From NCBI GenBank assembly GCA_945870025.1, contig CAMBQN010000008.1, positions 34,666 through 98,665 on the forward strand: 64,000 nt of DNA. The letters are read 5' to 3'. Shown one piece after another: positions 1 through 64,000 of this stretch. The notes under the pieces are model-generated. The model saw nothing but the letters and a program-made list of their open reading frames with translations. It made no database searches and was not told the DNA's origin. This DNA is from Akkermansia muciniphila (GTDB taxonomy: Bacteria; Verrucomicrobiota; Kiritimatiellia; RFP12; JAAYNR01). The number at the start of each line of letters is the position of its first letter. Positions within the stretch are counted from its first letter, which is position 1. The translations under genes were made by a program, and so were the position numbers.

Positions 1-1
1 T

Positions 2-1810
2 TTCGACTGGCTGCACCTCGTCGTGGAGAAACTGGGCAAGGCCGGCATCGCCACCATTCTCGGCACGCCGACTCCCACGCCACCGGCCTGGCTGACGGAG
101 CGCTACCCGGAAGTCCTGATAGTGGCCGATGTGGCCGCAGGTGTGCGCGCCCAGCACGGCGCGCGCGCCCATGCCTGCCAGAACAATCCCGTGTATCGCG
201 AACTCGGCGCCGGCGTTGTCACCCGCCTGGCGGAGGGATTCGGGCGCGACCCGAACGTCATCGGCTGGCAGGTGGATAATGAAGTCTATGCGACCAACTG
301 CCGCTGCCCCGTGTGTGTGCGCAAGTTCCGCGAAAGGTTGCGCGCCAAGTACGGCAGCATCGACGCGCTCAATCAAGCGTGGGGCCTCGGTACCTGGAGC
401 CAGTGCTTCCAGTCTTTCGAACAGATCCCCTTTCCCCGTAAGGATACCTGGCACCACCCGTCGTTGAAGAACGCCTGGTCGTCTTTCCAGTCTGATTCGG
501 CGGTGGAACATGTGATGGCGCAGGTCGCCATCCTGCGGCGGTTGACGAAGGGCCAGCCGATCGGCACGGACATGATGCAGTGGCCGGGGGTCAATCACTT
601 CGATATGAACCAGGGGCTGGACGTGGTGCAGTATAATCACTACGACACCATGCAGAACCTGTGGGAATCGATCTTCCTATGCGACTCCTACCGTCCGCTG
701 AAGGCGCGCCCATTCTGGTGCACCGAGACCTCGACCTGCTGGAATGGCGGGACCACGGCAGGCGGAGGCTACCGCGAGCCGGGATTCTGCCGCGTCAACT
801 CCTGGCTGCCGATTGCGCTGGGCGGCGAGGCGAATCTGTACTGGCTCTGGCGCTCGCATGGCAGCGGCCAGGAGCTCATGCACGGATCGGTCATATCGAG
901 TTGCGGACGCCCGCTGCACATTTTCGGCGAGGTTCAGGAGATTGCCCGGGGGTTCCGTGCCGCCTCCGGCTTCCTAAACGAAATGCGCCCTGTGGTCAGC
1001 CCCGTGGCGCTGCACCTCTCCACACGCTCCTGGGAGATGTCCTGGGCACAACCCATGGTCCAGAACTTCTCGTATAATCGTCAACTGCTCGATGTCTATC
1101 ATCTGCTGCTGCAGTTGCAGTTGCGGCCGGACGTGATCCATCCAGCGGCCGCGCTCGATGCGTATCGGGTGATTGTCTCGCCCTGCCTGACCATGCTGGA
1201 CGAGGGCGGACTGCGCGAGCGCCTGCGCACCTGGATCGAGGCCGGTGGCACGTGGGTGACGGGGCCGCTCACGGACGTGCGAACCATCGAAGCGTCCAAG
1301 TTCACGCATGCGCCGTTCGGCTCCCTGGAGGAATGGGCCGGCGTCTACTGTAAGTACGACATCCCGGCGGATCCGCGCGGCTTCAGCATGCGCTGGGCCG
1401 ACGGCACGGAGTCGAAGGGATCCATCTGGCACAGCGGATTCGAACTGCGCGGCGCCGAAGCACTGGCAACGTATACCGAAAACGAACTGGCGGGGCTGGC
1501 GGCCGTCACGTGCCGGCGCATGGGCAAAGGGAGGGTGATTGCTCTGGGGACCATGCTGCCACCGGAGGAGATGACGCGGTTGCTGCAGCGTCTGACCAGC
1601 GAAGCCGGTATTGAGCCAGTGGCCACGGCCTCAGCCAATGTGCTGGTAGCCCCGCGCACCGGCGCGGCGGAAGGGATGGTCGTCGTCGAGCACGAGCATA
1701 AGCCCGGCAGCCTGACACTGCCACAGCCCATGACCGATCTGCTCACGGGCAAGCGGCATGAGGGTGTGGTCGCGCTGGAACCCTACGCGGTGATGGTGCT
1801 GAAGGCGTAA
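2..1810 (+). CDS. GH42 beta-galactosidase, 5'-truncated at the window edge
   Basis: The frame is open from position 2 (FDWLHLVVEKLG...). GH42 motifs are present: IATILGTPTPTPPAWL, YPEVL, GWQVDNEV, and the Cys cluster CRCPVC (C-x-C-x2-C). Confidence 0.8.
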   Translation, partial: FDWLHLVVEKLGKAGIATILGTPTPTPPAWLTERYPEVLIVADVAAGVRAQHGARAHACQNNPVYRELGAGVVTRLAEGFGRDPNVIGWQVDNEVYATNCRCPVCVRKFRERLRAKYGSIDALNQAWGLGTWSQCFQSFEQIPFPRKDTWHHPSLKNAWSSFQSDSAVEHVMAQVAILRRLTKGQPIGTDMMQWPGVNHFDMNQGLDVVQYNHYDTMQNLWESIFLCDSYRPLKARPFWCTETSTCWNGGTTAGGGYREPGFCRVNSWLPIALGGEANLYWLWRSHGSGQELMHGSVISSCGRPLHIFGEVQEIARGFRAASGFLNEMRPVVSPVALHLSTRSWEMSWAQPMVQNFSYNRQLLDVYHLLLQLQLRPDVIHPAAALDAYRVIVSPCLTMLDEGGLRERLRTWIEAGGTWVTGPLTDVRTIEASKFTHAPFGSLEEWAGVYCKYDIPADPRGFSMRWADGTESKGSIWHSGFELRGAEALATYTENELAGLAAVTCRRMGKGRVIALGTMLPPEEMTRLLQRLTSEAGIEPVATASANVLVAPRTGAAEGMVVVEHEHKPGSLTLPQPMTDLLTGKRHEGVVALEPYAVMVLKA

Positions 1811-1811
1811 T

Positions 1812-1829
1812 ACCCGGGCGTCACCGGGT
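1812..1829. terminator. Possible bidirectional terminator hairpin (acccgg-gcgtca-ccgggt) between convergent GH42 and GH3
   Basis: A perfect 6-bp inverted repeat lies 2 nt after the GH42 stop. There is no clear T-tract. Confidence 0.25.
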
Positions 1830-1878
1830 CACCCAGTCACCGCGTCCTCCCCCTGTAGCACTGCGTTTCCCGACATTC

Positions 1879-3873
1879 TCAGATCACCAGCTTCCCCTCC
1901 AGCCGCATCTCCTGCGCACTGGCCCCAACCCAAATCCGGAACTCGCCGGGCTCCACCACCCACTCCTGTCTGGCGACATCGAAAAATGCAAACGCGCGCC
2001 GGTCGAGCGAGACCGTGGTCTCCTGCTCCTGCCCGGGCTCGAGCACTAGCCGCGCGAACCCTTTCAGCTCCTTCACGGGGCGCGGCACGGAGGCCTGCAC
2101 GTCGCCGACATAGACCTGCGCCACCTCGGCGCCAGCCCGCGCGCCGGTGTTGCGCACGTGGAAAGTGACGTCCGCACCGCCGGCCGCATTCGGTTTCACG
2201 CGCAGCGCGGAGTAGTCAAAGGTCGTGTACGACAACCCGAACCCAAACGGGAAGAGCGGCGTCTTGCCGTTGCGGTCAAAGTGGCGGTGTCCGACGAAGA
2301 TCCCCTCCGCATAGTTCACGTCGAACGTCGCCCGGCACTGGCTGGTGTAATCGGGTTCGTTGTAGAACGACGCGCCGGCCGGGATGTAATTCCCGTACGC
2401 GGCGGCATCCGACCAGGAGCGCTCGATCGTGATCGGCAGGTGGCCGGACGGATTGACCTTGCCAAACAGGATCTCGGCAATCGCCTGACAGCCATTCTCG
2501 CCCGGGTACCAGGCGTGCAGCACAGCGGCGGTGCCGTCAATCCACGACGCCATCTCCACGCCCCCACCCGCCACCACCACCACGATCGTGTTCGGGTTGT
2601 GCGCCATGCAATGGCGGATCATGTTCACGTCGCGCTGCCAGTGCAGCTCCCACGGCCGGTCATACCCCTCGTGCTCGCTCTCCGCGCTGAGCCCGACGCA
2701 GACGACTACCGCCGCGGCCTGCTTCAGATCGTCGGGCCAATCGCGGCGCGTAACCGTTACATCCGGGCCGACCATGCGACTGATCGCACCCAGAATCGTC
2801 ACCGGCTCAATGGCATTCACGCGCGCCGAGCCACCGCCGCTGGTCGGCGTCGGGCAAGCGGCTGGGCCCACGACAGTCAGGCGCGAACCCGGCGGAAGGT
2901 TCAGCGGCAGCAACCCCTCGCGGTTGCGCAGCAGCACGATCCCCTCGCGGGCGGTTTGCAGCGCCACCTCCGCATGCGCGGCACACTTGCCACGCGGCGC
3001 CTGGGTTCGACGCGCCTTCATCTGGTCAATCTCCAGCGTCCACGCCAGCACTTGAAGCACCTTGCGATCCAGTTCCGCCTCCGTAACGCGGCCACTATCG
3101 AGCAGCTCCTTCAGCGCCTTGGCGCCCCAGCGCTTGCCGCCGGGCATTTCCAGATCCATCCCGGCCTGGAAGGCCTTCGCGCCATCCCAGATGCCTTCCC
3201 AGTCCGACATCGCCACGCCATCGAAACCCCAGTCCTCGCGCAGGACCTTGTGGACCAGCCACCGGTTCTCCGCAGCGTACTCGCCATTGACCAGATTGTA
3301 GCTCGTCATCAGCGCGCGCGTCCCGCCCTCGCGGATGGCGGCCTCAAACGCCGGCAGATAGAGTTCGCGCAAGGTGCGTTCATCCACCACCGAATTGCTG
3401 CACGAGCGGTGCCAGTCGCTGTTGTTGGCGGCAAAGTGCTTGATCGTTGTAGAGACGCCCTCGGCCTGTGCGGCGCGGATATACGACGTCACCATCTGGC
3501 TCGCCAGGCAGGGATCTTCCCCGAGATACTCGAAGTTGCGGCCGCAGTAGGCGCTGCGATACATGTTCACGCCCGGCCCGAGCAGCACATCCATGCCGGC
3601 GGCGCGGAACTCCTCGGCCACGGCCTGACCGTAAGCAGCCGCCTGATCGCGGTTCCATGTAGCGGCCAGAGCGATAGATGCCGGGAACGCCGTGGCCGGG
3701 ATCGCGTCATCGCGCAATCCCATGCTGGCATCGGCCATGTGGAGCTTGCGAACGCCCAGGCGCGGCACGCCGCGCGTCCACATCCCGTCCACGCCATGGA
3801 TCAAATCAATCTTCTCGTCACGTGTCATCGCAACCAGCAACCGCTGCGCTTCCTGTCGAATCGTATCGTGCAT
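1879..3873 (-). CDS. GH3 beta-glucosidase (BglX-like)
   Basis: GH3 motifs are present: KHFAANN, GFDGVAMSDWEG, and a C-terminal FN3-like region. Length is 664 aa. Confidence 0.85.
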   Translation of the reverse strand: MHDTIRQEAQRLLVAMTRDEKIDLIHGVDGMWTRGVPRLGVRKLHMADASMGLRDDAIPATAFPASIALAATWNRDQAAAYGQAVAEEFRAAGMDVLLGPGVNMYRSAYCGRNFEYLGEDPCLASQMVTSYIRAAQAEGVSTTIKHFAANNSDWHRSCSNSVVDERTLRELYLPAFEAAIREGGTRALMTSYNLVNGEYAAENRWLVHKVLREDWGFDGVAMSDWEGIWDGAKAFQAGMDLEMPGGKRWGAKALKELLDSGRVTEAELDRKVLQVLAWTLEIDQMKARRTQAPRGKCAAHAEVALQTAREGIVLLRNREGLLPLNLPPGSRLTVVGPAACPTPTSGGGSARVNAIEPVTILGAISRMVGPDVTVTRRDWPDDLKQAAAVVVCVGLSAESEHEGYDRPWELHWQRDVNMIRHCMAHNPNTIVVVVAGGGVEMASWIDGTAAVLHAWYPGENGCQAIAEILFGKVNPSGHLPITIERSWSDAAAYGNYIPAGASFYNEPDYTSQCRATFDVNYAEGIFVGHRHFDRNGKTPLFPFGFGLSYTTFDYSALRVKPNAAGGADVTFHVRNTGARAGAEVAQVYVGDVQASVPRPVKELKGFARLVLEPGQEQETTVSLDRRAFAFFDVARQEWVVEPGEFRIWVGASAQEMRLEGKLVI

Positions 3874-3885
3874 GAGATCCTTCCC

Positions 3886-5718
3886 CTACTCCACCCCCGG
3901 GCTGAAGCCTTCCTCAATCAGCGCCATGAACCCCAGCAGGCCGCCCCAATGGTAGAGGGCATCGCTGCTGGTGGTCTTGTCACACCCCTCGCCGGTATCG
4001 GCGTTGTAGTTCTCATGGACGTGGCCCTTCTCCTGCCACTCCTTCAGAATGAGCGCCTTGGACTTCTCCACGAGATCGCGCCGCGCCTGATCCAGCGGAT
4101 AATTCCGCATGCCCAGGTAGACCAAGAAGTTCATGGGCGCCCAGATCCGTCCGCGCCAGTACATTTGATCGGCATAGGCCGGATCGTCGCGGCTGATGGA
4201 GGGCATGATCCAGTCGCCCCAGAACTTCTTCGGATTGTAGAAATGCTCCTCGATCATTCGCTGCGCCTGCTCCGGCGTGGCCACCCGGGCCAGCAAGGCG
4301 TAGAAGTTGGTCGGCGAAATGCGCGGACTCAGCTCGCCGGTGTCGGTGCGCTTGTTCAGGAACATCCCCGCCACGTCATCCCACAACGGCTGCAGGTTCT
4401 TCCGGTATAGGTCGGCCCGGTCGCGCAGTTCCTTCTCCTCCGCGGTCCGGCCGATGATCGCCGCACAATCGGCCAGGCATTCGCAATCCGCTACGTAGAG
4501 CGAGGTCAGCCCCACGTCGGCCAAGGCCATCTGATGCCGCTGGGCATCGAACGGGATCCCGTCGTACATGGGCGAGTTATCGAGGCCCGACTCCAGCACC
4601 GAAGCGAACAGGATGTTGGAAAAGGCATTCGAATGCCCCGGGATCGTAGGCTCGCACGGCGTGGAACCCCAGCAGAGCAGGCCGCCCGTGTCACGATGCG
4701 CGGGCCACCAGCGGTTCCACCGAAGCAGGGCCGGAAAGACCTGCTCCACCAGCCACTGGTCGCCAAACTTCCGGTAGAGCATCTTCAGCGTGATCGATCC
4801 AACCGGCGGCTGGGAGCGGTCATTCGACTTGAAGCCGCAGCCGCGGGAGTCGTTCGGCACGAAGCCGGCCGGGGAGGCTTCACCGGTGATCTCGATCAGG
4901 TTGGAGTAAGCCAGTTCGCGACTGTCGAGCCCGGCCATGGCGGCCGCGAAGTAGGTATCCCAGCAGAACAGCATGTAGCCGCCGCCCAGGACGTTCCAGT
5001 TCCGGCTGACGGTCGAAACCACGCGATCCTTCTGCGGCTCATAGATCGTATCCCACGCCAGCGAAGCCTGTACCGGCTCAAAGACCGCGGCCAACGCGCC
5101 GAAGCGCTGCGTGCTCTGCCGCAGGGCTTCCAGACGCCGCGCCACGATCGCGCGGATCTCATCGCCGGTCCGTGCGCGGCCCGTGGACACCAGCACCGGC
5201 TTGTCCAACGGAATCGCCAGGTACGGAGTCTGCGTCTGAATATTGTATTCTTCGACCGGATCATTGACACTGACAACCTGGATCGTCCGCGAGGGGGCCT
5301 CGCACTGCAGCGTGTTCCCCACACGCTTCAGGCTTCCCGTCCGGTTCCAGAGCATGCCGGATTCGAGCACCAGCAGCGGCGCCGGCGTATGCGCCGACTC
5401 CGGCGTGACCAGCAGCACCCAATCGCCCTCCTCGACGGCGGTCTGAACCCGAATCTTAACGCCGCGCCATTCCAGGTGGACTTCCGTGTACGATCCGTCC
5501 GTCGCGTGCGGACCCGGGCGGACGTGCTCCTCCTCATGCCCGCCCTTGCCGAACAGCGCCTCCTTCAAGTGAACGCCGTCAATCGGATGGCGAAGTCCGA
5601 GATTGATGGCAAACGCTTCCGGCAGCAACACGTGCGAGAGCACACTGCGCGTGTTCCACGTGTTCCAGCCGCGGGCGAGGCCGGCTTTTAGGTCTTCGTA
5701 CTGCTTAAACATAACCAA
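3886..5718 (-). CDS. (alpha/alpha)6 six-hairpin glycoside hydrolase, GH63/mannosylglycerate-hydrolase-like
   Basis: A 610 aa ORF is tightly packed between GH3 and GH29. It has an N-terminal beta-sandwich plus a C-terminal helical barrel, with YWRGRIWAPMNFLVYLG and WDTYF segments typical of GH63/GH37-like enzymes. Family assignment is uncertain. Confidence 0.5.
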   Translation of the reverse strand: MVMFKQYEDLKAGLARGWNTWNTRSVLSHVLLPEAFAINLGLRHPIDGVHLKEALFGKGGHEEEHVRPGPHATDGSYTEVHLEWRGVKIRVQTAVEEGDWVLLVTPESAHTPAPLLVLESGMLWNRTGSLKRVGNTLQCEAPSRTIQVVSVNDPVEEYNIQTQTPYLAIPLDKPVLVSTGRARTGDEIRAIVARRLEALRQSTQRFGALAAVFEPVQASLAWDTIYEPQKDRVVSTVSRNWNVLGGGYMLFCWDTYFAAAMAGLDSRELAYSNLIEITGEASPAGFVPNDSRGCGFKSNDRSQPPVGSITLKMLYRKFGDQWLVEQVFPALLRWNRWWPAHRDTGGLLCWGSTPCEPTIPGHSNAFSNILFASVLESGLDNSPMYDGIPFDAQRHQMALADVGLTSLYVADCECLADCAAIIGRTAEEKELRDRADLYRKNLQPLWDDVAGMFLNKRTDTGELSPRISPTNFYALLARVATPEQAQRMIEEHFYNPKKFWGDWIMPSISRDDPAYADQMYWRGRIWAPMNFLVYLGMRNYPLDQARRDLVEKSKALILKEWQEKGHVHENYNADTGEGCDKTTSSDALYHWGGLLGFMALIEEGFSPGVE

Positions 5719-7044
5719 TTATTTCAGCATGAATTCGACGACCGGGATTACCGTTTGGGGCGGCTTCTGAGGCAGCGTGATGGCCAGCGCCGTGGATGAG
5801 ATGCCGCAAATTTCAGCCCGTTCCTTTTGCCAATCATCCAGACCGCGCAGGGCGACCTCGGAGCCGTCGTGGAGCAGTTGGGCATACGCCACGGGCGGCA
5901 TCCCCTCGATGTAGACGGTCTTGTACGGCCAGGCGAAGAGGTGCAGGTAGATCCGGCGCGTCTGCGGATTATAGGTCAGGCGGCAGTCCGGCGGGCACTT
6001 GATCCCCTCGGGTGCGGCCGTGCAGCCATGGATGGCACGGCTGTGATAGCGCATCCACTCCGCGTAAGCCTGGAGCCGCGCCACGGCGCGGTAATCAAAC
6101 AGGCCACGCGACGTAGGCCCGACGTTCATCAGCAGATTGCCCCCCTTGGCCACGCAATCCACCAGCGTGCGAATCAGCTCCTCAGGGCTGCGCCAGCTCT
6201 CCTCATCCCGGTTATACCCCCAGGAGCCAGAGAACGTCTGACAGGCTTCCCACACCACCGGCTGGCCGTTTTTGATCAACTGCTTGCCGGGCTGGAACTG
6301 CTCGGGGGTGACGACATCGCCCACGCCGGGGAGGTCAAGCCGGTCATCCACAATCACATCCGGCTGCAGTTTGCGCACCATCTTGATCAGCTTCTCGGAT
6401 TCCCAGTCATTTCGTCCCTTGCCGTCTTCGCCGGGGTAGGAGAAGTCGAACCAGAGGATATCGATCTTGCCGAACTGGGTCAGCAGCTCCTTCACCTGAT
6501 CGCGCATGTATGCCGCGTATTTGCGCACATCGCGGTGCTTGGCCTTCTCGCGCGCCTCCTTGTCGCCCCGCTGCGGGTGGATCTTATCGATCGGGAACTC
6601 CGGGTGATGCCAGTCGATGAGCGAGTAATAGAAGCCCACCCGTATCCCTTCGGCGCGGAAAGCCTCGACCAGCGGCCGCAACAGGTCCTTACCGCACGTC
6701 GTTTGGGTTGCCTTGTAATCGGTATGCTTGGAATCCCAGAGGCAGAACCCCTCGTGGTGCTTGGTGGTGATGACGAAATACTTCATCCCCGCTTCCCGGG
6801 CCAGGCGCGCCCACTCCTTGGGGTTGTACAGGTCGGGATTGAAGTAGTCGAAATACTTCTGGTACCCCTCGTTCGTGATGTTCTCCCAGTTGCGGATCCA
6901 CTCATGCCGGGCCGGCATGGAATAGAGACCCCAATGGATAAACATGCCAAACCGAGCCTGAGTGAACCACGACGTATCCCCCTGCCCGAACGGCGCCGCC
7001 GCCGGCTGCGCCACTCCTGCCGCTTTCTTCGTAGCCATGATCAT
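5719..7044 (-). CDS. GH29 alpha-L-fucosidase
   Basis: The GMFIHWGLYS hallmark is present, as are ILWFDFSYPG and HHEGFCLWDS. Length is 441 aa. Confidence 0.85.
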   Translation of the reverse strand: MIMATKKAAGVAQPAAAPFGQGDTSWFTQARFGMFIHWGLYSMPARHEWIRNWENITNEGYQKYFDYFNPDLYNPKEWARLAREAGMKYFVITTKHHEGFCLWDSKHTDYKATQTTCGKDLLRPLVEAFRAEGIRVGFYYSLIDWHHPEFPIDKIHPQRGDKEAREKAKHRDVRKYAAYMRDQVKELLTQFGKIDILWFDFSYPGEDGKGRNDWESEKLIKMVRKLQPDVIVDDRLDLPGVGDVVTPEQFQPGKQLIKNGQPVVWEACQTFSGSWGYNRDEESWRSPEELIRTLVDCVAKGGNLLMNVGPTSRGLFDYRAVARLQAYAEWMRYHSRAIHGCTAAPEGIKCPPDCRLTYNPQTRRIYLHLFAWPYKTVYIEGMPPVAYAQLLHDGSEVALRGLDDWQKERAEICGISSTALAITLPQKPPQTVIPVVEFMLK

Positions 7045-7202
7045 TTCCTTTCGTCACGCATGTCTGGCACTGTCCAGTGTGCCTGAAAGATACAACAAAA
7101 AAGAGAGGCATTGTAGCACAGTCGCTCCGGGTTGCGTAGAGGTTTTTGTCCGACCCGGCGCGGCGGGGCGCCTCACCCTTCATGACGCCGAAAACTTTTC
7201 AG

Positions 7203-8936
7203 TCATAGAGGCTTTGTGGCTTCAACTTCCGGTTTTAGAATAACCGGAATCTCCACAATCGACACCGAGCGTCGCGGGAAGGTGACGCGCAACTTGCCGC
7301 CGGTAACCGCGACCGGCTGGCTGCGCTCGGTCATCCAGCCTTTTCGCACGGCCACCTGATCCTCCGGCGTACCCTCGAGCAGGTGCTGCACGGACTTGCC
7401 ATCGGGTGGTGACAGCGCGGTGAGATCCAACTCCGCCTCCTGGTCGGCATCAAAGGCGCGGTTGATGGCATGCACGAAGACGGCCTTGTCACTGCGCGTG
7501 GCCACCACGTCCAGCAGGGCCACCTTCGGTCGGGCATAGGGCCAGTTGATCTGATAGGGCTGAGCTACGACCGGCACATGGGTGGCCTGAATGGCCAGCA
7601 GACGATCGCCGTGGTGCAGGTTGTAAAAAGTGGTCGCCGCGCCCTGCGCGTTGTAGTGTGCGGGCATCTTCCCGGTTGGATCCACGCGAATGGCGGCAAT
7701 CCCCCAGGAGTGCCCCACGAGCATGGACTGATTCGCGATATGAATCACGTCGGCATGCCGCAACAAACCGTTCAGAAACCCGGCGCAGCCGATCGCGGCC
7801 GCATGACGCCAGTCCAGGCCGTCACCCAGACTGACTGCCTCCTTGCCACTCCACCCGTTCCAATTCCACTCCGTCGAAGCGATTTCATAGCCGTACGTCT
7901 GCAACCCGCTGCCGAACCCCTGACAGTTGCCCGCGTCATCGAAGAAGCCCGGCATCGTGGCCCAGGCCAACCACCAGTCAGAAGATTTCATGGATTCGCG
8001 CGGCACCGGTTTGCCCTCCAGCTTTGCATCCGACACGCTGCCAAACGGCGAATAGAAGTGATGCGTAAGATAACGGACGCGCTTCTTGATTTCGGGATCG
8101 ACATACAACTGAGCCTCAACAGGAAACCCGACCTGAGCATCTGCAATGAACTCGATAGTCGGATCCACCGCGCGCATGGCCTCCACATACGCGATCAGGC
8201 ACTCCCGATACCACGGGAGCAGCACGTCCACCTTGTCGCTGCCGAGCGCCTTCTTTACCTCCTGCGGAAAGCGGCCGCACCACCACTCGTTCCCGATCTG
8301 GAAGATCTTCACACCGTACGGCGCTGGATGTCCGTTCTTCGTGCGCACGGTTGGCCAGTCCGGCATGCCGTCCGGGAGCTTCGCGCCCACCGGCGCGTTG
8401 GCGTAGGCCACCAGCCCGGCCGCGTGCTGCGCGGCCTCGGCCAGCGGCTTCTTCTTCGCCAGCGCGTCGAGAAAGTTGACAACCAGAATGCTGTCCCATT
8501 TGAGGTCCGCGGCCAGGCGCAGGTATTCATCGTAACCAAAGCGGTTGGCGATCTTGTGCCCCTGGTGCCCCGTGGTCATTGGCCGTTCCGGCGCACGGCC
8601 CGGCACGTTCGACACCATGTCCGTCCAATCGATGAAGTCAATATCCGTCCCGCCCGGGAACCGCACAATCGGAATCCGCATGGCGCGCAGCATCTCCACG
8701 ACGTCTGCCGACAAATTCCCGTTCGTGCCGGCCGCAATCTCCGGTCCCGTCTCGCCCCAACTCGGACGCTCCAGAAACTGCCCAAAGAGGCGGTGATCGA
8801 TCTTGTGTAGTGCATTCGTTTCCACGCGGATGCGGATGGGCTCGCGGGCTTCCGCGCTTTGCGCGGCACCAGCAACCAGAGCTAACGATGCGATCATGAT
8901 GGCTCCCAGAGATTGTCGGTTCGGATGTGACCTCAT
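7203..8936 (-). CDS. Secreted clan GH-A (beta/alpha)8 glycoside hydrolase, GH51 arabinofuranosidase-like
   Basis: A signal peptide is present (MRSHPNRQSLGAIMIASLALVAGAAQSAEA). VRFPGGTDIDFIDW and FQIGNEWWCG match a GNE-type acid/base motif. A C-terminal beta-sandwich follows. Confidence 0.55.
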   Translation of the reverse strand: MRSHPNRQSLGAIMIASLALVAGAAQSAEAREPIRIRVETNALHKIDHRLFGQFLERPSWGETGPEIAAGTNGNLSADVVEMLRAMRIPIVRFPGGTDIDFIDWTDMVSNVPGRAPERPMTTGHQGHKIANRFGYDEYLRLAADLKWDSILVVNFLDALAKKKPLAEAAQHAAGLVAYANAPVGAKLPDGMPDWPTVRTKNGHPAPYGVKIFQIGNEWWCGRFPQEVKKALGSDKVDVLLPWYRECLIAYVEAMRAVDPTIEFIADAQVGFPVEAQLYVDPEIKKRVRYLTHHFYSPFGSVSDAKLEGKPVPRESMKSSDWWLAWATMPGFFDDAGNCQGFGSGLQTYGYEIASTEWNWNGWSGKEAVSLGDGLDWRHAAAIGCAGFLNGLLRHADVIHIANQSMLVGHSWGIAAIRVDPTGKMPAHYNAQGAATTFYNLHHGDRLLAIQATHVPVVAQPYQINWPYARPKVALLDVVATRSDKAVFVHAINRAFDADQEAELDLTALSPPDGKSVQHLLEGTPEDQVAVRKGWMTERSQPVAVTGGKLRVTFPRRSVSIVEIPVILKPEVEATKPL

Positions 8937-9033
8937 TGCGCAATTACCTCCTGCACTCTACCCTCCTTGCAGATGAGACGGAGCGCCAGATAATGGACGC
9001 TCCATCTCCTAGGAACCTGTGGCCACCACGCCC

Positions 9034-10203
9034 TCAAGCGAACTCTAGACAGCGCTTGCGGTAGTGCATGTAGTTCTCGAAACTCACTTCCTCAGGCACA
9101 CCGTGGTCGCAGGTTGGCGTATAGCCGCCGCGCGCCTGCATGGCCGGGAAGATGCGATCCACCATCGCATCAATCGCCGTGGGCCCCTGCGCGAGCACAC
9201 GCTTGTCAACCCCGCCCGACATCACCAGCCAGGGGTATTGCTTGCCGATTTCGACCACATCGCACCCGGACGCCACTTCGAAGGGACTCATCACATCCAC
9301 CCCAATCTCCCGATAGAGCGGAATAACCGGATTGCAGTAGCCGTCGGTATCGATCTGGAAGAAGACATGCCGGCGCTTATCGATGTTCCGGCGCTTGATG
9401 TTGGTGTAAAGCTGCTGGTAGTAGGGAAACAGGAATTCCCGGATCATGTCCGGCGAAATCAGCGAGCCATGGTTGTAGCAGATATCTTCCCCGAAAAAGA
9501 GTTCGTCAACAGTCACGAACTCCTGATGGCGCGCGGCCGCCGCGTCGGCCACGTCAAACCAGGCCCGCATGCAGTCATGGATCAGTTCCGGTTCGTCGTA
9601 GAACTTGTAGAGCAGGTCGCCGGGCCCAATGAGGCTCCGCAGGTACATGTAGCCGCCGGCGACATGTTGGGTGACGATCTGTCCCTCTGCGGCGCCGCTC
9701 AACGCCCCCTGACGAGTCTCTTCGATCTTGCCCCAGCGTGACGGTGTCTTCGGATCCAGCCTCCATTTGCACTTCTCGATCCAGGACTTCATGTCCTTGA
9801 CCGGGTGGTCCACATACTCCGGCATGAATCCGCTCCGGCGGCCCTTGAAGCAAAGCACCCCGCGGCCGGCATGATCCTGCACCAGCTCGTATTCGCCGCG
9901 GTCTTCCAGCACCTTCTCCTCGAAGGTGGGCGCAAAATCCGCCTCGCACCAACCGGCGCCCCACAGACCGCACCCGGCGTTACCCTTCTGGTATTGAAAC
10001 AACTCCCACATCCGCCCCCACGGGTCGTCTTTCGGAAGGTGCCCTTCGCCAATCCAGCGGTCCAGACAGTAGAAGCCGAACTCCTTCTGCAGGAACGGGG
10101 CGCCCGGCGTGATGGCATACGTATCGCGAATCTTGCGGGCCGCGGGCGACATCCGGTCGCGCGGCACCATCGCGTGAACTCCATCCTGGCTGCATTCACT
10201 CAT
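9034..10203 (-). CDS. Uroporphyrinogen decarboxylase (URO-D)-like family protein, paralog D
   Basis: The protein has a URO-D/MtaA-like fold. The start is placed at MSECSQDG because ggag lies 6 nt upstream. It is one of four divergent URO-D-like paralogs in the window. Confidence 0.65.
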   Translation of the reverse strand: MSECSQDGVHAMVPRDRMSPAARKIRDTYAITPGAPFLQKEFGFYCLDRWIGEGHLPKDDPWGRMWELFQYQKGNAGCGLWGAGWCEADFAPTFEEKVLEDRGEYELVQDHAGRGVLCFKGRRSGFMPEYVDHPVKDMKSWIEKCKWRLDPKTPSRWGKIEETRQGALSGAAEGQIVTQHVAGGYMYLRSLIGPGDLLYKFYDEPELIHDCMRAWFDVADAAAARHQEFVTVDELFFGEDICYNHGSLISPDMIREFLFPYYQQLYTNIKRRNIDKRRHVFFQIDTDGYCNPVIPLYREIGVDVMSPFEVASGCDVVEIGKQYPWLVMSGGVDKRVLAQGPTAIDAMVDRIFPAMQARGGYTPTCDHGVPEEVSFENYMHYRKRCLEFA

Positions 10204-10406
10204 GTTAAGCTCCTTTCCGTCCGCCACGCGAGCGCCCGCTACGGCAGACAGCCCTCGGCTCTCCGGTAGTGGCGATCCTTTGTCTGTTTTCTTCTGCGGT
10301 CTTTCGTTCGACATTCAGAGTTCCTTGTTCGATATTCTGCGGTTCAGCAGCCTGGTCGGCACAACAACCGTGCTGATCAAACGCTAAGCCCGACAGGCTG
10401 CTAGGA

Positions 10407-11204
10407 TCACGCTACTGGCGTAACCGTCGGCCATGCCCCGCGAACAGATCCTTGATGGCGAATCAGAGTCCAAAAATCACTCGAGGCCGGGTCGGGCGTT
10501 ACAGGCGCCTGATTCGACCCGATGTAAAGGCAACCGACTTCGCCGGGAGGCAGCAAGGTTATCAGGCTGCGAGCTTGCTCCCGCGCGGCCAGCCATTTTC
10601 GCTTCAGCACGCCGAGATCAATAGGGTTCTGCAAACTCAGTCGTCCCATATCCGCCTGCGTGTAAGCCGTGTGACGGCTCGCCTGCGCCAACAGGAACTC
10701 GGGCGTGAAGCCGGGATCCTTCCCGCAAGCCGCCCACGCCAACGCGCCAAGCGATAAATAGGTTTCGTGCAGATGCATGACATCCACGAAATCGCGGACC
10801 TCACTCCGCCCAGCCAGAGCCAACATCTTGTTGGTGGCCGCGTCGGCATCGTGCAAACGGTAGCCGCAAAATGCGTCCTGCTGCACCGGGAAGAACCGGA
10901 AGGCGCTGTCCTGCGCCCATTCGACCTTTAATTGTTGTGCGTCAACCGTCACAACGGCACGGTGGAACGTGGGTGTCCGCAGCGTCCACTCGAGACGATA
11001 TCCGGCGTCACGAAGTGTCGCCGCGTCCTGCTCCGCGCAACTCGCGATACTGTCTTCCACGTCGTGGAACAAATCGATGTCCTGCGAGAAACGGGGACTA
11101 TTGCGGTCTCGATGAAGCACAGTGGCTCCGGCGAGATAGCTCTCCGGACTGCGGTTCGCGGCCATGCATCGCAGCACCACCGCCTGAATGTCACTTATCG
11201 GCAT
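10407..11204 (-). CDS. AbiEii/DUF1814-like nucleotidyltransferase (type IV TA toxin-like)
   Basis: The motif GATVLHRDRNSPRFSQDIDLF matches the AbiEii GGTxL...R.S.DID consensus. Length is 265 aa. It sits inside the glycoside hydrolase operon. Confidence 0.6.
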   Translation of the reverse strand: MPISDIQAVVLRCMAANRSPESYLAGATVLHRDRNSPRFSQDIDLFHDVEDSIASCAEQDAATLRDAGYRLEWTLRTPTFHRAVVTVDAQQLKVEWAQDSAFRFFPVQQDAFCGYRLHDADAATNKMLALAGRSEVRDFVDVMHLHETYLSLGALAWAACGKDPGFTPEFLLAQASRHTAYTQADMGRLSLQNPIDLGVLKRKWLAAREQARSLITLLPPGEVGCLYIGSNQAPVTPDPASSDFWTLIRHQGSVRGAWPTVTPVA

Positions 11205-11470
11205 AATTTTGCGGCCAGAAGAAACCCTTGCCGCCCTCCGTTTTGTCGCAAGCCACGCACCAATTCAGGAATGTCGTCGCTCGTCACGCAAAGGTCCGGG
11301 CGCATGAACCAGAAGCACTGCGCATGAAACTCCCGAAAAATCTTCCTCGCCTCGCGCACACGCACCATGTCGCGAGCGGTCTCTGACGGCAGCCGACGGC
11401 GGCTCTTTGCCCCGCCTTTCCGTCCAATCGCAGCGAGATACGCGCGGACTTCCTTTGGCACTGGTTTCAT
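11195..11470 (-). CDS. Small basic protein (91 aa), possible antitoxin or partner of the AbiEii-like gene
   Basis: It overlaps the downstream AbiEii-like gene by 10 nt. The N-terminus is basic (KGGAKSRRRLPSETARDMVRVREARK). It is too short to be a canonical AbiEi. Confidence 0.3.
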   Translation of the reverse strand: MKPVPKEVRAYLAAIGRKGGAKSRRRLPSETARDMVRVREARKIFREFHAQCFWFMRPDLCVTSDDIPELVRGLRQNGGRQGFLLAAKLCR

Positions 11471-11538
11471 ATGGGAGTCATCATAAGCGGCTTATATTGA
11501 GAACGCAAGCGGAAAAGCGCTTTGGAGCCATGCGCTCG

Positions 11539-13842
11539 CTACGCGCCGACCACGACGCGGATGTGGGCCTCGCGCCCCGGAGGCAGTATCGGGATCAGAT
11601 TGCCGGCCACCGGTTTCCCGTCAACGTACAGTTCCTTCACCCGCTTCGAAACACCCTCGGGCGCTTCGATCGTGATGTGGTAGATGCTGCCTCGATACGG
11701 ACGCTTGACGGTGATCTTCGGCCAGGTGGACGGCAACCGGGGATCCACGCGCAACCCGTCGAATTCCGGGGTGATCCCCGCAAAGCCCTCAAACAGGACC
11801 CGGTACATCCAGCACACGGTGCCGCTGTTCCAAGGGATGCCCGTGCGGCCGAGCTGACCGGAAGGCGCCGTGTTCGTGTAGGAGGCGTACACGTAAGGCT
11901 CGACCGTGTGCTCCGCCCATTTCTGGCTCATGTAGGCCGGAATCAGTTTCTTGTAGAGCTCCAGCGCGCGATCCTGGTGACCGATCTTGCATTCCGCCAA
12001 CATGACCCACGTCACCGCGTGGTGCCAACTGCTGCCATTGTGATGATGCCCGGCGGCATATCTCGTGATCATGCCGATCCGTTTCTGGATCTTCGTGTAG
12101 GGCGGCGTCATCAGGGGAATGCCCACGGGCGTGTCCATCAGCTCCTGGACCGCCTCCATGCTCGTCAAGGCCCGGTCCGCCGGTGCCACGCCGGACAGGA
12201 TTGCCCAGGCCTGCGGGTTCACCCAGATTCGGCCTTCCTCTTCCGTGCTCGATCCGATGACGCCGCCGTCATCGTCAAACGCCAGCAGATACCAGCGGCC
12301 ATCCCAGCAATTCGTATTGATGGATGCGGCCAGTTCGCGCGCCTGCGCCAGAAAACGCGCCGCGTCGTCCGCATGCCCCGTGCGCAGGGCCAGCTCGTGC
12401 ATGTCCATCAAGTTGTGGTGATAGAACAACCCCATCCAGACGCTCACGCCGGTGTTGGCGGACCCCACCAGGCAGTCGTTCCAGTCGCCGCACTTGGTCA
12501 GGGGGAGGCCGAATCGCCCGCTTTCCTGCTTGATGTAATCGATCGCCCGCACGCAATGCTCGTAGACGGTTCCCTCGCCCCCATCCGCATAGCTGAACGT
12601 GTGGTCGAGCCATCGATAGTCGCCGGTCTCGCGAATGTGCCGGGCGGTCAGCCAGGTCAACCACAGCGGAAGGTCGGAGTTGATGGTGCGATGATGGAAC
12701 GAGCCGAGAAGATGGACGTCATGACGCGTGCACCCATCGCTGAATTGCGTTTCCAGAACCAGGGTCAGCCGCGCCCTGGCGCGCTCCGGATCATACGCCG
12801 TAACCGCGCCCATGTCCTGAGCCGTGTCGCGCACACCGAACCGGGAGTAGTACCGGGTGAACATGTTATAGCGGTGCCAGTTGTTGGCAAAGCGGGTCAT
12901 GTCGCTGTCCGGCAATTCGATGGTCATCCGGCCCAGATAGTCCGTCCACCACTGTTTCAAGGCGGCAAACGCCGAATCCGCCTGAACAACCGTTCCGTAT
13001 TTGGCCCGGATGCGACCGGCATCGGAGGGATCTTTGGCCATGCCCACCAGAACGACGAGGTCTGCGGATGCACCTGGGGCCAGTGTGATGTCCATCTGCA
13101 ACACGCCGCAACTATCCAACCCCTTGTGCATCGAGTTCCGGCAACTCCCGGTCTGGATGGCTTCGGCGCCGGCAGAGAAACTCCCGGCTCCTGTAAACGT
13201 CTCCAGCACGCAATCAAAGCCGGACGGGGCCGGGCTGGAAGCCATGAAGCCCACGCGATCCCAGGTGCGTTCGAATTTGTTGTAAGTGGTGCGGTAGTCT
13301 ACAAACGGCCAGTGATTGCATTTGCCGATGATCATGCTGTCGGCAAAATACACATCATCGAAGCCGGTTTCATAACCGGTCAGGCCGAAGCGCCAGAGCA
13401 CGCACGGAAACACCCGCAGCGTGCGCGGCCTGTTGCCGGTGTTCTCCAGACGGATCTGCCAAATCTCCGTGGTCTCGTCCACCGGCACCAAGTAGGTCAC
13501 GCGGCCCGCGATCTCGCTGGTCTTTGATTGCAATCGCGTATAGCCGAAGCCATGTGTGCATTTCCAGTCGGCAGGCTGTTTGGCGGAATCCACGCCATTG
13601 ATGGTCCAGACGGCGCCGCTCTCCTGATCACGCACGGCAACCAGGCGCGGATTATTGTCCGGGCAGAGGCAATCGTTCACGGGAGACCGGTCGAACACCG
13701 CCCCCGCGCCCGTTTGCGTAAAGCTCGACTTCAACTGGTCTGTGAAGATCAAGTTGCGCCAGGGATTCTTATGGTCGCGCTGGGTAAAAGAGAACTCTTT
13801 GCCATCATCCGAAAATGACCAGAAATCGCCGCGTAATGACAT
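11539..13842 (-). CDS. Six-hairpin glycoside hydrolase or phosphorylase, GH94/GH36-superfamily-like
   Basis: A 767 aa ORF has an N-terminal beta-sandwich and an (alpha/alpha)6 region (GSSWHHAVTWVMLAE). Family assignment is tentative. Confidence 0.45.
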   Translation of the reverse strand: MSLRGDFWSFSDDGKEFSFTQRDHKNPWRNLIFTDQLKSSFTQTGAGAVFDRSPVNDCLCPDNNPRLVAVRDQESGAVWTINGVDSAKQPADWKCTHGFGYTRLQSKTSEIAGRVTYLVPVDETTEIWQIRLENTGNRPRTLRVFPCVLWRFGLTGYETGFDDVYFADSMIIGKCNHWPFVDYRTTYNKFERTWDRVGFMASSPAPSGFDCVLETFTGAGSFSAGAEAIQTGSCRNSMHKGLDSCGVLQMDITLAPGASADLVVLVGMAKDPSDAGRIRAKYGTVVQADSAFAALKQWWTDYLGRMTIELPDSDMTRFANNWHRYNMFTRYYSRFGVRDTAQDMGAVTAYDPERARARLTLVLETQFSDGCTRHDVHLLGSFHHRTINSDLPLWLTWLTARHIRETGDYRWLDHTFSYADGGEGTVYEHCVRAIDYIKQESGRFGLPLTKCGDWNDCLVGSANTGVSVWMGLFYHHNLMDMHELALRTGHADDAARFLAQARELAASINTNCWDGRWYLLAFDDDGGVIGSSTEEEGRIWVNPQAWAILSGVAPADRALTSMEAVQELMDTPVGIPLMTPPYTKIQKRIGMITRYAAGHHHNGSSWHHAVTWVMLAECKIGHQDRALELYKKLIPAYMSQKWAEHTVEPYVYASYTNTAPSGQLGRTGIPWNSGTVCWMYRVLFEGFAGITPEFDGLRVDPRLPSTWPKITVKRPYRGSIYHITIEAPEGVSKRVKELYVDGKPVAGNLIPILPPGREAHIRVVVGA

Positions 13843-14075
13843 TGCTTACTCCGTATTGCTGTTTCGTCCGTCCGCGCCACCGTTTTGCGGATTGGAAAGA
13901 ATAGCAGGAGATGCAGGGGGGTACAAGGCGAATGCGATAAATCTGAGGGGGATCGATGCATTGCAAACGAACGCGCCTTGTGTCATGCTATTCCCGGCGT
14001 CGAGAACAGAACCGCTCGCATGTCATTAGTGCCTTAACTCTGAAGAACGGCGAAGAAGAACAAAAGGGATGGTCC

Positions 14076-14176
14076 TGTGTGTGAGTGTGTGAGTGTGTGA
14101 GTATGTGGGTGTGTGTGAAGCGACGCACTCACATACTCACACACTCACATACCCACACACTCACATACCCACACAC
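14076..14176. repeat. GT-rich/CA-rich imperfect inverted repeat (hairpin-forming), family copy A
   Basis: The sequence gtgtgtgagtgtgtgagtgtgtgagtatgtgggtgtgtgtg ... cactcacatactcacacactcacatacccacacac lies in the divergent intergenic region between the GH94-like gene and the glycyl radical enzyme gene. Confidence 0.6.
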
Positions 14177-14216
14177 GTGGTTGCGGGCAAAGACCGCGTT
14201 AGGAAAGGAATCTGCC

Positions 14217-16400
14217 ATGTCCACGAAGCTCTCCGCTATCGACTTTGGCATCGCCACCGGCGAGAAACCGCCGCAGCGGCTTCCGGAAACCACGCGCAAG
14301 CTCGCGGAGTGCTACCTCTCGGGCGAGATCGGACGCCGCGTACAACCGGCCTCGTTCGCGATCCCTGACTCTTTCTATGAAGCGATGCCATCCCCAAACC
14401 GGCAATACGCGGAGGCGGTGCGCCTGATCGCCGCGCATGCGCCGCTCCGGATCCTGCCGGGCGAGAAACTGGCGGGCGCCGCCACCCTTCAGGAAGCCAT
14501 GCAGCACGCCGTGCCGCTCCTGCGGCAATCCTATGTGGGCCGCAACCTATCCACCCCGCCGGCGCCGCTCATGTCCTCGGTCAGCCATACCACCCTCGGG
14601 TTCGACAAGGCGCTGCGGGTCGGCTATCGCGGGATCCGCGCGGAGATCCACGCGCGTATCACCCGGGGCGGTCTCACCCCCGACGGCGAGGAACTGCTCC
14701 GCTGCATGCTCGACTGCCTCGACGCGGCCTCAGTCTGGCACGGGCGCCACGTCCAGGCGCTGAAAGAACGCATCGCGGCGAGCACCGGCGCGGAGCGCCA
14801 GGACTACACGGCCCTGCTGGCGGCGCTGCAAAATGTTCCTGAGAATCCTCCTTCGACCTTCCGCGAGGCCGTGCAGGCGCTCTGGCTGCTCTGGGATTTC
14901 CAGCGCCTCTGCGGCAACTGGAGTGGACTCGGCCGTGTGGACAAGATGCTCGGGCCGTACCTCGCCGCAGATCTCGCGGCCGGACGGATCACCCTCGACG
15001 AGGCGCGGGACCTGCTCGCGCATTTTTGGATCAAGGGGTGTGAGTGGATCACGGCGGATGGGCGCGGCAGCGGCGACGCCCAATTCTACCAGAACGTGGT
15101 CCTGGCCGGCGTGGACGAGGCTGGCCGAGAGGTCGCCAATGACGTCACGGATCTGATCCTCGACGTGGTGGAGGAGCTCCACATCAGCGACTTCCCCATC
15201 GCCGCGCGCATCTCGAAGCGCACGCCGGAGCGCCTGCTCCGGCGCGTGGCCGCAATCCAGCGCCTCGGCGGCGGCATCGTGGCGATCTACAACGAGGACC
15301 GCATCATCCCGACCCTCGTGAATTTTGGTTATACCCTGGAGGAAGCGTGCGACTTCGCCAACGATGGATGCTGGGAGCTCTTGATTCCCGGCAAGACCTG
15401 CTTCGGGTACCAAGCCTTCGACGCACTGCAGTTGTTGCAGGATACGCTGGACCTCGGCTCCCCCGATAGGCCGGCGATGGAGTTCGCGACTTTTGATGAA
15501 CTGTACGAAGATTTCCGCCGGCGGCTGGCGTTCCGGCTCACGCAACTGTTCAATGAAACGCGTCGCTCGACGCATCCCACCGTTCTCGTGGATATCCTCG
15601 TGGACGGCTGTATCGAGTCGGGCCGGTCCTACTACGACCTCGGGCCCCGCTACACGGCCCTCTCTCCCCATCCCGGCGGTCTTCCGGATGTGGTCGACAG
15701 CCTACTCGCCATCCGCCGCATCGTCTTTGAGGAGCAGCGCCTGTCGCTGCAGGATTTCGTGGCGACTCTGCGGGCCGACTGGCAGGGACGCGAGGAACTC
15801 CGTCAGTGTATCCGCGCGCGCTTCGGCTTCTTCGGCGGAGGCTCCGCCGAATCCGAGGCCATGATGCGCCGCGTGTTCGACGACTACACCGGGCTCGTTG
15901 GAAAGGTCCGGCAACGGCACGGCATCCTGCGGCCCGCCGGCATCAGCACGTTTGGACGCGAGTCTTCGGACTACCTACCCCATCGTTTGGCCACCGCTTC
16001 CGGCCACAGGAAAGGCGAGATACTGGCCTCCAACTTCAGCCCCTCGCCCGGATCGAACGCCGGCCCCACCGCCGCCATCGCCGCGCACTGCTGCGTGGAC
16101 TTCTCCCGCCTGCCGTGCGGCACCGCGCTGGACCTCAAGATCCATCCCGATTCCGTCCGCGACGAAGAGGGGTTGCAGGCGATGGTCGCCCTGCTCCGCG
16201 CCTTCGTCGAACTCGGCGGCATCTTCCTGCAGATCGACGTCGTGGACGCGGCCATCCTGCGCGACGCCCAGGCACACCCCGAGCGCTACCCGAACCTGTC
16301 CGTGCGGGTCTCCGGATGGTCCGCCCGCTTCGCCACACTGAATCGGGAATGGCAGGAACTCATCATCTCACGGATGGAGGCAATGGAGTTAAACCTATGA
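14217..16400 (+). CDS. Glycyl radical enzyme (PFL2/dehydratase-like) with an atypical Gly-radical loop
   Basis: The C-terminal RVSGWSARFATLNREWQELIISRME resembles the RVSGY glycine radical motif, with Y replaced by W. A candidate Cys loop is FANDGCWE. Length is ~727 aa from MSTKLSAIDFG. The upstream in-frame extension is a GT-repeat artifact. Confidence 0.65.
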   Translation: MSTKLSAIDFGIATGEKPPQRLPETTRKLAECYLSGEIGRRVQPASFAIPDSFYEAMPSPNRQYAEAVRLIAAHAPLRILPGEKLAGAATLQEAMQHAVPLLRQSYVGRNLSTPPAPLMSSVSHTTLGFDKALRVGYRGIRAEIHARITRGGLTPDGEELLRCMLDCLDAASVWHGRHVQALKERIAASTGAERQDYTALLAALQNVPENPPSTFREAVQALWLLWDFQRLCGNWSGLGRVDKMLGPYLAADLAAGRITLDEARDLLAHFWIKGCEWITADGRGSGDAQFYQNVVLAGVDEAGREVANDVTDLILDVVEELHISDFPIAARISKRTPERLLRRVAAIQRLGGGIVAIYNEDRIIPTLVNFGYTLEEACDFANDGCWELLIPGKTCFGYQAFDALQLLQDTLDLGSPDRPAMEFATFDELYEDFRRRLAFRLTQLFNETRRSTHPTVLVDILVDGCIESGRSYYDLGPRYTALSPHPGGLPDVVDSLLAIRRIVFEEQRLSLQDFVATLRADWQGREELRQCIRARFGFFGGGSAESEAMMRRVFDDYTGLVGKVRQRHGILRPAGISTFGRESSDYLPHRLATASGHRKGEILASNFSPSPGSNAGPTAAIAAHCCVDFSRLPCGTALDLKIHPDSVRDEEGLQAMVALLRAFVELGGIFLQIDVVDAAILRDAQAHPERYPNLSVRVSGWSARFATLNREWQELIISRMEAMELNL

Positions 16401-19252
16401 AGATACACATCTCCCCCACCGGCAGTGATCGCGGCGATGGCTCGGAGCAGCGACCCTTCGCCACACCGCAACGCGCGCAGACGGCGGCTCGCAAGAGCAA
16501 GGGGCCGGTACAGGTGGTGGTCCAGGCCGGCGTCTACGAGCTGGCATCGCCCCTGCGTTTCAACCCGGCCGACAGCGGCCAGCGCTGGTCGGCAGCGCCG
16601 GGGAGCAAGCCGGTGTTCAGCGGCGGCCGCCGCCTGTCCGGCTGGTCGGTCGGAACCCGCGAGGGACGTACAGTGTGGACGCTGGAGTTGCCCGAGGTGC
16701 GCGCCGGTGCGTGGTTCTTCACCCAACTGTGGGTCGACGGACAGCGCCGCCGCCGGCCGCAACTGCCGAAGAGCGGGTTCTTCCGCTTCAGCGGCCTCGA
16801 CGGCCAGGGCGACACCGGCTACGCCTGGACTCAGGGGCCTGATCGCGCCGAGTACCCGGCCGGATCGATCAGCCGATTCAGCAACCTCGATGACGTCCAG
16901 GTGGTCACCTACCAATTGTGGTTCGACACCCACCTGCGCATCAAGGAACTCGACGAGCAGCGCCGCGTCGCGCATTTCCGCACCCGGTCACTGGGCAGCC
17001 TGCGCGACGAGGGCGGGCAGTTCGCACGCTTCATCCTGATCAACGTCGGCGAGGCCCTGTCGGAGCCGGGCGAGTGGTACCTCGACCGCGCCACGGGCGT
17101 GCTCACCTACCTGCCGCTGCCGGGCGAAAAGCCCGAATCGGTGACGGTGGTGGCGCCGCGCCTGACCGAGATTGTCCGTTTCCAGGGCTCGCGCAACGCG
17201 GCCGTCGCCGACGTCGTGCTCGAGAACCTCGGCATGGAGCACAACGAGTGGTCGCGTGCGCTGGACAACTGCGGCACGCCGCAGGCCGCCATCGACGTGC
17301 CCGGGGCGGTGGTGTTCGAGCGCGCCGAGCGCTGCGTGCTCTACGGCTGCGAACTCGCCCATCTCGCCGGCTATGGCGTCGAGACGCTCGCCGGCAGCAG
17401 CGGCACCGTCATCGCCGCATGCACCATCCGCGACCTCGGCGGCGGGGCGGTGAAGATCGGCCACGAGGGGGCGGCCGGCGCTAAATCCAGCAAAGAAGGC
17501 CACGGGTTGCGCCCGCAAGCCGCCACCGTCGCAGACTGCCACCTGCACGACGGCGGCCATGTCTACCCCAGCGCAATCGGCGTGTGGATCGGCAACGCCG
17601 GCGGCAACCGTATCCAGCACAACCACATCCACCACTTCGCCTACACCGGGATCTCGTTCGGCTGGACCTGGGGCTACGCGCCCACCCGGACGTGGGACAA
17701 CCGCATCGAGCGCAACCACATCCACCACATCAACCACCAGCGTCTGCTCTCGGACAACGGCGGCATCTACTCGCTCGGCATCCAGCCGGGATCGACCGTG
17801 GTCGGCAACCACCTGCACGACATCGCCTGCTACCACTACGGCGGCTGGGGCCTCTACCCGGACGAAGGCAGTAGCGGCATGCAGTGGCACGACAACCTCG
17901 TGCACCACGTGCAGTACTGCGGCTACAGCTTGCACTACGGCCGCTTCCTCAGCGTGCGGAACAACATCTTCGCGGTCATGGACAAGGCGATGCTGGGTGC
18001 CGGTCGCGCCGACCTCAGTTGTGGTGTGGCGTTCGAGCGCAACCTGATCTGGTTCGACCGCGACAACCTGCAGGCCGAAGCGGACTGGAACCCGGTACTC
18101 TGCGCCACCCGTCGCAACCTGGTGTGGAACGCTGGCAGCGGCGGGGTGAAGTGGCATCTCGGTTCGCTGGCCGGGGAGAACCGCGGGGGGCGCTGGCTGG
18201 AATCGGTCGAGGCCGATCCTCTGTTCGCCGACCCGCGCAGCGGCGACTTCGCCCTGCGCGCCGATTCCCCCGCCCTGGCCATCGGCTTCAAGCCGTTCGA
18301 CTGGCGGAAGGCCGGGGTGCGCACGCGCGGCGTCCTGCCGGCATCCTGGAAAGCCTACCGACTGCCGTCGGCGCCGCCCAAGGCCCTGGCGGTGGCGCGG
18401 ATCGAGGCTGGCCAACTGGTCGTCGTCGACGGTCTGGCCGAGCTGCCGCTGCGCGTGACCCTGACGAACCCCTCGGCCGGTCGCGTGCGCGGCCGCTGGC
18501 GCGTACGCCTCGCCGACGGCGCGACCATGGTGGCCGATCCCGGTCCCCGCCTGGAGGCCGATCTGCCGCCCGGCGGCGAAGTGGTGCGTGAGCTGCGCGT
18601 GCGCCTGCCGGCCACGCACGGACGGCAATGGGTACAGGTGGTCGGCGACGAACGCTCCTGCTTCTCGGCCGCCGTGCCGGTGCGGGTGCCGACGGCCGTG
18701 CCGATGCCGCGCCTGCCCGCAGGCTCGCCCATCGACAGCGGTCTCGACATCGGCGTCGAGCACGCAGGCACCGCCATCCTGAGCGGTCGCGCCGCGGTGG
18801 TCGGCGATGCGCTCGCCCTCGACCTGACCGTGCGCGACGCGACGATGCGCGTCGACCGCGCCAAGCCGTGGCTGGGCGCCTCGGTCGAGGTCTTCGCTGG
18901 CGCCGAGCCGACGCCCGGGACGCAGCCGCAGCCACACCAGCTCATCCTCATCCCTGCCGACGCCCAGGGGCCGGCCGAGGTCCGTCCCGTCGGCGCCTCG
19001 CCAGCGCCAGTGCCGGGCTGGGAGATCACCGCCGTCGACGGCGGCTGGCGCGCCCGGGTGCAGGTACCACTGGCCGCGCTGGGTATCGACCCAGCCGCGC
19101 AGGTGTTCCGCTTCGACATCATCTGCAACGCCACCTCGCCGATCGCGGGCCAGAACTCCCTCAGGCTCGCACGCTGGGGTTCGACGGGCAATTTCAACGA
19201 CATCTTCGGCCTGGCCAAGATCGAGGCGGGGACAACGTGTAGTATCAGTTAG
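16398..19252 (+). CDS. Cytoplasmic right-handed parallel beta-helix repeat protein (pectate-lyase-fold)
   Basis: The start overlaps the glycyl radical enzyme stop (ATGA). Repeated NHIHH/GIY motifs are present (NRIQHNHIHHFAYTGISFGW, NHIHHINHQ, GGIYSLG). There is no signal peptide. Confidence 0.65.
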
Positions 19253-20106
19253 TCCCTGCCGATTTGACGCTGTTGGCCCGGCGTGCGACCGGTCGCCTTC
19301 TTGTAGACCGCACACAGGTAGCGCTCGTTCCGGAAGCCGCAGACCGCGGCAATGGCCTTTAGCGGCAACGTCGTGTGCCGCAGCAGGTCCGTAGCGCGGC
19401 GCACACGGGCCGCGACCAAATAGTGGCTGATCGTGTCACCTGTCCGCCGGACGAACAGATGGCGCATGTGCTCGCCGCTCAAGCCCACTGCTTGCGCAAC
19501 ATCGGCCACCGACGCCACCGTCTGAAGGTGCTCATCAATGTACCGCAGCGCTTTCTGAATATGCACCGTTGCGAGATCGGGGCAAGCCGCAACCTCCGCA
19601 TTCGTCTCCTCGGCGAGCAACCCGCACACGACCGCCGTTCCGCGTGCCTGGTACAAGCACTGCTTCAATTCGTCGGGCGCAGATGGCAGGACGCACAACG
19701 ACAGGATTTCCTTGATGATGCACGGGTCGCAGAGCACCGGGATGTGCAGCGTGCGCCCCGGCCAGGACCGCCGCCCCAACCGGCACCGTACGATCACGCA
19801 GCAGTCCACACCCTCGGTCGCCATACGCTGATCATGGACGAGTCCGGGCGGGTACGCCACGAGGGAACCCGGTGCAAAGTGAAGCTCGGACAAATCCGTA
19901 CCCATTCGCGTTGTGCCTGATCCGCTGGGATGATAGACGATCTCCGTACAGTCATGGGTATGAAACCCGCACTGGTTGCCAGCGGGAAGAACCTGACGGA
20001 ATCCGGTCACAAAGGTCACGTCCAATTGAGTCTGCATCTCACCCTCCCTCCGGCTGATAGCCGGTTTTTGGAATACAAAGCCTGTTCTTGGAATTGCCAA
20101 AAGCAA
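19249..20106 (-). CDS. AraC-family transcriptional regulator (cupin + HTH)
   Basis: The C-terminal HTH_AraC is IQKALRYIDEHL...AVCGFRNERYLCAVYKKATGRTPGQ. It is divergent from the isomerase/ADH operon. Confidence 0.7.
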   Translation of the reverse strand: MLLAIPRTGFVFQKPAISRREGEMQTQLDVTFVTGFRQVLPAGNQCGFHTHDCTEIVYHPSGSGTTRMGTDLSELHFAPGSLVAYPPGLVHDQRMATEGVDCCVIVRCRLGRRSWPGRTLHIPVLCDPCIIKEILSLCVLPSAPDELKQCLYQARGTAVVCGLLAEETNAEVAACPDLATVHIQKALRYIDEHLQTVASVADVAQAVGLSGEHMRHLFVRRTGDTISHYLVAARVRRATDLLRHTTLPLKAIAAVCGFRNERYLCAVYKKATGRTPGQQRQIGRD

Positions 20107-20206
20107 CTATATGCGATATTTTTTGTATTTGACAGCCGAATTCAGGCATCACGACTGAAACCGGCTGGCCGGATCAGGGAAGACACAAGCAAAAGGGAGG
20201 CGCACG

Positions 20207-20962
20207 ATGAAAGTATCTGTTTGCAGCGACATGTTGTTTGGTGATATGCCCACGGCAAAAGCGATGGAGACGCTGAAAGCTGCGGGTGCCGACGCCGTGG
20301 AGTTCTGGGGCGTCGATGGCAAGGATCTCCGGGCCATCGCCGCGGCGAGCCGGAGCCTGGGCATGCCGGTCGCCGTGTTCTGCGGCCCGCCCGTCTCCCT
20401 GATCGCCCCGGACCAGGCAGCGGCCTTTGCGGAGGGGCTCAAGGCCCTCGTGCCGACCTGCGACACGCTGGGGTGCCGCACCCTGATCGCCTGCAGCGGC
20501 CGGCCCGACGGCGGCTGGTCGAATAACGACATGCACGACCGGCTACGGACCACGTTGGAAGCGGCACTGCCGGTGCTGGATGCCCACGACCTGACCCTGG
20601 TTTTGGAGCCGCTGAACGCCTCCGAGCTGAGCTACCTTCGCACTAGCCGGGAAGCGTTCGACCTGTGCCGCATGCTCAAGAGTCCGCGGGTCAAAGTGCT
20701 GTACGACATCTACCACATGCAATTGATGGAGGGTAACCTGACCAGCACCTTGCTGGCGAACCTCCCGCTGGTCGGGCATCTGCACGTTGCCGATGTGCCC
20801 GGTCGCAAGGCGCCGGGAACCGGTGAGATCAACTACCCCAACCTGCTGACCGCGCTCACCCGCGCGGGCTATGCCGGCTACGCCGGCATGGAGTATTGGC
20901 CGGCTGACGACAAGGCGGCCGAACTTTCGCGGGTGGTCGAAATGGTCAAGAAGGCCCGGTGA
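20207..20962 (+). CDS. Sugar phosphate isomerase/epimerase (xylose-isomerase-like TIM barrel)
   Basis: Length is 251 aa. HLHVADVPGRKAPGTGEINY is typical of the AP-endonuclease 2/xylose isomerase-like fold. Confidence 0.75.
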   Translation: MKVSVCSDMLFGDMPTAKAMETLKAAGADAVEFWGVDGKDLRAIAAASRSLGMPVAVFCGPPVSLIAPDQAAAFAEGLKALVPTCDTLGCRTLIACSGRPDGGWSNNDMHDRLRTTLEAALPVLDAHDLTLVLEPLNASELSYLRTSREAFDLCRMLKSPRVKVLYDIYHMQLMEGNLTSTLLANLPLVGHLHVADVPGRKAPGTGEINYPNLLTALTRAGYAGYAGMEYWPADDKAAELSRVVEMVKKAR

Positions 20963-21025
20963 GAACACCCTGTCGATACCTGCACTACCATCCAGCAAAC
21001 GGTTAACAAAACGGAGAATATAGTC

Positions 21026-22066
21026 ATGAAGACGCGTGCGATTGTGTTTGAAGGACCGGATCAGATTTCCCTGAAGTCGTTCGACCTCGCCCCCTGCGGA
21101 GACGAGGACGCGATTTGCGAAGCCATCTACAGCTTCGTTTCGCCCGGAACCGAAATGCGGGTCCTGAAGGGCGTGGACGAATGGGCGAAGTACCCCTTCA
21201 TCCCCGGCTATGCGTGGGTCGGCCGGGTTGTCGAGATCGGCGCGAAGGTCAAGGGGTGGGAGAAGGGCCAGCTTGTGGCCGGCCGCAATGGAACCTCGGT
21301 AGAAGGTTGCGGATCGATCTGGGGCGGCCATGTGCAACATCATCGCTGTCCGGTTTCCTGGAACATTGCGCTGAAACTGCCCGAAGGCGCGGATCCGTGG
21401 AACTATGTCACCACCGAAGTCGCGGCCATCAGTTGGCGCGGCGTCTCTGCGGCATACCCGGCGAAGGGCGAAACAGCGGTCGTCATCGGGCAGGGCCTGG
21501 TCGGGGCTTTTGCCGCCAAGTGGTTCCTCCAGCTCGGCGCACGCGTGATCGTCACCGACATCGTACCCAGCCGGCTGGACCGTGCCCGCAAGTGGGGTGC
21601 GGCCGCGGCGCTCGACGGCCGGAATCCGAATATCCGCGAAATGGTTATGGAACTCACCAACGGCGGCGCGGATATTGTCTATGAGGCGTCCAGTTCCAAG
21701 CCGGGCGTTTTGCTGGCCTCTTCGATCATCCGGCAGCCGTCGCCCCGCGCCCAAGGCACGAATTATCCCATGGGCGGCATGCAGAACAGCCACCATTTCT
21801 GGCCGCGGCTGGTCTATCAGGCCGGCTACCTGTTCAAGGTCGAAATCACGCCTGGCGAACTGACTGGCGGCGAAGGCGCCATTGTGCTGAAACCCAGCGA
21901 CCGTACGGTCGGCGATCGCATGCAGGTCATCGAACAGATACGGCTCGGGAACCTGCCGGTCGAAGATTTTGTTGACAAGCCGACCCCGGTTGAGGATGCT
22001 CCACAGGCTTATCTGACGTTGCGGGATCATCCCGAAACCGTCTCCGCCATTGCATTCAAGTGGTAG
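21026..22066 (+). CDS. Zn-dependent medium-chain dehydrogenase/reductase (sorbitol/threonine dehydrogenase-like)
   Basis: A GroES-like N-terminus and a Rossmann segment (VVIGQGLVGAF) are present. Length is 346 aa. Confidence 0.75.
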   Translation: MKTRAIVFEGPDQISLKSFDLAPCGDEDAICEAIYSFVSPGTEMRVLKGVDEWAKYPFIPGYAWVGRVVEIGAKVKGWEKGQLVAGRNGTSVEGCGSIWGGHVQHHRCPVSWNIALKLPEGADPWNYVTTEVAAISWRGVSAAYPAKGETAVVIGQGLVGAFAAKWFLQLGARVIVTDIVPSRLDRARKWGAAAALDGRNPNIREMVMELTNGGADIVYEASSSKPGVLLASSIIRQPSPRAQGTNYPMGGMQNSHHFWPRLVYQAGYLFKVEITPGELTGGEGAIVLKPSDRTVGDRMQVIEQIRLGNLPVEDFVDKPTPVEDAPQAYLTLRDHPETVSAIAFKW

Positions 22067-22120
22067 ACGGAATGGATGTTTGTTGTGTCAGCACCCATCG
22101 CCGTTCAGCACTACACGCTA
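21993..22120. repeat. Direct repeat copy 1: intact ADH 3' end plus a remnant isomerase 5' start
   Basis: It is ~85% identical to 24293..24417 (gatgctccacaggcttat...gtcagcacccatcgccgttcagcactacacgcta). Confidence 0.7.
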
Positions 22121-22939
22121 CCCGGGCCTGATGTGCTGCGTGCGGTAGGTGCCCGGCGTTTGCCCGGTCAGCCGCCGGAAGGCCCGGCAGAAGCTCTCGA
22201 CATTGTCGAAACCGCATTCGGCGGATACCGTTTTGACGGGCAGCTTCCCGCCCGCCAGGAGACGTTTGGCGGCGGTGACGCGCCGTTCCAGGAGCAGGCG
22301 ATGCGGGGAGGTGTGCCAATGCCGGCGGCACAGCAGATGCAGGTGCGCCGGACTGATGCCGGCCGCAGCGGCGAGTGCGGCCACGCTGGCGCGCAACAGG
22401 CCGGGGTCTCGCGCCAGGTGTCCCTGTAGCGCCAGCAGGGGCGGCGGGGTCGGGGACTGCACCATGTCGGGCGATGCGCTTGAGGCGGCCCAGAGCAGTC
22501 GCCCGTAGGCATGGAATGCCAGCACGTCGCGCGGGCCGCGCGGATCGTGAAACGCGGTCACCAGATCGTCCGCTACGGTGCGTGCCCAGGCCGCATCCCC
22601 GGCGAACGACCGGCGGGGAGCCTTTCGCACGGGCGCGGTGACCTTGAACAGCACGCATAGGCAGCAATAGGGCGAGGCGGGCCTTGTCCGGTGGATGGTG
22701 CAGTCTCCCGTCAGGTGCCAGAACAGGGTGCCTGGGCCGCACTCCCGTTCCGGCCCGCATTCGCAATCCAGCACGACGCCCGCTGTCAGCAGTTCGATAT
22801 ATTCAAAGCCCGGCCGGATCTCGATCGGTGTCAGGCGGTCGACGGGCGGGGCGTAAAACATGCCGACCGACGCGAGGGATTCGACGTGAGCGCCGAGGGG
22901 CAGGGCCGCGGATTCGGGGGGCTTGGGTTTGAGGAGCAT
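22118..22939 (-). CDS. AraC-family transcriptional regulator
   Basis: The C-terminal HTH is LLERRVTAAKRLLAGGKLPVKTVSAECGFDNVESFCRAFRRLTGQTPGTYR. The start is placed at MLLKPKPP, and the longer ORF extension is antisense junk. Confidence 0.65.
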   Translation of the reverse strand: MLLKPKPPESAALPLGAHVESLASVGMFYAPPVDRLTPIEIRPGFEYIELLTAGVVLDCECGPERECGPGTLFWHLTGDCTIHRTRPASPYCCLCVLFKVTAPVRKAPRRSFAGDAAWARTVADDLVTAFHDPRGPRDVLAFHAYGRLLWAASSASPDMVQSPTPPPLLALQGHLARDPGLLRASVAALAAAAGISPAHLHLLCRRHWHTSPHRLLLERRVTAAKRLLAGGKLPVKTVSAECGFDNVESFCRAFRRLTGQTPGTYRTQHIRPG

Positions 22940-23209
22940 GCGATATTTGATCAAACAATGATAGGTTATGTCAATGGTATTTGATTGGTGAGGCGCCAGC
23001 CCCGTTATATCATGTTGAATGACGGTGGTGATTGTTTCTGCCGCATAGTTTGTATCAATTGAAACGAGTTCATGATGAACAGCGGCAAACCGGTTTCCGT
23101 TCAGTTGCATGCGCTGCGCAAGACCGCGCAGCAGTATGGCAGGCGGCACACCCGACATGCGTCGCCTGACACGAAGGGTGTCGAAATCAACAAGAAGGAG
23201 CGCGGGACA

Positions 23210-24241
23210 ATGGCGAAGTTCAAGAAAGCATCGGATATTAAGGTTGGCGTGATTGGCTACGGTGGGGCCTTCAACATGGGCCGTGCTCATTTGAACGAGA
23301 TGCAGCAGGCCGGCATGGTGCCGACCGCCGTGGCGGAAATCGACGTGCAGCGCTTGGACGTGGCGAAGCAGGATTTCCCGGGCATCGAGACGTATGCCTC
23401 GGTGGCTGAAATGCTCAAGAAGTCCGACGTAAACCTGCTGGCGATCATTACACCGCACGATACGCACGCCAAGTTGGCGTTGCAGTGCCTGAATGCCGGC
23501 CGCCATGTAGTCTGCGAGAAGCCGCTGGCTATTACCACGGCCGAGTGCGACCAGATGATCGCCGCCGCGAAGAAGATGGGCGTCGTTCTCTCAACCTACC
23601 ACAACCGGCACTGGGATGGACACATCCTGGAAGCCATGAAGCACATCGGTTCAGGCGTGATCGGCAAGATCGTGCGCGTCGATGCGCAGATGAACAACTA
23701 CGGCAAGCCCGGTGACTGGTGGCGCACCAGCAAGACCATCTCCGGCGGTCTGATGTATGATTGGGGCGTGCACATTCTTGAATACACCCTCCAGATCGTC
23801 AACTCGGAGATCAAGGAAGTGTCCGGGTTCACCTGGTCCGGCGTTTGGGCCCCGCAGACTCCCTGGAAGAAGGACACGAACGAGGATGACGGGTTCCTCA
23901 CGGTCCGCTACGCCAACGGCGCCTGGTCCACGCTCGCCGTGAGCGTGATCGATTCGCGGCCGAATCCGTATTGGTTCAAGGTCACCGGCACGAAGGGCAC
24001 CTACATCATGAACTGGGATGCCGGCGAGATCATTACGCACGACGGCGCCAGGACGGTCACCGTTCGCGTTCCGAACCCGGGCAGCGAAGGCTGGAAGCTC
24101 TATAAGAATATCGCCGACCATCTGGCAAAGGGCACGAAACTCATCATCACGCCGGAATGGGCTCGTCGGCCAATCCACATCCTCGATCTCGCCTACCAGA
24201 GCTCGAAGAAAGGTGTGGCAATGAAGGCGCAGTATAAGTAG
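23210..24241 (+). CDS. Gfo/Idh/MocA-family NAD(P) oxidoreductase
   Basis: The Rossmann segment is IKVGVIGYGGAFNMGRAH, and EKPLAITTAECDQMI is present. An aaggag RBS precedes the ATG at 23210. Confidence 0.8.
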   Translation: MAKFKKASDIKVGVIGYGGAFNMGRAHLNEMQQAGMVPTAVAEIDVQRLDVAKQDFPGIETYASVAEMLKKSDVNLLAIITPHDTHAKLALQCLNAGRHVVCEKPLAITTAECDQMIAAAKKMGVVLSTYHNRHWDGHILEAMKHIGSGVIGKIVRVDAQMNNYGKPGDWWRTSKTISGGLMYDWGVHILEYTLQIVNSEIKEVSGFTWSGVWAPQTPWKKDTNEDDGFLTVRYANGAWSTLAVSVIDSRPNPYWFKVTGTKGTYIMNWDAGEIITHDGARTVTVRVPNPGSEGWKLYKNIADHLAKGTKLIITPEWARRPIHILDLAYQSSKKGVAMKAQYK

Positions 24242-24292
24242 AAAAACGACCGATAGCCATGGTGGACATGGAGCTGCCTTCTCGGTTCGCTC

Positions 24293-24417
24293 GATGCTCC
24301 ACAGGCTTATTTGACTTTGCGCGATCAGCCGTAAACCGTCTCGGCGATCGCGTTGCAATGGCAGACGGCAGGGAGGTTTGTTATGTCAGCACCAATCGCA
24401 GTTCAGCTCTACACGCT
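24293..24417. repeat. Direct repeat copy 2: remnant ADH 3' end plus an intact isomerase 5' start
   Basis: It is paired with 21993..22120. Confidence 0.7.
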
Positions 24418-25147
24418 ATGGGATCATCTCGACAAGGACTACACAGGAACTCTGACCAAGCTCGTCGAGATGGGTTATGTCGGTATCGAAACGTGCGGCT
24501 ATTCTCACGGTGTTCCCGTCAAGGATGCTGTCAAACTCTTCAAGGATCTTGGGCTGACGCTGTGCAGCGCCCACGTGGGCATGCCGGTCGGTGATAATGT
24601 CCAGAAGGTCCTCGACGAAGCGGCCGCCGCCGGGTGCAAGCGCATCATCTCCGGCTTCGGCGCGGAAGGCTTCAAGACCGCCGATGCCATCAAGGCCACC
24701 TGCGACATGTTCAACCAGGCGGCGGAAAATGTGGCCCAGGCGGGCTTGACCTTTGGCGTGCACAATCACTGGTGGGAATACGAAAAGCTGGCGGACGGCA
24801 CGCCCGCGTACAAGGTCATGCTGCAGCACGTGGACCCGCGGGTGTTTCTCGAGCTGGACGTGTACTGGATCCAGACCGGCGGCTGCAATCCGGCTGAGGT
24901 CGTGGCCGAGTTCGGCAAGCGCGCGCCGTTGTTGCACATCAAGGACGGGCCCTGCCAGCTTAACCAACCCATGACGCCTGTCGGCGAAGGCAAAGTAGAC
25001 GTCCCGGCTGTGGTCAAGGCGGCGAAGAGCAACGCCGAGTGGCTGATCGTCGAGCTTGATACCTGCGCCATCGACAAACTGGAGGCGGTCGGCAAGAGTT
25101 ACCAGTATCTGGTCGACAACAAACTCGCACGAGGCAGGAAGCCGTAG
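24383..25147 (+). CDS. Sugar phosphate isomerase/epimerase (xylose-isomerase-like TIM barrel)
   Basis: MSAPIAVQLYTLWDHL begins the protein, and a gggagg RBS is present. Length is 254 aa. Confidence 0.75.
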   Translation: MSAPIAVQLYTLWDHLDKDYTGTLTKLVEMGYVGIETCGYSHGVPVKDAVKLFKDLGLTLCSAHVGMPVGDNVQKVLDEAAAAGCKRIISGFGAEGFKTADAIKATCDMFNQAAENVAQAGLTFGVHNHWWEYEKLADGTPAYKVMLQHVDPRVFLELDVYWIQTGGCNPAEVVAEFGKRAPLLHIKDGPCQLNQPMTPVGEGKVDVPAVVKAAKSNAEWLIVELDTCAIDKLEAVGKSYQYLVDNKLARGRKP

Positions 25148-25193
25148 ACGCCCCGAAGGGGTGAGCCGGGCGTCGCCCGCGAGCACGGGAAGC

Positions 25194-25280
25194 GCGTGTG
25201 TGAGTACGTGGGTGTGGGGGTGTGGGGGAGCAGTAACGCTTCTCCCACTCACATACTCACGCACGCGCACACTCACATAC
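25194..25280. repeat. GT-rich/CA-rich inverted repeat, family copy B
   Basis: The sequence gtgtgtgagtacgtgggtgtgggggtgtggggga ... tcccactcacatactcacgcacgcgcacactcacatac lies between convergent genes. Confidence 0.55.
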
Positions 25281-25308
25281 TTGCGTTGTAGGCAGCAGAA
25301 AGCCGGTC

Positions 25309-26502
25309 TTACCGGTAAACGCCGTACTCCAGACACGTCTCGTACACGGCCTCCAGGTTCGCCAACGGACAGCAGGGCGGCAGGTTGTTTCCTTCTTGGA
25401 GAATGAACCGGCCGCCTTCCATGACGCCGCTCTGGAGGATTTCTTTCGCTCGCGCCGCGCACGCCTCCGGCGTCCCGTAGCGCAGCAGCGCCACGTGCGG
25501 GCCGCCGGAAATCTCAACATCCGGGCCCAACTGCTTCCGAAGCAACCCGTGGTCCACCGGAAACCCCGTGTCGAACGACGTCACGCCCAGCTTCGCATGC
25601 ACCAGTGGCAGGAGCCGCATCACGTCGCCGCACAAATGGATGAAGCGATTGGCAGAAGCCGGCGTGGTCGTCGATATCTCGCTGTAGAAACGTTCGTGCA
25701 ACGGCAGAACCAGCTCCTCGTACATGGACGTGCTGATGAGTTGAATCGAATCGTCCGCCATTCCGCCCCAGGCTCCCTTTTCCCACTTGCCGCTGACGTT
25801 CGCCAGCGCCTGGTTGCGAGTCACCGCCGCGTCAACAATCGTCCGCATCATGGCAACAGCCTTTTCCGGTTCGCTCCCGAGAAGCACAAAGAAGTCTGCT
25901 CCCATCAGAACCGCGGCGATGGTCACGGGACCGTCAAACCATACGTTGAATGGTTGCACGTCCCCCTGGCGGCCCAGGTAGCTGAAGTCCCTGGCGGCCT
26001 TGATCAACTCTGTGCGAAAGGCGAGTTTCTCCCGAACCCACGGGTTCTCCAGCGGACGCGAGAAGTCCCGCTTGATGAACTCGTCCACGTCGCCTTCGCT
26101 CATACACGGCAGATTACTGGGAATCTGGTCCGCATCATAGACCACCGGGCATCCGAAGTAGGCGCCGTCGTACGTATTCAACGTATCCACGCAGAAGCTC
26201 CACCTGTCCGGCAGCTTGCCGGCTGAGTCGCACACGTTGCTCATGACTGTTGCGACGTATTCCTGATGCCGCGCCTGGGCCATCAGCGTAACGCGCGGAT
26301 CCTTGAAGTACTGCTCGAAGGTGTAGCCCTCCGGATTCAGCTCCGGATTGAGCAGCATGATCCGCGGATTCGTGTTCCATCGCAGCGGCACACGCGTCGG
26401 CCTCCGGTCCGCATACGACTTCCATACCGCGGCCTTCTCCGCGTCCGTGACGTTCCGAGACGCCCGATTGCTTGATTCCCGTGTCTTCGTCGCCATTGGC
26501 AT
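25309..26502 (-). CDS. URO-D-like family protein, paralog C, with an MtaA-type H-x-C-G zinc motif
   Basis: Length is 397 aa. It carries IHLCGD and a C-terminal PPCCP, consistent with Zn-dependent MtaA/CmuA-type methyltransferases. Confidence 0.65.
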   Translation of the reverse strand: MPMATKTRESSNRASRNVTDAEKAAVWKSYADRRPTRVPLRWNTNPRIMLLNPELNPEGYTFEQYFKDPRVTLMAQARHQEYVATVMSNVCDSAGKLPDRWSFCVDTLNTYDGAYFGCPVVYDADQIPSNLPCMSEGDVDEFIKRDFSRPLENPWVREKLAFRTELIKAARDFSYLGRQGDVQPFNVWFDGPVTIAAVLMGADFFVLLGSEPEKAVAMMRTIVDAAVTRNQALANVSGKWEKGAWGGMADDSIQLISTSMYEELVLPLHERFYSEISTTTPASANRFIHLCGDVMRLLPLVHAKLGVTSFDTGFPVDHGLLRKQLGPDVEISGGPHVALLRYGTPEACAARAKEILQSGVMEGGRFILQEGNNLPPCCPLANLEAVYETCLEYGVYR

Positions 26503-26517
26503 CCTCCCTAAAATAGC

Positions 26518-27750
26518 CTACCTTACCATCTTCCAGTACTTGCCCATCTCGACGACGCGCCCCGTCTCCATGGCTTCGTCGATCCCGAAGCAGGTGAATG
26601 CCGAAGCCAGTCCTTCATCGAGTCCAACCGCCGGCGCCACGCCCTTGAGCATGCTTTTGGAAAGTTCCCGCGCCAAGACATCGTCACCGCCGCCGTGGCT
26701 CCCTGACGCGCTGGCCTTCACCGTCCGGATCTTTTCGCCGAACCCGATGCGCGCCACCTCGATGGCACCGTCGGGAAAGCCGCGGATCGCCCCTTCGGTG
26801 CCAACGATATACATGCGGCGCTCGGGAATGGCGCTGTTGCAGTTGGTGTGGAACGTGGCCCGCACCCCGTTCTCGTACTCGATCAGAGCAACCTGGTTAT
26901 CGATGATGTCCTTGTCGGCCGTAAACGGATTTTTGCCAACCAGTCCGCCCCATGTGCGATAGGCATGCTTACCGTTCTTGTCGGCGCCCAGCCGCCGGAT
27001 GTGGCGCGCATTCTTCGGAACGAAGAAGTTCTGCCCACCGAACGAGGCAACCCGTGCGGCGCGCGACCCGACCATCCAGTTGGCCAGGTCAATGTCGTGG
27101 CAGCATTTCTCCAGCAAGTGTGTTCCCGCATACTGGGTGAGCCGACGCCAGTCGCCCATGATATAGCCACCATGGTTGAAATCGAGCGTCTCGTTGAACT
27201 CCATGCTGACTACATCGCCCACCGCACCATCCTCGATGAGCCGGCGGACCGCCCGGTAACGCGGCGAGTAGCGAAGACTGAACCCGATGTTGAACATGCA
27301 CCCGCTTCTCTTCCACGCCTTGCGCATGGCCACGCAGTCAGCGGCCAGGGTTGCCAGAGGCTTCTGACAGAAGACGTGTTTCCTCGCCTCGAATGCAGCA
27401 ATCACCTGCTCCTTGTGGAAGCAGTTCCACGAGGCGATCATGACCCAGTCAATGTCCGGCGACTCGCACAGTTTGTGGTAGTCCTTGAACACGACGGCCT
27501 GGGGCGCCAGCGAATTGAGCGTGGCCTCCACGGAACGCCGGTCAGGGTCAAACACCCCGCGGATCTCCAGACGCGGGTCCTGGGCCAGCACCTTCTGGGC
27601 AACCAGCCGCCCCATGCCGCCGGCCCCGATCAGCCCGATGCCGATCTTCGTCCCTGTAACTGCCGGCCCTTTTCTGAATGATACCGTACCCGTGACGCTG
27701 TCCGAGCCTTGATAGACCTGAGATTGTCTCATTTTCAACGCTTTCTCCAT
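26518..27750 (-). CDS. Gfo/Idh/MocA-family oxidoreductase
   Basis: The Rossmann segment is IGIGLIGAGGMGR, and EKPLATLAADCVAM is present. Confidence 0.75.
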   Translation of the reverse strand: MEKALKMRQSQVYQGSDSVTGTVSFRKGPAVTGTKIGIGLIGAGGMGRLVAQKVLAQDPRLEIRGVFDPDRRSVEATLNSLAPQAVVFKDYHKLCESPDIDWVMIASWNCFHKEQVIAAFEARKHVFCQKPLATLAADCVAMRKAWKRSGCMFNIGFSLRYSPRYRAVRRLIEDGAVGDVVSMEFNETLDFNHGGYIMGDWRRLTQYAGTHLLEKCCHDIDLANWMVGSRAARVASFGGQNFFVPKNARHIRRLGADKNGKHAYRTWGGLVGKNPFTADKDIIDNQVALIEYENGVRATFHTNCNSAIPERRMYIVGTEGAIRGFPDGAIEVARIGFGEKIRTVKASASGSHGGGDDVLARELSKSMLKGVAPAVGLDEGLASAFTCFGIDEAMETGRVVEMGKYWKMVR

Positions 27751-27781
27751 GTCACTTCAACGAACTGGAGGACGCTCCACC

Positions 27782-30700
27782 TTACTTTCGCACCTCCACC
27801 ACCGGCGCCGCCATCAGTCCGCAGGGCACCAACTGATACCCCTCGAACCAGGTATCGCCCCAGCGCGCGAAAGAGTCCGGACCGGTCCAGTGCGGCCACT
27901 TCTCCGTAAGATGAAAAGGCCCGTGCGAGTTGCGCCGGTGCCCGATGACTTCGATGGCCAGTTCGACCGGTGCGCCGCTGAGCAACGCCGTGATCTCCAC
28001 CTCGTTCGGCTCCCAGCCTACAATCCCGGCCGTCTGGCCGTTGACCAGCACGCGCACGGCCACGCCGCGATACTCCGGCACCCGGACAAACACCTTCTCG
28101 CCCGCCGTCGGCTTCACATCCAGCGTCCGCCGGTAGGCCACGGACCCGCTGTAGAACGCCAGCCCCTGTTCACACCAGTCGCCGATCTTGAGCGCGCTGG
28201 GAGCCGCCGTCATAGCGACGGCAGTTTCGCGCACCGCCGTGCCGAAGTGGCCGAGCAGATAGACGATCTCCAGCCCCGTGTGGGTTTCCGCATACTCGCA
28301 CTCCAGCACCAATTCATTGGCCCCGAGCTTCAGGCACGCCGTATCCAGCGGCAGCTTGCGCAGGGACCGATCCACCCACCAGCCGCTCTCAGCCGTATTG
28401 GAAACCGCCTGGCCATTGAGCGCGACGCGGAACGTCTGCGGCTCCTCCAGCGCCAGGAAGAGATCGCCGGACGGCAGCGCCTGACAATCGAATGTGTAGG
28501 CCAGCGTGACCGTCGTGGACTTCGGCGTTTTCGACTTCTCACGCGCCCAGGGCTGCACCATGCTGCCGCCGCGGTGTTGCACGCCCAGCGCATCGCGCAC
28601 GGCCTTATCCACACGCAGAATCTCGGTGTGGTCTTGCCACGGCTGCTTGCCGATGCGATAGCGCGGCCGATCGAGCACCAGGTTGGCGCATTCCGAAAGC
28701 GTGATGCGCCAGCTTTCGTCGTCCAGCGGTTCGCTGCGCACTACGCTCACTTGCGCAGGGCACGCCGCCACGGCGCTCTTCGCCGCCTTGGGAATCACGA
28801 AGATCCGGCTCCCCAGGGCCGGCAGGGAGGTCCGGATCTCCCAGCCGTCGCCGTTGCGAGCCGCCTGTGCGGCTACCATGCCGGCGTTCTCCGGATTTAA
28901 CTCCAGCGGCGTCCCCGCGCATCCCGCAAAGCCGCGGATACGCACATCGCCAAAGGCAAGCGTGCGTTCGCGCGCCAGCGCCTGCCCCATGAAATGACCA
29001 TTGGATTTGACATAATCGTCGCCGGTATTGCAGACAAAGAGGTAAAAGGCGTCCTTGTCCTCGCGCAGGAGATAGAGGGCCGGCGTGATCTCGCAACCAT
29101 CTGGGCCAGCAATAGACAGCCGTCGGGCCACAGCCACTGTGGCGCCAACCGCCGCACCGATCTCAGGCGTGTGCGGACAGGTCGCGGAGAAGGCCTTGAC
29201 CTCATCAGAGACCGCACCCTCGATCGCGCAGGCGATCTCGCCCACAAACGAGACGACGCCACCCGCGACCTTGAACTTCTTGAGTAGGCTCAGCGTGCTG
29301 CGACGCATGGTCTTCATCGGCGGCACGAGCACCGCCTTGTAACGGCCCTTGCCCACGCGCATCACAGGAGCGCCACCCACCTTGGCCACCGCGGCAAGCC
29401 GCGACATCACTTCCTCATCACCAAAGTCAAAGTCCAGATGTTCCGAGAGCAGGCGATCGGTCAACTTGTTGGGCAGATCATCAAACGCATGCATGTCGGA
29501 ATTGCCATGCCAGCCAGTCTTGACCATCATCCACATGCTCTCGACCGGATGAATCACCAACAGGTCACGTACTTCCTCCCCCTGCGTCATGACCGCATGG
29601 ATGCGGGCAAAGTAGTCTTCGACCTTCGGATAAAGCTCCCACCAGGGCGATTGATAGAAGATGGCGGCCGGGTAGTCGCGCTTGGCTTCTCCGGTCATGG
29701 TGTACCAGGCCAGGTGCTGACAGCGCAGATTAATCCCCATGGCCACCTGCCAGTCGCCCAGCGCCTTGTGTCCGGCAAACGGAAAATCCCAGCCGGTGCA
29801 GCCATAGGTCTCGGTAAGACGCCACTTGGCGCCAAACTGATGCGCCGCCGAGGTAACCTGCTTGGCGGTGTTGAAAACGCGCCAATGTTCCGTGAGCAGG
29901 TCCATGCCGGGTGCCTGCATGTACTCATAGGTCCGCATACAGCTTCCCACCATGTTCGTCTGCCGGAAGAGCGAATCTTCCTCAAGCTGATGCCCGGTAA
30001 AGAGCAGCTTGTTCTTCGCGCACCATTCGCCGATCTGGCGGCAGAAGGCGTCCACATAGAGATGCGTGACACAATCGTGGTAATGGTAGCGCGCCGGTGC
30101 AATGGTCTGGCCCTCGACGTCAAAAACCAACGCCATCAGATGCGGCACAAGGTCGTAGCCGTAGCGCTTCTTGAATGTAATGAGCAAACTCCCAGTCCAG
30201 GGCAACCCACCGGGATTTCCGGTGTTGTTGTCGTGGCCGAGCTTGTTACCGTGGTTAGGCTCGTCCGTGAACATGCCCGGGATGGTCTTGCCGAACTCCT
30301 TGCCGCAGCGTTTGCGATAGGCCTCGTGCGTAACCTTGATAAACTCCTTCACCGCCGCATGGCTGAGGGTGTCGAGATAGGTGTAGTCGTTATACCAACT
30401 GCTGCACGGCTGCAGCTCCACCACAAACGCCACCAGTTTCTCGCCCTCAGCCAGCACGGGCGGACGGGCATTGCGCGCAACCTGACGAACGTTGCGGGCC
30501 ACGGCACCGTCAATCCGCGCCACAAACGCCGCGAGCGTATCGGGCGTCCACTTGAACCCCTTGGCCGAGTCAGACATCTTGACCATGGCCGAACGCATCC
30601 GGTACTTCGGGTTCTTCGTCACCAACCCGCCCGCCGCGCCGGACGGCCAACGATCCTCGTCGTAGAGCCAGGCGCCCATGCCGAGCTTCTTGGCCTCGTC

Positions 30701-30919
30701 CACGCAGGCGTCCACGCACGCAAACCACTCCTTGGAAAGATAGGTCGTGTCGAGTCCGACGCGCGAGTGCATGAAAAAGCCGCCCAGCCCCATGCGGTGC
30801 ATGACCTGGATCTGGCGCCGCAGCTCCTGAGGATCCAGCTTGCCGTTCCACGCCCAGAACGGCGCGCCACGATATTCGTTGCCGGGGTTCTTGAATGCTT
30901 CGATCTGTTTACGGTTCAT
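27782..30919 (-). CDS. Large cytoplasmic glycoside hydrolase, GH106 (alpha-L-rhamnosidase)-like, paralog 1
   Basis: The protein is ~1045 aa and begins MNRKQIEAFKNPGNEYRGAPFWAWNG. It is a close paralog of 35449..38568. Family assignment is inferred. Confidence 0.55.
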   Translation of the reverse strand: MNRKQIEAFKNPGNEYRGAPFWAWNGKLDPQELRRQIQVMHRMGLGGFFMHSRVGLDTTYLSKEWFACVDACVDEAKKLGMGAWLYDEDRWPSGAAGGLVTKNPKYRMRSAMVKMSDSAKGFKWTPDTLAAFVARIDGAVARNVRQVARNARPPVLAEGEKLVAFVVELQPCSSWYNDYTYLDTLSHAAVKEFIKVTHEAYRKRCGKEFGKTIPGMFTDEPNHGNKLGHDNNTGNPGGLPWTGSLLITFKKRYGYDLVPHLMALVFDVEGQTIAPARYHYHDCVTHLYVDAFCRQIGEWCAKNKLLFTGHQLEEDSLFRQTNMVGSCMRTYEYMQAPGMDLLTEHWRVFNTAKQVTSAAHQFGAKWRLTETYGCTGWDFPFAGHKALGDWQVAMGINLRCQHLAWYTMTGEAKRDYPAAIFYQSPWWELYPKVEDYFARIHAVMTQGEEVRDLLVIHPVESMWMMVKTGWHGNSDMHAFDDLPNKLTDRLLSEHLDFDFGDEEVMSRLAAVAKVGGAPVMRVGKGRYKAVLVPPMKTMRRSTLSLLKKFKVAGGVVSFVGEIACAIEGAVSDEVKAFSATCPHTPEIGAAVGATVAVARRLSIAGPDGCEITPALYLLREDKDAFYLFVCNTGDDYVKSNGHFMGQALARERTLAFGDVRIRGFAGCAGTPLELNPENAGMVAAQAARNGDGWEIRTSLPALGSRIFVIPKAAKSAVAACPAQVSVVRSEPLDDESWRITLSECANLVLDRPRYRIGKQPWQDHTEILRVDKAVRDALGVQHRGGSMVQPWAREKSKTPKSTTVTLAYTFDCQALPSGDLFLALEEPQTFRVALNGQAVSNTAESGWWVDRSLRKLPLDTACLKLGANELVLECEYAETHTGLEIVYLLGHFGTAVRETAVAMTAAPSALKIGDWCEQGLAFYSGSVAYRRTLDVKPTAGEKVFVRVPEYRGVAVRVLVNGQTAGIVGWEPNEVEITALLSGAPVELAIEVIGHRRNSHGPFHLTEKWPHWTGPDSFARWGDTWFEGYQLVPCGLMAAPVVEVRK

Positions 30920-30950
30920 CGTGCTTCCTTTGTTGATTTCCGTTGAGTCA

Positions 30951-31000
30951 TCTCCCACTCACACGCACCCACACACCCACACACCCACACACTCACACAT
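30951..31000. repeat. CA-rich half-copy of the GT/CA repeat family (copy C)
   Basis: The sequence is tcccactcacacgcacccacacacccacacacccacacactcacacat. Confidence 0.45.
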
Positions 31001-31002
31001 GC

Positions 31003-32139
31003 TCACTGCTCTCCCCCACCTCCCGCGCCACAGCGTCGGCGAGGTCGAGCAGTATAGCATCTTCTTCCGCCTGCCTCTAGCGTCAGAAGTGCGCGGATGG
31101 CCGCGATTTCCCTGGCTGTGACGCCGATCGCGCGAAGATAGCCTTCGACCTGACCTTTGATATCATTCGCACGCTGTCCGAAGGGACGCAGCGCGGCCCG
31201 CAACGCCTTGAACTCCGCTGAGGCTTGCGACCGCGGCCCCCACACGGACAGGGACGTCAACTCGTAATCATGCACCAGGTCCGGCAGTTTCACGCCCAAC
31301 AGGCCGTGAATGAGAAACGCCACCGTTCCGCCCCTGTCCGCCCCACCCCAGCAATGGAAGAGAACCGGATAGCGGCTTTCCTGCGCCAGTAATGCGAATA
31401 CGCGCCGATACGCGTCGCGCCCGGCGTCATCCACAATGCCCCCATACGGATTGATTGGGATATTCACCCATTCGACCTTGGAAGCGTTCAGCACGGACTT
31501 GACCTCTTCCGGTGCGCGCCGCAAATCGAGGTCCGTCCGGATCTTCAGTTCATGCACGAGCAATCGCTCGCCCGCCTCGGTGATGGTGAGGTGGCTATTC
31601 ATCTCCGAGGAGCGGTAAAGCATGCCTTGCCGCACGCGGCGGTTTCCGCCGGGTAGCGACCAGCCCCCCATGTCGCGCACATTGGTGATCTCCGGCACCC
31701 AGATCCAGCGCGGTGGAGCGTCATGCGTCACGAAGGAGCGAACGGCCGATTCGACCCCCCTGCCGTCCGCGTCCCGCGCCATTACCTTCCAGTAATAGCG
31801 GGTGCCGATGTGCAGATGGAACACCTCGCATTGCCCGCCGATTACGCCTCGGACGACGAGCGCATCCTGAAAATCGCGGTTTTGTGAGATCAGCAGATCA
31901 CACGCGCCCGTCCCGCGTTCGACCGTCCAGACAAAACGTACGGGCGAGGGGCGGCTCTTATCGTTATCTATCGAGACAACCCCATTCCGGTCGACCGGCC
32001 GCCACCAATCCGTCTTGTCGGAAGGCCGGACATGCTGCTGGCGTTTGTCGGCATGCGCAACCAGATGGTATTTCTGCATCGGCCTCGTCACCACCCCGCT
32101 ACGTGGCTCGATCAGCCGTATCGTGTTCCTGCTGTTCAT
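31003..32139 (-). CDS. CX5R protein-tyrosine/dual-specificity phosphatase-fold enzyme (Y_phosphatase3-like) with an N-terminal FN3-like domain
   Basis: The P-loop HCWGGADRGG matches C-x2-G-x-D-R-x-G. The start overlaps the GH36 stop by 4 nt. Confidence 0.6.
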   Translation of the reverse strand: MNSRNTIRLIEPRSGVVTRPMQKYHLVAHADKRQQHVRPSDKTDWWRPVDRNGVVSIDNDKSRPSPVRFVWTVERGTGACDLLISQNRDFQDALVVRGVIGGQCEVFHLHIGTRYYWKVMARDADGRGVESAVRSFVTHDAPPRWIWVPEITNVRDMGGWSLPGGNRRVRQGMLYRSSEMNSHLTITEAGERLLVHELKIRTDLDLRRAPEEVKSVLNASKVEWVNIPINPYGGIVDDAGRDAYRRVFALLAQESRYPVLFHCWGGADRGGTVAFLIHGLLGVKLPDLVHDYELTSLSVWGPRSQASAEFKALRAALRPFGQRANDIKGQVEGYLRAIGVTAREIAAIRALLTLEAGGRRCYTARPRRRCGAGGGGEQ

Positions 32140-34199
32140 ATCACATTTTTGTCCCCATGTGGCCGGATCACAAACACCGAAGCGCGCCGATGCACAATCC
32201 CGAACTGGGGCGCGGAGAACCCATCACGCAGGAGACTCGCGCCATCGACGGACACGGTCTTCTTCTCGCCGCCAAATCCGATCTCTACCGCATACTGCCT
32301 CGTGGCGTCGAGACCAACCGGACAGAGCGACGGCGGTGCCCCGGCATTTCCAAGCCGGTAGGCAAAGACCAGGGTGGCATCCTCTCCGGGACTCTGGAGT
32401 TGGAACCCGACCCAGCCATCGCGCTGCTCGATCGGCGCGGGCGGCGTCAGCAGGTGGCCAGCCGAGCGGGCAATAAAGCCGCGCCACGGTTTGTAGAACG
32501 CGACTGCCTCGGCGACCCGTCTCAGTTGTTCCGGCGTCAGGCCAGCCAGGTCGCCGCCGAGCCCCATCATGCTAGCCATCCCGTCCACCAGGGAAAGATC
32601 CAGATCCGCCCGCTCCATATCCCACCAACCCGCGCCGCAGGGCACCAGCAGCATAGGCGGGGCGTTTTCCACGGAAGTGCCATATCCCGGCACAATGTGC
32701 GAGGCGGAACGGAGCACACACCAGATCGTGATCCGGCCGGGCGGCAGCCGCAACCACGCGCCCTGCAGAAGCCGGAGCATATCGGTCGGATTCGACGTGT
32801 CACTCAGGAAATGCCCATCAAAATGACAGAGGGTCTCCAGGTCGCCGCGCAAGGCGCCACTGGAACACCCCTCGAAGAAGGTGGCCGGGTAGGCCGCGCG
32901 AATCTCGTCGAGCAGGCCGTACCAGGCGCCTGTGTAGTCGGCCAGCTCCCCGCCCGAGGCGTCGGGATCGAGCCTGAAATTGAAATCCACCTTCATCCAA
33001 GCCAGGCGATACGTTTCCACCAGCCGCCCGATCTCGCCGCGCAACCAGGCGCGGGCCGCCGGCAGCGTCAAATCCAGACGGGCTGAGTCCCCGACCGGGA
33101 TAAACCACTCCGGATGCTCGCCGCGAATCGGCGCCCTTGGCCCATACTTCTCCGGTTCCATCCAAAGTCCAAAACCGAGCCCCGCGGCGCGTACCTCGTC
33201 CGCAAACTCGCTCATGCGGCCAAAAAAAGCGCCATTGTGCTTCTCGCGCCAGTCGCCGGTCTGTTCGCCCCAGCCGCCCTCGCTGGCGCCATACCAGCCG
33301 GCATCGACCACAAATATTTCGCACCCCGCCTCCTTGGCGGCGGCGAGCTGCCGCCGCAGGCGCGGCACTTCGAGCACCTCATGCTGATCAAACCACGAGT
33401 TATAGACGAACGGCGCTTCCGGTTTCGCATTGCGCAGTCGGCCCGCCACCAGGTACCGGTGCAGCGCTGGCGCGGCCAGATGGACCTCGCCCTGCGGCAA
33501 GGACTGAAACAGGATCTCCGGCAACGCCATGGACTCGCCGGGCTTCAGCGTGCGGCTCAGGTTTTCGTCGGCCAGCCCCAGTTCCACCACCGTATAGGGC
33601 ACGTTTGGGTACACCCGGATCGTCCAGTTGCCGCACGGCAGGACGTGGCAGGCCAGGCCTTGGCCGCCGTCCACAGCGCGCAGGCCCAGATAGGGGGTGA
33701 ATCCTTCCGTGGGGCGGCCGGAGATATGGCTCAGGCGCAGACCGGCGTGCAGCGGATGCCACGCCCCCTGATTCTCGCGACACCAACTGCTGGCCTGGGT
33801 GTAGCACTCGTAGCTGACCGATGACAGCGCGAACCGCGCCAGGCAGCGCGAGAGCACCACTGGTTTGGTGCCCGTGTTGCACAGGGTGTCCCGCCGGCTG
33901 ACCACCCCGGTCGATGGATCACCCTGCCAGGCTGTCGTCAGGCGCAGTCCCGTCTGGCCGACCTTCCATTCGCAGCGCACGACAGCAGGCGACTCCTCAA
34001 CCTTGTCGAGCACGAGTTGCCCGGCCTCAAAGGGCTGCCCGTCCACCTTCAGCAGCGCCACACCTTGCGCGAACCCCTGGTCGCTCTCCTCGCCCTGCCG
34101 CCCCAGCAACATCCCGCACAGGCGCACCAACCAGAATCGGTTGTCGCCACGGGCGTAAACGGTTCCGGTAATCAAGTCATTCATTTGTGTCGTACTCAT
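32136..34199 (-). CDS. GH36 alpha-galactosidase
   Basis: Motifs AWMKVDFNFRL and GLWMEPE are present. Length is 687 aa. Confidence 0.7.
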   Translation of the reverse strand: MSTTQMNDLITGTVYARGDNRFWLVRLCGMLLGRQGEESDQGFAQGVALLKVDGQPFEAGQLVLDKVEESPAVVRCEWKVGQTGLRLTTAWQGDPSTGVVSRRDTLCNTGTKPVVLSRCLARFALSSVSYECYTQASSWCRENQGAWHPLHAGLRLSHISGRPTEGFTPYLGLRAVDGGQGLACHVLPCGNWTIRVYPNVPYTVVELGLADENLSRTLKPGESMALPEILFQSLPQGEVHLAAPALHRYLVAGRLRNAKPEAPFVYNSWFDQHEVLEVPRLRRQLAAAKEAGCEIFVVDAGWYGASEGGWGEQTGDWREKHNGAFFGRMSEFADEVRAAGLGFGLWMEPEKYGPRAPIRGEHPEWFIPVGDSARLDLTLPAARAWLRGEIGRLVETYRLAWMKVDFNFRLDPDASGGELADYTGAWYGLLDEIRAAYPATFFEGCSSGALRGDLETLCHFDGHFLSDTSNPTDMLRLLQGAWLRLPPGRITIWCVLRSASHIVPGYGTSVENAPPMLLVPCGAGWWDMERADLDLSLVDGMASMMGLGGDLAGLTPEQLRRVAEAVAFYKPWRGFIARSAGHLLTPPAPIEQRDGWVGFQLQSPGEDATLVFAYRLGNAGAPPSLCPVGLDATRQYAVEIGFGGEKKTVSVDGASLLRDGFSAPQFGIVHRRASVFVIRPHGDKNVI

Positions 34200-34320
34200 C
34201 GTGTCAGTTCCTCCAAAGTGGCGGGAGCATCCTGCTCCCGCGTCGCCTTCAATAGCATCTTGCCCGTTACACAGGGGAGCTGGAAGCTCCCCCCACTATG
34301 TTGTTTTGTGCGCTACTCCA

Positions 34321-35394
34321 TCAGTTGTACATGACAGATCGCGCCTCGGCGATGATGCGACGAACAGGCAATCCGTTCGGGCAGCGGGACTCGCACTTGC
34401 CGCACTCGCGGCAGAGATCCAGGCGCAACCCTTCCTCCCACTGCTTCTCCTTGAACGCCGCCTTCGCGCTCTCCATGCCCAGATACTTGAAGGCGTTGTA
34501 GTACGAGAGCGCTGCTCCCACCGTAATACGTTCGGGACACGGCGAGCAATAGCCGCAGGCGGTGCAGCGTTTCTCGTCGGTTTCCATCATGGAGCGAATC
34601 TTCGCGAGGATCTCCCCGGCGGACGGCTTGTACGTCGGCATGGTGTCCTGAATCCATTTGGCGTACTGGACTTCTTCTACGGAACTGAAGCCGATCAGGG
34701 GGTGCACGCCCTCCAGCCGCATCAGGTAGCGCAAGGCCAGCTCCTTGAGATCATCGCGCGATGCCAGGAAGCCGCCGGCCAGCGGATTCATGGCAATGAC
34801 CTTAATCCCTTGCGCGTTGCAGAAATCCACCACCGGCAGGCGCATCGTGTTGATGACGTTCAAGGGCAAGGTGACAGTTTCGAACTTGCCGGACTTCAGA
34901 AACCGGATGATGGTCTCGGAATCGGCGTGCGTCGTAATGCCCAGATGAGACCATTGCGTCTTTTTCGACAGGACGCCCTCACACCACCCGCCCGGCCGCA
35001 TGGCCTCGGCGAACTGCTCGTCGGTGTGGGTGGTCCACAGATGGTAGTAGTCCACGCCGGACAAGTTGAGCCGGCGCAGCGACTGATCGAACACCTGACG
35101 CAATTGAGCCGCTGTCCGCACGCCGAAACCGCCAGCGGGGTCGAATTCGCCGAGGCCGAAGCCGCCATCCCCGGGTGCACATTTGGTCGACACCATCACG
35201 CGGGAACGGTAGTTCGGCTCCGATAACGCCTCACCGACCCAGCTTTCCGAATTCTCCGTTTCGCTTGCCCGGCAATAGCAGGGGGACGTGTCGATGTAGT
35301 TGAACCCGGCGTCGATAGCCGCCCGCAAAGTCTGTACACCCGACTTCCGATCCTTCAGGCGCATGCCGCCGACCACGATCTTGCTCATCTCCAT
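34321..35394 (-). CDS. Aldo/keto reductase fused to a C-terminal 2x[4Fe-4S] ferredoxin-like domain
   Basis: An AKR TIM barrel is followed by CTACGYCSPCPE and CRECGKCESRCPNG. The start is placed at MEMSKIVVGG because ggaga lies 8 nt upstream. Confidence 0.65.
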   Translation of the reverse strand: MEMSKIVVGGMRLKDRKSGVQTLRAAIDAGFNYIDTSPCYCRASETENSESWVGEALSEPNYRSRVMVSTKCAPGDGGFGLGEFDPAGGFGVRTAAQLRQVFDQSLRRLNLSGVDYYHLWTTHTDEQFAEAMRPGGWCEGVLSKKTQWSHLGITTHADSETIIRFLKSGKFETVTLPLNVINTMRLPVVDFCNAQGIKVIAMNPLAGGFLASRDDLKELALRYLMRLEGVHPLIGFSSVEEVQYAKWIQDTMPTYKPSAGEILAKIRSMMETDEKRCTACGYCSPCPERITVGAALSYYNAFKYLGMESAKAAFKEKQWEEGLRLDLCRECGKCESRCPNGLPVRRIIAEARSVMYN

Positions 35395-35448
35395 ATATTT
35401 TTCTCCGCTAATCGAAACGCGCAAGTGTACCCCTGCCGCGCCGGCACA

Positions 35449-38400
35449 TCAATGCCGCACTTCCACCACTGGCGGTGCCATCAGGCCGCACGGCACCAAC
35501 TGATATCCCTCAAACCACCGATCCGCGCCACACGTGTACTCGCCCGGTCCCGTCCATTCGGGCCACTTCTCGGTAATATGAAAGGGACCATGCGAGTTGC
35601 GACGGTGACCAATCACTTCGATCGCCAGCTCGACCGGGGCACCGGTAAGCCACGACGTGACTTCCACCTCGTTCGGCTCCCAGCCGATGATCCCCGCCGC
35701 CTGCCCATTGACCAACACACGCACCGCCACGCCGCGGTAGTCCGGCACACGCACGAACACCCTCTCGCCAGCCGTCGGTTTCAGATCCAGCGTGCGCCGG
35801 TAGGCCACTGACCCACTATAGAAAGCCAACCCTTGCTCGCACCAGTCACCGACCTTCAAGGCCTTCGGCATCGCGGTCATCGACACCACCGTGTCGGCCA
35901 CCTTCGTCCCGAAATGGCCCAGCAGGTAAACGATCTCCAGCCCCGGATGGGTCTCGGCATAGTCGCACTCCAGCACGATTTCATTCGTGCCAAGTTTCAG
36001 GAAGGCGCTGTTCACCGGCAACTTGCGCAGCGAGCAGTCCACCCACCAGCCACACTCCGCCGTCGCGGTGATCGCGTGGCCGTTGAGCGCCACTCGGAAC
36101 GTCTGCGGCTCCTCCAACGCCAGATAGAGATCGCCCGACGGAATGGCGTGGCAATCGAACACATACACCAACGTGACCTTGGTGGTTTTCGGGTGCTGCG
36201 GCTTCTGCCGTGCCCACGGCTGCACCATGCTGCCGCCGCGGCGCGGAATGCCCAGCGCGTCGCGTACCGCGTGATCCACCCGAAGGATCTCGGCGGCAGG
36301 TTGCCAGGGCTGCGGGCCGATCCGGTAGCGCGGTCGGTCCAGCACCAGGTTGGCGCATTCCGACAGCGTGATCTTCCAGTCGGCATCGGCCAGCGGCACC
36401 ACGCGAACCACGTCGGTCGCTGCCGGGCGAGTTACCAGAACTCCGTCCTTCGCAGGCTGCTTGGGCACGACAAACAGCCGACTCCCCAACTCCGGCAACG
36501 ACGTGCGAATCTCCCAGCCGGCGCCCGCGCGCACCGCCACGGCCGTGGCGATTGAACCGTCATCCGGATTCAACTCCAGCGGCACCCCCTCACACCCGGT
36601 GAATCCGCGGATGCGCACATCGCCAAAAGCCAGCTTGCGCTCGCACACCGGCGGCTGGTGCTGCATGCCGCAAGTGGCATGCACAAAATCCTCGCCGGTA
36701 TTGCAGACAAAGAGATAGAAGGCCTCTTTGTCCTCACGCAGTAAATAGAGCGCCGGCCCGATTTCGCAACCGTCGGGGCCGACGATGGATAGACGGCGCG
36801 CCACCGCCACCGGCGCAATCATGGCCGGACCGATCTCCGGCGTATGAGGGCAGGTGGCAGCAAAGGTCTTCACGTCGTCGCAAAGCGCCCCCTCGATGGC
36901 GGAGGCAATCTCTCCCACAAACGTCACGACACCGCCCGCCGCCTTGAACTTCTTGAGAAGCTCCAGCGTGCTGCGCCGCAGGGTCTTCTGTGGCGGCACT
37001 AGCACAGCCTTGTAGCCGGCCTTGCCCACGCGCAGCACCGGCGCACCTTGCCCACGCACAACCCGGGCGTGGCGCGACATCAGCTCCTCGTCACCAAAAT
37101 CGAAATCCAGATGCGCGGCCAGCAGCGCGCAGGTCATCCGGTTGAAGCTCTCGTTCAGCTCCTTCACCACCGGATCGGACTGCCAACCCGTCTTAACCAG
37201 CGTCCACATGCTCTCGACCGGGTGAACCACCAGCAGGTCGCGCACCTCCTCGCCCTGCGTCATCACGGCATGTATGCGCGCGAAGTAGTCTTCCACCTTC
37301 GTATACACCTGCCACCAGGGCGACTGGTAGAAGATGCCGGCCGGGTAGTCGCGCTTGGCCTCGCCCGACATCGTGTACCAGGCGAGATGCTGACAACGGA
37401 GATTGATGCCCAGCGCCGCCTGCCAATCGCCGAGGGCCTTGTGCCCGGCGAACGGGAAGTCCCAGCCGGTGCAGCCGTAGGTCTCGGTCAGGCGCCATTT
37501 CGCACCGAACTGATGCGCGGCGGAGGAGACCTGCTTGGCGGTGTTGAAGACCCGCCAGTGCTCGGTGAGCACATCCATGCCCGGCGCCTGCATGTATTCG
37601 TAGGTGCGCATGCTGCTGCCGACGTAGGTGGTCTGCATGCACAGGTCGTCCTCGTGATGGTGCCCGGTGAACAACATGCCATGCTTCCGGCACCACTCGC
37701 CAATCGGACGACAGAACGACTCCACGTAAAGGTACGTGAGGCACTCGTTGTAGTGGTAACGCGCCGGGGTCATCCCCTCGCCATCCACATCATAGACAAG
37801 CTCCATGAGATGCGGCAGCAAGTCGTAGCCATAGCGCTTCCGGAACACAGCGGGGAAGCGCCCCGTCCACGGCAGGTTATGCCACCCCATGCGATAGCCG
37901 TGGTTCGGCTCGTCCGTGAAGATCCCCGGAATGGTCTTACCGAACTCCCCGCCACAGCGCTTGCGATACGCTTCGTGCGTGATCTGGATGAACGCAGCCA
38001 CGGCCTCCGGATTGAGCGTGTCGAGGTAGGTGAACCCGTTGTACCCGTCGTTGCACCCCTGTATCTCCACCTCAAAGACGACCAGCTTCTCCCCCTCGGC
38101 AAGCCTGGGCGGCCGAGAACCGCGCGGCACCGGACGCACGTCACGGGCCACCGCGCCATCGATGCGCGCCACAAAGGCGGCCAGCACATCCGGTGTCCAC
38201 TTGAATCCCGCGGCGGTGTCGCGCACCCGGGCCCGGAGGTCACGCATGCGGTATTTCGGATTCTTCGTCACCAACCCGCCGGCCGGACCCGACGGCCAAC
38301 GGTCCTCGTCGTAGAGCCAGGCGTTCATCTTCAGCTTCTTCGCCTCGTCCACGCAGGCATTCACGCAATCGAACCATTCTTTCGACAGGTACGGCGTGTC

Positions 38401-38568
38401 GAGCCCCACGCGCGAGTGCATAAAGAAGCCGCCCAGCCCCATGCGGTGCATGACGCGGACCTGCCGGCGCAGCTCCTCCGGAGCCAGCTTGCCGTTCCAC
38501 GCCCAGAACGGCGCGCCACGAAAGTCGTTGCCGGGGTTCTGGAAGGTTTTAATCTGCCTGCGATTCAT
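35449..38568 (-). CDS. Large cytoplasmic glycoside hydrolase, GH106-like, paralog 2
   Basis: The protein is ~1040 aa and begins MNRRQIKTFQNPGNDFRGAPFWAWNG. The start overlaps the stop of the upstream URO-D-like gene. Confidence 0.55.
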   Translation of the reverse strand: MNRRQIKTFQNPGNDFRGAPFWAWNGKLAPEELRRQVRVMHRMGLGGFFMHSRVGLDTPYLSKEWFDCVNACVDEAKKLKMNAWLYDEDRWPSGPAGGLVTKNPKYRMRDLRARVRDTAAGFKWTPDVLAAFVARIDGAVARDVRPVPRGSRPPRLAEGEKLVVFEVEIQGCNDGYNGFTYLDTLNPEAVAAFIQITHEAYRKRCGGEFGKTIPGIFTDEPNHGYRMGWHNLPWTGRFPAVFRKRYGYDLLPHLMELVYDVDGEGMTPARYHYNECLTYLYVESFCRPIGEWCRKHGMLFTGHHHEDDLCMQTTYVGSSMRTYEYMQAPGMDVLTEHWRVFNTAKQVSSAAHQFGAKWRLTETYGCTGWDFPFAGHKALGDWQAALGINLRCQHLAWYTMSGEAKRDYPAGIFYQSPWWQVYTKVEDYFARIHAVMTQGEEVRDLLVVHPVESMWTLVKTGWQSDPVVKELNESFNRMTCALLAAHLDFDFGDEELMSRHARVVRGQGAPVLRVGKAGYKAVLVPPQKTLRRSTLELLKKFKAAGGVVTFVGEIASAIEGALCDDVKTFAATCPHTPEIGPAMIAPVAVARRLSIVGPDGCEIGPALYLLREDKEAFYLFVCNTGEDFVHATCGMQHQPPVCERKLAFGDVRIRGFTGCEGVPLELNPDDGSIATAVAVRAGAGWEIRTSLPELGSRLFVVPKQPAKDGVLVTRPAATDVVRVVPLADADWKITLSECANLVLDRPRYRIGPQPWQPAAEILRVDHAVRDALGIPRRGGSMVQPWARQKPQHPKTTKVTLVYVFDCHAIPSGDLYLALEEPQTFRVALNGHAITATAECGWWVDCSLRKLPVNSAFLKLGTNEIVLECDYAETHPGLEIVYLLGHFGTKVADTVVSMTAMPKALKVGDWCEQGLAFYSGSVAYRRTLDLKPTAGERVFVRVPDYRGVAVRVLVNGQAAGIIGWEPNEVEVTSWLTGAPVELAIEVIGHRRNSHGPFHITEKWPEWTGPGEYTCGADRWFEGYQLVPCGLMAPPVVEVRH

Positions 38569-39623
38569 GCGCGCTTCCCGTACTTCCACGCTTCGTCGTA
38601 CATCGCGATGATGTTCTCCACAGGCGAGACGACCTGCAGATTGTGGCAGGGCGCCAGGATATAGCCGGTGCCATCGCTGGCCAGCGCGTCGATGCAGTGC
38701 CGCACTTCGGCACGGACCTCTTCCGGCGTGCCGAACGGCAGGATGCGCTGGTTCTCGATCGCGCCATGGAAACAGATCTTCCTCCCGAACTCGGCCTTCA
38801 ACTCCTTCATGTCCATGCCGGGGCAGGTCCACTGGATCGGATTCAGTATATCGATCCCCATCTCCATCAGCAGCGGCAGGAACGGCCGGCAGCTACCGTC
38901 GTCGTGATGGAAGACCTTGACGCCGAACTCGTGACAAAGGTCTATGAAGCGCTTGTGATGCGGCGCATAGAACTCCTTGTAGAGCTCCATGCTGATCAGG
39001 GGACCGGTCTGGCTGCCGAGATCGTCCGTGACCTGAGCGACGTCAATGAGCCCCTCGCAGGACTCAAACATCCGGCGGTGCTGCGCATAAAAGAAGTCCG
39101 CGATGCGCCCCACAAGATAGTGCGTGAACTCCGGATCCAGCAGCGGGTCAATCAGCGACTGCTCAAGGCCCCGGAGCAGGTTATGAAAATAGAAGGGCGC
39201 CATGTAACCGCATTGCACGGCATGGGTCTTGCGCGCCTCCACCGCATACGCACGCATTCCGGAATAGTCGAACCACTCGGCCTTCGGCCAGGCATATTTC
39301 TTCAGGTCATCGATGGTTTCCGCAGCGGCCAGCGGATAGAAACACTGCTCATCGTAAGCGCCGCCCTCGTGCGGCACACGCCGGTTGCGGACGCCCCAAA
39401 AGTCCACGGACTCGCCTGCAGCTACCGGCGGCAGTGCTGGACCGATGTAGGCAGCACCAGTCCATCCGAAGCCGTCGATGTGCAACTCCTTGTTGATGTC
39501 GACGCCTTCGCCGAAATGATTACGGAGTTTCGCCCACACCTCTCCGGTCGCCCAGATATCCGTGGGGATCCGATCCACCGGTTGATGATTGATAGCGGCC
39601 AGCATTCGTTCTCTTGCATTCAT
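38565..39623 (-). CDS. URO-D-like family protein, paralog B
   Basis: Length is 352 aa. It has a URO-D/MtaA-like fold (FHHDDGSC, YILAPCHN) and is translationally coupled to GH106-like paralog 2. Confidence 0.65.
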   Translation of the reverse strand: MNARERMLAAINHQPVDRIPTDIWATGEVWAKLRNHFGEGVDINKELHIDGFGWTGAAYIGPALPPVAAGESVDFWGVRNRRVPHEGGAYDEQCFYPLAAAETIDDLKKYAWPKAEWFDYSGMRAYAVEARKTHAVQCGYMAPFYFHNLLRGLEQSLIDPLLDPEFTHYLVGRIADFFYAQHRRMFESCEGLIDVAQVTDDLGSQTGPLISMELYKEFYAPHHKRFIDLCHEFGVKVFHHDDGSCRPFLPLLMEMGIDILNPIQWTCPGMDMKELKAEFGRKICFHGAIENQRILPFGTPEEVRAEVRHCIDALASDGTGYILAPCHNLQVVSPVENIIAMYDEAWKYGKRA

Positions 39624-39634
39624 AGTTGCCTTTC

Positions 39635-40894
39635 CTACCGCGCACCTTCGGGATGCCCTGTAATTTCGCGCACGATCCGACAGGCTTCATCCAGACGGTT
39701 CTGCATGGCGCCGGTCAGGAGATTGGTGTCGCGGAAAACGAACTCGATGAAGAAGTCGGCCCCGATGTCGAGCGTCTCCTGCAAGTGCGCCCGGAATTCG
39801 GCCGGATCAAACGCGGTCCCGCACAGCTTGAGCGGCACGGGCTTGCGCGACCAGATCACGTTCCGATTGCACGCAGCCGCGAGTTTCTCCAAGTCGCACC
39901 ATGGGGTCACGCTGACCTTGCGCAGGCCGTTCAACTCCTGCAAATGCCCGATGATGGCGTGCACCGGCTCGCAGCAACCGAACTTCATCAGCTTGAACTT
40001 CGCCGCAAGCTTCCGGAAATGCGGCATCAGGAACTCCGCGAACATGTCCGGCGAGATGCTCGACGCCTCCTGCGCCTCCAGGTAGCCATAACGGTCGGTG
40101 GAGCGAACGGGTTCGCCGGGTGCGATGACCCGGCCGGGAATTTCGTCGCTAAACTGCGAACTGCCGGAGCAGTAGCCCTGGTTGCCGTCGTTGTTGAGCG
40201 TGAGCAACCCCTGATCCTCCTGCCATTGCCCCAGTGCGAGGTTCTCCTCGACCAGGAACGAAAACAGGCGATGTACGGCCTCGGGATTGATGGCCATCTG
40301 CAGATAGAGTTCCTCCATCCCCATCAGGTGAACAGCCTTGTTGGTAAAGCCGTCGGAATACCCGGAGTGCACAGACCCAACCTCCACGGGGAGCAGCCCC
40401 TTGAAGACATCCCGGGCCAGTTCTGCACGCTGCTCGGTCAGTTCGCGCTGCAGAACTTTCCGGCGATGCTTGAGCTTATGGAAGTCAGCATCGATGTCCT
40501 TGATCGGCTTGCTGGTCTCGTAGCCGAAACTCCCGCCATGGCCGTCATCCGCGTGCGTATAGCGCAGCTCGTCGCAGTAGCCGGTGACATCCGCCGCCCA
40601 GTCCACGACAAACCGGTCCGGAATGATCCGGTCATCGTTGATGCGCTCGTAAGCGGTCATGGCAAACAGCAGTTGCCACTCCAGCCAGTGGCAATCGGCA
40701 TCCGCACACTGCAACGGCGGCATCACATCGCGGAAGAAGGTGCCGTTGTCCTCGATATGGAAAGGGAAAGTCCGTGCTTTCAGCCCGTTGTTCAAGCGCC
40801 ATTTCATCCGGCGCTGCGCCATGACATCGTTCAACGCATACGCCGCATACGTGCCTGCTAGGCGCCTCAGTCGCAACATAGATGCATCTGTCAT
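39635..40894 (-). CDS. URO-D-like family protein, paralog A (divergent)
   Basis: Length is 419 aa. It sits 11 nt upstream of paralog B. A URO-D-like C-terminal region (KFGCCEPVH) is present. Confidence 0.5.
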   Translation of the reverse strand: MTDASMLRLRRLAGTYAAYALNDVMAQRRMKWRLNNGLKARTFPFHIEDNGTFFRDVMPPLQCADADCHWLEWQLLFAMTAYERINDDRIIPDRFVVDWAADVTGYCDELRYTHADDGHGGSFGYETSKPIKDIDADFHKLKHRRKVLQRELTEQRAELARDVFKGLLPVEVGSVHSGYSDGFTNKAVHLMGMEELYLQMAINPEAVHRLFSFLVEENLALGQWQEDQGLLTLNNDGNQGYCSGSSQFSDEIPGRVIAPGEPVRSTDRYGYLEAQEASSISPDMFAEFLMPHFRKLAAKFKLMKFGCCEPVHAIIGHLQELNGLRKVSVTPWCDLEKLAAACNRNVIWSRKPVPLKLCGTAFDPAEFRAHLQETLDIGADFFIEFVFRDTNLLTGAMQNRLDEACRIVREITGHPEGAR

Positions 40895-43548
40895 TTCATC
40901 ACCTCATTGGATTTTGCAGGTCTTGCCGCCGCGCCTGAAAAGGCGCCCTGACTCGTGTTGAAGTAACTCCCGGTGGTGGATTCCTGCAACACCACGGCGC
41001 GCACCTGATAAAAGAGGCTCCGTGTCTCATCCACGTCGTTGGCTGTCAATATCTTGATCGGCTCATTCGTCAGACGTTCATACGGGCCAAATTCGGATGC
41101 AGCCCGATACACGTGATAGCCCGCGACCGGTTGCGGGGAGGCGATCCAGGTCAGGCGCACGCCGCGGCCGGTAGCCTGCACGCGCACATCTGTCGGAGGC
41201 GCCACCCGATGCAGACGCAAAGTCGGGTCGCCCAGCAAGGCGATATGAATCCCTCGCGCAAAGGCGCCAGCAGGCTGGTAGTCTGTGCCGTCGTTGTTTT
41301 GCGTCCGCCGCAGCGCGTCGCCGATGGTCTCGCCCATGCCCATGGAATGCAGGTACCAGTGCGGACGGCCGGCCCACCCGCAGGTCAGCGCGCCCCGTTC
41401 ATGGGCGATCGTGGCCCGCATGAGATTGTCAGGCATGTTCCAGTCTCCGAAATAACTGCCGAACATGAACGAGAAAACCGCCTCGACCGGCGTCGTGACC
41501 AGCGCGGCGGTGTCGCCGAAGCCCTGCATGGACGTGGGGTGCCCCGGACCGCAGCCCGAGAAGAACACGCTCATGCCGGGCCTGACATTGGGCCAGGTGA
41601 CGGTGCGCACGTGATCCGGATCGAGCAGCGTGGTAAAGTTCTGCCAACCGCTGTAGGCAAAGCGCTCCGGCTGCCCGAAAAAGCCGTCATGAATCAGCGC
41701 GCGATCCGCCACGGGGAGTTGCGCCTGCCGGTAGGCGTGATCGCGATCCAGATACCGGCGGAGCAGGTTGGTCTCGCCGACGCGGAACGCCGGCAGGTTG
41801 GCGAAATCCACGCGCCCGACAGCGAGTTGCACCTGCCCGGGGATCTGACCCTGATCGGGCTTGCCATCGCCGGGCACGTTGAGCTGCGGGCCGTTGCCCG
41901 TGGTCTTCACGGTCGCGTCGGTCCACGTCCCCTCCATCGCGCCGTAGTAGACATCCGCAGGCCATGCACCGGCGTGCTCTCCATGTCCGTCCGGACAGAC
42001 GTTGCCCGCATAAGGAACGGGAACGTGCCCGAGGAGCAGCACCGTGTTCACGTTCGTCGGCGCGCGGTCGTATTCGGCGCGAATCCACTGCCGGATCTCG
42101 GCCGGCGTTTGCGTGGCCTGCACATCCTGTCGCCTGACGTTCCAGCCGTCGCCGACCAGATCGAGCGTCAGCCGGTGGATCTCCGGCGCCAGCGCCTCGG
42201 CCTGCGCGCGCTCGACCACCAGCAGCAGGGTGCCGCGCGTGTCGCGCAACGGAAGCGCGCTGCCGGTCCAGAAGTAATCCGAGTTGGCCCCGTCGCCTTT
42301 CCGGGTGACGGCATACTCGTAACGCTTCTCCTTCATCACCGAGGAGTCGCGGAATTCGCCGGCGGGAACATTCTCCGCCACGACCTGCCACGCTTCGCCC
42401 GACTGCCGGCGCGCAATGCCATACCCCGGCGGAGGCGCTTCCGGCAGGGTCAGAACGACCGTCAAGCCGGATGCGGCCGATTCCAGCCGCACATGCGTCT
42501 CAATCGCCATTTCCGCGCGCGGCAGATCCAGCGGAACGATATCCGTCAGCCGTCCGTCCACATCGAGCGAGACCGCCACATCGTCTGTTCCAGGCCCGGT
42601 CAACGTGGCGCGGGCGATCGCGTTGGTGCCCGCGACCAGTGTGCCGGACGCCAACACCCCGTCCGCCGACCGCAGCCGGACGGCGCGGTCGACCGCCGAC
42701 GCCGGCGCAAACACCTCGCATTCCGTTTTGCCCTCGCGGAGATTGGCCCGCACGCGGGCGCGTGCCGTGACCGGCGGCGAAGCCTTGTCGGACAGCCGGA
42801 TGCGGTGCAACTTGCGACTATCAAACGCCGCGCCCGTCATGGGAAACCAGAGCAGGTGATCCGCCGGGCGTCCCTTGCGGTCATGGCTGTTGACCATCAC
42901 CTGGAAGGCCACCTCGTCTCCCGACTTCGGCGCGATTCCCAGCGTCCGCCAAGGCAGCAACACTTCCATTCGGTAGCCGTCGGCGGTCCGTTGCCGCGCC
43001 AGACTCGGTGCCACGGCATTCGCCCGCAGTCTGGGTGCCGTGGCAAAATCCTGCAGGTTGACGCGCGGCTCCGGAAACCGGGCATCCATGCCCGGGGCCA
43101 CCAGCCACTGGCAGCGATCCGTTGATCCCGGATAGCGCGCGAGGTAGAACTCCACCGAGTCGCGGGCAAAGAGTTCCGAGATCTTCTCCGCCTCGCTCCA
43201 GTCGCTCCCCGCAACGTCCAGCAGCACCAACAGCCCGGCGTCATTCCACCCCAGCCGCATGCTGACCGCGCAGGCCTGCAGAGCGGGCATTGGCCCCTCC
43301 GCCGGGATCAGCATGTCCACGCGGAAACCGCCGTCACCCCAGTCCGTCGCGTGGCCATCCAGAAGCATGGCATCCATGCGCGGTACAGCAAACCCCGGCC
43401 ACGCACGCACGCTTTTTCTTTCCGACGCCCCGTCTGTCGTGCTACAGCCCATCATAGAGACTCCCAGTATAACCGCCAGACATGAGACTATCGTTGGCCA
43501 AAGCCGCCAGACGCCTGCCGCCGGTTTCCATCGCGTACGTGCGTTCAT
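40891..43548 (-). CDS. Lipoprotein with a CBM9/DOMON-like N-domain, a clan-CD (C25 gingipain-like) Cys-peptidase-like core and a C-terminal FN3
   Basis: A lipobox is present (VSMMGC). Candidate His/Cys dyad positions are DGHGEH and FFSGCGPG. Function is uncertain. Confidence 0.45.
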   Translation of the reverse strand: MNARTRWKPAAGVWRLWPTIVSCLAVILGVSMMGCSTTDGASERKSVRAWPGFAVPRMDAMLLDGHATDWGDGGFRVDMLIPAEGPMPALQACAVSMRLGWNDAGLLVLLDVAGSDWSEAEKISELFARDSVEFYLARYPGSTDRCQWLVAPGMDARFPEPRVNLQDFATAPRLRANAVAPSLARQRTADGYRMEVLLPWRTLGIAPKSGDEVAFQVMVNSHDRKGRPADHLLWFPMTGAAFDSRKLHRIRLSDKASPPVTARARVRANLREGKTECEVFAPASAVDRAVRLRSADGVLASGTLVAGTNAIARATLTGPGTDDVAVSLDVDGRLTDIVPLDLPRAEMAIETHVRLESAASGLTVVLTLPEAPPPGYGIARRQSGEAWQVVAENVPAGEFRDSSVMKEKRYEYAVTRKGDGANSDYFWTGSALPLRDTRGTLLLVVERAQAEALAPEIHRLTLDLVGDGWNVRRQDVQATQTPAEIRQWIRAEYDRAPTNVNTVLLLGHVPVPYAGNVCPDGHGEHAGAWPADVYYGAMEGTWTDATVKTTGNGPQLNVPGDGKPDQGQIPGQVQLAVGRVDFANLPAFRVGETNLLRRYLDRDHAYRQAQLPVADRALIHDGFFGQPERFAYSGWQNFTTLLDPDHVRTVTWPNVRPGMSVFFSGCGPGHPTSMQGFGDTAALVTTPVEAVFSFMFGSYFGDWNMPDNLMRATIAHERGALTCGWAGRPHWYLHSMGMGETIGDALRRTQNNDGTDYQPAGAFARGIHIALLGDPTLRLHRVAPPTDVRVQATGRGVRLTWIASPQPVAGYHVYRAASEFGPYERLTNEPIKILTANDVDETRSLFYQVRAVVLQESTTGSYFNTSQGAFSGAAARPAKSNEVMK

Positions 43549-45614
43549 GGTTGCTCCAGTTCTTGGTGCGGTGTACTCACCACACCGTTTCGATCATCGA
43601 ACACATTCAGAAACCACGTGGTTGCGCGCGGCGGCAGATCAGCCTCGATGCGCCCCGTGGCGGCATCGAAGCGCGCCGGGTGAATATTCCATTTGCGATC
43701 GGTCCAGTGACCCAAGGCGCGCGTGACACAGAGTTCCGCCTTCGTGATCGGCCGCGTGCTCTCGCAGACCGCCCACACCTTCGAACCGTCGCGGCCCTGC
43801 TCACGCAGGCGCGGGAGCGGCTCGCCGCCGCGCACGATGCTGTCCATGAAGACGCCGATCTCCGCTGGCGTCCACCCCTGGGGATGGCTGTGCCCCATCT
43901 CCACACGGATGCAGAGTGTGCGCTGTCCGCGCGGCAACTGGTACGACTTCTGCAGTATGGGAAGCGGGTATGGGCCGTCGTTGGTGCCACTGACCCAGCA
44001 CATCGGCAACGTCACTCCCGGCAGATAGTGCGACGGGTCCCAGAGATCGAGCCAGCGCCGCACCTGTTCAGCAGGACGTGTGCGGAAGGCGTTGTCGCTC
44101 CAGCCTGAATCGATCCCGAGGAAACCGCAGCCATAGACCGGAACGGCCGCGCGCAACCGCGTGTCGATGCCCGCCACGATGCAGGTTGCATACCCGCCCC
44201 AGGAGATGCCCGTAATACCGATGCGCCCGGCGTCCACGCCCGGCTGGGCGGCTAGCAGCGAGTGACCGGCAATGGCCGCAGCCACAGCATGATAGGGCCA
44301 CTGGTCTTCGATCGGATCGGCGGTATGGTCCATCGAATCTTCCCACCCGGCGGGGCCGGCGTGCTCATGGCGCGCGTGCGTCCCCCACTGCCTGGTCTCC
44401 GGCGCCCCCGGCACGCACCCGCACTGATCCATGGCAATGGCCGCATAGCCGCGGGCGTTCCACAAGCGCACCCACTCGTCCATGGCTGTGCCGCCTCCGC
44501 CGTGCAACAGCACGACGCCCGGGCAGGTCTGGCCAGCGGGCACTTCCGGAACGCCCAGCCACGCAAAGACACGCGTCGGCTTGCCCTGGTACGGCACGCT
44601 CTCGTAGAAGAGCGCCTGCACACCGGGCGCTGAAAAGTCCGGTGCCGGGAAGGTGGCAGGTGGGCGGGAGAGCATGGCGAGGGTCCAGCTCACTGACTTC
44701 GCTGCGCTCGTCAATGCCGCCTGTAGCGAGAAGCCGAAGGCATGCAACTTGTCCGAGAGAAGACGCCCCAAAGCAGGCAGATCCTTGGGATAGACCGATA
44801 TCAAACGCTTGCCCTCCTGCTGGTAGAGGGTCTGCTTCTTGTACATGCTCATCTTGTACTGCGGCGTGTCGAGGCCCCAGCACTCGATATACACGTCGAG
44901 TTCGGGCAGGTAGAAGTCCGGGCGGATCTGAAACTCACCGATGATCCTGAACTTGGCGTCATAGCGATAGGCCACGCCGTGCGCGGTCAGCCACTCGGCT
45001 ATCTTGCGCTCGCCTGCCGATTGCACGACTGTGCCGTCAGCCGCCTCGATGGTCTTGGCCAACTCGACTTTCATCTCGAAGTTGCGGCGCTCAAGAAACA
45101 CCTCGTCGAAGCACCGGTCGCAGAAAGGCCGCTGGAAGGAAGCATGCGATCGCGCGTATTCGTCTGCCGAGACCGCTGCGCTGCAACGTTGGCATTTGTG
45201 AACGGCCGTGGCAGCCGCAACCCGCAGAACTTCCTCGATATGCTCCACGGCCGACGCCGCATCGCGGCGGATGTAGTCTTTCTCAGCCGCGTTGGCAGCC
45301 ATGTCGCGCAGGTCGTGCAGGCAGGGCTCGGCCACAGCTCCGCAGGCCTTCAGCGCCTTGATCGCATACTGGCGGGTCTGCGCATGCGGATCGTTCCGCG
45401 CCACCGGCGCCAGCGCCGCCACGGCGGCACGCTGGTCCACGCCCAGCCACGCCAGCTTGCCGAGTGCCGAGGCCGCCAGCCGCCGCGCATTGGCCGAAGA
45501 CGACCGCAGCAAATCGAGCATTTCGCCAAAGCCCGCCACCTCGCCGTCGCGGCCGATCGCCACCGCGCGATCCGATAGCCGCTTCTCTAACTGCCTGTCC
45601 ATGGGGTTCTTCAT
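43545..45614 (-). CDS. Fusion protein: HEAT repeats + Zn ribbon + PD-(D/E)xK (DUF559/Vsr-like) + alpha/beta-hydrolase esterase
   Basis: A single 689 aa ORF contains HEAT repeats (AAVAALAPVARNDPHAQTRQYAIKALKACG), a Zn ribbon (CQRCSAAV...CDRC), a nuclease-like segment (IRPDFYLPELDVYIECWG) and an esterase nucleophile elbow (GITGISWGGYAT). Confidence 0.5.
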   Translation of the reverse strand: MKNPMDRQLEKRLSDRAVAIGRDGEVAGFGEMLDLLRSSSANARRLAASALGKLAWLGVDQRAAVAALAPVARNDPHAQTRQYAIKALKACGAVAEPCLHDLRDMAANAAEKDYIRRDAASAVEHIEEVLRVAAATAVHKCQRCSAAVSADEYARSHASFQRPFCDRCFDEVFLERRNFEMKVELAKTIEAADGTVVQSAGERKIAEWLTAHGVAYRYDAKFRIIGEFQIRPDFYLPELDVYIECWGLDTPQYKMSMYKKQTLYQQEGKRLISVYPKDLPALGRLLSDKLHAFGFSLQAALTSAAKSVSWTLAMLSRPPATFPAPDFSAPGVQALFYESVPYQGKPTRVFAWLGVPEVPAGQTCPGVVLLHGGGGTAMDEWVRLWNARGYAAIAMDQCGCVPGAPETRQWGTHARHEHAGPAGWEDSMDHTADPIEDQWPYHAVAAAIAGHSLLAAQPGVDAGRIGITGISWGGYATCIVAGIDTRLRAAVPVYGCGFLGIDSGWSDNAFRTRPAEQVRRWLDLWDPSHYLPGVTLPMCWVSGTNDGPYPLPILQKSYQLPRGQRTLCIRVEMGHSHPQGWTPAEIGVFMDSIVRGGEPLPRLREQGRDGSKVWAVCESTRPITKAELCVTRALGHWTDRKWNIHPARFDAATGRIEADLPPRATTWFLNVFDDRNGVVSTPHQELEQP

Positions 45615-45653
45615 GCCTTACTCCGGTGCTGGCGTCGACAAGCGCTAGCGAAG

Positions 45654-48545
45654 TCAGCCCTTATAGGCGATGCGTTTCACCACGATCGTTCCGCTCGCGA
45701 CCTCCACAAACGGCTTGCCCTTGCGCACCCCCACTGTGCCGTAGCCGGTAGCCGTGCAAAGGAAGGCGCGGAAGTCACCCTTGACTTTCGGCTCCAGGTA
45801 CAGCACCTGCTCGACGGCGTCGTAGCGCGCGCCGCTCAGGGCCTGCAGCAGGCCGTAGCTCGACATGGCGCGCGCATACCAGTGCCCGCACTCGTACTCG
45901 TCGAACGGATTGCGCCACTGGCCGTCGTGACGCTTGCGCACCGCGCGCACGATCATCAGCCCTTCCTTGACCTGACCGGTCATGATCAGGTGCGACGCCA
46001 CATCGTACTCGAAGCCGGTCCAGACCTCGTTGGAATACGGGAACGGCAACGACAGCTTGCCACCTTTGGGCCAGGTGCAGAGCAGCAAGCCGCTCTCCTG
46101 GCCGAAGGCATAGCCCGGCCGCTGCGGGTTGGCGTGATCGTGCAGCGACTCGCGGAAGTTGTGCGTAAACACCGACGCCAGATGCTTCGCGGTCTTCTTT
46201 GCATCCACCACCGGCCCCACCCCGCAGCAGCGCGCGATCCAGTCGCCCAGCACGCCATCCGCGAGACACCCCGTGCCGTACTGGTACTTCGGCCCTTCAC
46301 GCTTGAGGATGGCGATGGCTTCTGCGGAGTAGCCGCCGCCCATGGAAGGGTTCTTCACCGGGTCGCCGGCGCGCAGCCCCTCCCATTGCACCCGCTGGAA
46401 GAACCAGGCGCCGTTCCACAGCGTCGTGGCGATCGCCTTGCGACCCTTGGCCAGCAACGCCACATAACCCGCTACATCTTCGCCACAGGCCCGGCCCATG
46501 GCGATGGCGGCGGCCAGCGCGCCCAGGTAGAAGCTCGTGCACATTCCGTCCGCACCCCAGAACTCGATGTCGTAGGTGTTGTGGTGCGGCTCGATCAACG
46601 TGCCCGTGTGGTCGGGGTCCCACGCGCCGATGCAATAGTCGAGGCTCTGCTTCGCCGCAGGCCAGAGTGTCTTCATCCACTCCGTGTCGCCGCTGATGCG
46701 CCACTCGCGGTGCAGCTTCATCAGGCCGCCGAGCTGGCCGTCAGCAGCCGCATGGAACTGGTGGTCCGGCGTGCGGATGGGCAGCAAGGCACGGAAATTC
46801 TGATGCCCGCGCGCGTCCTGGGTCACGAGGAACTCGGTCTCGCGCAGCGTGCGCTCGAGATCCGGAAAGAGATGCGGTATGGCTTGCGCATAATTCCAGA
46901 CGTGCGTACAGGTGCCGTGGCAACAGCCGCTGCCGGCATGGCAACCCTCCCATGCCCAGAGCCGGCCGTCCGCCTGACGCAGAACGGTCGGCGACTTGAT
47001 GATCGCGAGATTCGCGGCCACGGACTCCACGACTTCGGCCGGCAACGTCGTGTCGTAGAAGCAGTCGCGGAACGCCGCGCTGGCCGCGCGCAGCCGGTCG
47101 TAATGGAGCCGCCAGTGTCCGGCGACCGCCGCGACATCGGCAAACTGCGCGGCATACCAAGGCACATAGAACGGCGACTCCGGCGCAGCGCTGTGGCAGG
47201 AACAGTCACTGCCGCACGCCGCCTCCGCCGGCTTCTGCAGGCTGACGCAAATCCCGTTCCCCTTGCCGTTATCCCGATCCAGGGCGATGCAGATCTCGTG
47301 CTCGCCCTGCTTTAGCGCGATGCGTACCTGCGTCCGGCTCATGGGCGACGGGCTGACCGTTCCCGGTGTCGCGACGACCGACAGGCCGTCCACAAAGACA
47401 CGCACCCCGCCATCGTGCCCCACGTGCAGGATCCGCTCGCAATCTTCCGCCACCTGCACATGCCGGGCCAAATAGACGATTCCGCTCTGCGGACGCAGGG
47501 CGCTGATGTTCACAAACTTCCAGCCGACATCGGTGGCCGGTTCCCATCCAACATCCTCAAAGAAACCGATATGCCGCACCTGCGTGATGTCACCGGCTGG
47601 CATAATCCGGGAGGCCTTCCAGCCGTCCAGCAGGAACGGCTCGCTCCCGTGCGGCATCGGCTCCCAGGCGCTGACCCACATGGTACTGCGCGGTACATGC
47701 CAGGCGAAATGAAGGCGAATCCTCTTCTCCGCCTTGGCCTTGAGCGCAAAGGGCACATACAGACTTCCGCCATTGCCCGCCCCGCCCTCGGCATGCGGCG
47801 GTTGCGCGACCACATCGCCATTCGCCACGTGGTTCCAAACCGTGTAGAGGGGATCGACCCACCCGCCGCGAAACCAGGCGGCATCCACGACCGTGGCTGG
47901 ATCGTCCGTGAACGCAGCAAACCCGCCCTCGGCATCGGGCTGGCTCGCCAGCGCGGGTTGAGACAGCACAAAACCGCGCTCCTTTACGTTGACCACCGCG
48001 TTGTCGCCGATCTTCATGAAATTTGCAGCGTGGAAAGAGAAGACGGCCTTGACCGGCTTAGCGCTGCGGTTGACGAACCGGTACTCGATGGCCGCCACCG
48101 GCAGGCTCGAATCATCGGCCACGCCCGGCGTGAACGGACTCCAACCGGTCAGCTCGGCAGTCACGGGCATCGCGGGGTCGGACAGCGAAACCGTCGCAAA
48201 CGGAAAGCGCGCCTGGAAAGACGCCTTGGCAAAACGCGGCAGCCCGTACGTGCGACCGCTCAGACCATTGCCCGGCTCGCCGAACGTGGGTCCCGTGGCG
48301 CTGCCCATGATCTTCCACATCGGCACCGGTCCTTCCAGAACCCGGGCCGTCTTGGCACCCTTCACGTGCAGGGCCGCAAAGACCTGCGGCTCGTGATTCA
48401 CATCCGGCTTATGCCGCAGCGAGACCTGCGAGAGCGCGCCGGTCCCTTCTAGGCTGAGCATGCCAGCGCCTATGCCCCCCATCGGGAAAGCCACGCGGTT
48501 CAACTGTTCGGCGGTGCGGGGTTGGATTCGGGATACGGCCTTCAT
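45654..48545 (-). CDS. GH116 (GBA2-type) beta-glucosidase
   Basis: The N-terminal FPMGGIGAGMLSLEG hallmark is present. The 963 aa protein has a six-hairpin catalytic domain. Confidence 0.8.
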   Translation of the reverse strand: MKAVSRIQPRTAEQLNRVAFPMGGIGAGMLSLEGTGALSQVSLRHKPDVNHEPQVFAALHVKGAKTARVLEGPVPMWKIMGSATGPTFGEPGNGLSGRTYGLPRFAKASFQARFPFATVSLSDPAMPVTAELTGWSPFTPGVADDSSLPVAAIEYRFVNRSAKPVKAVFSFHAANFMKIGDNAVVNVKERGFVLSQPALASQPDAEGGFAAFTDDPATVVDAAWFRGGWVDPLYTVWNHVANGDVVAQPPHAEGGAGNGGSLYVPFALKAKAEKRIRLHFAWHVPRSTMWVSAWEPMPHGSEPFLLDGWKASRIMPAGDITQVRHIGFFEDVGWEPATDVGWKFVNISALRPQSGIVYLARHVQVAEDCERILHVGHDGGVRVFVDGLSVVATPGTVSPSPMSRTQVRIALKQGEHEICIALDRDNGKGNGICVSLQKPAEAACGSDCSCHSAAPESPFYVPWYAAQFADVAAVAGHWRLHYDRLRAASAAFRDCFYDTTLPAEVVESVAANLAIIKSPTVLRQADGRLWAWEGCHAGSGCCHGTCTHVWNYAQAIPHLFPDLERTLRETEFLVTQDARGHQNFRALLPIRTPDHQFHAAADGQLGGLMKLHREWRISGDTEWMKTLWPAAKQSLDYCIGAWDPDHTGTLIEPHHNTYDIEFWGADGMCTSFYLGALAAAIAMGRACGEDVAGYVALLAKGRKAIATTLWNGAWFFQRVQWEGLRAGDPVKNPSMGGGYSAEAIAILKREGPKYQYGTGCLADGVLGDWIARCCGVGPVVDAKKTAKHLASVFTHNFRESLHDHANPQRPGYAFGQESGLLLCTWPKGGKLSLPFPYSNEVWTGFEYDVASHLIMTGQVKEGLMIVRAVRKRHDGQWRNPFDEYECGHWYARAMSSYGLLQALSGARYDAVEQVLYLEPKVKGDFRAFLCTATGYGTVGVRKGKPFVEVASGTIVVKRIAYKG

Positions 48546-48657
48546 GGACTGTTCCTTAATTCGTGGCTTGTGTGATCCAAGCAGGCCACGGACTTCTCGA
48601 CTCCCGCTTGGAAACGCGCTAGATGATGGCGTTTCCCATCGGCTCTGTCAAGCGGAG

Positions 48658-49224
48658 TCAGAAGCTATACAGCACAAAACCAACGAGGGCGCCGCCCGCC
48701 ATGCCGAGCAGCGGATTGACCCGGTAGCGCCAGGTCGCACCCCCCACCAAGGCGAACACCACAAGCCCACGCCAATCGATCGTGCGTGCGTCAAATCCCC
48801 CTTCTCCGATCATCACGGGCAAAACGCAGGCGGCGAAAAGCCCCAGCGCGGCGGCCAGGACAAGCCCGGCGACCACCGGACGCAGTAGCGCCAGCACGCG
48901 GACGCTGGCGGGAGCGTTGCGGTGCCGCCGCCACACCGCGCCCAACAGGCACACCACCAGCAGCGACGGCAACACGAGCGCCAGCGTCGCTACGAGCGCC
49001 CCGGCCACACCGCCGACCCGGAAACCGACAAACGTGGCGGTGTTGACGGCCATCGGACCCGGTGTCATCTCCGCCACGGCCAGGACGTCGAGGAACTCCG
49101 TCTCCGACATCCACCCGAGCGCCAGCATCTCGCTACGGATCAACGGCAGCATGGCCAGTCCGCCCCCGATCGTAAACAGCCCGATCTTGAAGAACACCGC
49201 CATCAGTTGGAACAGGACGCTCAT
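48658..49224 (-). CDS. chrA: Chromate transporter ChrA family, half-protein 2
   Basis: MSVLFQLMAVFFKIGLFTIGGGLAMLPL begins the protein. The ORF-track N-terminal extension is R/G-rich junk. Confidence 0.7.
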   Translation of the reverse strand: MSVLFQLMAVFFKIGLFTIGGGLAMLPLIRSEMLALGWMSETEFLDVLAVAEMTPGPMAVNTATFVGFRVGGVAGALVATLALVLPSLLVVCLLGAVWRRHRNAPASVRVLALLRPVVAGLVLAAALGLFAACVLPVMIGEGGFDARTIDWRGLVVFALVGGATWRYRVNPLLGMAGGALVGFVLYSF

Positions 49225-49793
49225 CGTGTCCCCACGTTCCGCGTCTGCGCCACGGCCCAAGCCTGCCACAACAGCCCGGCCACGATCGCGCCGAGGATCA
49301 ATCCGAGCGGACCCGACGCGCCGACCAGCATCACGAGACACGCCCCTGCGGCCACACCCCGTTCCCAGTGTTTGCCGCGCCCGACCATCCGCAACGCCGT
49401 GACCAGCAGCAGTCCCGCCACCGCCGGACGCAGCCCGGCGAACAGCCGCGCCAGAAGCGGCCATTCGGACACCCACACAAACGCCGACGCCACGGCCAGG
49501 ATCACCACAATCGGCGCGCTGACCATCCCCAGCGCCGCCACCGCCGCACCCGCCGCGCCGCGATAGCGGTGCCCCACCAGCAGGGCCGTGTTGACCGCGA
49601 TGACTCCGGGAATGACCTGCGCCAGGGCGTACAATTCGCTCATCTCCGCGAGCGTACACCACCGCCGGCGCTCGACGACCTCGCGCTCCAGCAGCGGCAG
49701 CATGGCGTAGCCGCCGCCAAACAACACCGCCCCGACCCACGCAAAGCTGCGGTAGATGCGGGATAACGGAACCGGCTGTTCAGGAGTCGTCAC
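49221..49793 (-). CDS. chrA: Chromate transporter ChrA family, half-protein 1
   Basis: FAWVGAVLFGGGYAMLPLLEREVVE is present. It overlaps the second half by 4 nt. Confidence 0.7.
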   Translation of the reverse strand: MTTPEQPVPLSRIYRSFAWVGAVLFGGGYAMLPLLEREVVERRRWCTLAEMSELYALAQVIPGVIAVNTALLVGHRYRGAAGAAVAALGMVSAPIVVILAVASAFVWVSEWPLLARLFAGLRPAVAGLLLVTALRMVGRGKHWERGVAAGACLVMLVGASGPLGLILGAIVAGLLWQAWAVAQTRNVGTR

Positions 49794-49813
49794 ATCTCGC
49801 AGCTTAACCGAAG

Positions 49814-49853
49814 CCGGATTTCGGGGTCAAGCGGATTTCGGCGGATTTCGGAT
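49814..49853. promoter_or_regulatory. Triple direct repeat GGATTTCGG upstream of the ACP gene, divergent from chrA
   Basis: The sequence is ccggatttcggggtcaagcggatttcggcggatttcggattgg. Confidence 0.3.
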
Positions 49854-49927
49854 TGGAAAAGCCGCCGCTTTCAGGTAACATAGTTCCTCGTTCGATGATA
49901 GTAGATGCCTAAGCACGGGGAAATAGT

Positions 49928-50179
49928 ATGGACAACGCAGATATTGAAACCAAACTCAAAGCGATGATCGTTGAACGGCTGTTCCTGCAGATCAAGCCCG
50001 AAGCGATCGCAACCGACGCCTCGCTGACTGAGGCCTACGGCGTGGATTCGGTCAGCCTCCTCGAACTCGTCGTCGGACTCGAAGAGGTGTTCGGCGTCCA
50101 GATCGAGGATGGCGATTTCAACCTCGCCCATTTCTCGTCGGTCGCAGCCCTGCGTGATTTCGTCAGCGCGCGGCTGTGA
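49928..50179 (+). CDS. Acyl/peptidyl carrier protein (PP-binding)
   Basis: Length is 83 aa. GVDSVSLLELVVGLEEVFGV contains a phosphopantetheine-attachment Ser motif. Confidence 0.7.
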   Translation: MDNADIETKLKAMIVERLFLQIKPEAIATDASLTEAYGVDSVSLLELVVGLEEVFGVQIEDGDFNLAHFSSVAALRDFVSARL

Positions 50180-50226
50180 TCCCCTTTTCCCGTCACCTGC
50201 CAGAGCCTTGCCTGAAGGAGCGCCAC

Positions 50227-51702
50227 ATGCCGCCAGTCCTCACCCCCGCCACCGGCTTCATTACCTTTGCCGGCCCCGACGCCTGGAGCCATCTGCGCAG
50301 CCTCGGCTGGTACGGCGCGGCACGCCCCGAGGGCGTCGCCTGCCTCTTCGCCACGGACGACATCGCTGGCTCGAAACAGGCCGCCGACACCCTCCGCCGC
50401 ATCGCATCCAAGCGGTGGCCCCGCCTGAAGGTGATCGTCCCCGGCGAGACGTCCGCCAACACGGCCGACGCCTTCGCCCGCCGGTTCGCTGATTGGAAGA
50501 CGTTTCATCCCGAGTTGAAGGCGTGGGTCATCGACGCCACCGCCGCGACATTGCCCGTGCGCGTGGCGATGGCCGCCGCCGTTTTGGCCGAACCCGCCGT
50601 GACGCTCATCTCCCGCGAACGCGACGGCTCCTGGTCGCAACTAATCCGCGACCCCGCCTCGGGCAAGGCCGTCGCCGGAAGCATCGAGCCGCCCCCCGCC
50701 GATGTCCTGGACGGCGGTCCGCTCACCGACCTGCTGGAGCCGTTCTGCCACGGCGTCGCCGAGATCCGCTGGCGCGAAAGCCGGGCGCCCCTCGCCCTCA
50801 CCGTCGACGAGGTCGCGCGCATGGTCGCGGCGGGCGTCCCGACCAATTGGAACTGGCGCGAAATGGTCGCGGCCGCCACCGGCGCGCCGTGCCGCGAGAG
50901 CGATTACGACCTGCGCGACTTTCTCGCCACCACCCTCCAGGCCCTGGGCGTGCCCCACGTCCGCATCAACGTCCACATCGCCTGGACATCGCTCCGGGAA
51001 GACCCCCTCCGACTCGATGTGGCCGTCTGCCGCAACGGACGCCTCTACGTATTCGACTGCCAGACCGCCGAGGAGAACACCCTCACGCCCCAGGCGGCCG
51101 ACAGCGTGCGCGCGATCTTCTCGCAGATGGACGTCACCGGCATCGTCCTCCGTCCGAACCGCTGGACGACCGGCGCCGAGCGGACGCTCTCATCGCTCGC
51201 GCCCTCGGCCTGCCTGCTGGATGCCGACGCCTGCCGCCAGCTCTTCTCCCGGCTCGGCGCCCTGCTCGACATCCCCGTCCCGCGGGTGCTGCGCGAGGCG
51301 GAGCGGACCGCCCTGCGCTTCGGCGGCCGCCGGCTGCCGGTCCTGTCCGCCGCCAGCGACGCCCAGCGGGTCGGCGCAGCCATGAAGGTGGACGAGCGGA
51401 TCTACGACGTCTGGCGCGGCTCGCACGTGGATGATCCCTCGACCGACTGGCCGTGGCGCGCGGCGCGCGTGACGGCCGACCGCTGGTTCATCCAGGGCCG
51501 CATCATGCAGGGGGGGAGCGCCGACGAGCTGCGCCGCAGGCTGGCCACACGCTTCTCGGCGGAACGCGTTCCCGTCGAGATCCGCTTCTTTGAAGTCTCC
51601 TCCAACCACCGCTACTGGCACGCGCTACTCGCCGTCCCCGGCGACCCGCAGGTGTTCCCCCGCTGGCTGCGCAAATGGGAGAAGGTGCCGCTGGTCATTT
51701 GA
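50227..51702 (+). CDS. Hypothetical protein (491 aa) coupled to the ACP
   Basis: An aggag RBS precedes the ATG at 50227. The segment LRLDVAVCRNGRLYVFDCQT resembles a degenerate restriction-endonuclease-like core. No confident family could be assigned. Confidence 0.45.
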   Translation: MPPVLTPATGFITFAGPDAWSHLRSLGWYGAARPEGVACLFATDDIAGSKQAADTLRRIASKRWPRLKVIVPGETSANTADAFARRFADWKTFHPELKAWVIDATAATLPVRVAMAAAVLAEPAVTLISRERDGSWSQLIRDPASGKAVAGSIEPPPADVLDGGPLTDLLEPFCHGVAEIRWRESRAPLALTVDEVARMVAAGVPTNWNWREMVAAATGAPCRESDYDLRDFLATTLQALGVPHVRINVHIAWTSLREDPLRLDVAVCRNGRLYVFDCQTAEENTLTPQAADSVRAIFSQMDVTGIVLRPNRWTTGAERTLSSLAPSACLLDADACRQLFSRLGALLDIPVPRVLREAERTALRFGGRRLPVLSAASDAQRVGAAMKVDERIYDVWRGSHVDDPSTDWPWRAARVTADRWFIQGRIMQGGSADELRRRLATRFSAERVPVEIRFFEVSSNHRYWHALLAVPGDPQVFPRWLRKWEKVPLVI

Positions 51703-51704
51703 GG

Positions 51705-51740
51705 CTCTTGCAAAACCCCCTCTGGGGTGTTTGCAAGAGA
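51705..51740. terminator. Stem-loop ctcttgcaaaacccc-tct-ggggtgtttgcaagag after the 50227..51702 gene
   Basis: The stem is ~15 bp with one bulge. There is no U-tract. It is part of nested inverted repeats with ggttttgcaag at ~51851. Confidence 0.35.
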
Positions 51741-51872
51741 GAAGTCAGAATTCAGGAGTCAGAATAATGGTACACGTTGCCGGTGAGGGTTCCCATTCTG
51801 AATACTGAATACTGGCTTCTGAATACTGCGCTTGCATAACCGACGAAGGAGGTTTTGCAAGCGCCTCGTCCG

Positions 51873-52301
51873 TCAGACCACGTCCCCGTCGTGGAGCATC
51901 CGATAGTATTTGATGAAGCAGGCGATGATCTCTGCTTCGGTGACGGAATCGACATCGATCGGGAGCGTGTCGCGAAACGACGCATCATATTTGGCGTAGC
52001 GGTTGCCTTTGGCGACCCGGACCTCGGCATACGGGACGATGCCGCTGGAGAGATAGCGTTTCATGACGCGGAAGGTGATCTCCTCCAGCCCCTCCTTGCG
52101 GACCGTCAGCACCACGCTGGCTGGCGCCTCGCGGATCGAGGCGTCCCGTCCATAGCCCGTCAGCTCGGTGGCCAACTGCCGCAGGGCGGGCGTGACCACG
52201 CGGCCCAGGAACGCCTCAAACTGCGCGTTCTCCTGCTCCGCGCGCGTCGACCGCCCCTTGCCGTTGATGATGCCGCCGAGTTCCGCACGCCAGTCAGCCA
52301 T
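51873..52301 (-). CDS. Hypothetical small protein (142 aa)
   Basis: The protein begins MADWRAELGG and ends YYRMLHDGDVV. The longer ORF-track extension is antisense to the AI-2E gene. Confidence 0.4.
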   Translation of the reverse strand: MADWRAELGGIINGKGRSTRAEQENAQFEAFLGRVVTPALRQLATELTGYGRDASIREAPASVVLTVRKEGLEEITFRVMKRYLSSGIVPYAEVRVAKGNRYAKYDASFRDTLPIDVDSVTEAEIIACFIKYYRMLHDGDVV

Positions 52302-52445
52302 GACCCGCCTCCGTTTTCTTTCAGACAACCGGGTACCAGCATAGTGGACTCCGCCCTTCCATTGCAACAGCGAAATGATTGGGGCTTGCAGACGCCGACG
52401 GGTTTGCCTATCATGTGACATCGGATTGTACAGGGAGTCGATGAC

Positions 52446-53519
52446 ATGGATCTGACCAAACGCGTTGAGGTGATTGCCGGTGTATCGCTGATGGCGCTCA
52501 TTGCGGGTGGCTGTTTGCTGGTGGTGGCGCCGTTTGTATCCTCCATTCTCTGGGCGGCGGTCATCTGCTTCGCCACGTGGCCGTTGCACCAGCGGCTGGA
52601 ACGGCTGTTTGGCCATCGCCGCACGCTCTCGGCCGCCATCATGGCCACGCTCGTGATTCTCGTGACCGTGCTGCCCTTCGTGCTGTCGGCCACGGCGCTC
52701 GATGAAAACCTCACGGCGCTTCTGGCGCGTGTGCAGGAGTATCGCACGCAGGGACTTCCTCCGCCGCCGCCATGGCTCGTTCGCATTCCGCTCATCGGCG
52801 ATCCGCTGCAATCCTACTGGGCCGGACTCGCCACGGACAGCGAGCGCGGCCACACCTTTCTGGCCATGCTGTTGGAGCAATCCAAACCTTGGTTGTTGCG
52901 CCTCAGTCAGGATCTGGGAATGGGGGTGTTGCGTCTCGGCTTCAGCGTCGTGATTGCGTTTTTCCTTTATCGCGACGGCGATCACCTCGTGGATCGCATC
53001 GCCGAGATTGGCAGTCGCGTCTTGGGCGAATACAGCCAGCATCTCGTCAGCGTGGTGGGACGGACCATTCGCGGCGTGGTCTATGGCTTCCTGGGCACGG
53101 CATTGGCGCAAGGGCTGTTGGCGGCCATCGGGTTCACCATCGCCCAGATTCCCGGGGCCTGGTTGCTGGGACTGCTCACCTTCATTCTGGCACTGGTGCC
53201 CTGCGGTCCGCCCTTGGTCTGGATCCCGGCCACCCTCTGGCTGGGGACACAAGGACACATGGGCATGGCCGTCTTCCTGGGGGTGTGGGGCCTACTGGCG
53301 ATCAGCGGCGTTGACAATTTTCTCCGCCCCTACCTCATCAGCCGCGAAGCTCGGCTCCCCTTTGTGCTGGTCTTCCTCGGCGCCATGGGTGGCATCCTCG
53401 CCTTTGGCTTCATCGGCATCTTTATCGGACCCACGCTTTTTGCCGTGGGTTTTGCCATCCTGAATGATTTCCTGGTTCACAAACACGCGGCCACATCACC
53501 CGCACCCCGTTCGGACTAG
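52446..53519 (+). CDS. AI-2E family transporter (PerM/UPF0118)
   Basis: Length is 357 aa with ~8 TM helices. The typical GPTLFAVGFAILNDF C-terminal region is present. Confidence 0.8.
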   Translation: MDLTKRVEVIAGVSLMALIAGGCLLVVAPFVSSILWAAVICFATWPLHQRLERLFGHRRTLSAAIMATLVILVTVLPFVLSATALDENLTALLARVQEYRTQGLPPPPPWLVRIPLIGDPLQSYWAGLATDSERGHTFLAMLLEQSKPWLLRLSQDLGMGVLRLGFSVVIAFFLYRDGDHLVDRIAEIGSRVLGEYSQHLVSVVGRTIRGVVYGFLGTALAQGLLAAIGFTIAQIPGAWLLGLLTFILALVPCGPPLVWIPATLWLGTQGHMGMAVFLGVWGLLAISGVDNFLRPYLISREARLPFVLVFLGAMGGILAFGFIGIFIGPTLFAVGFAILNDFLVHKHAATSPAPRSD

Positions 53520-53649
53520 GCGTGCGGAGGGGGGAAGAAGGGTTCCGTGTCGAGTCTCCGACACGTGGTGGTGAATAGACTTCTTCACGTTATGTCCATT
53601 TATAGTGGACATTCTGCGACTAATAAGCCTATAAACGACAGTTTGCACC

Positions 53650-53825
53650 ACGAAGAACACGAAGAGCACGAAGGACATATTTGCGATGGAAAGGGATGAG
53701 TCCAAGGAGTTCGTAAAAATCGGTTTCACCAAATGGTGTCCGTTTACCGTGCATCCTCATTTCCTTTCTCCCCTTATGCTTCTTGTCTCTTGTCTCTTCG
53801 TGCCCTTCGTGGCCTTCGTGGTGAA
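53650..53825. mobile_element. MITE-like element or symmetric operator: 29-bp terminal inverted repeats built from 3x CACGAAG(A/G) units
   Basis: The left arm is caccacgaagaacacgaagagcacgaagg and the right arm is ccttcgtgcccttcgtggccttcgtggtg. They match in 25 of 29 positions. The element lies in an AT-rich island, and the palindrome atgtcca-N7-tggacat is nearby. Confidence 0.3.
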
Positions 53826-54022
53826 TTCAACTGCCGGATATAGGATCAAGACCCATCGCTATCTGGTCAGCCTCACCGGAACCGATGACGATGTGGATAA
53901 AGCCACCGGCATCCGGGTCATCCCCGCCGCCCGCTTTCTGACTGCGTTTGCGTGAGGCGTCGACATTTCCGCAACGCTCACTTCTTCATCGATATGGGCA
54001 CCTTTCATATCGTCCAAGAACT

Positions 54023-55603
54023 TCATTTGTTGAAGGATTTGGACGGCTCTCGGGGTTCTCTCTTCTTGCCGTCCGTGTTCTCGCCTGAAATCAGGCGAAC
54101 GACTGGCCCGTCTTTATGTGTTTCGATCCGCAGGGTCATTCCAGTGTCCATGCAAATGGTCGTCAGTACATCGCGTAACGTGACATCTCTGGCACTCAAT
54201 GTGATGTAGGTTGAATGGGCCTTCGGCCCCTCGACAATCATGCGCACACCCGTCTTTTTCGGATCATGCAGCTTGGCTGCCGCTGTCAGAACCTCTACGA
54301 CGTTTGACAGACTGGCGTGTCGAAAATCGACTTCAGGAATTACAAGGTCGCACGTGTCTTGGCGTGTCTTAGCGGGTTGCCTGACTCCCTGCTGCCGGAA
54401 GGAATCGGGTGGTTTTTCCCCTGCCCGGCAGATCCGCACACAGTCCCTTGCATCTTCCTTTCCAACCCAATAGGTTAATCCCGCACTTTCCGTGACAATC
54501 CGCAGCACATCGAGCATGGATATGCTTCGGGCTGCCAACGTGATACTGGGCTCTTTCCATCGGGCGAATTCATCCTTGGGCAAGAAAGGCGGGTATAGGA
54601 GCAAAACCACTCCCTTCTTCTGGCCGACAGGAGTTATTGTGTCAAACGTGACACTCGCCTCGTTGAGAAAGCTGACAACGTCTTCCATTCTGGCTTGCCG
54701 AAACTGTATTTCGGGAATGATGATTCGCGCCATCTTGTCGATCAGGGAAGATGTCTGGTCCCCGACCGGTTGCTCCGCCGCCTTCCGTTGCGTCACCTCC
54801 TGCGCCATGATCGCGCCGCCGCCCGCCACCACCAGACTCGCCGCCGTAACCAGTGCCACCATCTTGACTTTTGCTAGGTACATGGCCTTCATCGCTCCCT
54901 TCGCCAGCATTCCTGCTGTTGTTGTGGCGCCCGTGGCCGTGGCGGTTGTCGCCGCAGCAGTTTTCACGGTCGCCAGGATGGAAGGAAGGAGTGTTTCCGG
55001 TACCGCCGCCGAGGCTTCGGAGGTGAGCAGACCGACGAGGGCCGCGCCGCCGAGCGCGACGCCGCTCTTGGTGAGGCGTTGCCGCAGCTTGGCAATGCCG
55101 TCACTGGCGCGACGCTTCATCGTGCCCAACGGACACCCGGCCGCCGATGCGGCCGCCTGCTCGCTGAATCCGCGCAGGTAGCGCAGAACGATCGCTTCGC
55201 GCAGAATCGCCGACAAGCCGTCCAGTTCCGCATCGACGGCTTGGAACACGACCTCCCTATCGACCTCCGGCGTATCCACGGTCATGCTTTCTTGCGACAC
55301 GGCGACGTGTTCCTGCCGCCGCTCGCGGTCCGCGCGAACCCGCAACGCCTGCAACGCCACTTGGCGCGCCACCCGATGGAGCCAGCCGTTCAAGCGGCCC
55401 TCCTGTCGGAGGCTTCCGGCCTTCCGGGCCAGAACCAGAAACGCCGCTTGCGTCGCATCCTCGGCGTCACTGGCATTGCCCAGCACCCGAAGACAGGCCC
55501 GATAGACCATCGGACTGTAGTGCGCAACCAACTCCGCAAAGGCAGCGTCGTTGTGCTCCATCGCGTAGCTCTCGATAAGTTCCCTGTCGGATTTGATCTG
55601 CAT
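54023..55603 (-). CDS. ECF sigma-70 factor fused to a TM anti-sigma-like segment and a periplasmic domain with 2 secretin_N/STN-like repeats (paralog A)
   Basis: Sigma region 2 is FAELVAHYSPMVYRACLRVLG and region 4 is ILREAIVLRYLRGFSEQAAASAAGCPLGTMKRR. The TM segment is MLAKGAMKAMYLAKVKMVALV. The periplasmic repeats are IIPEIQFRQARMEDVVSFL and VIPEVDFRHASLSNVVEVL. Confidence 0.7.
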   Translation of the reverse strand: MQIKSDRELIESYAMEHNDAAFAELVAHYSPMVYRACLRVLGNASDAEDATQAAFLVLARKAGSLRQEGRLNGWLHRVARQVALQALRVRADRERRQEHVAVSQESMTVDTPEVDREVVFQAVDAELDGLSAILREAIVLRYLRGFSEQAAASAAGCPLGTMKRRASDGIAKLRQRLTKSGVALGGAALVGLLTSEASAAVPETLLPSILATVKTAAATTATATGATTTAGMLAKGAMKAMYLAKVKMVALVTAASLVVAGGGAIMAQEVTQRKAAEQPVGDQTSSLIDKMARIIIPEIQFRQARMEDVVSFLNEASVTFDTITPVGQKKGVVLLLYPPFLPKDEFARWKEPSITLAARSISMLDVLRIVTESAGLTYWVGKEDARDCVRICRAGEKPPDSFRQQGVRQPAKTRQDTCDLVIPEVDFRHASLSNVVEVLTAAAKLHDPKKTGVRMIVEGPKAHSTYITLSARDVTLRDVLTTICMDTGMTLRIETHKDGPVVRLISGENTDGKKREPREPSKSFNK

Positions 55604-55780
55604 GTCATGACCAGTATACCAGAACACACTTTTCCTTCCACCCCTATGCTCACAATTAACCTGAAAAGGTTCGGTGGAATGTTGAAGAATTCTTTTCTGG
55701 ACCCAACCCGTCACGTGCAAGATGCGGAAAAAGATATTTATTGTTGCATCCAACTGTCACTTTATGACAATATCTTGCGC

Positions 55781-56419
55781 ATGCAGACCGTAACAGAACT
55801 GGCGCTGGAAATGGCAAAACGGGGGGTGTTCACCCGCTTGGAGGCAGCGCACTGGGTCAACAGCACAGGCGCTCGCCTGGATGCGCTGCTGAAACGGGCG
55901 GTGGCCAGCGGCGAGGTCTCGCGCATACACCGCAGCCTCTACTGCCTCGCCAAGCGCTATCTCCGACAACCACTCGACCCATTCGAACTCGCGCAACGGA
56001 TCCTCGGCCCCAGTTACGTCAGCCTCGAGACGGCACTTTCTTATCACGGCTGGATCCCCGAGTCCGTTCACGCCATCACCTCCGTATCGCTGGCGCGCTC
56101 CCGTTCGTTCGATACCCAGCTCGGGCTTTTCACCTATACGCGGATTCCACAGAATCCATTTCTGGCAGGCGTCACCAGGGTTTCCGGTCAGGATGGCGGC
56201 GCCTTTTTGCTGGCGACGCCGCTCAAAGCGCTGGCAGACTACGTGTACGCGCACCGCTGCAACTGGACAACCGCCGCGCCGCTGATCGAGAGTCTTCGCA
56301 CGGACGAAAGCGCCCTGGCGCACGTGACGGCGGACGCGTTCGACCAACTCCTGCCGGTCTACCGATCCGGCCGCGTACGCCGATTCCTGATGGGGTTGAG
56401 AAAGGACTTGAAAGTATGA
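55781..56419 (+). CDS. abiEi: AbiEi-family antitoxin (type IV TA)
   Basis: The N-terminal wHTH is TELALEMAKRGVFTRLEAAHW. It overlaps the downstream toxin gene by 4 nt. Confidence 0.7.
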   Translation: MQTVTELALEMAKRGVFTRLEAAHWVNSTGARLDALLKRAVASGEVSRIHRSLYCLAKRYLRQPLDPFELAQRILGPSYVSLETALSYHGWIPESVHAITSVSLARSRSFDTQLGLFTYTRIPQNPFLAGVTRVSGQDGGAFLLATPLKALADYVYAHRCNWTTAAPLIESLRTDESALAHVTADAFDQLLPVYRSGRVRRFLMGLRKDLKV

Positions 56420-57273
56420 GTGTCGAAATCATCCAGGAGCGCTTGGCAACCTACAACTGCAACTCGACCATTGAGGAAGAACAGGCCCTGCGCGAGATTA
56501 CCCAGGAGATCATTCTTGCCGGACTCGGTCGCACGGACTTCTTCCGGCAGGCCGGCTTCCAAGGCGGCACATGCCTGCGCATCTTTCACAGCCTGAACCG
56601 CTTTTCCGAAGACCTGGATTTCGCCTTGATCAAACCGGATGCTGCATTTGCGCTGGCCCCCTTTATCGAGCAGGTGCGCGTGGAACTGGAAACTTTTGGT
56701 TACGCTCTGGAGATCGAAGATCGTTCCAGAATCGGTGCCGCCGTGCAGCAGGCGTTTGTCAAAGACGAGTCTGTGGGCAAGCTGCTGCATTTGAACTACC
56801 GTCCGCGCACCGGTCCCATGCGCAAGCTGCGCATCAAGTTGGAGGTGGACACCAATCCGCCAGCCGGCGCTTCATACGAGATGCCGGTCCTGGACTATCC
56901 GTTCCCCTCGGCCGTGCGCGTCTTCGACCTTCCCAGCCTGTTTGCCGGAAAGATCCACGCCCTGCTTTGCCGCAACTACCTCAAGGGGCGCGACTGGTAT
57001 GACTTCATCTGGTACACGGCGCGAAAGACCCCCATCAACCACGTTCTCTTGTCGGCCGCACTGGATCAGCAGGGCCCGTGGCAGGGCAAACACCCGGCCA
57101 CGGACGACGTCTGGTGCGCGGAAGCGCTTAGCACCGCGATCGAAGCGCTGGACTGGAAACAGGCGCGCCAGGACGTGCAACGCTTCGTGAAGCCACGCGA
57201 ACTGCCGTCGCTGGAACTCTGGGCCCGCGATTACTTCCTCCAGCAGTGCCGCAAGATCGGCAGCCGCGCGTAG
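56416..57273 (+). CDS. abiEii: AbiEii/AbiGii nucleotidyltransferase toxin (type IV TA)
   Basis: The canonical AbiEii motif GFQGGTCLRIFHSLNRFSEDLDFAL is present. Length is 285 aa. Confidence 0.8.
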   Translation: MSVEIIQERLATYNCNSTIEEEQALREITQEIILAGLGRTDFFRQAGFQGGTCLRIFHSLNRFSEDLDFALIKPDAAFALAPFIEQVRVELETFGYALEIEDRSRIGAAVQQAFVKDESVGKLLHLNYRPRTGPMRKLRIKLEVDTNPPAGASYEMPVLDYPFPSAVRVFDLPSLFAGKIHALLCRNYLKGRDWYDFIWYTARKTPINHVLLSAALDQQGPWQGKHPATDDVWCAEALSTAIEALDWKQARQDVQRFVKPRELPSLELWARDYFLQQCRKIGSRA

Positions 57274-57333
57274 CATTGCGCCTTTCGTATCCGTTCCCGT
57301 AGCGAATTCATCATCGGACAGTGAACCGGACCG

Positions 57334-59511
57334 TTACCGTCCACCCTGTGTCTTCTGCTGCCAGATGCCGGTTCCCTGTTGCGCTTCAAGCGTCTTGATG
57401 TAATCGATCATACGGTCAACTTTGTCTTGTTCGGTTCGCAACTCGATGGCCTCGCCCTCCTTCGCGCAGATTCTAACCCATGAAGGGAGGATCTCCCTGT
57501 ATTGGTTCATCACGCGAAGCGCTTCCTCGAACCGATTCTGACGCAGCAAGACGTCCTGCACGAGACGGTAGTTCGCCTCCGGACTTTCCGGAAACAGCCT
57601 GCGAGCTTGCATGAACGCCTTCTCTGCGTCGTCAAATCGGCCTCGGAATGCGTAAACCCCGCCCATGGCGGAGCGCATCTTCGCGTAAGTCTTCTGCGCT
57701 CGGATGTCAGCGCCGAATGTCGCTTGGCTCCGCAGTTTCGCCTCGTAGCGCGCCCAGAACGCATGATCCTCCGCCACCATAGCGGCGGTCAGGGACGTCG
57801 GTTCGCTGTTCAGCCTGAGGATGAGACCATGGGGTGTCAGAAAGGGGTACATCCACGGTATGACATAGCTTTCCTCCACGAAGAACTGATGTTTGTCCTT
57901 GTTTCGCTCAAAGATCATCTGCGCCAGAATGCCATTGATTTCCATGACACCCGCCACACCTTCAACCGTGACCCGGCCGTCCTTGATATCCATCCCCGCA
58001 TTCTTGACACGCTTACCCGAGTTGACTTCCTCAACATAGATTTGGAAGGCCTTCGCTCTATCCGCCTGACCAGGCAAAGACATTCGGTCTCCGTACAGAC
58101 GACGGGCGTAATCCAGATAGAGGTTATCAGCCAACGCATTCTGGGTCACAATGAGGACCCCGTTGGTTCCTGCAAGAGCGTTGAACGCGGAGAGCACAAA
58201 GCGTCCCGGATCGGTTCCGGCAAATAGAACGGCGTTACTCGGGATGGAGCTCAAGATGTCGTCACCGTAGGTACGCAACAACGACGGCGTCCATTGCGAA
58301 AACTCCCCCCACGCTGCATGCGCGTCCAGAACGTACTGCCATGCGGGGGTATTGAGGCCGGGGTCGGGTTCTGGATCTCCCGGACGCGCTTCGTATTGTC
58401 CGATCCTCGCCCGGATGAAGGAGTAGGCATTGGAGACAGCGGCAGCATCACCGGTCTCCATCCCGCGAAACAAGCGCTGGTACGCTTCGTGAACGCGAAA
58501 GGTTTCTGCTGCTGCCGCGGAATCCATCTGTTGGTGCTTCAGTCGCACGTAGTTCACAAGGACCGCCGTGTTGGTTTCCGCCGGTGCGCCGGTGTCTACC
58601 GCCTGTGCCACAGCCACGCCCGCCGACTTTACTCCCGCCTCCGCCGCAGAAGGTTTCGGCTGAGCTGCGGCCATTTGCGGTTCCGGCTTCGCCTGTTCCT
58701 TGGCGACCGCCACATACGTTGTCACTCCCGCCCCGCCCACGGCGATCACTGCCGCTACCGCCGCCACCATCTTGACTTTTGCTAGAAACATGGCCTTCAT
58801 TGCTCCCTTCGCCAGCATTGCTACTGTGGATGTGGTGCCCGTGGCCGTGGCGGTTGTCGCCACGGCCGTTTTCACGGTCGCCAGGATGGAAGGAAGGAGT
58901 GTTTCCGGCACGGCTGCCGAGGCTTCGGAGGTGAGCAGACCAACGAGGGCCGCGCCGCCGAGTGCGACGCCGCGCTTGGCGAGGCGTTGCCGCAGCTTGG
59001 CGATGCCGTCACTGGCGCGACGCTTCATCGTGCCCAACGGACAACCGGCCGCCGCTGCAGCCGCCTGCTCGTTGAACCCGCGCAGATAGCGCAGTACGAT
59101 CGCTTCGCGCAGAATCGCCGACAAGCCGTCCAGTTCCGCATCCACATGGCTGCGCACGGCATCGTGCTCAGTTTCCGACAGATCCGGGGCCAGACTCTCC
59201 TGCCAAAGCGCGCATTCCATCTGGTTTCTTTCGTGTTGCATCCGCTTCCGCAGGGCCTCCAACGCCACAAGCCGCGCGACCCGATGGAGCCAGCCGTTCA
59301 GGCGGCCCTCCTGTCGGAGGTTTCCAGCCTTCCGGGCCAGCACAACAAAAGCCGCTTGCGTGGCATCCTCCGCGTCGTGGTCATTGCCCAGCAATCGTCG
59401 ACACGCCCGATAGACCATTGGCGTGTATCGCGACACCAGTTCCGCAAAAGCAGCCCCGTCGCCGGTGGCGACGAAACTGTCGAGCAGCTCCTTGTCAGTT
59501 TTCGATTGCAT
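57334..59511 (-). CDS. ECF sigma-70 factor fused to a TM segment and a large periplasmic TPR-like domain (paralog B)
   Basis: The N-terminal ~270 aa are near-identical to paralog A, including MLAKGAMKAMFLAKVKMVA. The C-terminal domain is different and ends in TPR-like helices. Confidence 0.7.
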   Translation of the reverse strand: MQSKTDKELLDSFVATGDGAAFAELVSRYTPMVYRACRRLLGNDHDAEDATQAAFVVLARKAGNLRQEGRLNGWLHRVARLVALEALRKRMQHERNQMECALWQESLAPDLSETEHDAVRSHVDAELDGLSAILREAIVLRYLRGFNEQAAAAAAGCPLGTMKRRASDGIAKLRQRLAKRGVALGGAALVGLLTSEASAAVPETLLPSILATVKTAVATTATATGTTSTVAMLAKGAMKAMFLAKVKMVAAVAAVIAVGGAGVTTYVAVAKEQAKPEPQMAAAQPKPSAAEAGVKSAGVAVAQAVDTGAPAETNTAVLVNYVRLKHQQMDSAAAAETFRVHEAYQRLFRGMETGDAAAVSNAYSFIRARIGQYEARPGDPEPDPGLNTPAWQYVLDAHAAWGEFSQWTPSLLRTYGDDILSSIPSNAVLFAGTDPGRFVLSAFNALAGTNGVLIVTQNALADNLYLDYARRLYGDRMSLPGQADRAKAFQIYVEEVNSGKRVKNAGMDIKDGRVTVEGVAGVMEINGILAQMIFERNKDKHQFFVEESYVIPWMYPFLTPHGLILRLNSEPTSLTAAMVAEDHAFWARYEAKLRSQATFGADIRAQKTYAKMRSAMGGVYAFRGRFDDAEKAFMQARRLFPESPEANYRLVQDVLLRQNRFEEALRVMNQYREILPSWVRICAKEGEAIELRTEQDKVDRMIDYIKTLEAQQGTGIWQQKTQGGR

Positions 59512-59739
59512 CACGTGACCCGTGTACCAAAACACGCCCTTCCTTTCACCACTATGCTGACAGACCTCGTGAAAAGGTTCGGTGTTATCCGAAATAAAGA
59601 TGCTTGCGAGCATAATCGTAATCGTAATCCGTTCTCCACCAGTAGATTAAGATTATGATTACGATTAAGATGGCAATAGTCCCTTAACTGAGCGCCATTC
59701 AGGCCCGTCCCCAGCGCGCTCGGTAGCACGCGGAGCGAC

Positions 59740-59990
59740 ACAAAATCCGACGCCGCACCCTTCGGATCGGTCACGGTCCCAAGATAGGGTCCGTATCAGT
59801 CCAGGCACGCCTCTTGCAAGTTGCCGTGCATGTCGTACAAGCCCCACGCATTGGCCTGATACGTCCCCGCAACCGCCGTGCCGTCGTTCGTCGCAACCCC
59901 TTGGTCGTGGCCGTACGTGTTCGGGCCGTTGTATTGGTACCGACCATCTGCCCGACCGCTTGCTGCGCGCCTTTCCCTGAATCAACAAAC
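59740..59990 (-). pseudogene. Truncated FGE-sulfatase-domain remnant
   Basis: The minus-strand translation [64 protein letters not shown] parallels the C-terminus of the intact FGE gene. It then diverges, and an in-frame stop lies upstream. Confidence 0.5.
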
Positions 59991-60030
59991 GGTCGCCACG
60001 CGCCAGGCTCTTCCCTTGTCTTGCTTTAAC

Positions 60031-61149
<1,119 letters not shown>

Positions 61150-61295
61150 GTTCCACCTCCTGTTTCAATTGACCCGACAGTTTGAGGGCGCGATCCAGCA
61201 AATCAGGAGTCGCCTGGATGTCTTGAATATCCTGTGTCGTTTCCATGGGCAGGATGATGTCAGAAGCGGGGATAAACGTCAAGATGCCCGCCAAA

Positions 61296-61442
61296 TGATG
61301 CAGCAATTCTAATTATGACAGCCGCTATCGGGATCCAAATCGGGATCGGGACCGAAATCGACGAGAAAGCAAGGAATTCGACCCCGATAGCGATAGCGAT
61401 AGCGATTTCGATTTCGACTGTACAGATGCGCCATAATTAGAA
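61296..61442. repeat. ~147-bp compound palindrome: outer inverted repeat gcaattctaattatg / cataattagaattgc with an inner inverted repeat of (atcgg/cgata)-type repeats
   Basis: The outer 15-bp inverted repeat is perfect. The inner arms are atcgggatccaaatcgggatcgggaccgaaatcgac and gtcgaaatcgaaatcgctatcgctatcgctatcggggtcg. It lies in an AT-rich island between the FGE gene and the sigma-54 activator. Confidence 0.55.
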
Positions 61443-61466
61443 TTGCCACCGAATGATGGCCGAGCG

Positions 61467-62999
61467 TCAGCGATACGCCTTGGGGTCGATGCCGAGCTGG
61501 CGGATGCGGTAATTGATGATCCGCTGGGTGGTCTGGAGGAATCGGGCGGCGCCGGCGGCGTTGCCGCGGTGTTTCTTCAGGGCGTCGACGAGGATCTCGC
61601 GCTCGTAGCTTTCCATCAGCGTCCGGAAGTTGGCGCCGTCGTCGGGGAGCGACGCCGTGTGCGTCGCCTCACTGGTCTGCAGCGTCGGCGGCAGGGTGTA
61701 GCCGTGGATCACTTCGTCGGTCGCGGTCAGCACCGCCCGCTCGATGCAATTCTCAAGCTCGCGGACGTTGCCCGGCCAGTGATAGGCCATCATCATGTTG
61801 ATGGCGGTGGTGGAGATGCGCTTGATGCTTTTGCCGTAAACCTCGCAGTGCTTCTTCAGAAAATACTCGGCGAGCAGGAGGATGTCGGACTTCCGTTCGC
61901 GCAGCGGCGGCAGATAGATGGGAAAGACGTTGAGCCGGTAGTAGAGATCCTCTCGGAACCGCCCCTCTTTGATTGCGGTTTCCAGATTGCGGTTGGTGGC
62001 GGCGATGATGCGGACGTTCACCGTGATCGGGACATCGCCGCCGACGCGATCAACGACGCGCTCCTGGAGCACGCGCAACAGGCGGATCTGCACGGCCGGA
62101 CTGATATCTCCGATCTCATCCAGGAACAGCGTGCCGCCATTGGCCAGCTCGAAGCGCCCCTTGCGCTGCTGCTGCGCGCCGGTGAAGGCGCCCTTCTCGT
62201 GCCCGAACAGCTCGCTCTCGATGAGCGTTTCGGGAAGGGCGGCGCAATTGACGCCGATGAACGGGCCGTTGCGGCGGGCGCTGCCGTAGTGAAGCGCGCG
62301 GGCGACGAGTTCCTTGCCGGTGCCCGATTCGCCGCGGATCAGAACCGTCGCGGCGCTGTCGGCGACCTGCACGATCTGGTCGTACACCTGGCGCATCAGG
62401 CGGGAGTTGCCGACCAGACTGCTGGGCTGATAGCGATTGCCAAGCTGCCGACGCAGCCGCTCATTTTCGGCGAGCAGGCTGTCGCGCTCGGCCATGTTTT
62501 CGCTCATCGCCGCCACGGCGGCGGCCAGCAGATTGCCCACCAACACGAGAAAATCCAGATCGCGGCGCAGCTCTTCCTCGGTGCTCGGCGGCCGGTCGGT
62601 GCTGATCGTGCCGACCACCACGCCGTTATGGATGATCGGCGTGCAGATGAAGGCGGTCTTCTTGCCGGTGCGGGCGCGGGTGCGGTTCAGAAAACGCGGA
62701 TCCTGGCTGATGTCCAGAACGATCTCCGGCTGACCGCTCTGCGCCACCATGCCGGTGATACCCTCTCCGATCCGGTACTGCCCCCGCTGCATCTCCTCCG
62801 GGGTCAGCCCGCGCGAGGCCTCGATCACGAGGATGTCGCTGTCGGGTTTGCGCAACGCCAACGCGCCGTGCGACAGGCCGATCTCGTGCTCGAGAATGTC
62901 CAGCACCTCCTGCAGCAGGGTTGAGACCGCCTGCCGGTGGAGCATGGCCTGCGAAATGCGGTAGAGAACGGCGAGTTCCTGTGTGGCGCGGTCTGTCAT
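61467..62999 (-). CDS. Sigma-54-dependent transcriptional activator (GAF + AAA+ + Fis-type HTH), AcoR-like
   Basis: The Walker A is GESGTGKE, the GAFTGA motif is present, and Walker B is FLDEIGD. The C-terminal HTH is [23 protein letters not shown]. The start at [11 protein letters not shown] overlaps the lpd stop by 4 nt. Confidence 0.85.
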
Positions 63000-64000
63000 G
63001 AGGTTCGCTTGGGCAGGTGGATGCAGGCGCCATGCACGGCGTGAGCAGCCTCCATCCAGGCCTCCGAAAAAGTCGGGTGGCAATGGATGGTGCGGCCGAG
63101 CTCTTCGACGGTGAGCTGATTGCGGATGGCGGTTGCCGCCTCGGCGATCAGATCGGTGGCGTGGGCTCCGACGGCCTGGGCGCCCAGCAACTGACCCGTG
63201 ACGGGGTCGGCGATCCACTTGACGAAGCCCTCGGTTTCGCCCGCGGCCATCGCCTTGCCGAGCGCAGCAAAGGGGAAGATGCCCGTGTGGATCGCACGGC
63301 CCTGGCTCTTGGCCTGCGCTTCGGAGATCCCGGCCAGGCCGACCTCCGGCATCGTGAAGATGCAGGAGGGACAGACCGTCTCGGCTGCGGTGCGCAGGCC
63401 GGCGGCGTTTTCCGCAGCGACAATCCCCTGCGCCGTCGCGGCGTGGGCGAGCTGAATGCTGCCCGCGGTGATGTCGCCGATGGCGAAGACCGAGGCGACG
63501 GCGGTGCGGCAATGGGCGTCAATCGGAATCTGGCCGCGCGCATCGAGCGACACGCCGGCGCGCGACAGTTCCAGAGCGGCGAGATCGGGCTTGCGTCCGA
63601 CGGCCACCAGGAGCAGATCCCCCGAGACGGTCTTTCCCTGATACGTGCCGCTGACGCCGTGGTCGTTGGCGGAGATGTCGGTGAGCGGGGCGCCAGCGAG
63701 GATCGTGATGCCCAGCTTCTCCATGCGGCGACGCAGCACGCGACGGACATCGGCATCGAGCACCATCAAGATGTCCGGGAGCATTTCGACGATCGTGACC
63801 GGCACGCCCAGCGCAGCGGCCATGCAGGCGAATTCGCAACCGATCACGCCGCCACCCAGGACGAGGAGCGAACGGGGCAGTTCGGTGCGGTCGAGAAAGG
63901 CGCGGCTCTCCACGACCCGCGGATGCTGCGGCAGGAAGCCGGGCATGGCCGAGACGCTTCCCGCCGCCACAATGATCGCGGGGGCCGACAGCCAGGTGAC
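62996..64000 (-). CDS. lpdA: Dihydrolipoyl dehydrogenase (E3)-like pyridine nucleotide-disulfide oxidoreductase, 5'-partial (continues past the window end)
   Basis: The NAD-binding segment is [14 protein letters not shown]. The C-terminal dimerisation His-Pro-Glu motif is [19 protein letters not shown]. Confidence 0.75.

Follow-up and report, generated by a model that had tools for sequence, protein, structure and literature searches.

A glycyl radical enzyme gene of an uncharacterised subfamily and its recent four-nucleotide overlap with a GH141-type gene

Within the window (the whole stretch of DNA analysed here, 64 kb), the stop codon of a gene resembling glycyl radical enzymes (GREs) overlaps the start codon of a gene for a beta-helix protein. 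A sequence-only reading of this locus had proposed that the two products act together, the beta-helix protein providing binding or processing for a radical dehydratase or lyase with a sugar-derived substrate. This arrangement raises the questions of whether the GRE is a functional enzyme and whether the overlap marks a conserved system. Our results make it probable that the window encodes an intact, selectively maintained GRE of an uncharacterised subfamily, recently brought into overlap with an ordinary GH141 gene and not part of a conserved two-protein system.

Identity and catalytic residues of the GRE

The features of the GRE gene are as follows.

14217..16400, + strand: GRE gene, 727 aa, uncharacterised subfamily of the Cys-x-Glu (eliminase/isomerase, 'PFL2-like') branch
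14586..14588, + strand: codon of H124, counterpart of glycerol dehydratase His164
15360..15377, + strand: Cys loop NDGCWE, residues 382-387
16305..16373, + strand: glycyl radical fingerprint RVSGW-x6-L-x4-Q-x2-I-x2-R, residues 697-719

Counted from its ATG, the reading frame encodes 727 aa. Both profiles named in the sequence-only reading match the protein (Pfam PFL-like, 285.8 bits, 1e-84; Gly_radical, 67.1 bits, 2.4e-18), confirming that it is a GRE. The best sequence matches in the PDB are propanediol dehydratase (PD; 5i2a, 2.5e-69) and glycerol dehydratase (GDH; 1r8w, 5e-64). An AF2 model (pLDDT 81, pTM 0.87) matched GRE eliminases in Foldseek with TM 0.73-0.81; its Gly loop, residues 695-709, is of low confidence (pLDDT below 50).

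The C-terminal residues 697-719 (nt 16305-16373) read RVSGWSARFATLNREWQELIISR and match the published fingerprint as a regular expression, with G700 as the radical glycine and W701 next to it. The tryptophan had been regarded as non-canonical and possibly a sequencing error. It is indeed present, but the published form RVxG[FWY] (PMC13450708, PMC11528403) admits Trp among three residues at this position, and it is fixed across the subfamily: neither G700 nor W701 varies in alignment A1 (28 sequences), and 117 of 120 homologues carry R[VI][SA]GW, which rules out a sequencing error.

The proposed likeness of NDGCWE to the eliminase GCxE motif was borne out. The loop lines up with GCVE in GDH and PD, placing C385 and E387 on GDH C433 and E435, and it is invariant in A1 and found in 118 of the 120 homologues. 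On this alignment C385 presumably carries the thiyl radical, and E387 corresponds to the glutamate of CXE, a motif whose role in GREs has been described (PMC13450708). In the phmmer alignment to 1r8w, H124, likewise invariant in A1, falls on GDH His164, which is proposed to give a proton to the departing hydroxyl, and S236 aligns with S282; the mechanism and the roles of C433, E435, H164, and S282 are reviewed in PMC13450708.

The subfamily, its activase, and its regulator

The GRE subfamily is present in at least 347 species genomes, in Lentisphaerota, Planctomycetota, Armatimonadota, Chloroflexota, Hydrogenedentota, and Bacteroidota, and is ~25-30% identical to every characterised GRE. Its median protein length is 733 aa; the window protein, whose length had been read correctly but called short for the family, is therefore of normal size. 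The subfamily is large, widespread, and functionally uncharacterised, and no biochemical data on its members were found in the searched literature.

Across the subfamily, only two neighbours recur, a downstream activase and a dedicated AraC regulator, and both are absent from the window. Among the 71 loci with enough flanking sequence, the activase lies directly 3' of the GRE gene in 18; because the other 53 have no adjacent activase, separation is the norm. In the relatives whose GREs are 76-77% identical, the activase follows 6 bp downstream. The cognate AraC gene lies divergently upstream of the GRE in 24 of 80 loci (~30%) and is the sole recurrent family among 132 nearest neighbours, which span 129 different Pfam families. 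The ancestral module of the subfamily is AraC/GRE/activase. The earlier remark that no activase is adjacent extends to the whole 64 kb, where neither a profile built from 20 related-locus activases nor tblastn with the activase of the 76% relative found one; the motif CxxxCxxC occurs in no window ORF of at least 150 aa.

The window itself is a dense carbohydrate-utilisation island, with the following features around the GRE.

5719-7044: GH29 gene
11539..13842, - strand: GH94-type phosphorylase gene, divergent, upstream of the GRE (Pfam Glyco_hydro_94, 2.6e-92)
13954..14216, + strand: GRE 5' region conserved with L089, including a palindrome
19249..20106, - strand: AraC-family regulator gene, convergent on the GH141 gene (Pfam HTH_18 and HTH_AraC)
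27782-30958 and 35449-38832: two GH106-like genes

The divergent glycoside hydrolase gene and the GT/CA hairpin described from the sequence were both recovered. The GH94 gene stands where relatives (24 loci, and also L089, a 91% relative) carry the AraC gene of the GRE. The 374-nt intergenic region between it and the GRE holds a palindrome of GT/CA octamer repeats at 14077-14176 (39-nt arms, -87.8 kcal/mol, z = -8.9); the conservation of this 5' region was established by blastn (L089 2341-4797 matching window 13954-16377; alignment A4). In the GRE 5' region, Rfam gave no family above threshold, and neither a sigma-70 nor a terminator consensus was found. A search of the window for the cognate AraC was also negative. 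The AraC protein encoded at 19249-20106 resembles the cognate group in the HTH region only (about 27-30% over about 100 aa), and its gene is syntenic with the GH141 gene in L089; judged by sequence, it is not the cognate regulator of the GRE subfamily.

Stranded without activase and regulator in a region heavily rearranged among close relatives, the GRE might be an orphan remnant that is no longer activated and is being lost, the more so as the next relatives keep the activase 6 bp away. Its dN/dS of 0.16-0.26 is also somewhat higher than the 0.08-0.11 of neighbouring genes in the same genome pair, which could reflect relaxed constraint. However, these values lie far below 1 over three lineages each about 8-10% diverged, the reading frame is intact with all catalytic and signature residues conserved, L089 shares the conserved 5' region, and most subfamily loci likewise have no adjacent activase. 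We consider loss of function improbable, and favour a maintained enzyme.

The overlap and the GH141-type gene

The junction and the downstream gene comprise the following features.

16397..16400, + strand: ATGA overlap of the GH141-like start codon and the GRE stop codon
16397..19252, + strand: candidate GH141-family glycoside hydrolase gene, 951 aa; beta-helix with GH141 insertion domain, then C-terminal beta-sandwich domains
17753..17863, + strand: segment with the codons of D453 (17753-17755) and D489 (17861-17863), counterparts of BT1002 D523/D564

The description of the downstream product as a 951-aa beta-helix protein with repeated NHIHH motifs and no signal peptide proved accurate: NHIHH occurs twice (residues 409 and 440), and no hydrophobic N-terminal segment is present in this protein, the GRE also being without a signal peptide. 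Full-length homologues of 951-1000 aa start at the same position and have no signal peptides. Two Pfam profiles match the protein, Beta_helix (1e-13) and GH141_M (30.5 bits; cut-off 27 bits), as does PDB 5mqp (BT_1002, 3.2e-35). Its AF2 model (pLDDT 89.8) retrieved 5mqp in Foldseek (1.2e-28, TM(target) 0.74), and the CBM9 structures 1i82 and 7nwo also matched it (TM(target) 0.62-0.66). In the phmmer alignment to 5mqp, D453 and D489 fall on Asp residues 41 apart that correspond, once the numbering of the deposited chain is shifted by +5, to D523/D564, the catalytic pair of BT1002 (PMC10154630); both are invariant in 26 homologues. By sequence and model, the protein is a candidate GH141-family glycoside hydrolase of an ordinary, cytoplasmic kind, and not an accessory subunit.

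The ATGA overlap noted in the sequence-only reading was read from the sequence (GRE stop TGA at 16398-16400, GH141-like ATG at 16397), and four independent Logan assemblies show the GRE 3' end with the junction again, at ~98% identity. In the relatives L001, L081, and L089, homology ends within the last few GRE codons, and the C-terminal tails differ: ...MEAMELNL in the window, ...KGK in L001 and L089, and ...RKEV in L081. GRE-GH141 adjacency is confined to relatives with an identity of 90% or more; in one of these, L089, the genes stand 875 bp apart, and the intervening insert holds two ORFs. In the other fetched loci the GRE has no beta-helix homologue within 10 kb, except for fragments in L002, a mosaic contig of a near-identical relative and one of the 80 genome-scan loci. 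The closest GH141 homologues outside the window's lineage (81% and 78% identity) have no GRE neighbour and lie in unrelated contexts, and in the 76-77% GRE relatives the activase takes the position of the GH141 gene.

These data bear directly on the proposal of a functional pair, in which coupling would set the stoichiometry and the beta-helix protein would bind or pre-process a sugar-derived substrate. The overlap is real and reproducible, the genes adjoin in two lineages ~10% diverged in the GRE (the window and L089), neither protein carries a signal peptide, the setting is rich in carbohydrate genes, and GREs such as the isomerases YbiW and PflD can act on sugar derivatives. ATGA overlaps are, however, common between unrelated operon neighbours; the diversity of nearest neighbours, the L089 insert, the independent contexts of the GH141 homologues, the activase in the beta-helix position, and the complete GH141 catalytic apparatus all speak against a pair, which we judge unlikely. 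The pairing is not conserved: the 4-nt overlap is a recent local rearrangement in the window's lineage. Probably a deletion removed the spacer still present in L089 and rewrote the last GRE codons; this direction (deletion in the window's lineage as opposed to insertion in L089) is read from the comparison of C-terminal tails only. The overlap indicates co-transcription at most, with no sign of a conserved two-protein machine. Because adjacency is kept in at least two diverged lineages (the window and L089), the two genes may still be loosely linked in function by being co-expressed.

Proposed chemistry and comparison with known systems

Because the GCxE loop has its aligned counterpart in GCVE of GDH and PD, eliminase-type chemistry is the best guess. 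An activase encoded outside the window would install the radical on G700; activation is only assumed, as the 64 kb contain no activase. The radical would then move from G700 to C385, whose thiyl radical would abstract hydrogen from a carbinol carbon in some small metabolite bearing hydroxyl groups. E387 would deprotonate the hydroxyl at that carbon and H124 would protonate the leaving group on the adjacent carbon, resulting in 1,2-elimination (dehydration) or C-O ring opening. Since the subfamily occurs in carbohydrate-degrading bacteria under a dedicated AraC, the substrate is likely to be a glycan-derived small molecule.

The closest characterised enzymes are GDH (C. butyricum, 1R8W) and PD (R. 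inulinivorans, 5I2A/5I2G), both C-O cleaving GRE 1,2-eliminases, which give the best sequence and profile matches. They share with the window GRE the ten-stranded barrel fold (Foldseek TM 0.76-0.80), the GC-x-E loop, the His164 and Ser282 counterparts, and the C-terminal glycyl radical fingerprint. In contrast, structure-based identity is 22-24% (23% to PD), the window N-terminus is about 60-110 aa shorter, and Trp replaces Tyr after the radical Gly; the subfamily, moreover, usually has no adjacent activase and has its own AraC regulator. Within the CXE motif, Trp replaces GDH V434; Trp also stands for H281 and Gln for D447 (Asp in PD too), so the substrate pocket differs.

The sequence-only reading had suggested 1,2-propanediol as one candidate substrate, and the GH29 and GH106-like genes it cited are present in the window. 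A propanediol (or glycerol) dehydratase, fed with propanediol made from the fucose or rhamnose that these enzymes would free, agrees with PD and GDH as best PDB matches by sequence, profile, and fold and with the retained C433, E435, H164, and S282 equivalents. C-O dehydratases do lead the family profile scores (PD 357, GDH 344, HypD 343 bits), but HypD, CutC (318) and PflD/YbiW (about 300) score nearly as high, ahead of C-S lyases (263-287) and PFL (90 bits). The low identity, the altered pocket, the subfamily's own invariant signature, and the failure to link any aldehyde dehydrogenase or other recurrent partner enzyme to subfamily GREs in 78 loci also argue against this role, which we regard as very improbable. 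Our preferred reading remains a GRE of a separate, uncharacterised subfamily.

In the NCBIfam profile search the GRE scored below every equivalog cut-off. The best model was the generic TIGR01774 (PFL2-3, 'formate C-acetyltransferase/glycerol dehydratase family glycyl radical enzyme'), which aligns nearly end to end (query 121-723, model 154-785); the score of 294 bits falls short of the curated cut-off (678), and the NCBI rule would not place the protein in it.

The E. coli isomerases YbiW and PflD, C-O lyases of 1,5-anhydroglucitol-6-P and 1,5-anhydromannitol-6-P, act on carbohydrate-derived substrates (PMC13450708). They belong to the same CXE-bearing branch, with the loops GCIE and GCVE and a His at the H164 position. 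They are 27% and 28% identical to the window GRE, carry the Gly loop RVAGY, and have their genes among those for PTS components, with the activase gene (pflC) next to them, a context that the subfamily does not share.

For the downstream protein, the reference is BT_1002 of Bacteroides thetaiotaomicron (5MQP), the founding member of GH141, at about 23% identity. Both have the right-handed beta-helix, the GH141 insertion domain, and the two catalytic Asp residues. Unlike BT_1002, the window protein has no signal peptide and carries ~300 extra C-terminal residues that form beta-sandwich domains, one of them CBM9-like.

Superfamily membership and the radical loop

The coordinates and features that the sequence-only reading gave for the glycyl radical enzyme (GRE) locus proved accurate when the sequence was re-read. 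Three genes are considered here:

11539-13842, reverse strand: GH94 gene, divergent, upstream of the GRE gene
14217-16400, forward strand: GRE gene, 727 aa, ATG at 14217 and stop at 16400
16397-19252, forward strand: GH141-like gene, 951 aa, Beta_helix and GH141 insertion domains (Pfam)

Both Pfam profiles named in that reading match the GRE, the PFL-like barrel domain (PF02901) at 285.8 bits (1e-84) and the C-terminal glycyl radical domain, Gly_radical (PF01228), at 67.1 bits (2.4e-18). Its AF2 model (pLDDT 81, pTM 0.87, with the Gly loop below pLDDT 50) matches GRE structures at TM 0.73-0.81 and 20-24% identity. With barrel, radical domain, and Cys loop all positive, the protein is a member of the GRE superfamily. 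An exact-sequence look-up returned no matching record, and its nearest homologues at the protein level are from Lentisphaerota MAGs.

The enzyme was placed among characterised GREs by ranking against NCBIfam cut-offs and PDB profiles. The top NCBIfam match, to the generic TIGR01774, scored 294 bits, below the cut-off of 678. None of the NCBIfam equivalog cut-offs was reached in a comparison that covered HypD, HpsG/HpfG, CutC, PflD-type, indoleacetate and HPA decarboxylases, and PFL. The scores were 258 versus a cut-off of 1100 for HypD, 223 versus 1000 for NF048011, annotated as (2S)-3-sulfopropanediol dehydratase, 221 versus 1109 for another named GRE equivalog, 199 versus 1050 for CutC, and 48 versus 994 for PFL. 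Searching the PDB by sequence returned 1,2-propanediol dehydratase (PD; PDB entries 5I2A/5I2G) first (2.5e-69) and glycerol dehydratase (GDH; PDB entry 1R8W) at 5e-64, with CutC, IseG, HypD, A. fulgidus PFL2, and PflD close behind. A profile of the family put the C-O dehydratases on top (PD 357, GDH 344, and HypD 343 bits), followed by CutC (318), PflD/YbiW (~300), the C-S lyases (263-287), and the decarboxylases and succinate synthases (161-244), with PFL last at 90 bits.

Residues 697-719 of the GRE read RVSGWSARFATLNREWQELIISR, which divides into RVSGW-SARFAT-L-NREW-Q-EL-I-IS-R and fits the full published fingerprint, and the Cys loop at residues 382-387 is NDGCWE. The Trp after the radical Gly had been called non-canonical. 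In the characterised GREs that we inspected, this position is occupied by Tyr (GDH, PD, PflD, and YbiW, all RVAGY) or Phe (HPAD, RVAGF). Trp is allowed by the glycyl radical domain fingerprint of the superfamily review, RVxG[FWY]x6-8[FL]x4Qx2[IV]x2R (PMC13450708), and by the version in a 2024 survey, RVXG[FWY] (PMC11528403). Both G700-W701 and N382-E387 are invariant in an alignment of 28 sequences at 59-90% identity. Among the best 120 database homologues, the radical loop reads RVSGW in 59, RISGW in 55, and RVAGW in 3, and NDGCWE is found in 118. A sequencing error is thus discounted by the invariance in the alignment and by the R[VI][SA]GW loop of 117 of the 120 homologues. Because the Trp fits the fingerprint, is invariant in the alignment, and is near-universal in the homologues, it is a subfamily hallmark inside the accepted range. 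Nor is the protein short for its family, as had been supposed, since the median length of the 120 homologues is 733 aa. No mention of an RVSGW-type GRE loop, variants included, was found in the literature searched. The family is an uncharacterised but recognisable subfamily.

As sampled by these homologues (P0001-P0120), some half of the subfamily has RISGW, at odds with the fixed "RV" of the published fingerprint; regex-based GRE searches would therefore miss those members.

Distribution, gene neighbours, and integrity of the GRE gene

Pattern-scanning one genome from each GTDB species confirmed relatives of the GRE in at least 347 species genomes, mostly of uncultured polysaccharide degraders. 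This well-delimited and widespread subfamily ranges over Lentisphaerota, Planctomycetota, Kiritimatiellia, Armatimonadota, Chloroflexota, Hydrogenedentota, and Bacteroidota, and one of its hosts, Alistipes hominis, is cultured. The A. hominis New-7 member (locus L071, 9854-12106) comes from a cultured human gut isolate, has no adjacent activase, and offers an experimental handle on the subfamily. Another member is present in a Chthonomonas calidirosea MAG (locus L072, 10001-12073). Chthonomonas is an aerobic genus and an odd host for an oxygen-sensitive radical enzyme.

We fetched 80 of the related loci, and in those of high GC the genes were called heuristically (longest ORF plus a GC3 filter). 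Of the 71 loci with 900 nt or more of sequence past the GRE, 18 have a PFL-activase-type radical SAM gene immediately 3' of it, a count that depends on an activase HMM derived from these very loci; there are two truncated cases besides. The two next-closest relatives of the window GRE (76-77% identity; loci L081 and L090) carry the activase 6 bp past the GRE; that of L081, at 12244-13056, is of the radical SAM (PF04055) type with a ferredoxin-like insert. Three quarters of the subfamily members are separated from their activase. The statement that no activating radical SAM enzyme is adjacent to the window GRE was borne out, as tblastn, an HMM from 20 activases, and a CxxxCxxC scan detected no activase or remnant anywhere in the 64-kb window. 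None was detected either in the spacer between the GRE and GH141 genes of L089 (GCA_037147295.1), a locus whose GRE shares 91% amino acid identity with that of the window.

An AraC-family gene (~290 aa) is found divergently upstream of the GRE in 24 of the 80 loci. Examples of the gene are those of L089 (1442-2245, reverse strand) and L005, another related locus (8901-9764, reverse strand). Across phyla, full-length comparison of these regulators gives 34-44% identity, so they form a cognate group dedicated to the GRE subfamily. The cognate AraC gene is absent from the window, with GH94 in its place. A Pfam census of the 132 nearest neighbours of the GRE yielded 129 families, of which AraC (23) was the only recurrent one; sulfatase occurred four times. 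No conserved metabolic partner beyond AraC and the activase emerged from this census or from ORF clustering within 8 kb of the GRE. The same-strand genes 3' of the GRE in activase-less loci are heterogeneous (GH123-like, GH127, DUF2961, aminotransferase, AMP-binding enzyme, and sensor kinase). As only these genes recur around the GRE, the conserved module is AraC/GRE/activase. Sulfatase, GFO/IDH/MocA, and URO-D-like genes, also considered as partners, recur at low frequency and were judged to be genomic background.

The GRE ORF of the window is intact, with every signature residue present. Nei-Gojobori dN/dS was 0.26 against L001, a locus of a third lineage, 0.16 against L002, a mosaic contig from a near-identical relative, and 0.15 against L081, one of the 76-77% relatives; three neighbouring genes gave 0.08-0.11 in the window/L002 pair. 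Purifying selection on the GRE is clear, and the constraint is possibly slightly relaxed. Because most subfamily members lack an adjacent activase, the missing activase is not evidence of decay. Activation of the GRE in the window lineage is predicted, on the assumption that an activase is encoded elsewhere.

The anaerobic reactions that GREs catalyse are chemically difficult, and functions are known for only a few dozen of the thousands of GRE sequences (PMC13450708). Its wide spread, its own invariant motifs (the W/W signature), its own AraC regulator, and its usual separation from the activase make the subfamily a reasonable target for GRE function discovery.

The GH141 protein and its junction with the GRE gene

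The window is a carbohydrate-utilisation island with GH42, GH3, GH63-like, GH29, GH94, GH141, two GH106-like, GH36, and GH116 genes, several URO-D-like, GFO/IDH/MocA, and xylose-isomerase-like genes, and AraC regulators. Three of its genes, dispersed along the island, are URO-D (uroporphyrinogen decarboxylase-like) paralogues (9034-10314, 25309-26502, and 38565-39623, all on the reverse strand), and URO-D-like genes recur near the GRE in five loci, the window included. An aldo/keto reductase fused to a C-terminal 4Fe-4S dicluster domain (34321-35424, reverse strand) is unusual inside a glycoside hydrolase cluster. There are also two AbiEii-type nucleotidyltransferase toxin genes, one with an overlapping AbiEi-like antitoxin (55079-56419 and 56416-57273, both forward strand) and the other (10407-11204, reverse strand) within the minus-strand glycoside hydrolase array beside GH94.

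The product of the ORF downstream of the GRE matches PF13229 at 51.7 bits, PF21231 at 30.5 bits (cut-off 27), and the founding member of GH141, BT_1002 (PDB entry 5MQP), at 3.2e-35 by sequence. Its AF2 model (pLDDT 89.8) matches the same structure in Foldseek at 1.2e-28 with TM(target) 0.74. The earlier description of a beta-helix with NHIHH repeats and no signal peptide holds, with the motif at residues 409 and 440 and an N-terminus that is not hydrophobic. The catalytic pair of BT1002 consists of the nucleophile D523 and the acid/base D564 (PMC10154630). D453 and D489 of the window protein, invariant in 26 homologues, align to two Asp residues 41 apart in 5MQP; equating them with D523 and D564 assumes a +5 offset of the deposited chain, the only checked offset that places both on Asp. 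The C-terminal 300 residues form beta-sandwich domains (residues ~660-945, window 18375-19231), one of which is CBM9-like (Foldseek TM(target) 0.62-0.66), although a signal peptide is lacking. The same phyla have many homologues of 951-1000 aa, which also start without one. Given the GH141 sequence and fold match, the invariant Asp pair, and the signal-peptide-less homologues, the protein is best read as a candidate cytoplasmic glycosidase of the island, not as an accessory subunit of the GRE.

The stop of the GRE (TGA, 16398-16400) overlaps the ATG of the GH141 ORF (16397). This ATGA overlap, already noted in the sequence-only reading, is genuine: the GRE 3' end …RVSGWSARFATLNREWQELIISRMEAMEFNL, with its stop overlapping the GH141 start, is the same in four independent assemblies at ~98% identity. 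The proposal of a new system of two proteins, a GRE with an aberrant radical loop and a beta-helix partner, fails on comparison with relatives. The gene order in L089 is cognate AraC, GRE, insert, GH141, a second AraC, and a Zn-dependent alcohol dehydrogenase, the last also lying 3' of GH141/AraC in the window. The insert separates the two genes:

L089, 4798-5672: insert of 875 bp between GRE and GH141, two ORFs of 66 and 187 aa; absent from the window

Neither of its ORFs has a Pfam match, which leaves a toxin-antitoxin pair unsupported.

Nucleotide homology between the window and L089 ends at window position 16377 and restarts at 16394, three bases ahead of the GH141 start codon. The window GRE ends in …MEAMELNL, a tail that probably represents the derived state, because it differs from those of L089 (…MATKGK), L001 (…MEGKGK), and the 76% outgroup L081 (…MERKEV). 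The simplest reading of the junction would be a deletion that brought the GH141 start against a truncated GRE end, and the ATGA junction is probably young. On the 5' side, the homology with L089 reaches 13954, keeping a well-conserved block and a palindrome; past there the window has GH94 instead of the cognate AraC.

The GRE (14217-16377) shares 90% nucleotide identity with L089, versus 95.8% for the adjoining GH141/AraC segment (16394-19936), and L001 shares the GRE alone, starting 14 nt before the ATG and ending with the stop, with both flanks unrelated. These data hint that the GRE gene has recombined or moved in cassette-like fashion.

Homologues of the GH141 protein at 81% and 78% identity lie in unrelated contexts, and among the 80 genome-scan loci, GH141 was found near the GRE only as fragments in L002. 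We did not accept L002 as synteny evidence, since it is a mosaic of window segments. These segments, at ~75-96% identity and in changed order, match window positions 261-522, 1865-3855, 7242-7550, 14577-16388, 17683-18325, 27776-30919, 32161-35505, and 40926-42102. The L002 stretch that matches 27776-30919 at 92% has a weaker second match (~75%) at 35455-38571. Either extensive rearrangement or chimeric bin assembly would produce such a contig.

The literature searched held nothing relevant on a GRE together with GH141 or on GREs in PVC and Armatimonadota polysaccharide degraders. In the light of the L089 insert and the 80 loci, we read the GRE/beta-helix "pair" as two independent functions whose adjacency is lineage-specific. 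That the overlapping genes are loosely linked through co-expression seems improbable to us. We likewise doubt the more specific proposal that the G-W/NDGCWE subfamily performs an undescribed radical reaction on a glycan-derived metabolite and stands here in an operon with a cytoplasmic GH141 enzyme, whose released sugar (or a derivative of it) would be the GRE substrate. If true, the locus would point straight to the substrate of a family found in hundreds of anaerobes that degrade polysaccharides.

The 374-nt spacer between GH94 and the GRE holds a GT/CA palindrome of octamer repeats (14077-14176), which lies 40 nt upstream of the GRE start. The palindrome is imperfect, with (GTGTGAGT)n and (ACTCACAC)n octamers in 39-nt arms (-87.8 kcal/mol, z = -8.9). 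L089 carries a palindrome with more repeat units at the same place (~2480-2600), and related octamer runs occur elsewhere in the window at 25248-25262 and at 30968-30998, the latter in the gap between ORFs 27782-30958 and 31003-32139. The divergent GH gene and the hairpin in the shared intergenic region were thus described correctly; a promoter had also been placed there, and the palindrome region showed no sigma-70 or terminator consensus. As for a known RNA element, Rfam returned sub-threshold microRNA look-alikes only.

Catalytic residues and comparison with characterised enzymes

C385 of the GRE, invariant in the subfamily and placed on the mid-protein loop that carries the catalytic Cys in GREs, is matched in the alignments by C433 of GDH and by the catalytic Cys of PD, which is Cys438 (PMC13450708). 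E387 aligns with E435 of GDH, and the counterparts of the GCWE loop are GCVE in GDH and PD and GCVE/GCIE in PflD/YbiW. H124 pairs with His164 of GDH and S236 with Ser282, whereas W386 replaces V434, W235 replaces H281, and Q399 replaces D447. The GRE therefore keeps two of the four residues of the GDH substrate-pocket set (His164, His281, Ser282, and Asp447), a pocket assignment that follows the 1R8W work, with the roles of His164 and Glu435 cited from PMC13450708.

The proposal that the enzyme is a 1,2-propanediol dehydratase is favoured by PD and GDH being its top PDB sequence matches and top profile scores. However, the TIGR01774 score falls short of the cut-off, and two of the four GDH pocket residues are replaced (W235 for H281 and Q399 for D447), leaving this role unsupported. 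For the same two reasons, the window GRE belongs to none of the named equivalog families. We infer from the aligned residues that its substrate pocket differs from that of every characterised enzyme.

In all eliminases, the Glu of the CXE motif, as defined in PMC13450708, forms a hydrogen bond with the substrate hydroxyl and takes its proton, and in GDH the leaving hydroxyl is protonated by His164 (PMC13450708). The conserved residues suggest that the GRE may catalyse a CXE-type 1,2-elimination or a C-O ring opening on a hydroxylated small molecule. The sugar-phosphate isomerases PflD and YbiW have in common with the window GRE both the CXE loop and a His at the H164 position. The enzyme would work like a CXE-type GRE eliminase or isomerase.

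Follow-up and report, generated by a model that had tools for sequence, protein, structure and literature searches.

The stretch of DNA analysed here (the window, 64 kb) encodes four URO-D-fold proteins, paralogs A to D, all on the minus strand and at most 27% identical to one another. The initial annotation had recognised four divergent URO-D-like genes at these positions among sugar-degrading genes, and both the genes and their setting hold up on closer analysis. B, C and D belong to a 12-gene co-directional array, running from a GH116 gene to B and made up mostly of glycosidases that lack signal peptides; A heads a second co-directional run (A, GH51-like, GH29, GH63-like, GH3). The features are as follows.

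45654..48545, minus strand: GH116 (PF04685, 162 bits; PF12215, 113 bits), opening the array
43545..45614, minus strand: HEAT-repeat / alpha-beta-hydrolase esterase, AXE1-like (PF05448, PF00326, PF13646)
40891..43548, minus strand: CBM9 / peptidase-C25-like protein with a lipoprotein-like N-terminus (PF06452, PF01364), translationally coupled to D
39635..40894, minus strand: URO-D-fold paralog D, 419 aa, from a cysteine-rich family that has no Pfam model
38565..39623, minus strand: URO-D-fold paralog C, 352 aa
35449..38568, minus strand: GH106-like hydrolase a (GH106a), 1039 aa when read from the ATG within the overlap (partial match to PF17132, 64.6 bits)
34321..35424, minus strand: aldo/keto reductase with a fused 4Fe-4S dicluster domain, AKR-FeS (PF00248 with PF13534/PF13183/PF13187)
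32136..34199, minus strand: GH36 alpha-galactosidase-like protein (PF02065, 101 bits)
31003..32139, minus strand: Y_phosphatase3-type (CX5R) phosphatase (PF13350, 117 bits), overlapping the GH36 stop by 4 nt
27782..30958, minus strand: GH106-like hydrolase b (GH106b; PF17132, 60.4 bits)
26518..27750, minus strand: Gfo/Idh/MocA oxidoreductase (PF01408, PF22725, PF02894), 15 nt upstream of B
25309..26502, minus strand: URO-D-fold paralog B, 397 aa, closing the array
25303..25315, minus strand: terminator-like hairpin at the B stop codon (consensus match only)
9034..10203, minus strand: URO-D-fold paralog A, 389 aa with the ATG at 10203 taken as start (the longest ORF extends to 10314)
1879..8936, minus strand: GH51-like protein (signal peptide), GH29 fucosidase, GH63/MGH1-like protein and GH3, downstream of A

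The junctions first reported around C are exact: its stop overlaps the start of GH106a by 4 nt (ATGA), and D lies 11 nt upstream; the start of D in turn overlaps the CBM9/peptidase-C25-like gene by 4 nt. The hairpin at the B stop codon likely marks the end of the array. Inspection of N-termini revealed no signal peptide in A to D or in most of the neighbouring glycoside hydrolases, including GH106a, which is 74% identical to GH106b. The host is an uncultured organism that looks anaerobic, encoding a glycyl radical enzyme as well as the Fe-S aldo/keto reductase.

Assignment to the URO-D fold by Pfam profile, as originally proposed, stands for A, B and C (35.4, 62.1 and 86.7 bits on PF01208, gathering threshold 23.9 bits) and not for D (14.2 bits). 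D is placed in the fold despite this failure, by profile-profile comparison of its family with that of A (95.5% probability; the C family matches A at 99.9%) and by a confident AlphaFold (AF2) model (pLDDT 89), whose top 23 Foldseek matches are all UroD or MtaA. A confident structure model was likewise obtained for A, and the architecture is the UroD-type (beta/alpha)8 barrel. Given the genomic context, membership in glycoside hydrolase clan GH-A was also considered and rejected, since similarity beyond a generic TIM barrel with catalytic Glu residues on strands 4 and 7 was not found.

None of the four is HemE, as the initial annotation had anticipated. On the HemE equivalog model (TIGR01464, cut-off 302.95 bits) C reaches 16.9 bits (E 0.0025) and A, B and D give no match; identity to characterised HemE/UroD proteins (PDB 1URO, 1J93, 4EXQ) is 10-14%. 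HemE relies on Arg37, Arg41, Asp86, Tyr164 and His339 (human numbering) for catalysis and substrate binding. In profile searches only the C-terminal His aligns, with D-H of A matching G-H-G of UroD, and the N-terminal half finds no alignment to PDB UroD sequences. A hemE gene is expected as a single copy per genome, whereas four paralogs occur here within 64 kb, and no haem- or tetrapyrrole-pathway domains were found among the window ORFs scanned, the annotated related loci or the neighbour tallies. Canonical MtaA/CmuA identity (MT II type) is rejected on similar grounds: against cut-offs of 235.4 bits (TIGR01463) and 244 bits (PRK06252), B scores 53 and 54.7, C 64.6 and 55.2, A 11 and 13, and D 14 bits. 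Paralogs A to D thus represent four separate, anciently diverged families. All four fall within a large branch of the UroD/MtaA (URO-D) superfamily that is uncharacterised, and they are neither haem enzymes nor known B12-linked methyltransferases. The usual default annotation, corrinoid methyltransferase, comes here without the expected partners.

The zinc site of MtaA/CmuA comprises H-x-C and a distal Cys, and none of the four families keeps that set throughout. Of the four, B comes closest to MtaA (H289-L-C291-G). The zinc motif it was first said to retain is borne out in part: HLCG is invariant in all 46 family members compared, while the distal C377 occurs in only 32 of them. Elsewhere the motif is replaced, by HHDDG and CH in C, by DxDG and DH in A, and by GCCE and C333 in D. 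Invariant residues of the C family are D17 R18, D200 D201, H239 H240 D241 G243 and C326 H327; those of the D family are C107, C242, C307 C308 E309, C333, C342, C358 and C405. The conserved polar residues sit where successive predicted beta strands reach their C-terminal ends, or just past that point, presumably the positions that hold the zinc ligands in MtaA. The barrel's C-terminal face would then be the site of catalysis, and there each family may present its own set (DxDG, E and DH in A; HHD and CH in C; CCE and C in D; HxC and usually a further C in B). At these predicted sites the most probable role of the Asp, His and Cys residues is to bind a divalent metal or to serve as acid/base groups.

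Five sequence families with conserved candidate active-site residues can be delimited: A, B, C, D and a further one, c3. Members of families A to D span Kiritimatiellia, Lentisphaerae, Planctomycetota, Latescibacterota, Armatimonadota and other phyla, and the branch shows expansion in anaerobic bacteria that degrade glycans. B has 754 homologs, C has 4479 (the best-scoring 120 all at least 74% identical) and D has 470, which are called "hypothetical protein" wherever the source gives a name. Within families, identities of about 60-85% across phyla would be compatible with strong constraint as well as with horizontal transfer.

The coupling of C to GH106a is probably a local and recent arrangement rather than a conserved two-enzyme unit, because two close relatives (L016 and L068) hold most of the same genes in shuffled order, and in L068 C and GH106a are missing between D and the AKR-FeS gene. 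D is 85-99% identical in the shuffled relatives, GH106b is 89% identical in L068, and the AKR-FeS orthologs, 93-95% identical, lie upstream of GH36 in both. Across about 160 related loci no glycoside hydrolase family recurs as a partner. The proposed conservation of a neighbourhood with GH106 and GH29 does not survive this comparison, neither family being listed among 189 neighbours (66 from the same strand at D orthologs, the other 123 from the surroundings of A orthologs); among the families listed there, GH38 alone has more than one member, namely two.

What does recur is other URO-D-fold genes, which account for 21 of 292 genes (7.2%) one or two positions away and for 11 of 435 (2.5%) at greater distance (odds ratio 3.0, p=0.005). 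Also recurrent nearby are AraC/LacI regulators, sugar ABC transporters of the CUT1 type, sulfatases and Gfo/Idh/MocA oxidoreductases. Of 52 loci with A orthologs, 8 have an AraC regulator next to that gene; ABC permeases, sulfatases and Gfo/Idh/MocA genes also occur among the neighbours. One locus (L091) reads GH2, two permeases, AraC, URO-D, AraC, A, c3, AraC and a sugar-sensor kinase; in another (L161) LacI and an ABC transporter adjoin a URO-D gene, c3, a C ortholog and a second URO-D gene, with an FGGY kinase nearby. D lies between GH101 and GH20, followed by GH172, in L006, with overlapping junctions on both of its sides, and a B ortholog overlaps a GH129/CBM4_9 gene in L158. Because such regulators, transporters, sulfatases and oxidoreductases recur, and because family members overlap varied glycoside hydrolase genes, the link to carbohydrate catabolism suggested at the outset is plausible. 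The association is qualitative, in genomes dense in CAZymes.

The reading we tentatively prefer, at somewhat short of an even chance, is that A to D are uncharacterised URO-D families with an accessory enzymatic role, taking imported glycan fragments or sugar derivatives as substrates, with no corrinoid partner. They would be single-domain TIM-barrel proteins of the cytoplasm, needing no corrinoid protein of their own and working alongside exo-glycosidases that themselves lack signal peptides. The reaction could be a C-O or C-C cleavage that removes or converts a non-glycosidic feature of the sugar, for example an ether, a ketal or a carboxyl group. Each family may take different substrates, which would explain both the clustering of paralogs and the changing glycosidase neighbours. 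Thousands of URO-D-fold proteins are automatically annotated as "uroporphyrinogen decarboxylase" or "hypothetical protein"; should they turn out to have an accessory role in glycan catabolism, these names would be wrong on a large scale, and a new class of enzymes would await assay.

An alternative that we consider unlikely is that A to D have nothing to do with carbohydrates and are housekeeping or other small-molecule enzymes (for example of sulfur, selenium or methyl metabolism or of tetrapyrrole-related chemistry), their adjacency to glycoside hydrolases reflecting only the density of CAZyme genes, which fill long co-directional arrays in these genomes. Glycoside hydrolases make up 30% of the annotated genes of the window, and 10 of 26 other genes have one as a neighbour. 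Partners are not conserved, gene order is shuffled even among relatives with 85-99% identical D proteins, and many orthologs are monocistronic beside housekeeping genes (an EF-Tu/ribosomal cluster in L001, cytochrome oxidase in L004, enolase and SHMT in L009). The very high conservation of the best-scoring C relatives (74-94% identity across several phyla) also resembles that of core metabolism. Against this stand the recurrence of AraC/LacI regulators, CUT1 transporters, sulfatases and a sugar kinase in unrelated genomes, and translational coupling to four different glycoside hydrolase families in unrelated genomes; the phyla involved are, moreover, largely glycan degraders.

It is less likely still that A to D are corrinoid-dependent, ether-cleaving MT I enzymes in the manner of OdmB, VdmB, MtvB and MtoB, and that they demethylate sugars released by the neighbouring glycosidases, handing the methyl group to a corrinoid protein whose gene lies at another place in the genome. 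Prior knowledge favours methyl transfer, because nearly all characterised non-HemE members of the superfamily are corrinoid-dependent methyltransferases, O-demethylases included (PMC10418091, PMC13222342). B and C give the best scores on the MtaA/CmuA models, and HxCG is invariant in the B family. Loss of the zinc triad is no disqualification, since the MT I protein CdmB and a Moorella O-demethylase work without zinc (PMC13222342). The tandem paralogs also resemble MT I arrays: OdmB, VdmB, MtvB, MtoB and CdmB are, like A to D, UroD-superfamily TIM barrels that occur as multiple paralogs, which are substrate-specific and in some cases zinc-free (PMC13222342). The one characterised sugar O-demethylase found in the literature, acting on 6-O-methyl-D-galactose, is an O2-dependent cytochrome P450 (PMC6292453), a route that would be unavailable to a host that looks anaerobic.

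The company these genes keep weighs against corrinoid chemistry. Known corrinoid methyltransferase systems usually have the corrinoid protein, MT II and activase co-localised within a few genes (PMC10418091, PMC13222342). The initial annotation had noted the lack of a corrinoid-binding protein in the cluster, and indeed no corrinoid protein, RACE activase or MT II was found among the window ORFs scanned, in the available Pfam annotations of about 160 related loci, or among the top families of the 189 neighbours. A scan for the cobalamin motif DxHxxG...SxL...GG in the window and 157 related loci (1.67 Mb) gave a single, spurious-looking match; it covers the His-on motif at these loci, so that corrinoid proteins of other types, or encoded at a distance, would escape it. 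No methyl sink pathway was seen. Alkyl methyl ethers are far poorer substrates than aryl methyl ethers for Co(I) chemistry, and the known MT I substrates are aryl methyl ethers and halomethanes, not sugars. From the methylcobamide:CoM methyltransferases MtaA/MtbA and the MtaA/CmuA subfamily (TIGR01463; PDB 4AY7) A to D differ in that even B and C reach only 53-65 bits against a 235-bit cut-off, the His/Cys ligands are replaced in A, C and D and the third Cys of B is not family-conserved, no corrinoid protein or activase is near, and the hosts are bacterial glycan degraders rather than methanogens. The Mlp proteins of type 1 mlp clusters are likewise non-methanogen MtaA homologs of uncertain function, with several paralogs in each cluster; those clusters combine at least two Mlps with a corrinoid protein as well as a Ram/RACE activase and are associated with sulfur/selenium metabolism (PMC10418091), whereas the loci of A to D have none of these partners and carry sugar uptake and degradation genes instead. 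The corrinoid O-demethylase idea put forward originally is weakly supported.

A broader version, which we regard as improbable, is that these families carry out the anaerobic removal of methyl-ether or other non-glycosidic, non-ester sugar decorations, each family with its own target, either with a corrinoid supplied in trans or by corrinoid-independent, metal-assisted chemistry. The literature search found no description of how anaerobes handle decorations that resist glycosidases, esterases and sulfatases (methyl ethers, ketals), and no paper on an anaerobic route for sugar O-demethylation. If O-demethylation is correct, the P450, encoded in polysaccharide-utilisation loci, would be a functional analogue: it removes a methyl ether whose presence keeps the sugar from being catabolised further, with an unrelated fold and an O2-dependent mechanism (PMC6292453). 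Were decoration removal confirmed, it would define a new class of carbohydrate-active accessory enzymes on the UroD/MtaA barrel, including D and c3, families that current domain libraries do not recognise.

We find it quite doubtful that A to D are, as was also proposed at the outset, cofactor-independent decarboxylases, UroD-like ones whose substrates would be carboxylated sugar derivatives (uronic or keto-sugar acids, for instance) that the neighbouring oxidoreductases produce. In UroD the pyrrole ring acts as the electron sink for decarboxylation, and sugars offer nothing comparable unless first oxidised; the Gfo/Idh/MocA neighbour is missing for B orthologs in five loci (L009, L011, L013, L158 and L160), and the sites of B, C and D, rich in Cys and His, resemble metal sites. 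Very improbable, finally, is that at least B and the Cys-rich D are cobalamin-independent zinc-thiolate alkyl transferases that, like MetE or epoxyalkane:CoM transferase, pass a methyl or alkyl group straight on to a thiol acceptor, a chemistry that needs no corrinoid partner and would be in keeping with the invariant HxCG of B, with C307 C308 E309 and C333 of D just after successive predicted strands, and with MetE-type structures as the next-best structural matches behind UroD and MtaA.

The four paralogs, A to D, were assigned to the URO-D fold in the initial annotation:

9034-10203, minus strand: paralog A
25309-26502, minus strand: paralog B
38565-39623, minus strand: paralog C
39635-40894, minus strand: paralog D

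The Pfam URO-D model bears this out for A (35.4 bits), B (62.1 bits) and C (86.7 bits); D fails it (14.2 bits, E 0.022) and owes its placement to profile-profile and structural comparison. The D family profile matches a diverse A-family profile with 95.5% probability (E 1.6e-8), and the AlphaFold model of D (pLDDT 89, pTM 0.88) finds only UroD or MtaA among its 23 best matches in the PDB. Judged from profile and predicted structure, D belongs to the URO-D fold despite the Pfam failure. When the D profile was compared directly with those of C and B, neither match was significant, so that D is linked to the others by way of the A family and of structure. Sequence searches of the PDB with B, C and D, as single sequences and as family profiles, returned nothing useful, and UroD was reached in such searches only by the diverse A-family profile (E about 1e-3).

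Two known identities were rejected. The equivalog model for HemE, the heme-pathway decarboxylase, gives C 16.9 bits against a cut-off of 303 bits and does not match A, B or D; the subfamily model for the corrinoid-linked methyltransferases MtaA and CmuA gives B and C 53-65 bits against a cut-off of 235 bits. No tetrapyrrole-pathway domain was found in the window ORFs scanned.

A to D are thus four divergent URO-D-fold proteins, representing four conserved families, that are neither HemE nor canonical MtaA. Homologs of C number 4479 at E<=1e-5 (the best-scoring 120 all at least 74% identical) and those of B 754 (the best 120 at 53-94% identity), while A has relatives in 2649 representatives of 50%-identity clusters (E<=1e-3) and more than 565 in metagenome contigs. 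The 470 homologs of D (65-98% identity) are called “hypothetical protein” wherever the source gives a name. MAGs with D orthologs are labeled Kiritimatiellia, Victivallales/Lentisphaerae, Planctomycetota, Verrucomicrobiota, Latescibacterota, Armatimonadota, Chloroflexota, Spirochaetota and Gemmatimonadota, none of the carriers found being a cultured strain; one Kiritimatiellia MAG holds a partial copy of D at 99% identity, a hint at where the window comes from. Plasmid records yielded only distant homologs, in Subdoligranulum, a Chloroflexota bacterium and Gemmatirosa, mostly unannotated and in one case named “hypothetical protein.” Between phyla (PVC groups, Latescibacterota, Armatimonadota, Chloroflexota, Spirochaetota and Gemmatimonadota; related loci L015-L157), orthologs of A, C and D are about 60-85% identical, a level that fits either horizontal spread between anaerobes that degrade glycans or constraint of unusual strength.

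Each family has its own set of conserved residues. In B, H289-L-C291-G is invariant, but only 32 of 46 members have the distal Cys; in C, the invariant residues are D17 R18, D200 D201, H239 H240 D241 G243 and C326 H327. The A family has no conserved Cys, its near-invariant residues being E239 D240, D285 x D287 G288, E309, K334 and D366 H367, and in the D family nine Cys are invariant, among them C333 and the pair C307 C308, next to which E309 is invariant too. Conserved residues in the A and D models lie at or just past the C-terminal ends of successive predicted beta strands. Profile alignment of A to C brings the motifs [E/D]D, [D/H]xDG, Px[E/Q] and [D/C]H into register. The D/C-H motif aligns with G-H-G of UroD. 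Residues 236-268 of D form a loop with the invariant motif DGNQGYCSGSS, an insertion relative to the A family and the sole low-confidence part of the model (pLDDT <50 at residues 242-245); from the model, it could be a mobile lid bearing a catalytic or metal-binding Cys.

Three of the paralogs lie in a co-directional minus-strand array of 12 genes running from 48545 to 25309 in a window of about 60-69% G+C. It begins with GH116 and continues with an AXE1-like/HEAT esterase, then a CBM9/peptidase-C25-like lipoprotein, D, C, GH106a, AKR-FeS, GH36, a Y_phosphatase3 phosphatase, GH106b, Gfo/Idh/MocA and finally B. Three of its genes are placed as follows:

35449-38568, minus strand: GH106a
34321-35424, minus strand: AKR-FeS, an aldo/keto reductase fused to a C-terminal 4Fe-4S dicluster domain
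27782-30958, minus strand: GH106b

The spacing between genes varies from -4 to 121 nt and includes four ATGA overlaps; at the stop codon of B there is a terminator-like hairpin. The junctions first described are exact: an ATGA is common to the C stop and the GH106a start, and 11 nt separate D from C. A heads a second co-directional run, followed by GH51-like, GH29, GH63-like and GH3 genes. Inspection of N-termini found no signal peptide in A to D, GH106a, GH106b, GH36, GH116, GH29, GH3 or GH94, and one only in the GH51-like and CBM9/C25 proteins; the array enzymes are therefore mostly cytoplasmic, and on this predicted localization would act on oligosaccharides after import.

The initial annotation had staked its reading beforehand on a conserved GH neighborhood, which largely failed to appear across 45 D loci and the B and C orthologs. 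When genes were called in the 45 genome loci and the 66 same-strand neighbors within two genes of D were tallied, URO-D alone among Pfam families occurred more than twice (six members); GH38, MarC, Gfo/Idh/MocA and MGS had two each. Orthologs of B and C are frequently single-gene units whose surroundings are unrelated. Two loci from close relatives, L016 and L068, contain most of the array genes in changed order: GH116, esterase, ..., D, x, C, CBM9/C25, AKR-FeS, ..., GH36, GH106 in L016, and D, AKR-FeS, GH36, ..., GH106b in L068, which has neither C nor GH106a. Their AKR-FeS orthologs are 93-95% identical to that of the window and likewise lie upstream of GH36. GH106a and GH106b are paralogs (74% identity) about 4.5 kb apart; given this paralogy and the reshuffling, the C-GH106a pair does not form a conserved unit and appears to have arisen locally and recently. 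The position of AKR-FeS directly after D in L068, with the identity of the two GH106 proteins, points to a recently duplicated or inserted C-GH106a cassette. A conserved C-GH106 or D-C-GH106 module was rejected on L016, L068 and the 45 other D loci; the GH106 link holds only locally.

Association with carbohydrate genes recurs in looser form. Across 52 loci with A orthologs, an AraC regulator lies within two genes in 8, recurrently just upstream of A and divergently transcribed, and sulfatases (4), ABC permeases (4), Gfo/Idh/MocA (3) and Pfam-recognized URO-D genes (4) also recur. Locus L091 reads GH2, two permeases, AraC, URO-D, AraC, A, c3, AraC, sugar-sensor kinase; L161 reads URO-D, c3, C ortholog, URO-D, with divergent LacI and ABC transporter genes and an FGGY kinase near. 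Elsewhere D sits between GH101 and GH20, with GH172 following and overlapping junctions on both sides of D (L006), and B overlaps a GH129/CBM4_9 gene (L158). The sole association with statistical support is that URO-D-fold paralogs cluster with each other: among genes at positions ±1-2 relative to A or D orthologs, 21 of 292 encode such paralogs, and at greater distances within these loci 11 of 435 do (odds ratio 3.0, Fisher p=0.005). One hemE is expected per genome, and the 2.5% background further out is far higher.

The c3 proteins flank A orthologs in seven loci and in L161 adjoin a C ortholog between URO-D genes. They have about 360 residues, no Pfam match and clear URO-D-like motifs (SNDFSCMISPxMF, YHLDGP, IQWxxGAG), and probably form, on these motifs, a second URO-D-fold family, besides D, missed by domain libraries. 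Examples are:

L091, 9130-10206, minus strand: c3
L161, 5795-6901, plus strand: c3
L142, 11864-12970, plus strand: c3

A to D represent uncharacterized clades within a known superfamily; their active-site residues are altered, and their context is unusual in being sugar-linked and without partners. Such clades are acknowledged in the literature (PMC13222342); we found none tying them to glycan catabolism, and nothing relevant on URO-D-like proteins in polysaccharide loci. Our tentative reading is that A to D may be enzymes that work on their own, probably with the help of a metal, on imported sugar derivatives, where they would convert or remove a non-glycosidic feature, each family with its own substrate. 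The lead is worthwhile for enzyme discovery, its specific mechanistic claims being hypothetical.

It is unlikely, but worth weighing, that their role has nothing to do with carbohydrates and that adjacency arose by chance in a CAZyme-dense genome, GHs making up 30% of annotated window genes. Distinctly unlikely is a corrinoid-dependent sugar O-demethylase. Corrinoid-system partners are normally co-localized (PMC10418091, PMC13222342), and here they are completely missing: the window ORFs scanned contain no B12-binding domain, in agreement with the initial annotation, and no RACE or pterin-binding methyltransferase domain; none of the six frames of the window has the classical cobalamin-binding fingerprint; pre-annotated contexts and neighbor tallies of related loci include no corrinoid protein; and a motif scan of 1.67 Mb gave one, apparently spurious, match. 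No co-localized corrinoid machinery was thus found. The demethylase is nevertheless kept viable because characterized superfamily members are mostly corrinoid methyltransferases, because some MT I enzymes work without zinc (PMC13222342) and because a literature search on anaerobic sugar O-demethylation found nothing relevant, the route described for methylated sugars being the aerobic P450 one (PMC6292453). UroD-like decarboxylation of sugar acids seems improbable, and MetE-like thiol alkylation, conceivable for B and D, more improbable still.

The window has several other features of note. Directly upstream of A is a lone AbiEii-like toxin gene (10407-11204, minus strand), likewise found upstream of A in a 96% identical relative (L078); a complete AbiEi/AbiEii pair lies elsewhere (55079-57273, plus strand). 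A PFL-like glycyl radical enzyme (PF02901 and PF01228; 14085-16400, plus strand), flanked by GH94 and a GH141-like beta-helix protein, points to an anaerobic lifestyle; its ORF overlaps the next (15806-19252), and the predicted starts are provisional. Beside B on the opposite strand (20207-25147, plus strand) are two xylose-isomerase-like TIM-barrel (AP_endonuc_2) genes, Zn-ADH, Gfo/Idh/MocA and an AraC regulator, a set that we take to resemble inositol-type or oxidative (3-keto) glycoside-cleavage pathways. Finally, a pair of long proteins (576 and 759 residues; 54023-55753 and 57334-59613, minus strand) combine N-terminal ECF-type sigma-70 regions 2 and 4 with large C-terminal extensions, which in one of them include TPR repeats.

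Follow-up and report, generated by a model that had tools for sequence, protein, structure and literature searches.

In REP/REPIN-RAYT systems, a single-copy, vertically inherited and conserved gene is flanked by inverted hairpin-forming repeats. Some insertion sequences (IS) have a transposase frame that continues across the right inverted repeat, and in pdif modules genes are bracketed by inverted Xer sites. The gene module described here is likewise single-copy, vertically inherited, conserved and flanked by inverted hairpin repeats. However, in the 1.06 Mb of gene-carrying loci its repeats are gene-adjacent rather than dispersed as in REP/RAYT systems, and its protein has a PD-(D/E)xK fold instead of HUH/Y1. 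It resembles IS and pdif modules in being a single gene bracketed by short inverted sites, devoid of an internal promoter and able to fuse with flanking genes, and the lack of target duplication is a further likeness to pdif modules. It differs from both in having no DDE, HUH, serine or tyrosine recombinase and a copy number of one, and its hairpin is not dif-shaped. At the protein level, entry PDLC01150 of PADLOC-DB v2 (HEAT_CxxC_PD-DEXK) shows the same order of three domains; this entry is a protein model only and, as far as could be determined, includes neither hairpins nor stop-less ORFs nor fusions.

The fused ORF and its genomic locus

The window, that is, the whole 64,000-nucleotide stretch of DNA that was analyzed, contains a 689-aa ORF (43545..45614, stop included, (-)) that starts with ATG and is unbroken throughout. 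A previous sequence-only reading had described it as one continuous frame, which the ORF coordinates bear out. All motif strings quoted in that reading were located in the translation (CQRC, aa 141; CDRC, aa 165; RPDF, aa 231; IECWG, aa 243; HGGGG, aa 371; GISWGG, aa 469), and its four domain calls proved correct, the order being HEAT repeats, C4 zinc ribbon, PD-(D/E)xK (Vsr-like) fold and AXE1/DLH-type alpha/beta-hydrolase. The gene resides in a carbohydrate-active, glycoside-hydrolase gene cluster. Upstream lies a GH116 gene with DUF608/GH116 domains (45654..48545, (-)). Downstream is an 885-aa CBM9 and C25-like gene (40891-43548, (-)), and the proposed overlap coupling to it is confirmed by an ATGA stop/start overlap (43545..43548, (-)), in which the TGA of the fused ORF (43545-43547) shares bases with the downstream ATG (43546-43548).

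Full-length orthologs with the same fusion were found in seven protein clusters (P0001-P0007, 65-93% identity) drawn from independent JGI, ENA and Logan assemblies, as well as at two loci of GTDB MAGs (L001, from the Lake Mendota time series, and L002). Both halves of the fused ORF are under purifying selection, with dN/dS of about 0.1; the module gives 0.08-0.10 and the esterase 0.11-0.21, for dS values reaching 0.6. With thousands of homologs and low dN/dS, the 689-aa frame is a real gene rather than an open frame arising by chance in GC-rich DNA. The sequence-only reading had also raised the possibility of a frameshift. A GC-rich hairpin at the junction could in principle cause errors that join two genes during sequencing or assembly, but no actual support for this was found, and the junction peptide ..TS[AEV]AKS.. 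recurs in frame in the seven protein clusters, which come from separate projects, and in the two MAGs. The recurrence of the fusion refutes this concern, and an artefact is extremely improbable. We regard the 689-aa ORF as likely to be a genuine, evolutionarily maintained read-through fusion of a hairpin-bounded cassette gene into an esterase.

The nuclease module

The first 297 aa of the fused ORF normally constitute a standalone gene, for which 175 genome loci and about 1964 clusters (297-325 aa, about 80% identity) were found. Domain searches with the N-terminal half gave a divided result. Pfam HEAT_2 reached only 22.4 bits in the window copy, short of the 27.7 required, and aa 175-310 matched nothing in Pfam, whereas the PADLOC model HEAT_CxxC_PD-DEXK matched nearly end to end (E=4.4e-116, aa 5-291 vs model positions 1-285 of 288). 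The HEAT-repeat domain (aa 1-135; 45210..45614, (-)) was assigned based on relatives and on structure prediction. HEAT_2 scores above the cutoff in some relatives (P0048, 31.8; P0065, 29.2; P0076, 33.9; P0253, 44.8 bits), and PF13646 is on record for many module homologs. In the predicted structure, helices within residues 26-135 form a solenoid of stacked antiparallel helix pairs, and the full-module model matches alphaRep/HEAT structures with a Foldseek probability of 1.0. The C4 zinc ribbon (aa 138-172; 45099..45203, (-)) is modelled as two beta hairpins, and its four cysteines (C141, C144, C165 and C168) are all invariant in alignment A1.

The PD-(D/E)xK (Vsr-like) nuclease-fold domain occupies aa 185-295 (44730..45062, (-)). 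As modelled by AlphaFold, aa 137-298 (pLDDT 94) contain the alpha-beta-beta-beta-alpha-beta core, which is shared with Vsr, Bax1, T7 endonuclease I, Cas4 and Holliday-junction resolvases. PD-(D/E)xK nucleases dominate the Foldseek matches; the first four of these enzymes are the best, led by Vsr (1cw0/1vsr; E=2.5e-3, TM 0.40-0.50), and PHROGs matches are to a Holliday-junction resolvase and a homing endonuclease. These enzymes, however, do not have the HEAT and zinc-ribbon additions of the module. The Vsr (PF03852) and DUF559 (PF04480) profiles gave nothing at E<=1 against the fused ORF; the earlier designation 'DUF559/Vsr-like' thus holds at the level of the fold only. Five residues of the domain are invariant, namely, E202, D233, D240, E244 and K260. 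As in other PD-(D/E)xK nucleases, an acidic pair, here D233 and E244, is located on strands 2 and 3. With respect to a catalytic D...(D/E)xK motif, however, the +2 position, where the canonical lysine sits, is occupied by W246. K260, which lies on the helix that follows, is a candidate replacement for this lysine, and E202 is a further candidate substitute. The predicted catalytic residues are intact in both halves of the fused protein. The window copy has a Y245C change beside E244; residue 245 is invariant in 76 other copies, and the nuclease of the window copy may be impaired by this change.

The match to a defence database raises the possibility of a nuclease that defends against phages or plasmids as a single gene, with the HEAT repeats and zinc ribbon as sensors, the hairpins as regulatory elements and the fusion irrelevant to function. 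The PADLOC-DB model spans the module family end to end, and the nuclease domain is common to the PADLOC candidates PDC-S69 and PDC-S68 and also occurs beside UvrD helicase, DuOB and RQC modules. PDC-S69 and PDC-S68 are themselves untested 'guilt-by-embedding' candidates (bioRxiv 10.1101/2024.01.29.577857). Against a defensive role, annotated module neighborhoods are housekeeping or glycoside-hydrolase operons rather than defence islands, the extreme sequence conservation of the module is atypical for defence genes, and a literature search gave no experimental report on the family. The origin of the HEAT_CxxC_PD-DEXK model could not be traced in the literature, including the PADLOC papers and their supplements. 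Overall, we consider dedicated defence unlikely.

The esterase half

The C-terminal half (aa about 309-689; 43548..44690, (-)) is an alpha/beta-hydrolase esterase of the acetyl-xylan-esterase/DLH type, as previously proposed. AXE1 (PF05448) passes its cutoff of 21 with 30.7 bits, the alignment covering about half of the profile (positions 59-207 of 321); S9 is also above cutoff, and the PDB matches are acetyl xylan esterases. In common with the AXE1, dienelactone hydrolase and S9 families, this half has the oxyanion motif HGGGG (aa 371-375), a G-x-S-x-G elbow (G469-I-S471-W-G473) and a predicted triad of S471 (44202-44204), D546 (43977-43979) and H575 (43890-43892), all on the (-) strand. The Ser-Asp-His triad is at least 97% conserved among 102 homologs.

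The window esterase differs from these families in that the cassette has taken the place of its native N-terminus. Standalone homologs have 8-25 residues ahead of a W-P-L-D motif, whereas in the fused ORF the esterase's own start and its first 10-20 or so codons are absent. The conserved N-terminal motif VSWPLDRL adjoins the right hairpin of the cassette, W-P-L-D beginning directly after it, and no internal Met is conserved.

Flanking hairpins and cassette anatomy

Two 22-26-nt hairpin motifs in inverted orientation, TTGACGMGCGNAGCRAAGTCAG, mark the boundaries of the cassette and enclose a promoterless unit of about 960 bp (945-976 bp across loci). In the window, the left inverted repeat (IRL), CTGACTTCGCTAGCGCTTGTCGACGC, is located at 45632..45657 (-). 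From its start to the module ATG there are 43 nt, with space for a ribosome-binding site (GGAG) only. The stop codon of the GH116 gene, TGA at 45654-45656, lies inside IRL, within CTGAC, and transcription of the promoterless cassette probably comes from this gene. An upstream stop codon falls inside IRL at 13 of 29 loci, a count that is confounded by spurious long ORFs, so that only the GH116 case of the window is trusted. N-terminal fusions through IRL were considered and rejected, the long upstream open frames being GC-rich junk translations. The right inverted repeat (IRR; 44685..44722, (-)), with its core GACGAGCGCAGCGAAGTCAG at 44693-44712, sits within the fused ORF, where codons about 300-308 (LTSAAKS) form the junction between the cassette and the esterase. 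Among 81 loci, IRR was found in 70, IRL in 67, at the same distance from the ATG, and both in 63.

The hairpins have 4-6-bp arms around a GCGNAGC mini-hairpin. Covariation supports the structure (pair 12-27 is AU in 48 cases, GC in 18 and GU in 8), with an observed score that was reached by none of 500 shuffles. The sense strand of IRR folds into the covarying structure at -12.8 kcal/mol; as to the folding strand, G.T vs A.C intermediates at IRL are equivocal. The hairpin matches no known RNA family in Rfam.

The motif is tightly associated with the module. In the 1.06 Mb of gene-carrying loci, 213 copies lie at most 250 bp from a module gene and essentially none elsewhere; those farther out are short local arrays in L027 and L046 and one group-2 copy at 274 bp in L069. 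The window holds two copies, both flanking the module, and tblastn and blastn searches of the window found no further cassette. A metagenome scan gave 29 gene-adjacent matches and about 12 distinct solo sites, against a rough chance estimate of 5-15. Across these loci, the window and the metagenome scan, REP-like dispersal is rejected, the copies being gene-adjacent and the solo sites near chance level. Group-2 paralogs carry head-to-head hairpin doublets that resemble REPINs.

Read-through and other fusion partners

The position of the module stop codon relative to IRR was analyzed in near-full-length loci (n=76), of which 14 have no recognizable IRR. In the remaining 62, the stop precedes IRR in 32, falls inside it in 4 and lies beyond it in 26. 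The linker from the last conserved residue, G294, to the right hairpin is variable in length. Depending on the frame in which the hairpin is entered, two outcomes would be expected: in one frame the TGA of the hairpin's TGAC would end the protein, giving the common 297-aa form, and in the other two translation would pass through the hairpin into any downstream DNA. Elsewhere, the module is fused to ThiS/MoaD, two GNAT types, nitroreductase and RadC, the MoaD fusion being located in the operon moaA-moeA-moaC-mobA-[x]-moaE.

Given the missing stop before IRR and the fusion of the same module to unrelated partners, the fusion is most likely a by-product of cassette architecture, not a dedicated nuclease-esterase enzyme. 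The idea of a purpose-built architecture is not supported: the unit of HEAT repeats, zinc ribbon and nuclease is a catalogued standalone family fused to at least five unrelated enzymes. A functional innovation, in which the module would serve the esterase of the glycoside-hydrolase cluster as a binding, targeting or regulatory domain, might account for the location of the gene in a carbohydrate-active cluster and for the survival of the fusion to a dS of about 0.6 under constraint on both halves. But standalone module copies show the same constraint and the same invariant catalytic residues, the other fusion partners are MoaD, GNATs, nitroreductase and RadC, and standalone esterases at 70-76% identity do without the module. 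The fusion also decays in frame: P0007 lacks the nuclease core, P0008 lacks aa 47-297, and P0009/L081 is reduced to IRL, TTG-AAG-AAC and the esterase, so that lineages in which the module has been deleted keep the esterase. Such an innovation is therefore very unlikely, although the fused halves may still interact functionally. The sequence-only reading had also suggested that the nuclease-like domain may have acquired another use, for example in binding; this is not supported either, in view of the retained invariant acidic and lysine residues and the same deletions.

Under the preferred reading, that of a read-through fusion, the first ~297 codons belong to a compact single-gene cassette encoding the HEAT, C4 zinc-ribbon and PD-(D/E)xK nuclease domains of the PADLOC family HEAT_CxxC_PD-DEXK. 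In the window lineage this cassette would have come to lie downstream of the GH116 stop codon and ahead of the esterase, its right hairpin replacing the start of the latter. With that start lost, the esterase would be producible only from the cassette ATG, as a predicted two-part protein of ~76 kDa that begins MKNPMDR. Each half would presumably fold on its own and work without the other, the first as a structure-specific nuclease, the second as a serine esterase, and the fusion would persist as the sole route to esterase expression rather than through cooperating activities.

Distribution and possible mobility of the cassette

Carriers of the module are nearly all labelled as PVC-group bacteria, and module identity is 75-83% across the PVC superphylum; one carrier, Oligosphaera ethanolica DSM 24202 (locus L026), is in culture. 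The taxonomic labels of MAGs are too imprecise for inferring horizontal transfer. In the module tree, family-level clades are coherent with taxonomy, whereas deeper nodes are star-like. In some family-level clades the neighboring gene is constant, and synteny is conserved within a Pontiellaceae/Kiritimatiellales clade, but not at the class level. In view of the diversity of contexts and the moa-operon case, the cassette probably arrived at the window site by insertion. No clean empty site was found among close esterase-only loci, because these (L138 and L139) do not share synteny with the window.

One way to account for insertion is an active IS-like transposon, with the PD-(D/E)xK protein as transposase, the hairpins as terminal inverted repeats and the esterase fusion as a transposition event. 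The inverted repeats do tightly enclose a single ORF, and the loss of class-level synteny as well as the cassette copy within the moa operon fit this explanation. Two paralogous module copies are present in some genomes, and one 23-kb contig carries a ~125-bp MITE-like derivative (IRL, the last 15 codons and IRR) together with a frameshifted full copy. In addition, one CRISPR spacer contains the hairpin motif, although no protospacer match was found beyond the 24-26-nt motif itself. Other findings, however, argue against it. No direct repeat of at least 2 bp outside the inverted repeats, as expected for a target-site duplication, was present at 53 of 56 loci. The module nearly always occurs as one copy per genome, and neither multiple copies nor variable sites within a genome or species were seen, except for the contig with the full and mini copies. 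An identical module protein on 24 contigs is in one context throughout. The family has dN/dS of about 0.05 with saturated dS, and its GC3 follows that of the flanking host DNA (r=0.71). Phages, plasmids and viral contigs lack the module, which also matches no known transposase family. An active transposon is thus doubtful.

The cassette would seem instead to be rarely mobile or formerly mobile, its nuclease probably recognizing its own terminal hairpins; candidate roles are a rarely mobile element, a defence gene or a self-regulated nuclease. More specifically, and tentatively, it might be a promoterless mobile cassette of an undescribed kind, which moves via its own structure-specific nuclease cutting extruded hairpin ends or via a host recombinase, and inserts co-directionally between or into genes. 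Having no stop in two of three frames, such a cassette would repeatedly make new N-terminal fusions, as with the esterase, MoaD, GNATs, nitroreductase and RadC.

Implications

For annotation, the 689-aa protein is to be treated as a cassette gene that reads into its neighbor, not as a novel architecture among carbohydrate-active enzymes, and the MoaD, GNAT and nitroreductase fusions call for the same caution. A nuclease family known from a defence database shows an unusual combination of strong conservation, covarying hairpin inverted repeats, no space for a promoter and, often, no stop codon of its own. These hairpins offer a concrete and testable candidate substrate for an orphan nuclease family. 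The locus would also provide a natural example, in bacteria, of how control of a host gene's translation start can pass to a small inserted gene, with fusion proteins as the result.

Authenticity and context of the fused gene

The gene under study (43545..45614, minus strand) is a single open reading frame of 689 aa with an ATG start. The motifs quoted in the sequence-only reading are all found in it, namely, by amino acid position, CQRC 141, CDRC 165, RPDF 231, IECWG 243, HGGGG 371 and GISWGG 469. The upstream gene is a member of family GH116. In Pfam searches the C-terminal half, an esterase, matched AXE1 with 30.7 bits (cutoff 21) and S9 also above cutoff; HEAT_2 scored 22.4 bits on the window copy, under its cutoff of 27.7, and residues 175-310 gave zero matches in Pfam or NCBIfam.

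Full-length fused orthologues (protein clusters P0001-P0007), drawn from assemblies of JGI, ENA and Logan, show 65-93% identity. The fusion is also present in two GTDB MAG loci: L001, from a Kiritimatiellia MAG of Lake Mendota, in which the N-terminal nuclease module (HEAT repeats, zinc ribbon and PD-(D/E)xK fold) is 97-98% identical to that of the window, and L002, in which it is 87% identical. Given its similarity to L001, the window very probably derives from a close relative of that MAG. Between the window and L002, at dS of about 0.55-0.63, the module has a dN/dS of 0.10 and the esterase one of 0.11, indicating that both halves are selected as proteins. Together with the independent orthologues, this excludes an assembly artefact, and the earlier observation of a continuous 689-aa fusion was correct.

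Codon 245 of the window copy (44880-44882) encodes Cys, changing IEYWG to IECWG next to the invariant catalytic E244, whereas each of the other 76 copies compared, the near-identical L001 among them, has Tyr. Y245C may be an error of sequencing, or it may make this copy a strain-specific hypomorph.

Two features of the surroundings were also observed. The fused gene's stop codon overlaps, as ATGA, the start of the downstream 885-aa gene (40891-43548), which has CBM9 and a peptidase-C25-like region and a lipoprotein-like N-terminus and is thus translationally coupled to it. The whole GH116 gene (2942 bp, 45670-48611) is missing from the near-identical L001, in which the cassette comes straight after the membrane-protein gene further upstream (window ORF 48658-49740); both the window and L066, a locus in the MAG bin of L001, have the GH116 gene. 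The indel ends 12-15 bp outside the left hairpin, with short microhomology.

Inverted hairpins bound the module gene

The motif (T)TGACGMGCGNAGCRAAGTCAG lies directly 3′ of the module gene, and an inverted copy, usually with one additional base in the inner loop, starts upstream at a distance of about 28-61 nt (mostly 37-48) from the ATG. Of 81 loci, 63 have the complete pair, which delimits a unit of 945-976 bp. In the window, the left repeat (IRL) is at 45657-45632 (minus), its TGA doubling as the GH116 stop codon, and the core of the right repeat (IRR) is at 44712-44693 (minus), inside the fused ORF. The motif folds into a two-tier hairpin with an outer TGAC/GTCA stem and an inner GCGNAGC mini-hairpin. 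Covariation backs this fold (pair 12-27 is AU in 48, GC in 18 and GU in 8 cases; the observed score was reached by 0 of 500 shuffles), and the window IRR folds on the sense strand into the covarying structure at −12.8 kcal/mol. No matching family was found in Rfam.

A dispersed repeat was considered and rejected: 213 motif copies in 1.06 Mb of scanned sequence are no more than 250 bp away from a module gene, and the window contains only the flanking pair. More distant copies in gene-carrying loci are limited to short local arrays and one copy, at 274 bp in L069, belonging to a second group of paralogues. These group-2 paralogues (60-65% identity; L068-L080), present in some genomes, carry a variant motif, TTGGCRAGCGNAGCGAGTCAA, at about 20-110 nt before the ATG, arranged in REPIN-like head-to-head doublets; in several of these paralogues no right-end copy is recognisable. 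The local arrays (L027 3490-3795 and 5056-5075; L046 6749-6850) come from two Lentisphaerae MAGs that are related to each other; they have 3-4 copies at intervals of about 80-140 bp and lie within 0.5-2 kb of the module gene. Other tandem repeats follow the module gene in L034 and L009.

Read-through generates the fusion

Stop codons were surveyed in 76 near-full-length loci, leaving aside 14 without a recognisable IRR. In the remaining 62, the stop falls before IRR in 32, inside it in 4 and beyond it in 26, the last having a C-terminal tail coded by flanking DNA. The tails ..DERSEVS.. and ..TSEAKSG.. represent one hairpin DNA in different reading frames. The window frame reads L-T-S-A-A-K-S across the hairpin, immediately followed by V-S-W-T-L. 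This motif is conserved at the N-terminus of the esterase family, and standalone esterases have 8-25 more residues and their own start ahead of it. With this native start gone and internal Met314 not conserved across fused orthologues, the esterase depends on the cassette start codon. This dependence explains a series of in-frame decay: the nuclease core is gone from P0007 and residues 47-297 from P0008, and in P0009/L081 nothing but IRL, the ribosome-binding site and the codons TTG-AAG-AAC ('LKN') is left before the esterase. The catalytic triad (S471, D546, H575) and HGGGG motif are conserved.

Partners are joined to the module solely at its 3′ end. Other partners are ThiS/MoaD (P0041), two different types of GNAT acetyltransferase (P0048/P0076 and P0052), SagB-type nitroreductase (P0065, P0069, P0083, L050) and a RadC JAB domain (P0245). 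The MoaD fusion resides in a molybdopterin operon, moaA-moeA-moaC-mobA-[module::moaD]-moaE, which is hard to explain except by cassette insertion into a pre-existing operon. The window fusion is the read-through product of a hairpin-bounded cassette often lacking its own stop codon, one of several such fusions and not a dedicated nuclease-esterase enzyme. Two further fusions, P0240 (509 aa) and P0243 (467 aa), have C-terminal extensions of about 200 aa with no Pfam match.

A constrained nuclease family

A search with residues 1-307 retrieved ~1964 protein clusters, nearly all of 297-325 aa and 75-83% identical. Species-representative genomes yielded 175 module loci. Apart from a copy in Candidatus Erginobacter (L065) and a frameshifted one in a Microthrixaceae MAG (L075), these are labelled as PVC group (Kiritimatiellia, Lentisphaeria, Verrucomicrobiota and a few Planctomycetota). 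The L075 cassette (599-1508) has both hairpins and lies on a 2.3-kb contig binned to this actinobacterial MAG, reflecting either a binning error or transfer beyond the PVC group. The module protein is very strongly constrained (dN/dS 0.04-0.12, even at saturated dS).

In the AlphaFold model of residues 137-298 (pLDDT 94), a zinc ribbon precedes a core of alpha-beta-beta-beta-alpha-beta topology, and the best PDB matches are Vsr, Bax1, T7 endonuclease I, Cas4 and related PD-(D/E)xK nucleases; the full-module model matches alphaRep/HEAT proteins. PHROGs gave weak matches to Holliday-junction resolvase and homing endonuclease. E202, D233, D240, E244 and K260 are invariant down to 30% identity, and the four zinc-ribbon cysteines within the core family, whereas the canonical PD-(D/E)xK lysine position is occupied by W246. 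Elsewhere, the nuclease domain is the N-terminal neighbour of UvrD helicases and also adjoins DuOB and RQC domains.

The cassette gene belongs to an already catalogued, uncharacterised nuclease family: PADLOC-DB model PDLC01150, 'HEAT_CxxC_PD-DEXK', describes exactly the module protein (whole-length match, E=4e-116); the model's origin was not found in the literature. The nuclease domain also occurs in PADLOC candidates PDC-S68 and PDC-S69, which are 'guilt-by-embedding' predictions only (bioRxiv 10.1101/2024.01.29.577857). The module is surrounded by housekeeping operons rather than defence islands.

Mobility of the cassette

The inverted ends would suit a currently mobile cassette, yet no target-site duplication was found around it. 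Genomic contexts vary and include the moa operon, but location is conserved inside one family-level clade, and the housekeeping neighbourhood is the same on all 24 contigs that encode one identical protein. A 125-bp MITE-like derivative sharing a contig with a frameshifted full copy, and a hairpin motif within one CRISPR spacer, also favour mobility. Against recent mobility, the module is usually present in one copy per species-representative genome, its GC3 follows the host flanks (r=0.71), and it was not found in phages, plasmids or viral contigs.

The ~125-bp miniature consists of IRL, the last ~15 codons and IRR; it lies kilobases from the frameshifted full-length cassette on one 23-kb metagenome contig, their ends being 90-97% identical (miniature and frameshifted cassettes: L086 385-525, L135 7683-7808, L111 5100-6010). 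The spacer with the motif GACGCGCGGCAGCAAAGTCAG (L125 2224-2244, L128 3193-3213) belongs to a genuine CRISPR array of at least 13 37-nt repeats (GTCTCAATCCCCTGACGAGGATTCACTGTCTTCCGAC); no protospacer extending beyond 24-26 nt of spacer match was found in the collected loci or viral contigs.

We regard the cassette as a unit that moves rarely or was once mobile, and the most economical hypothesis is that its nuclease recognises its own terminal hairpins.
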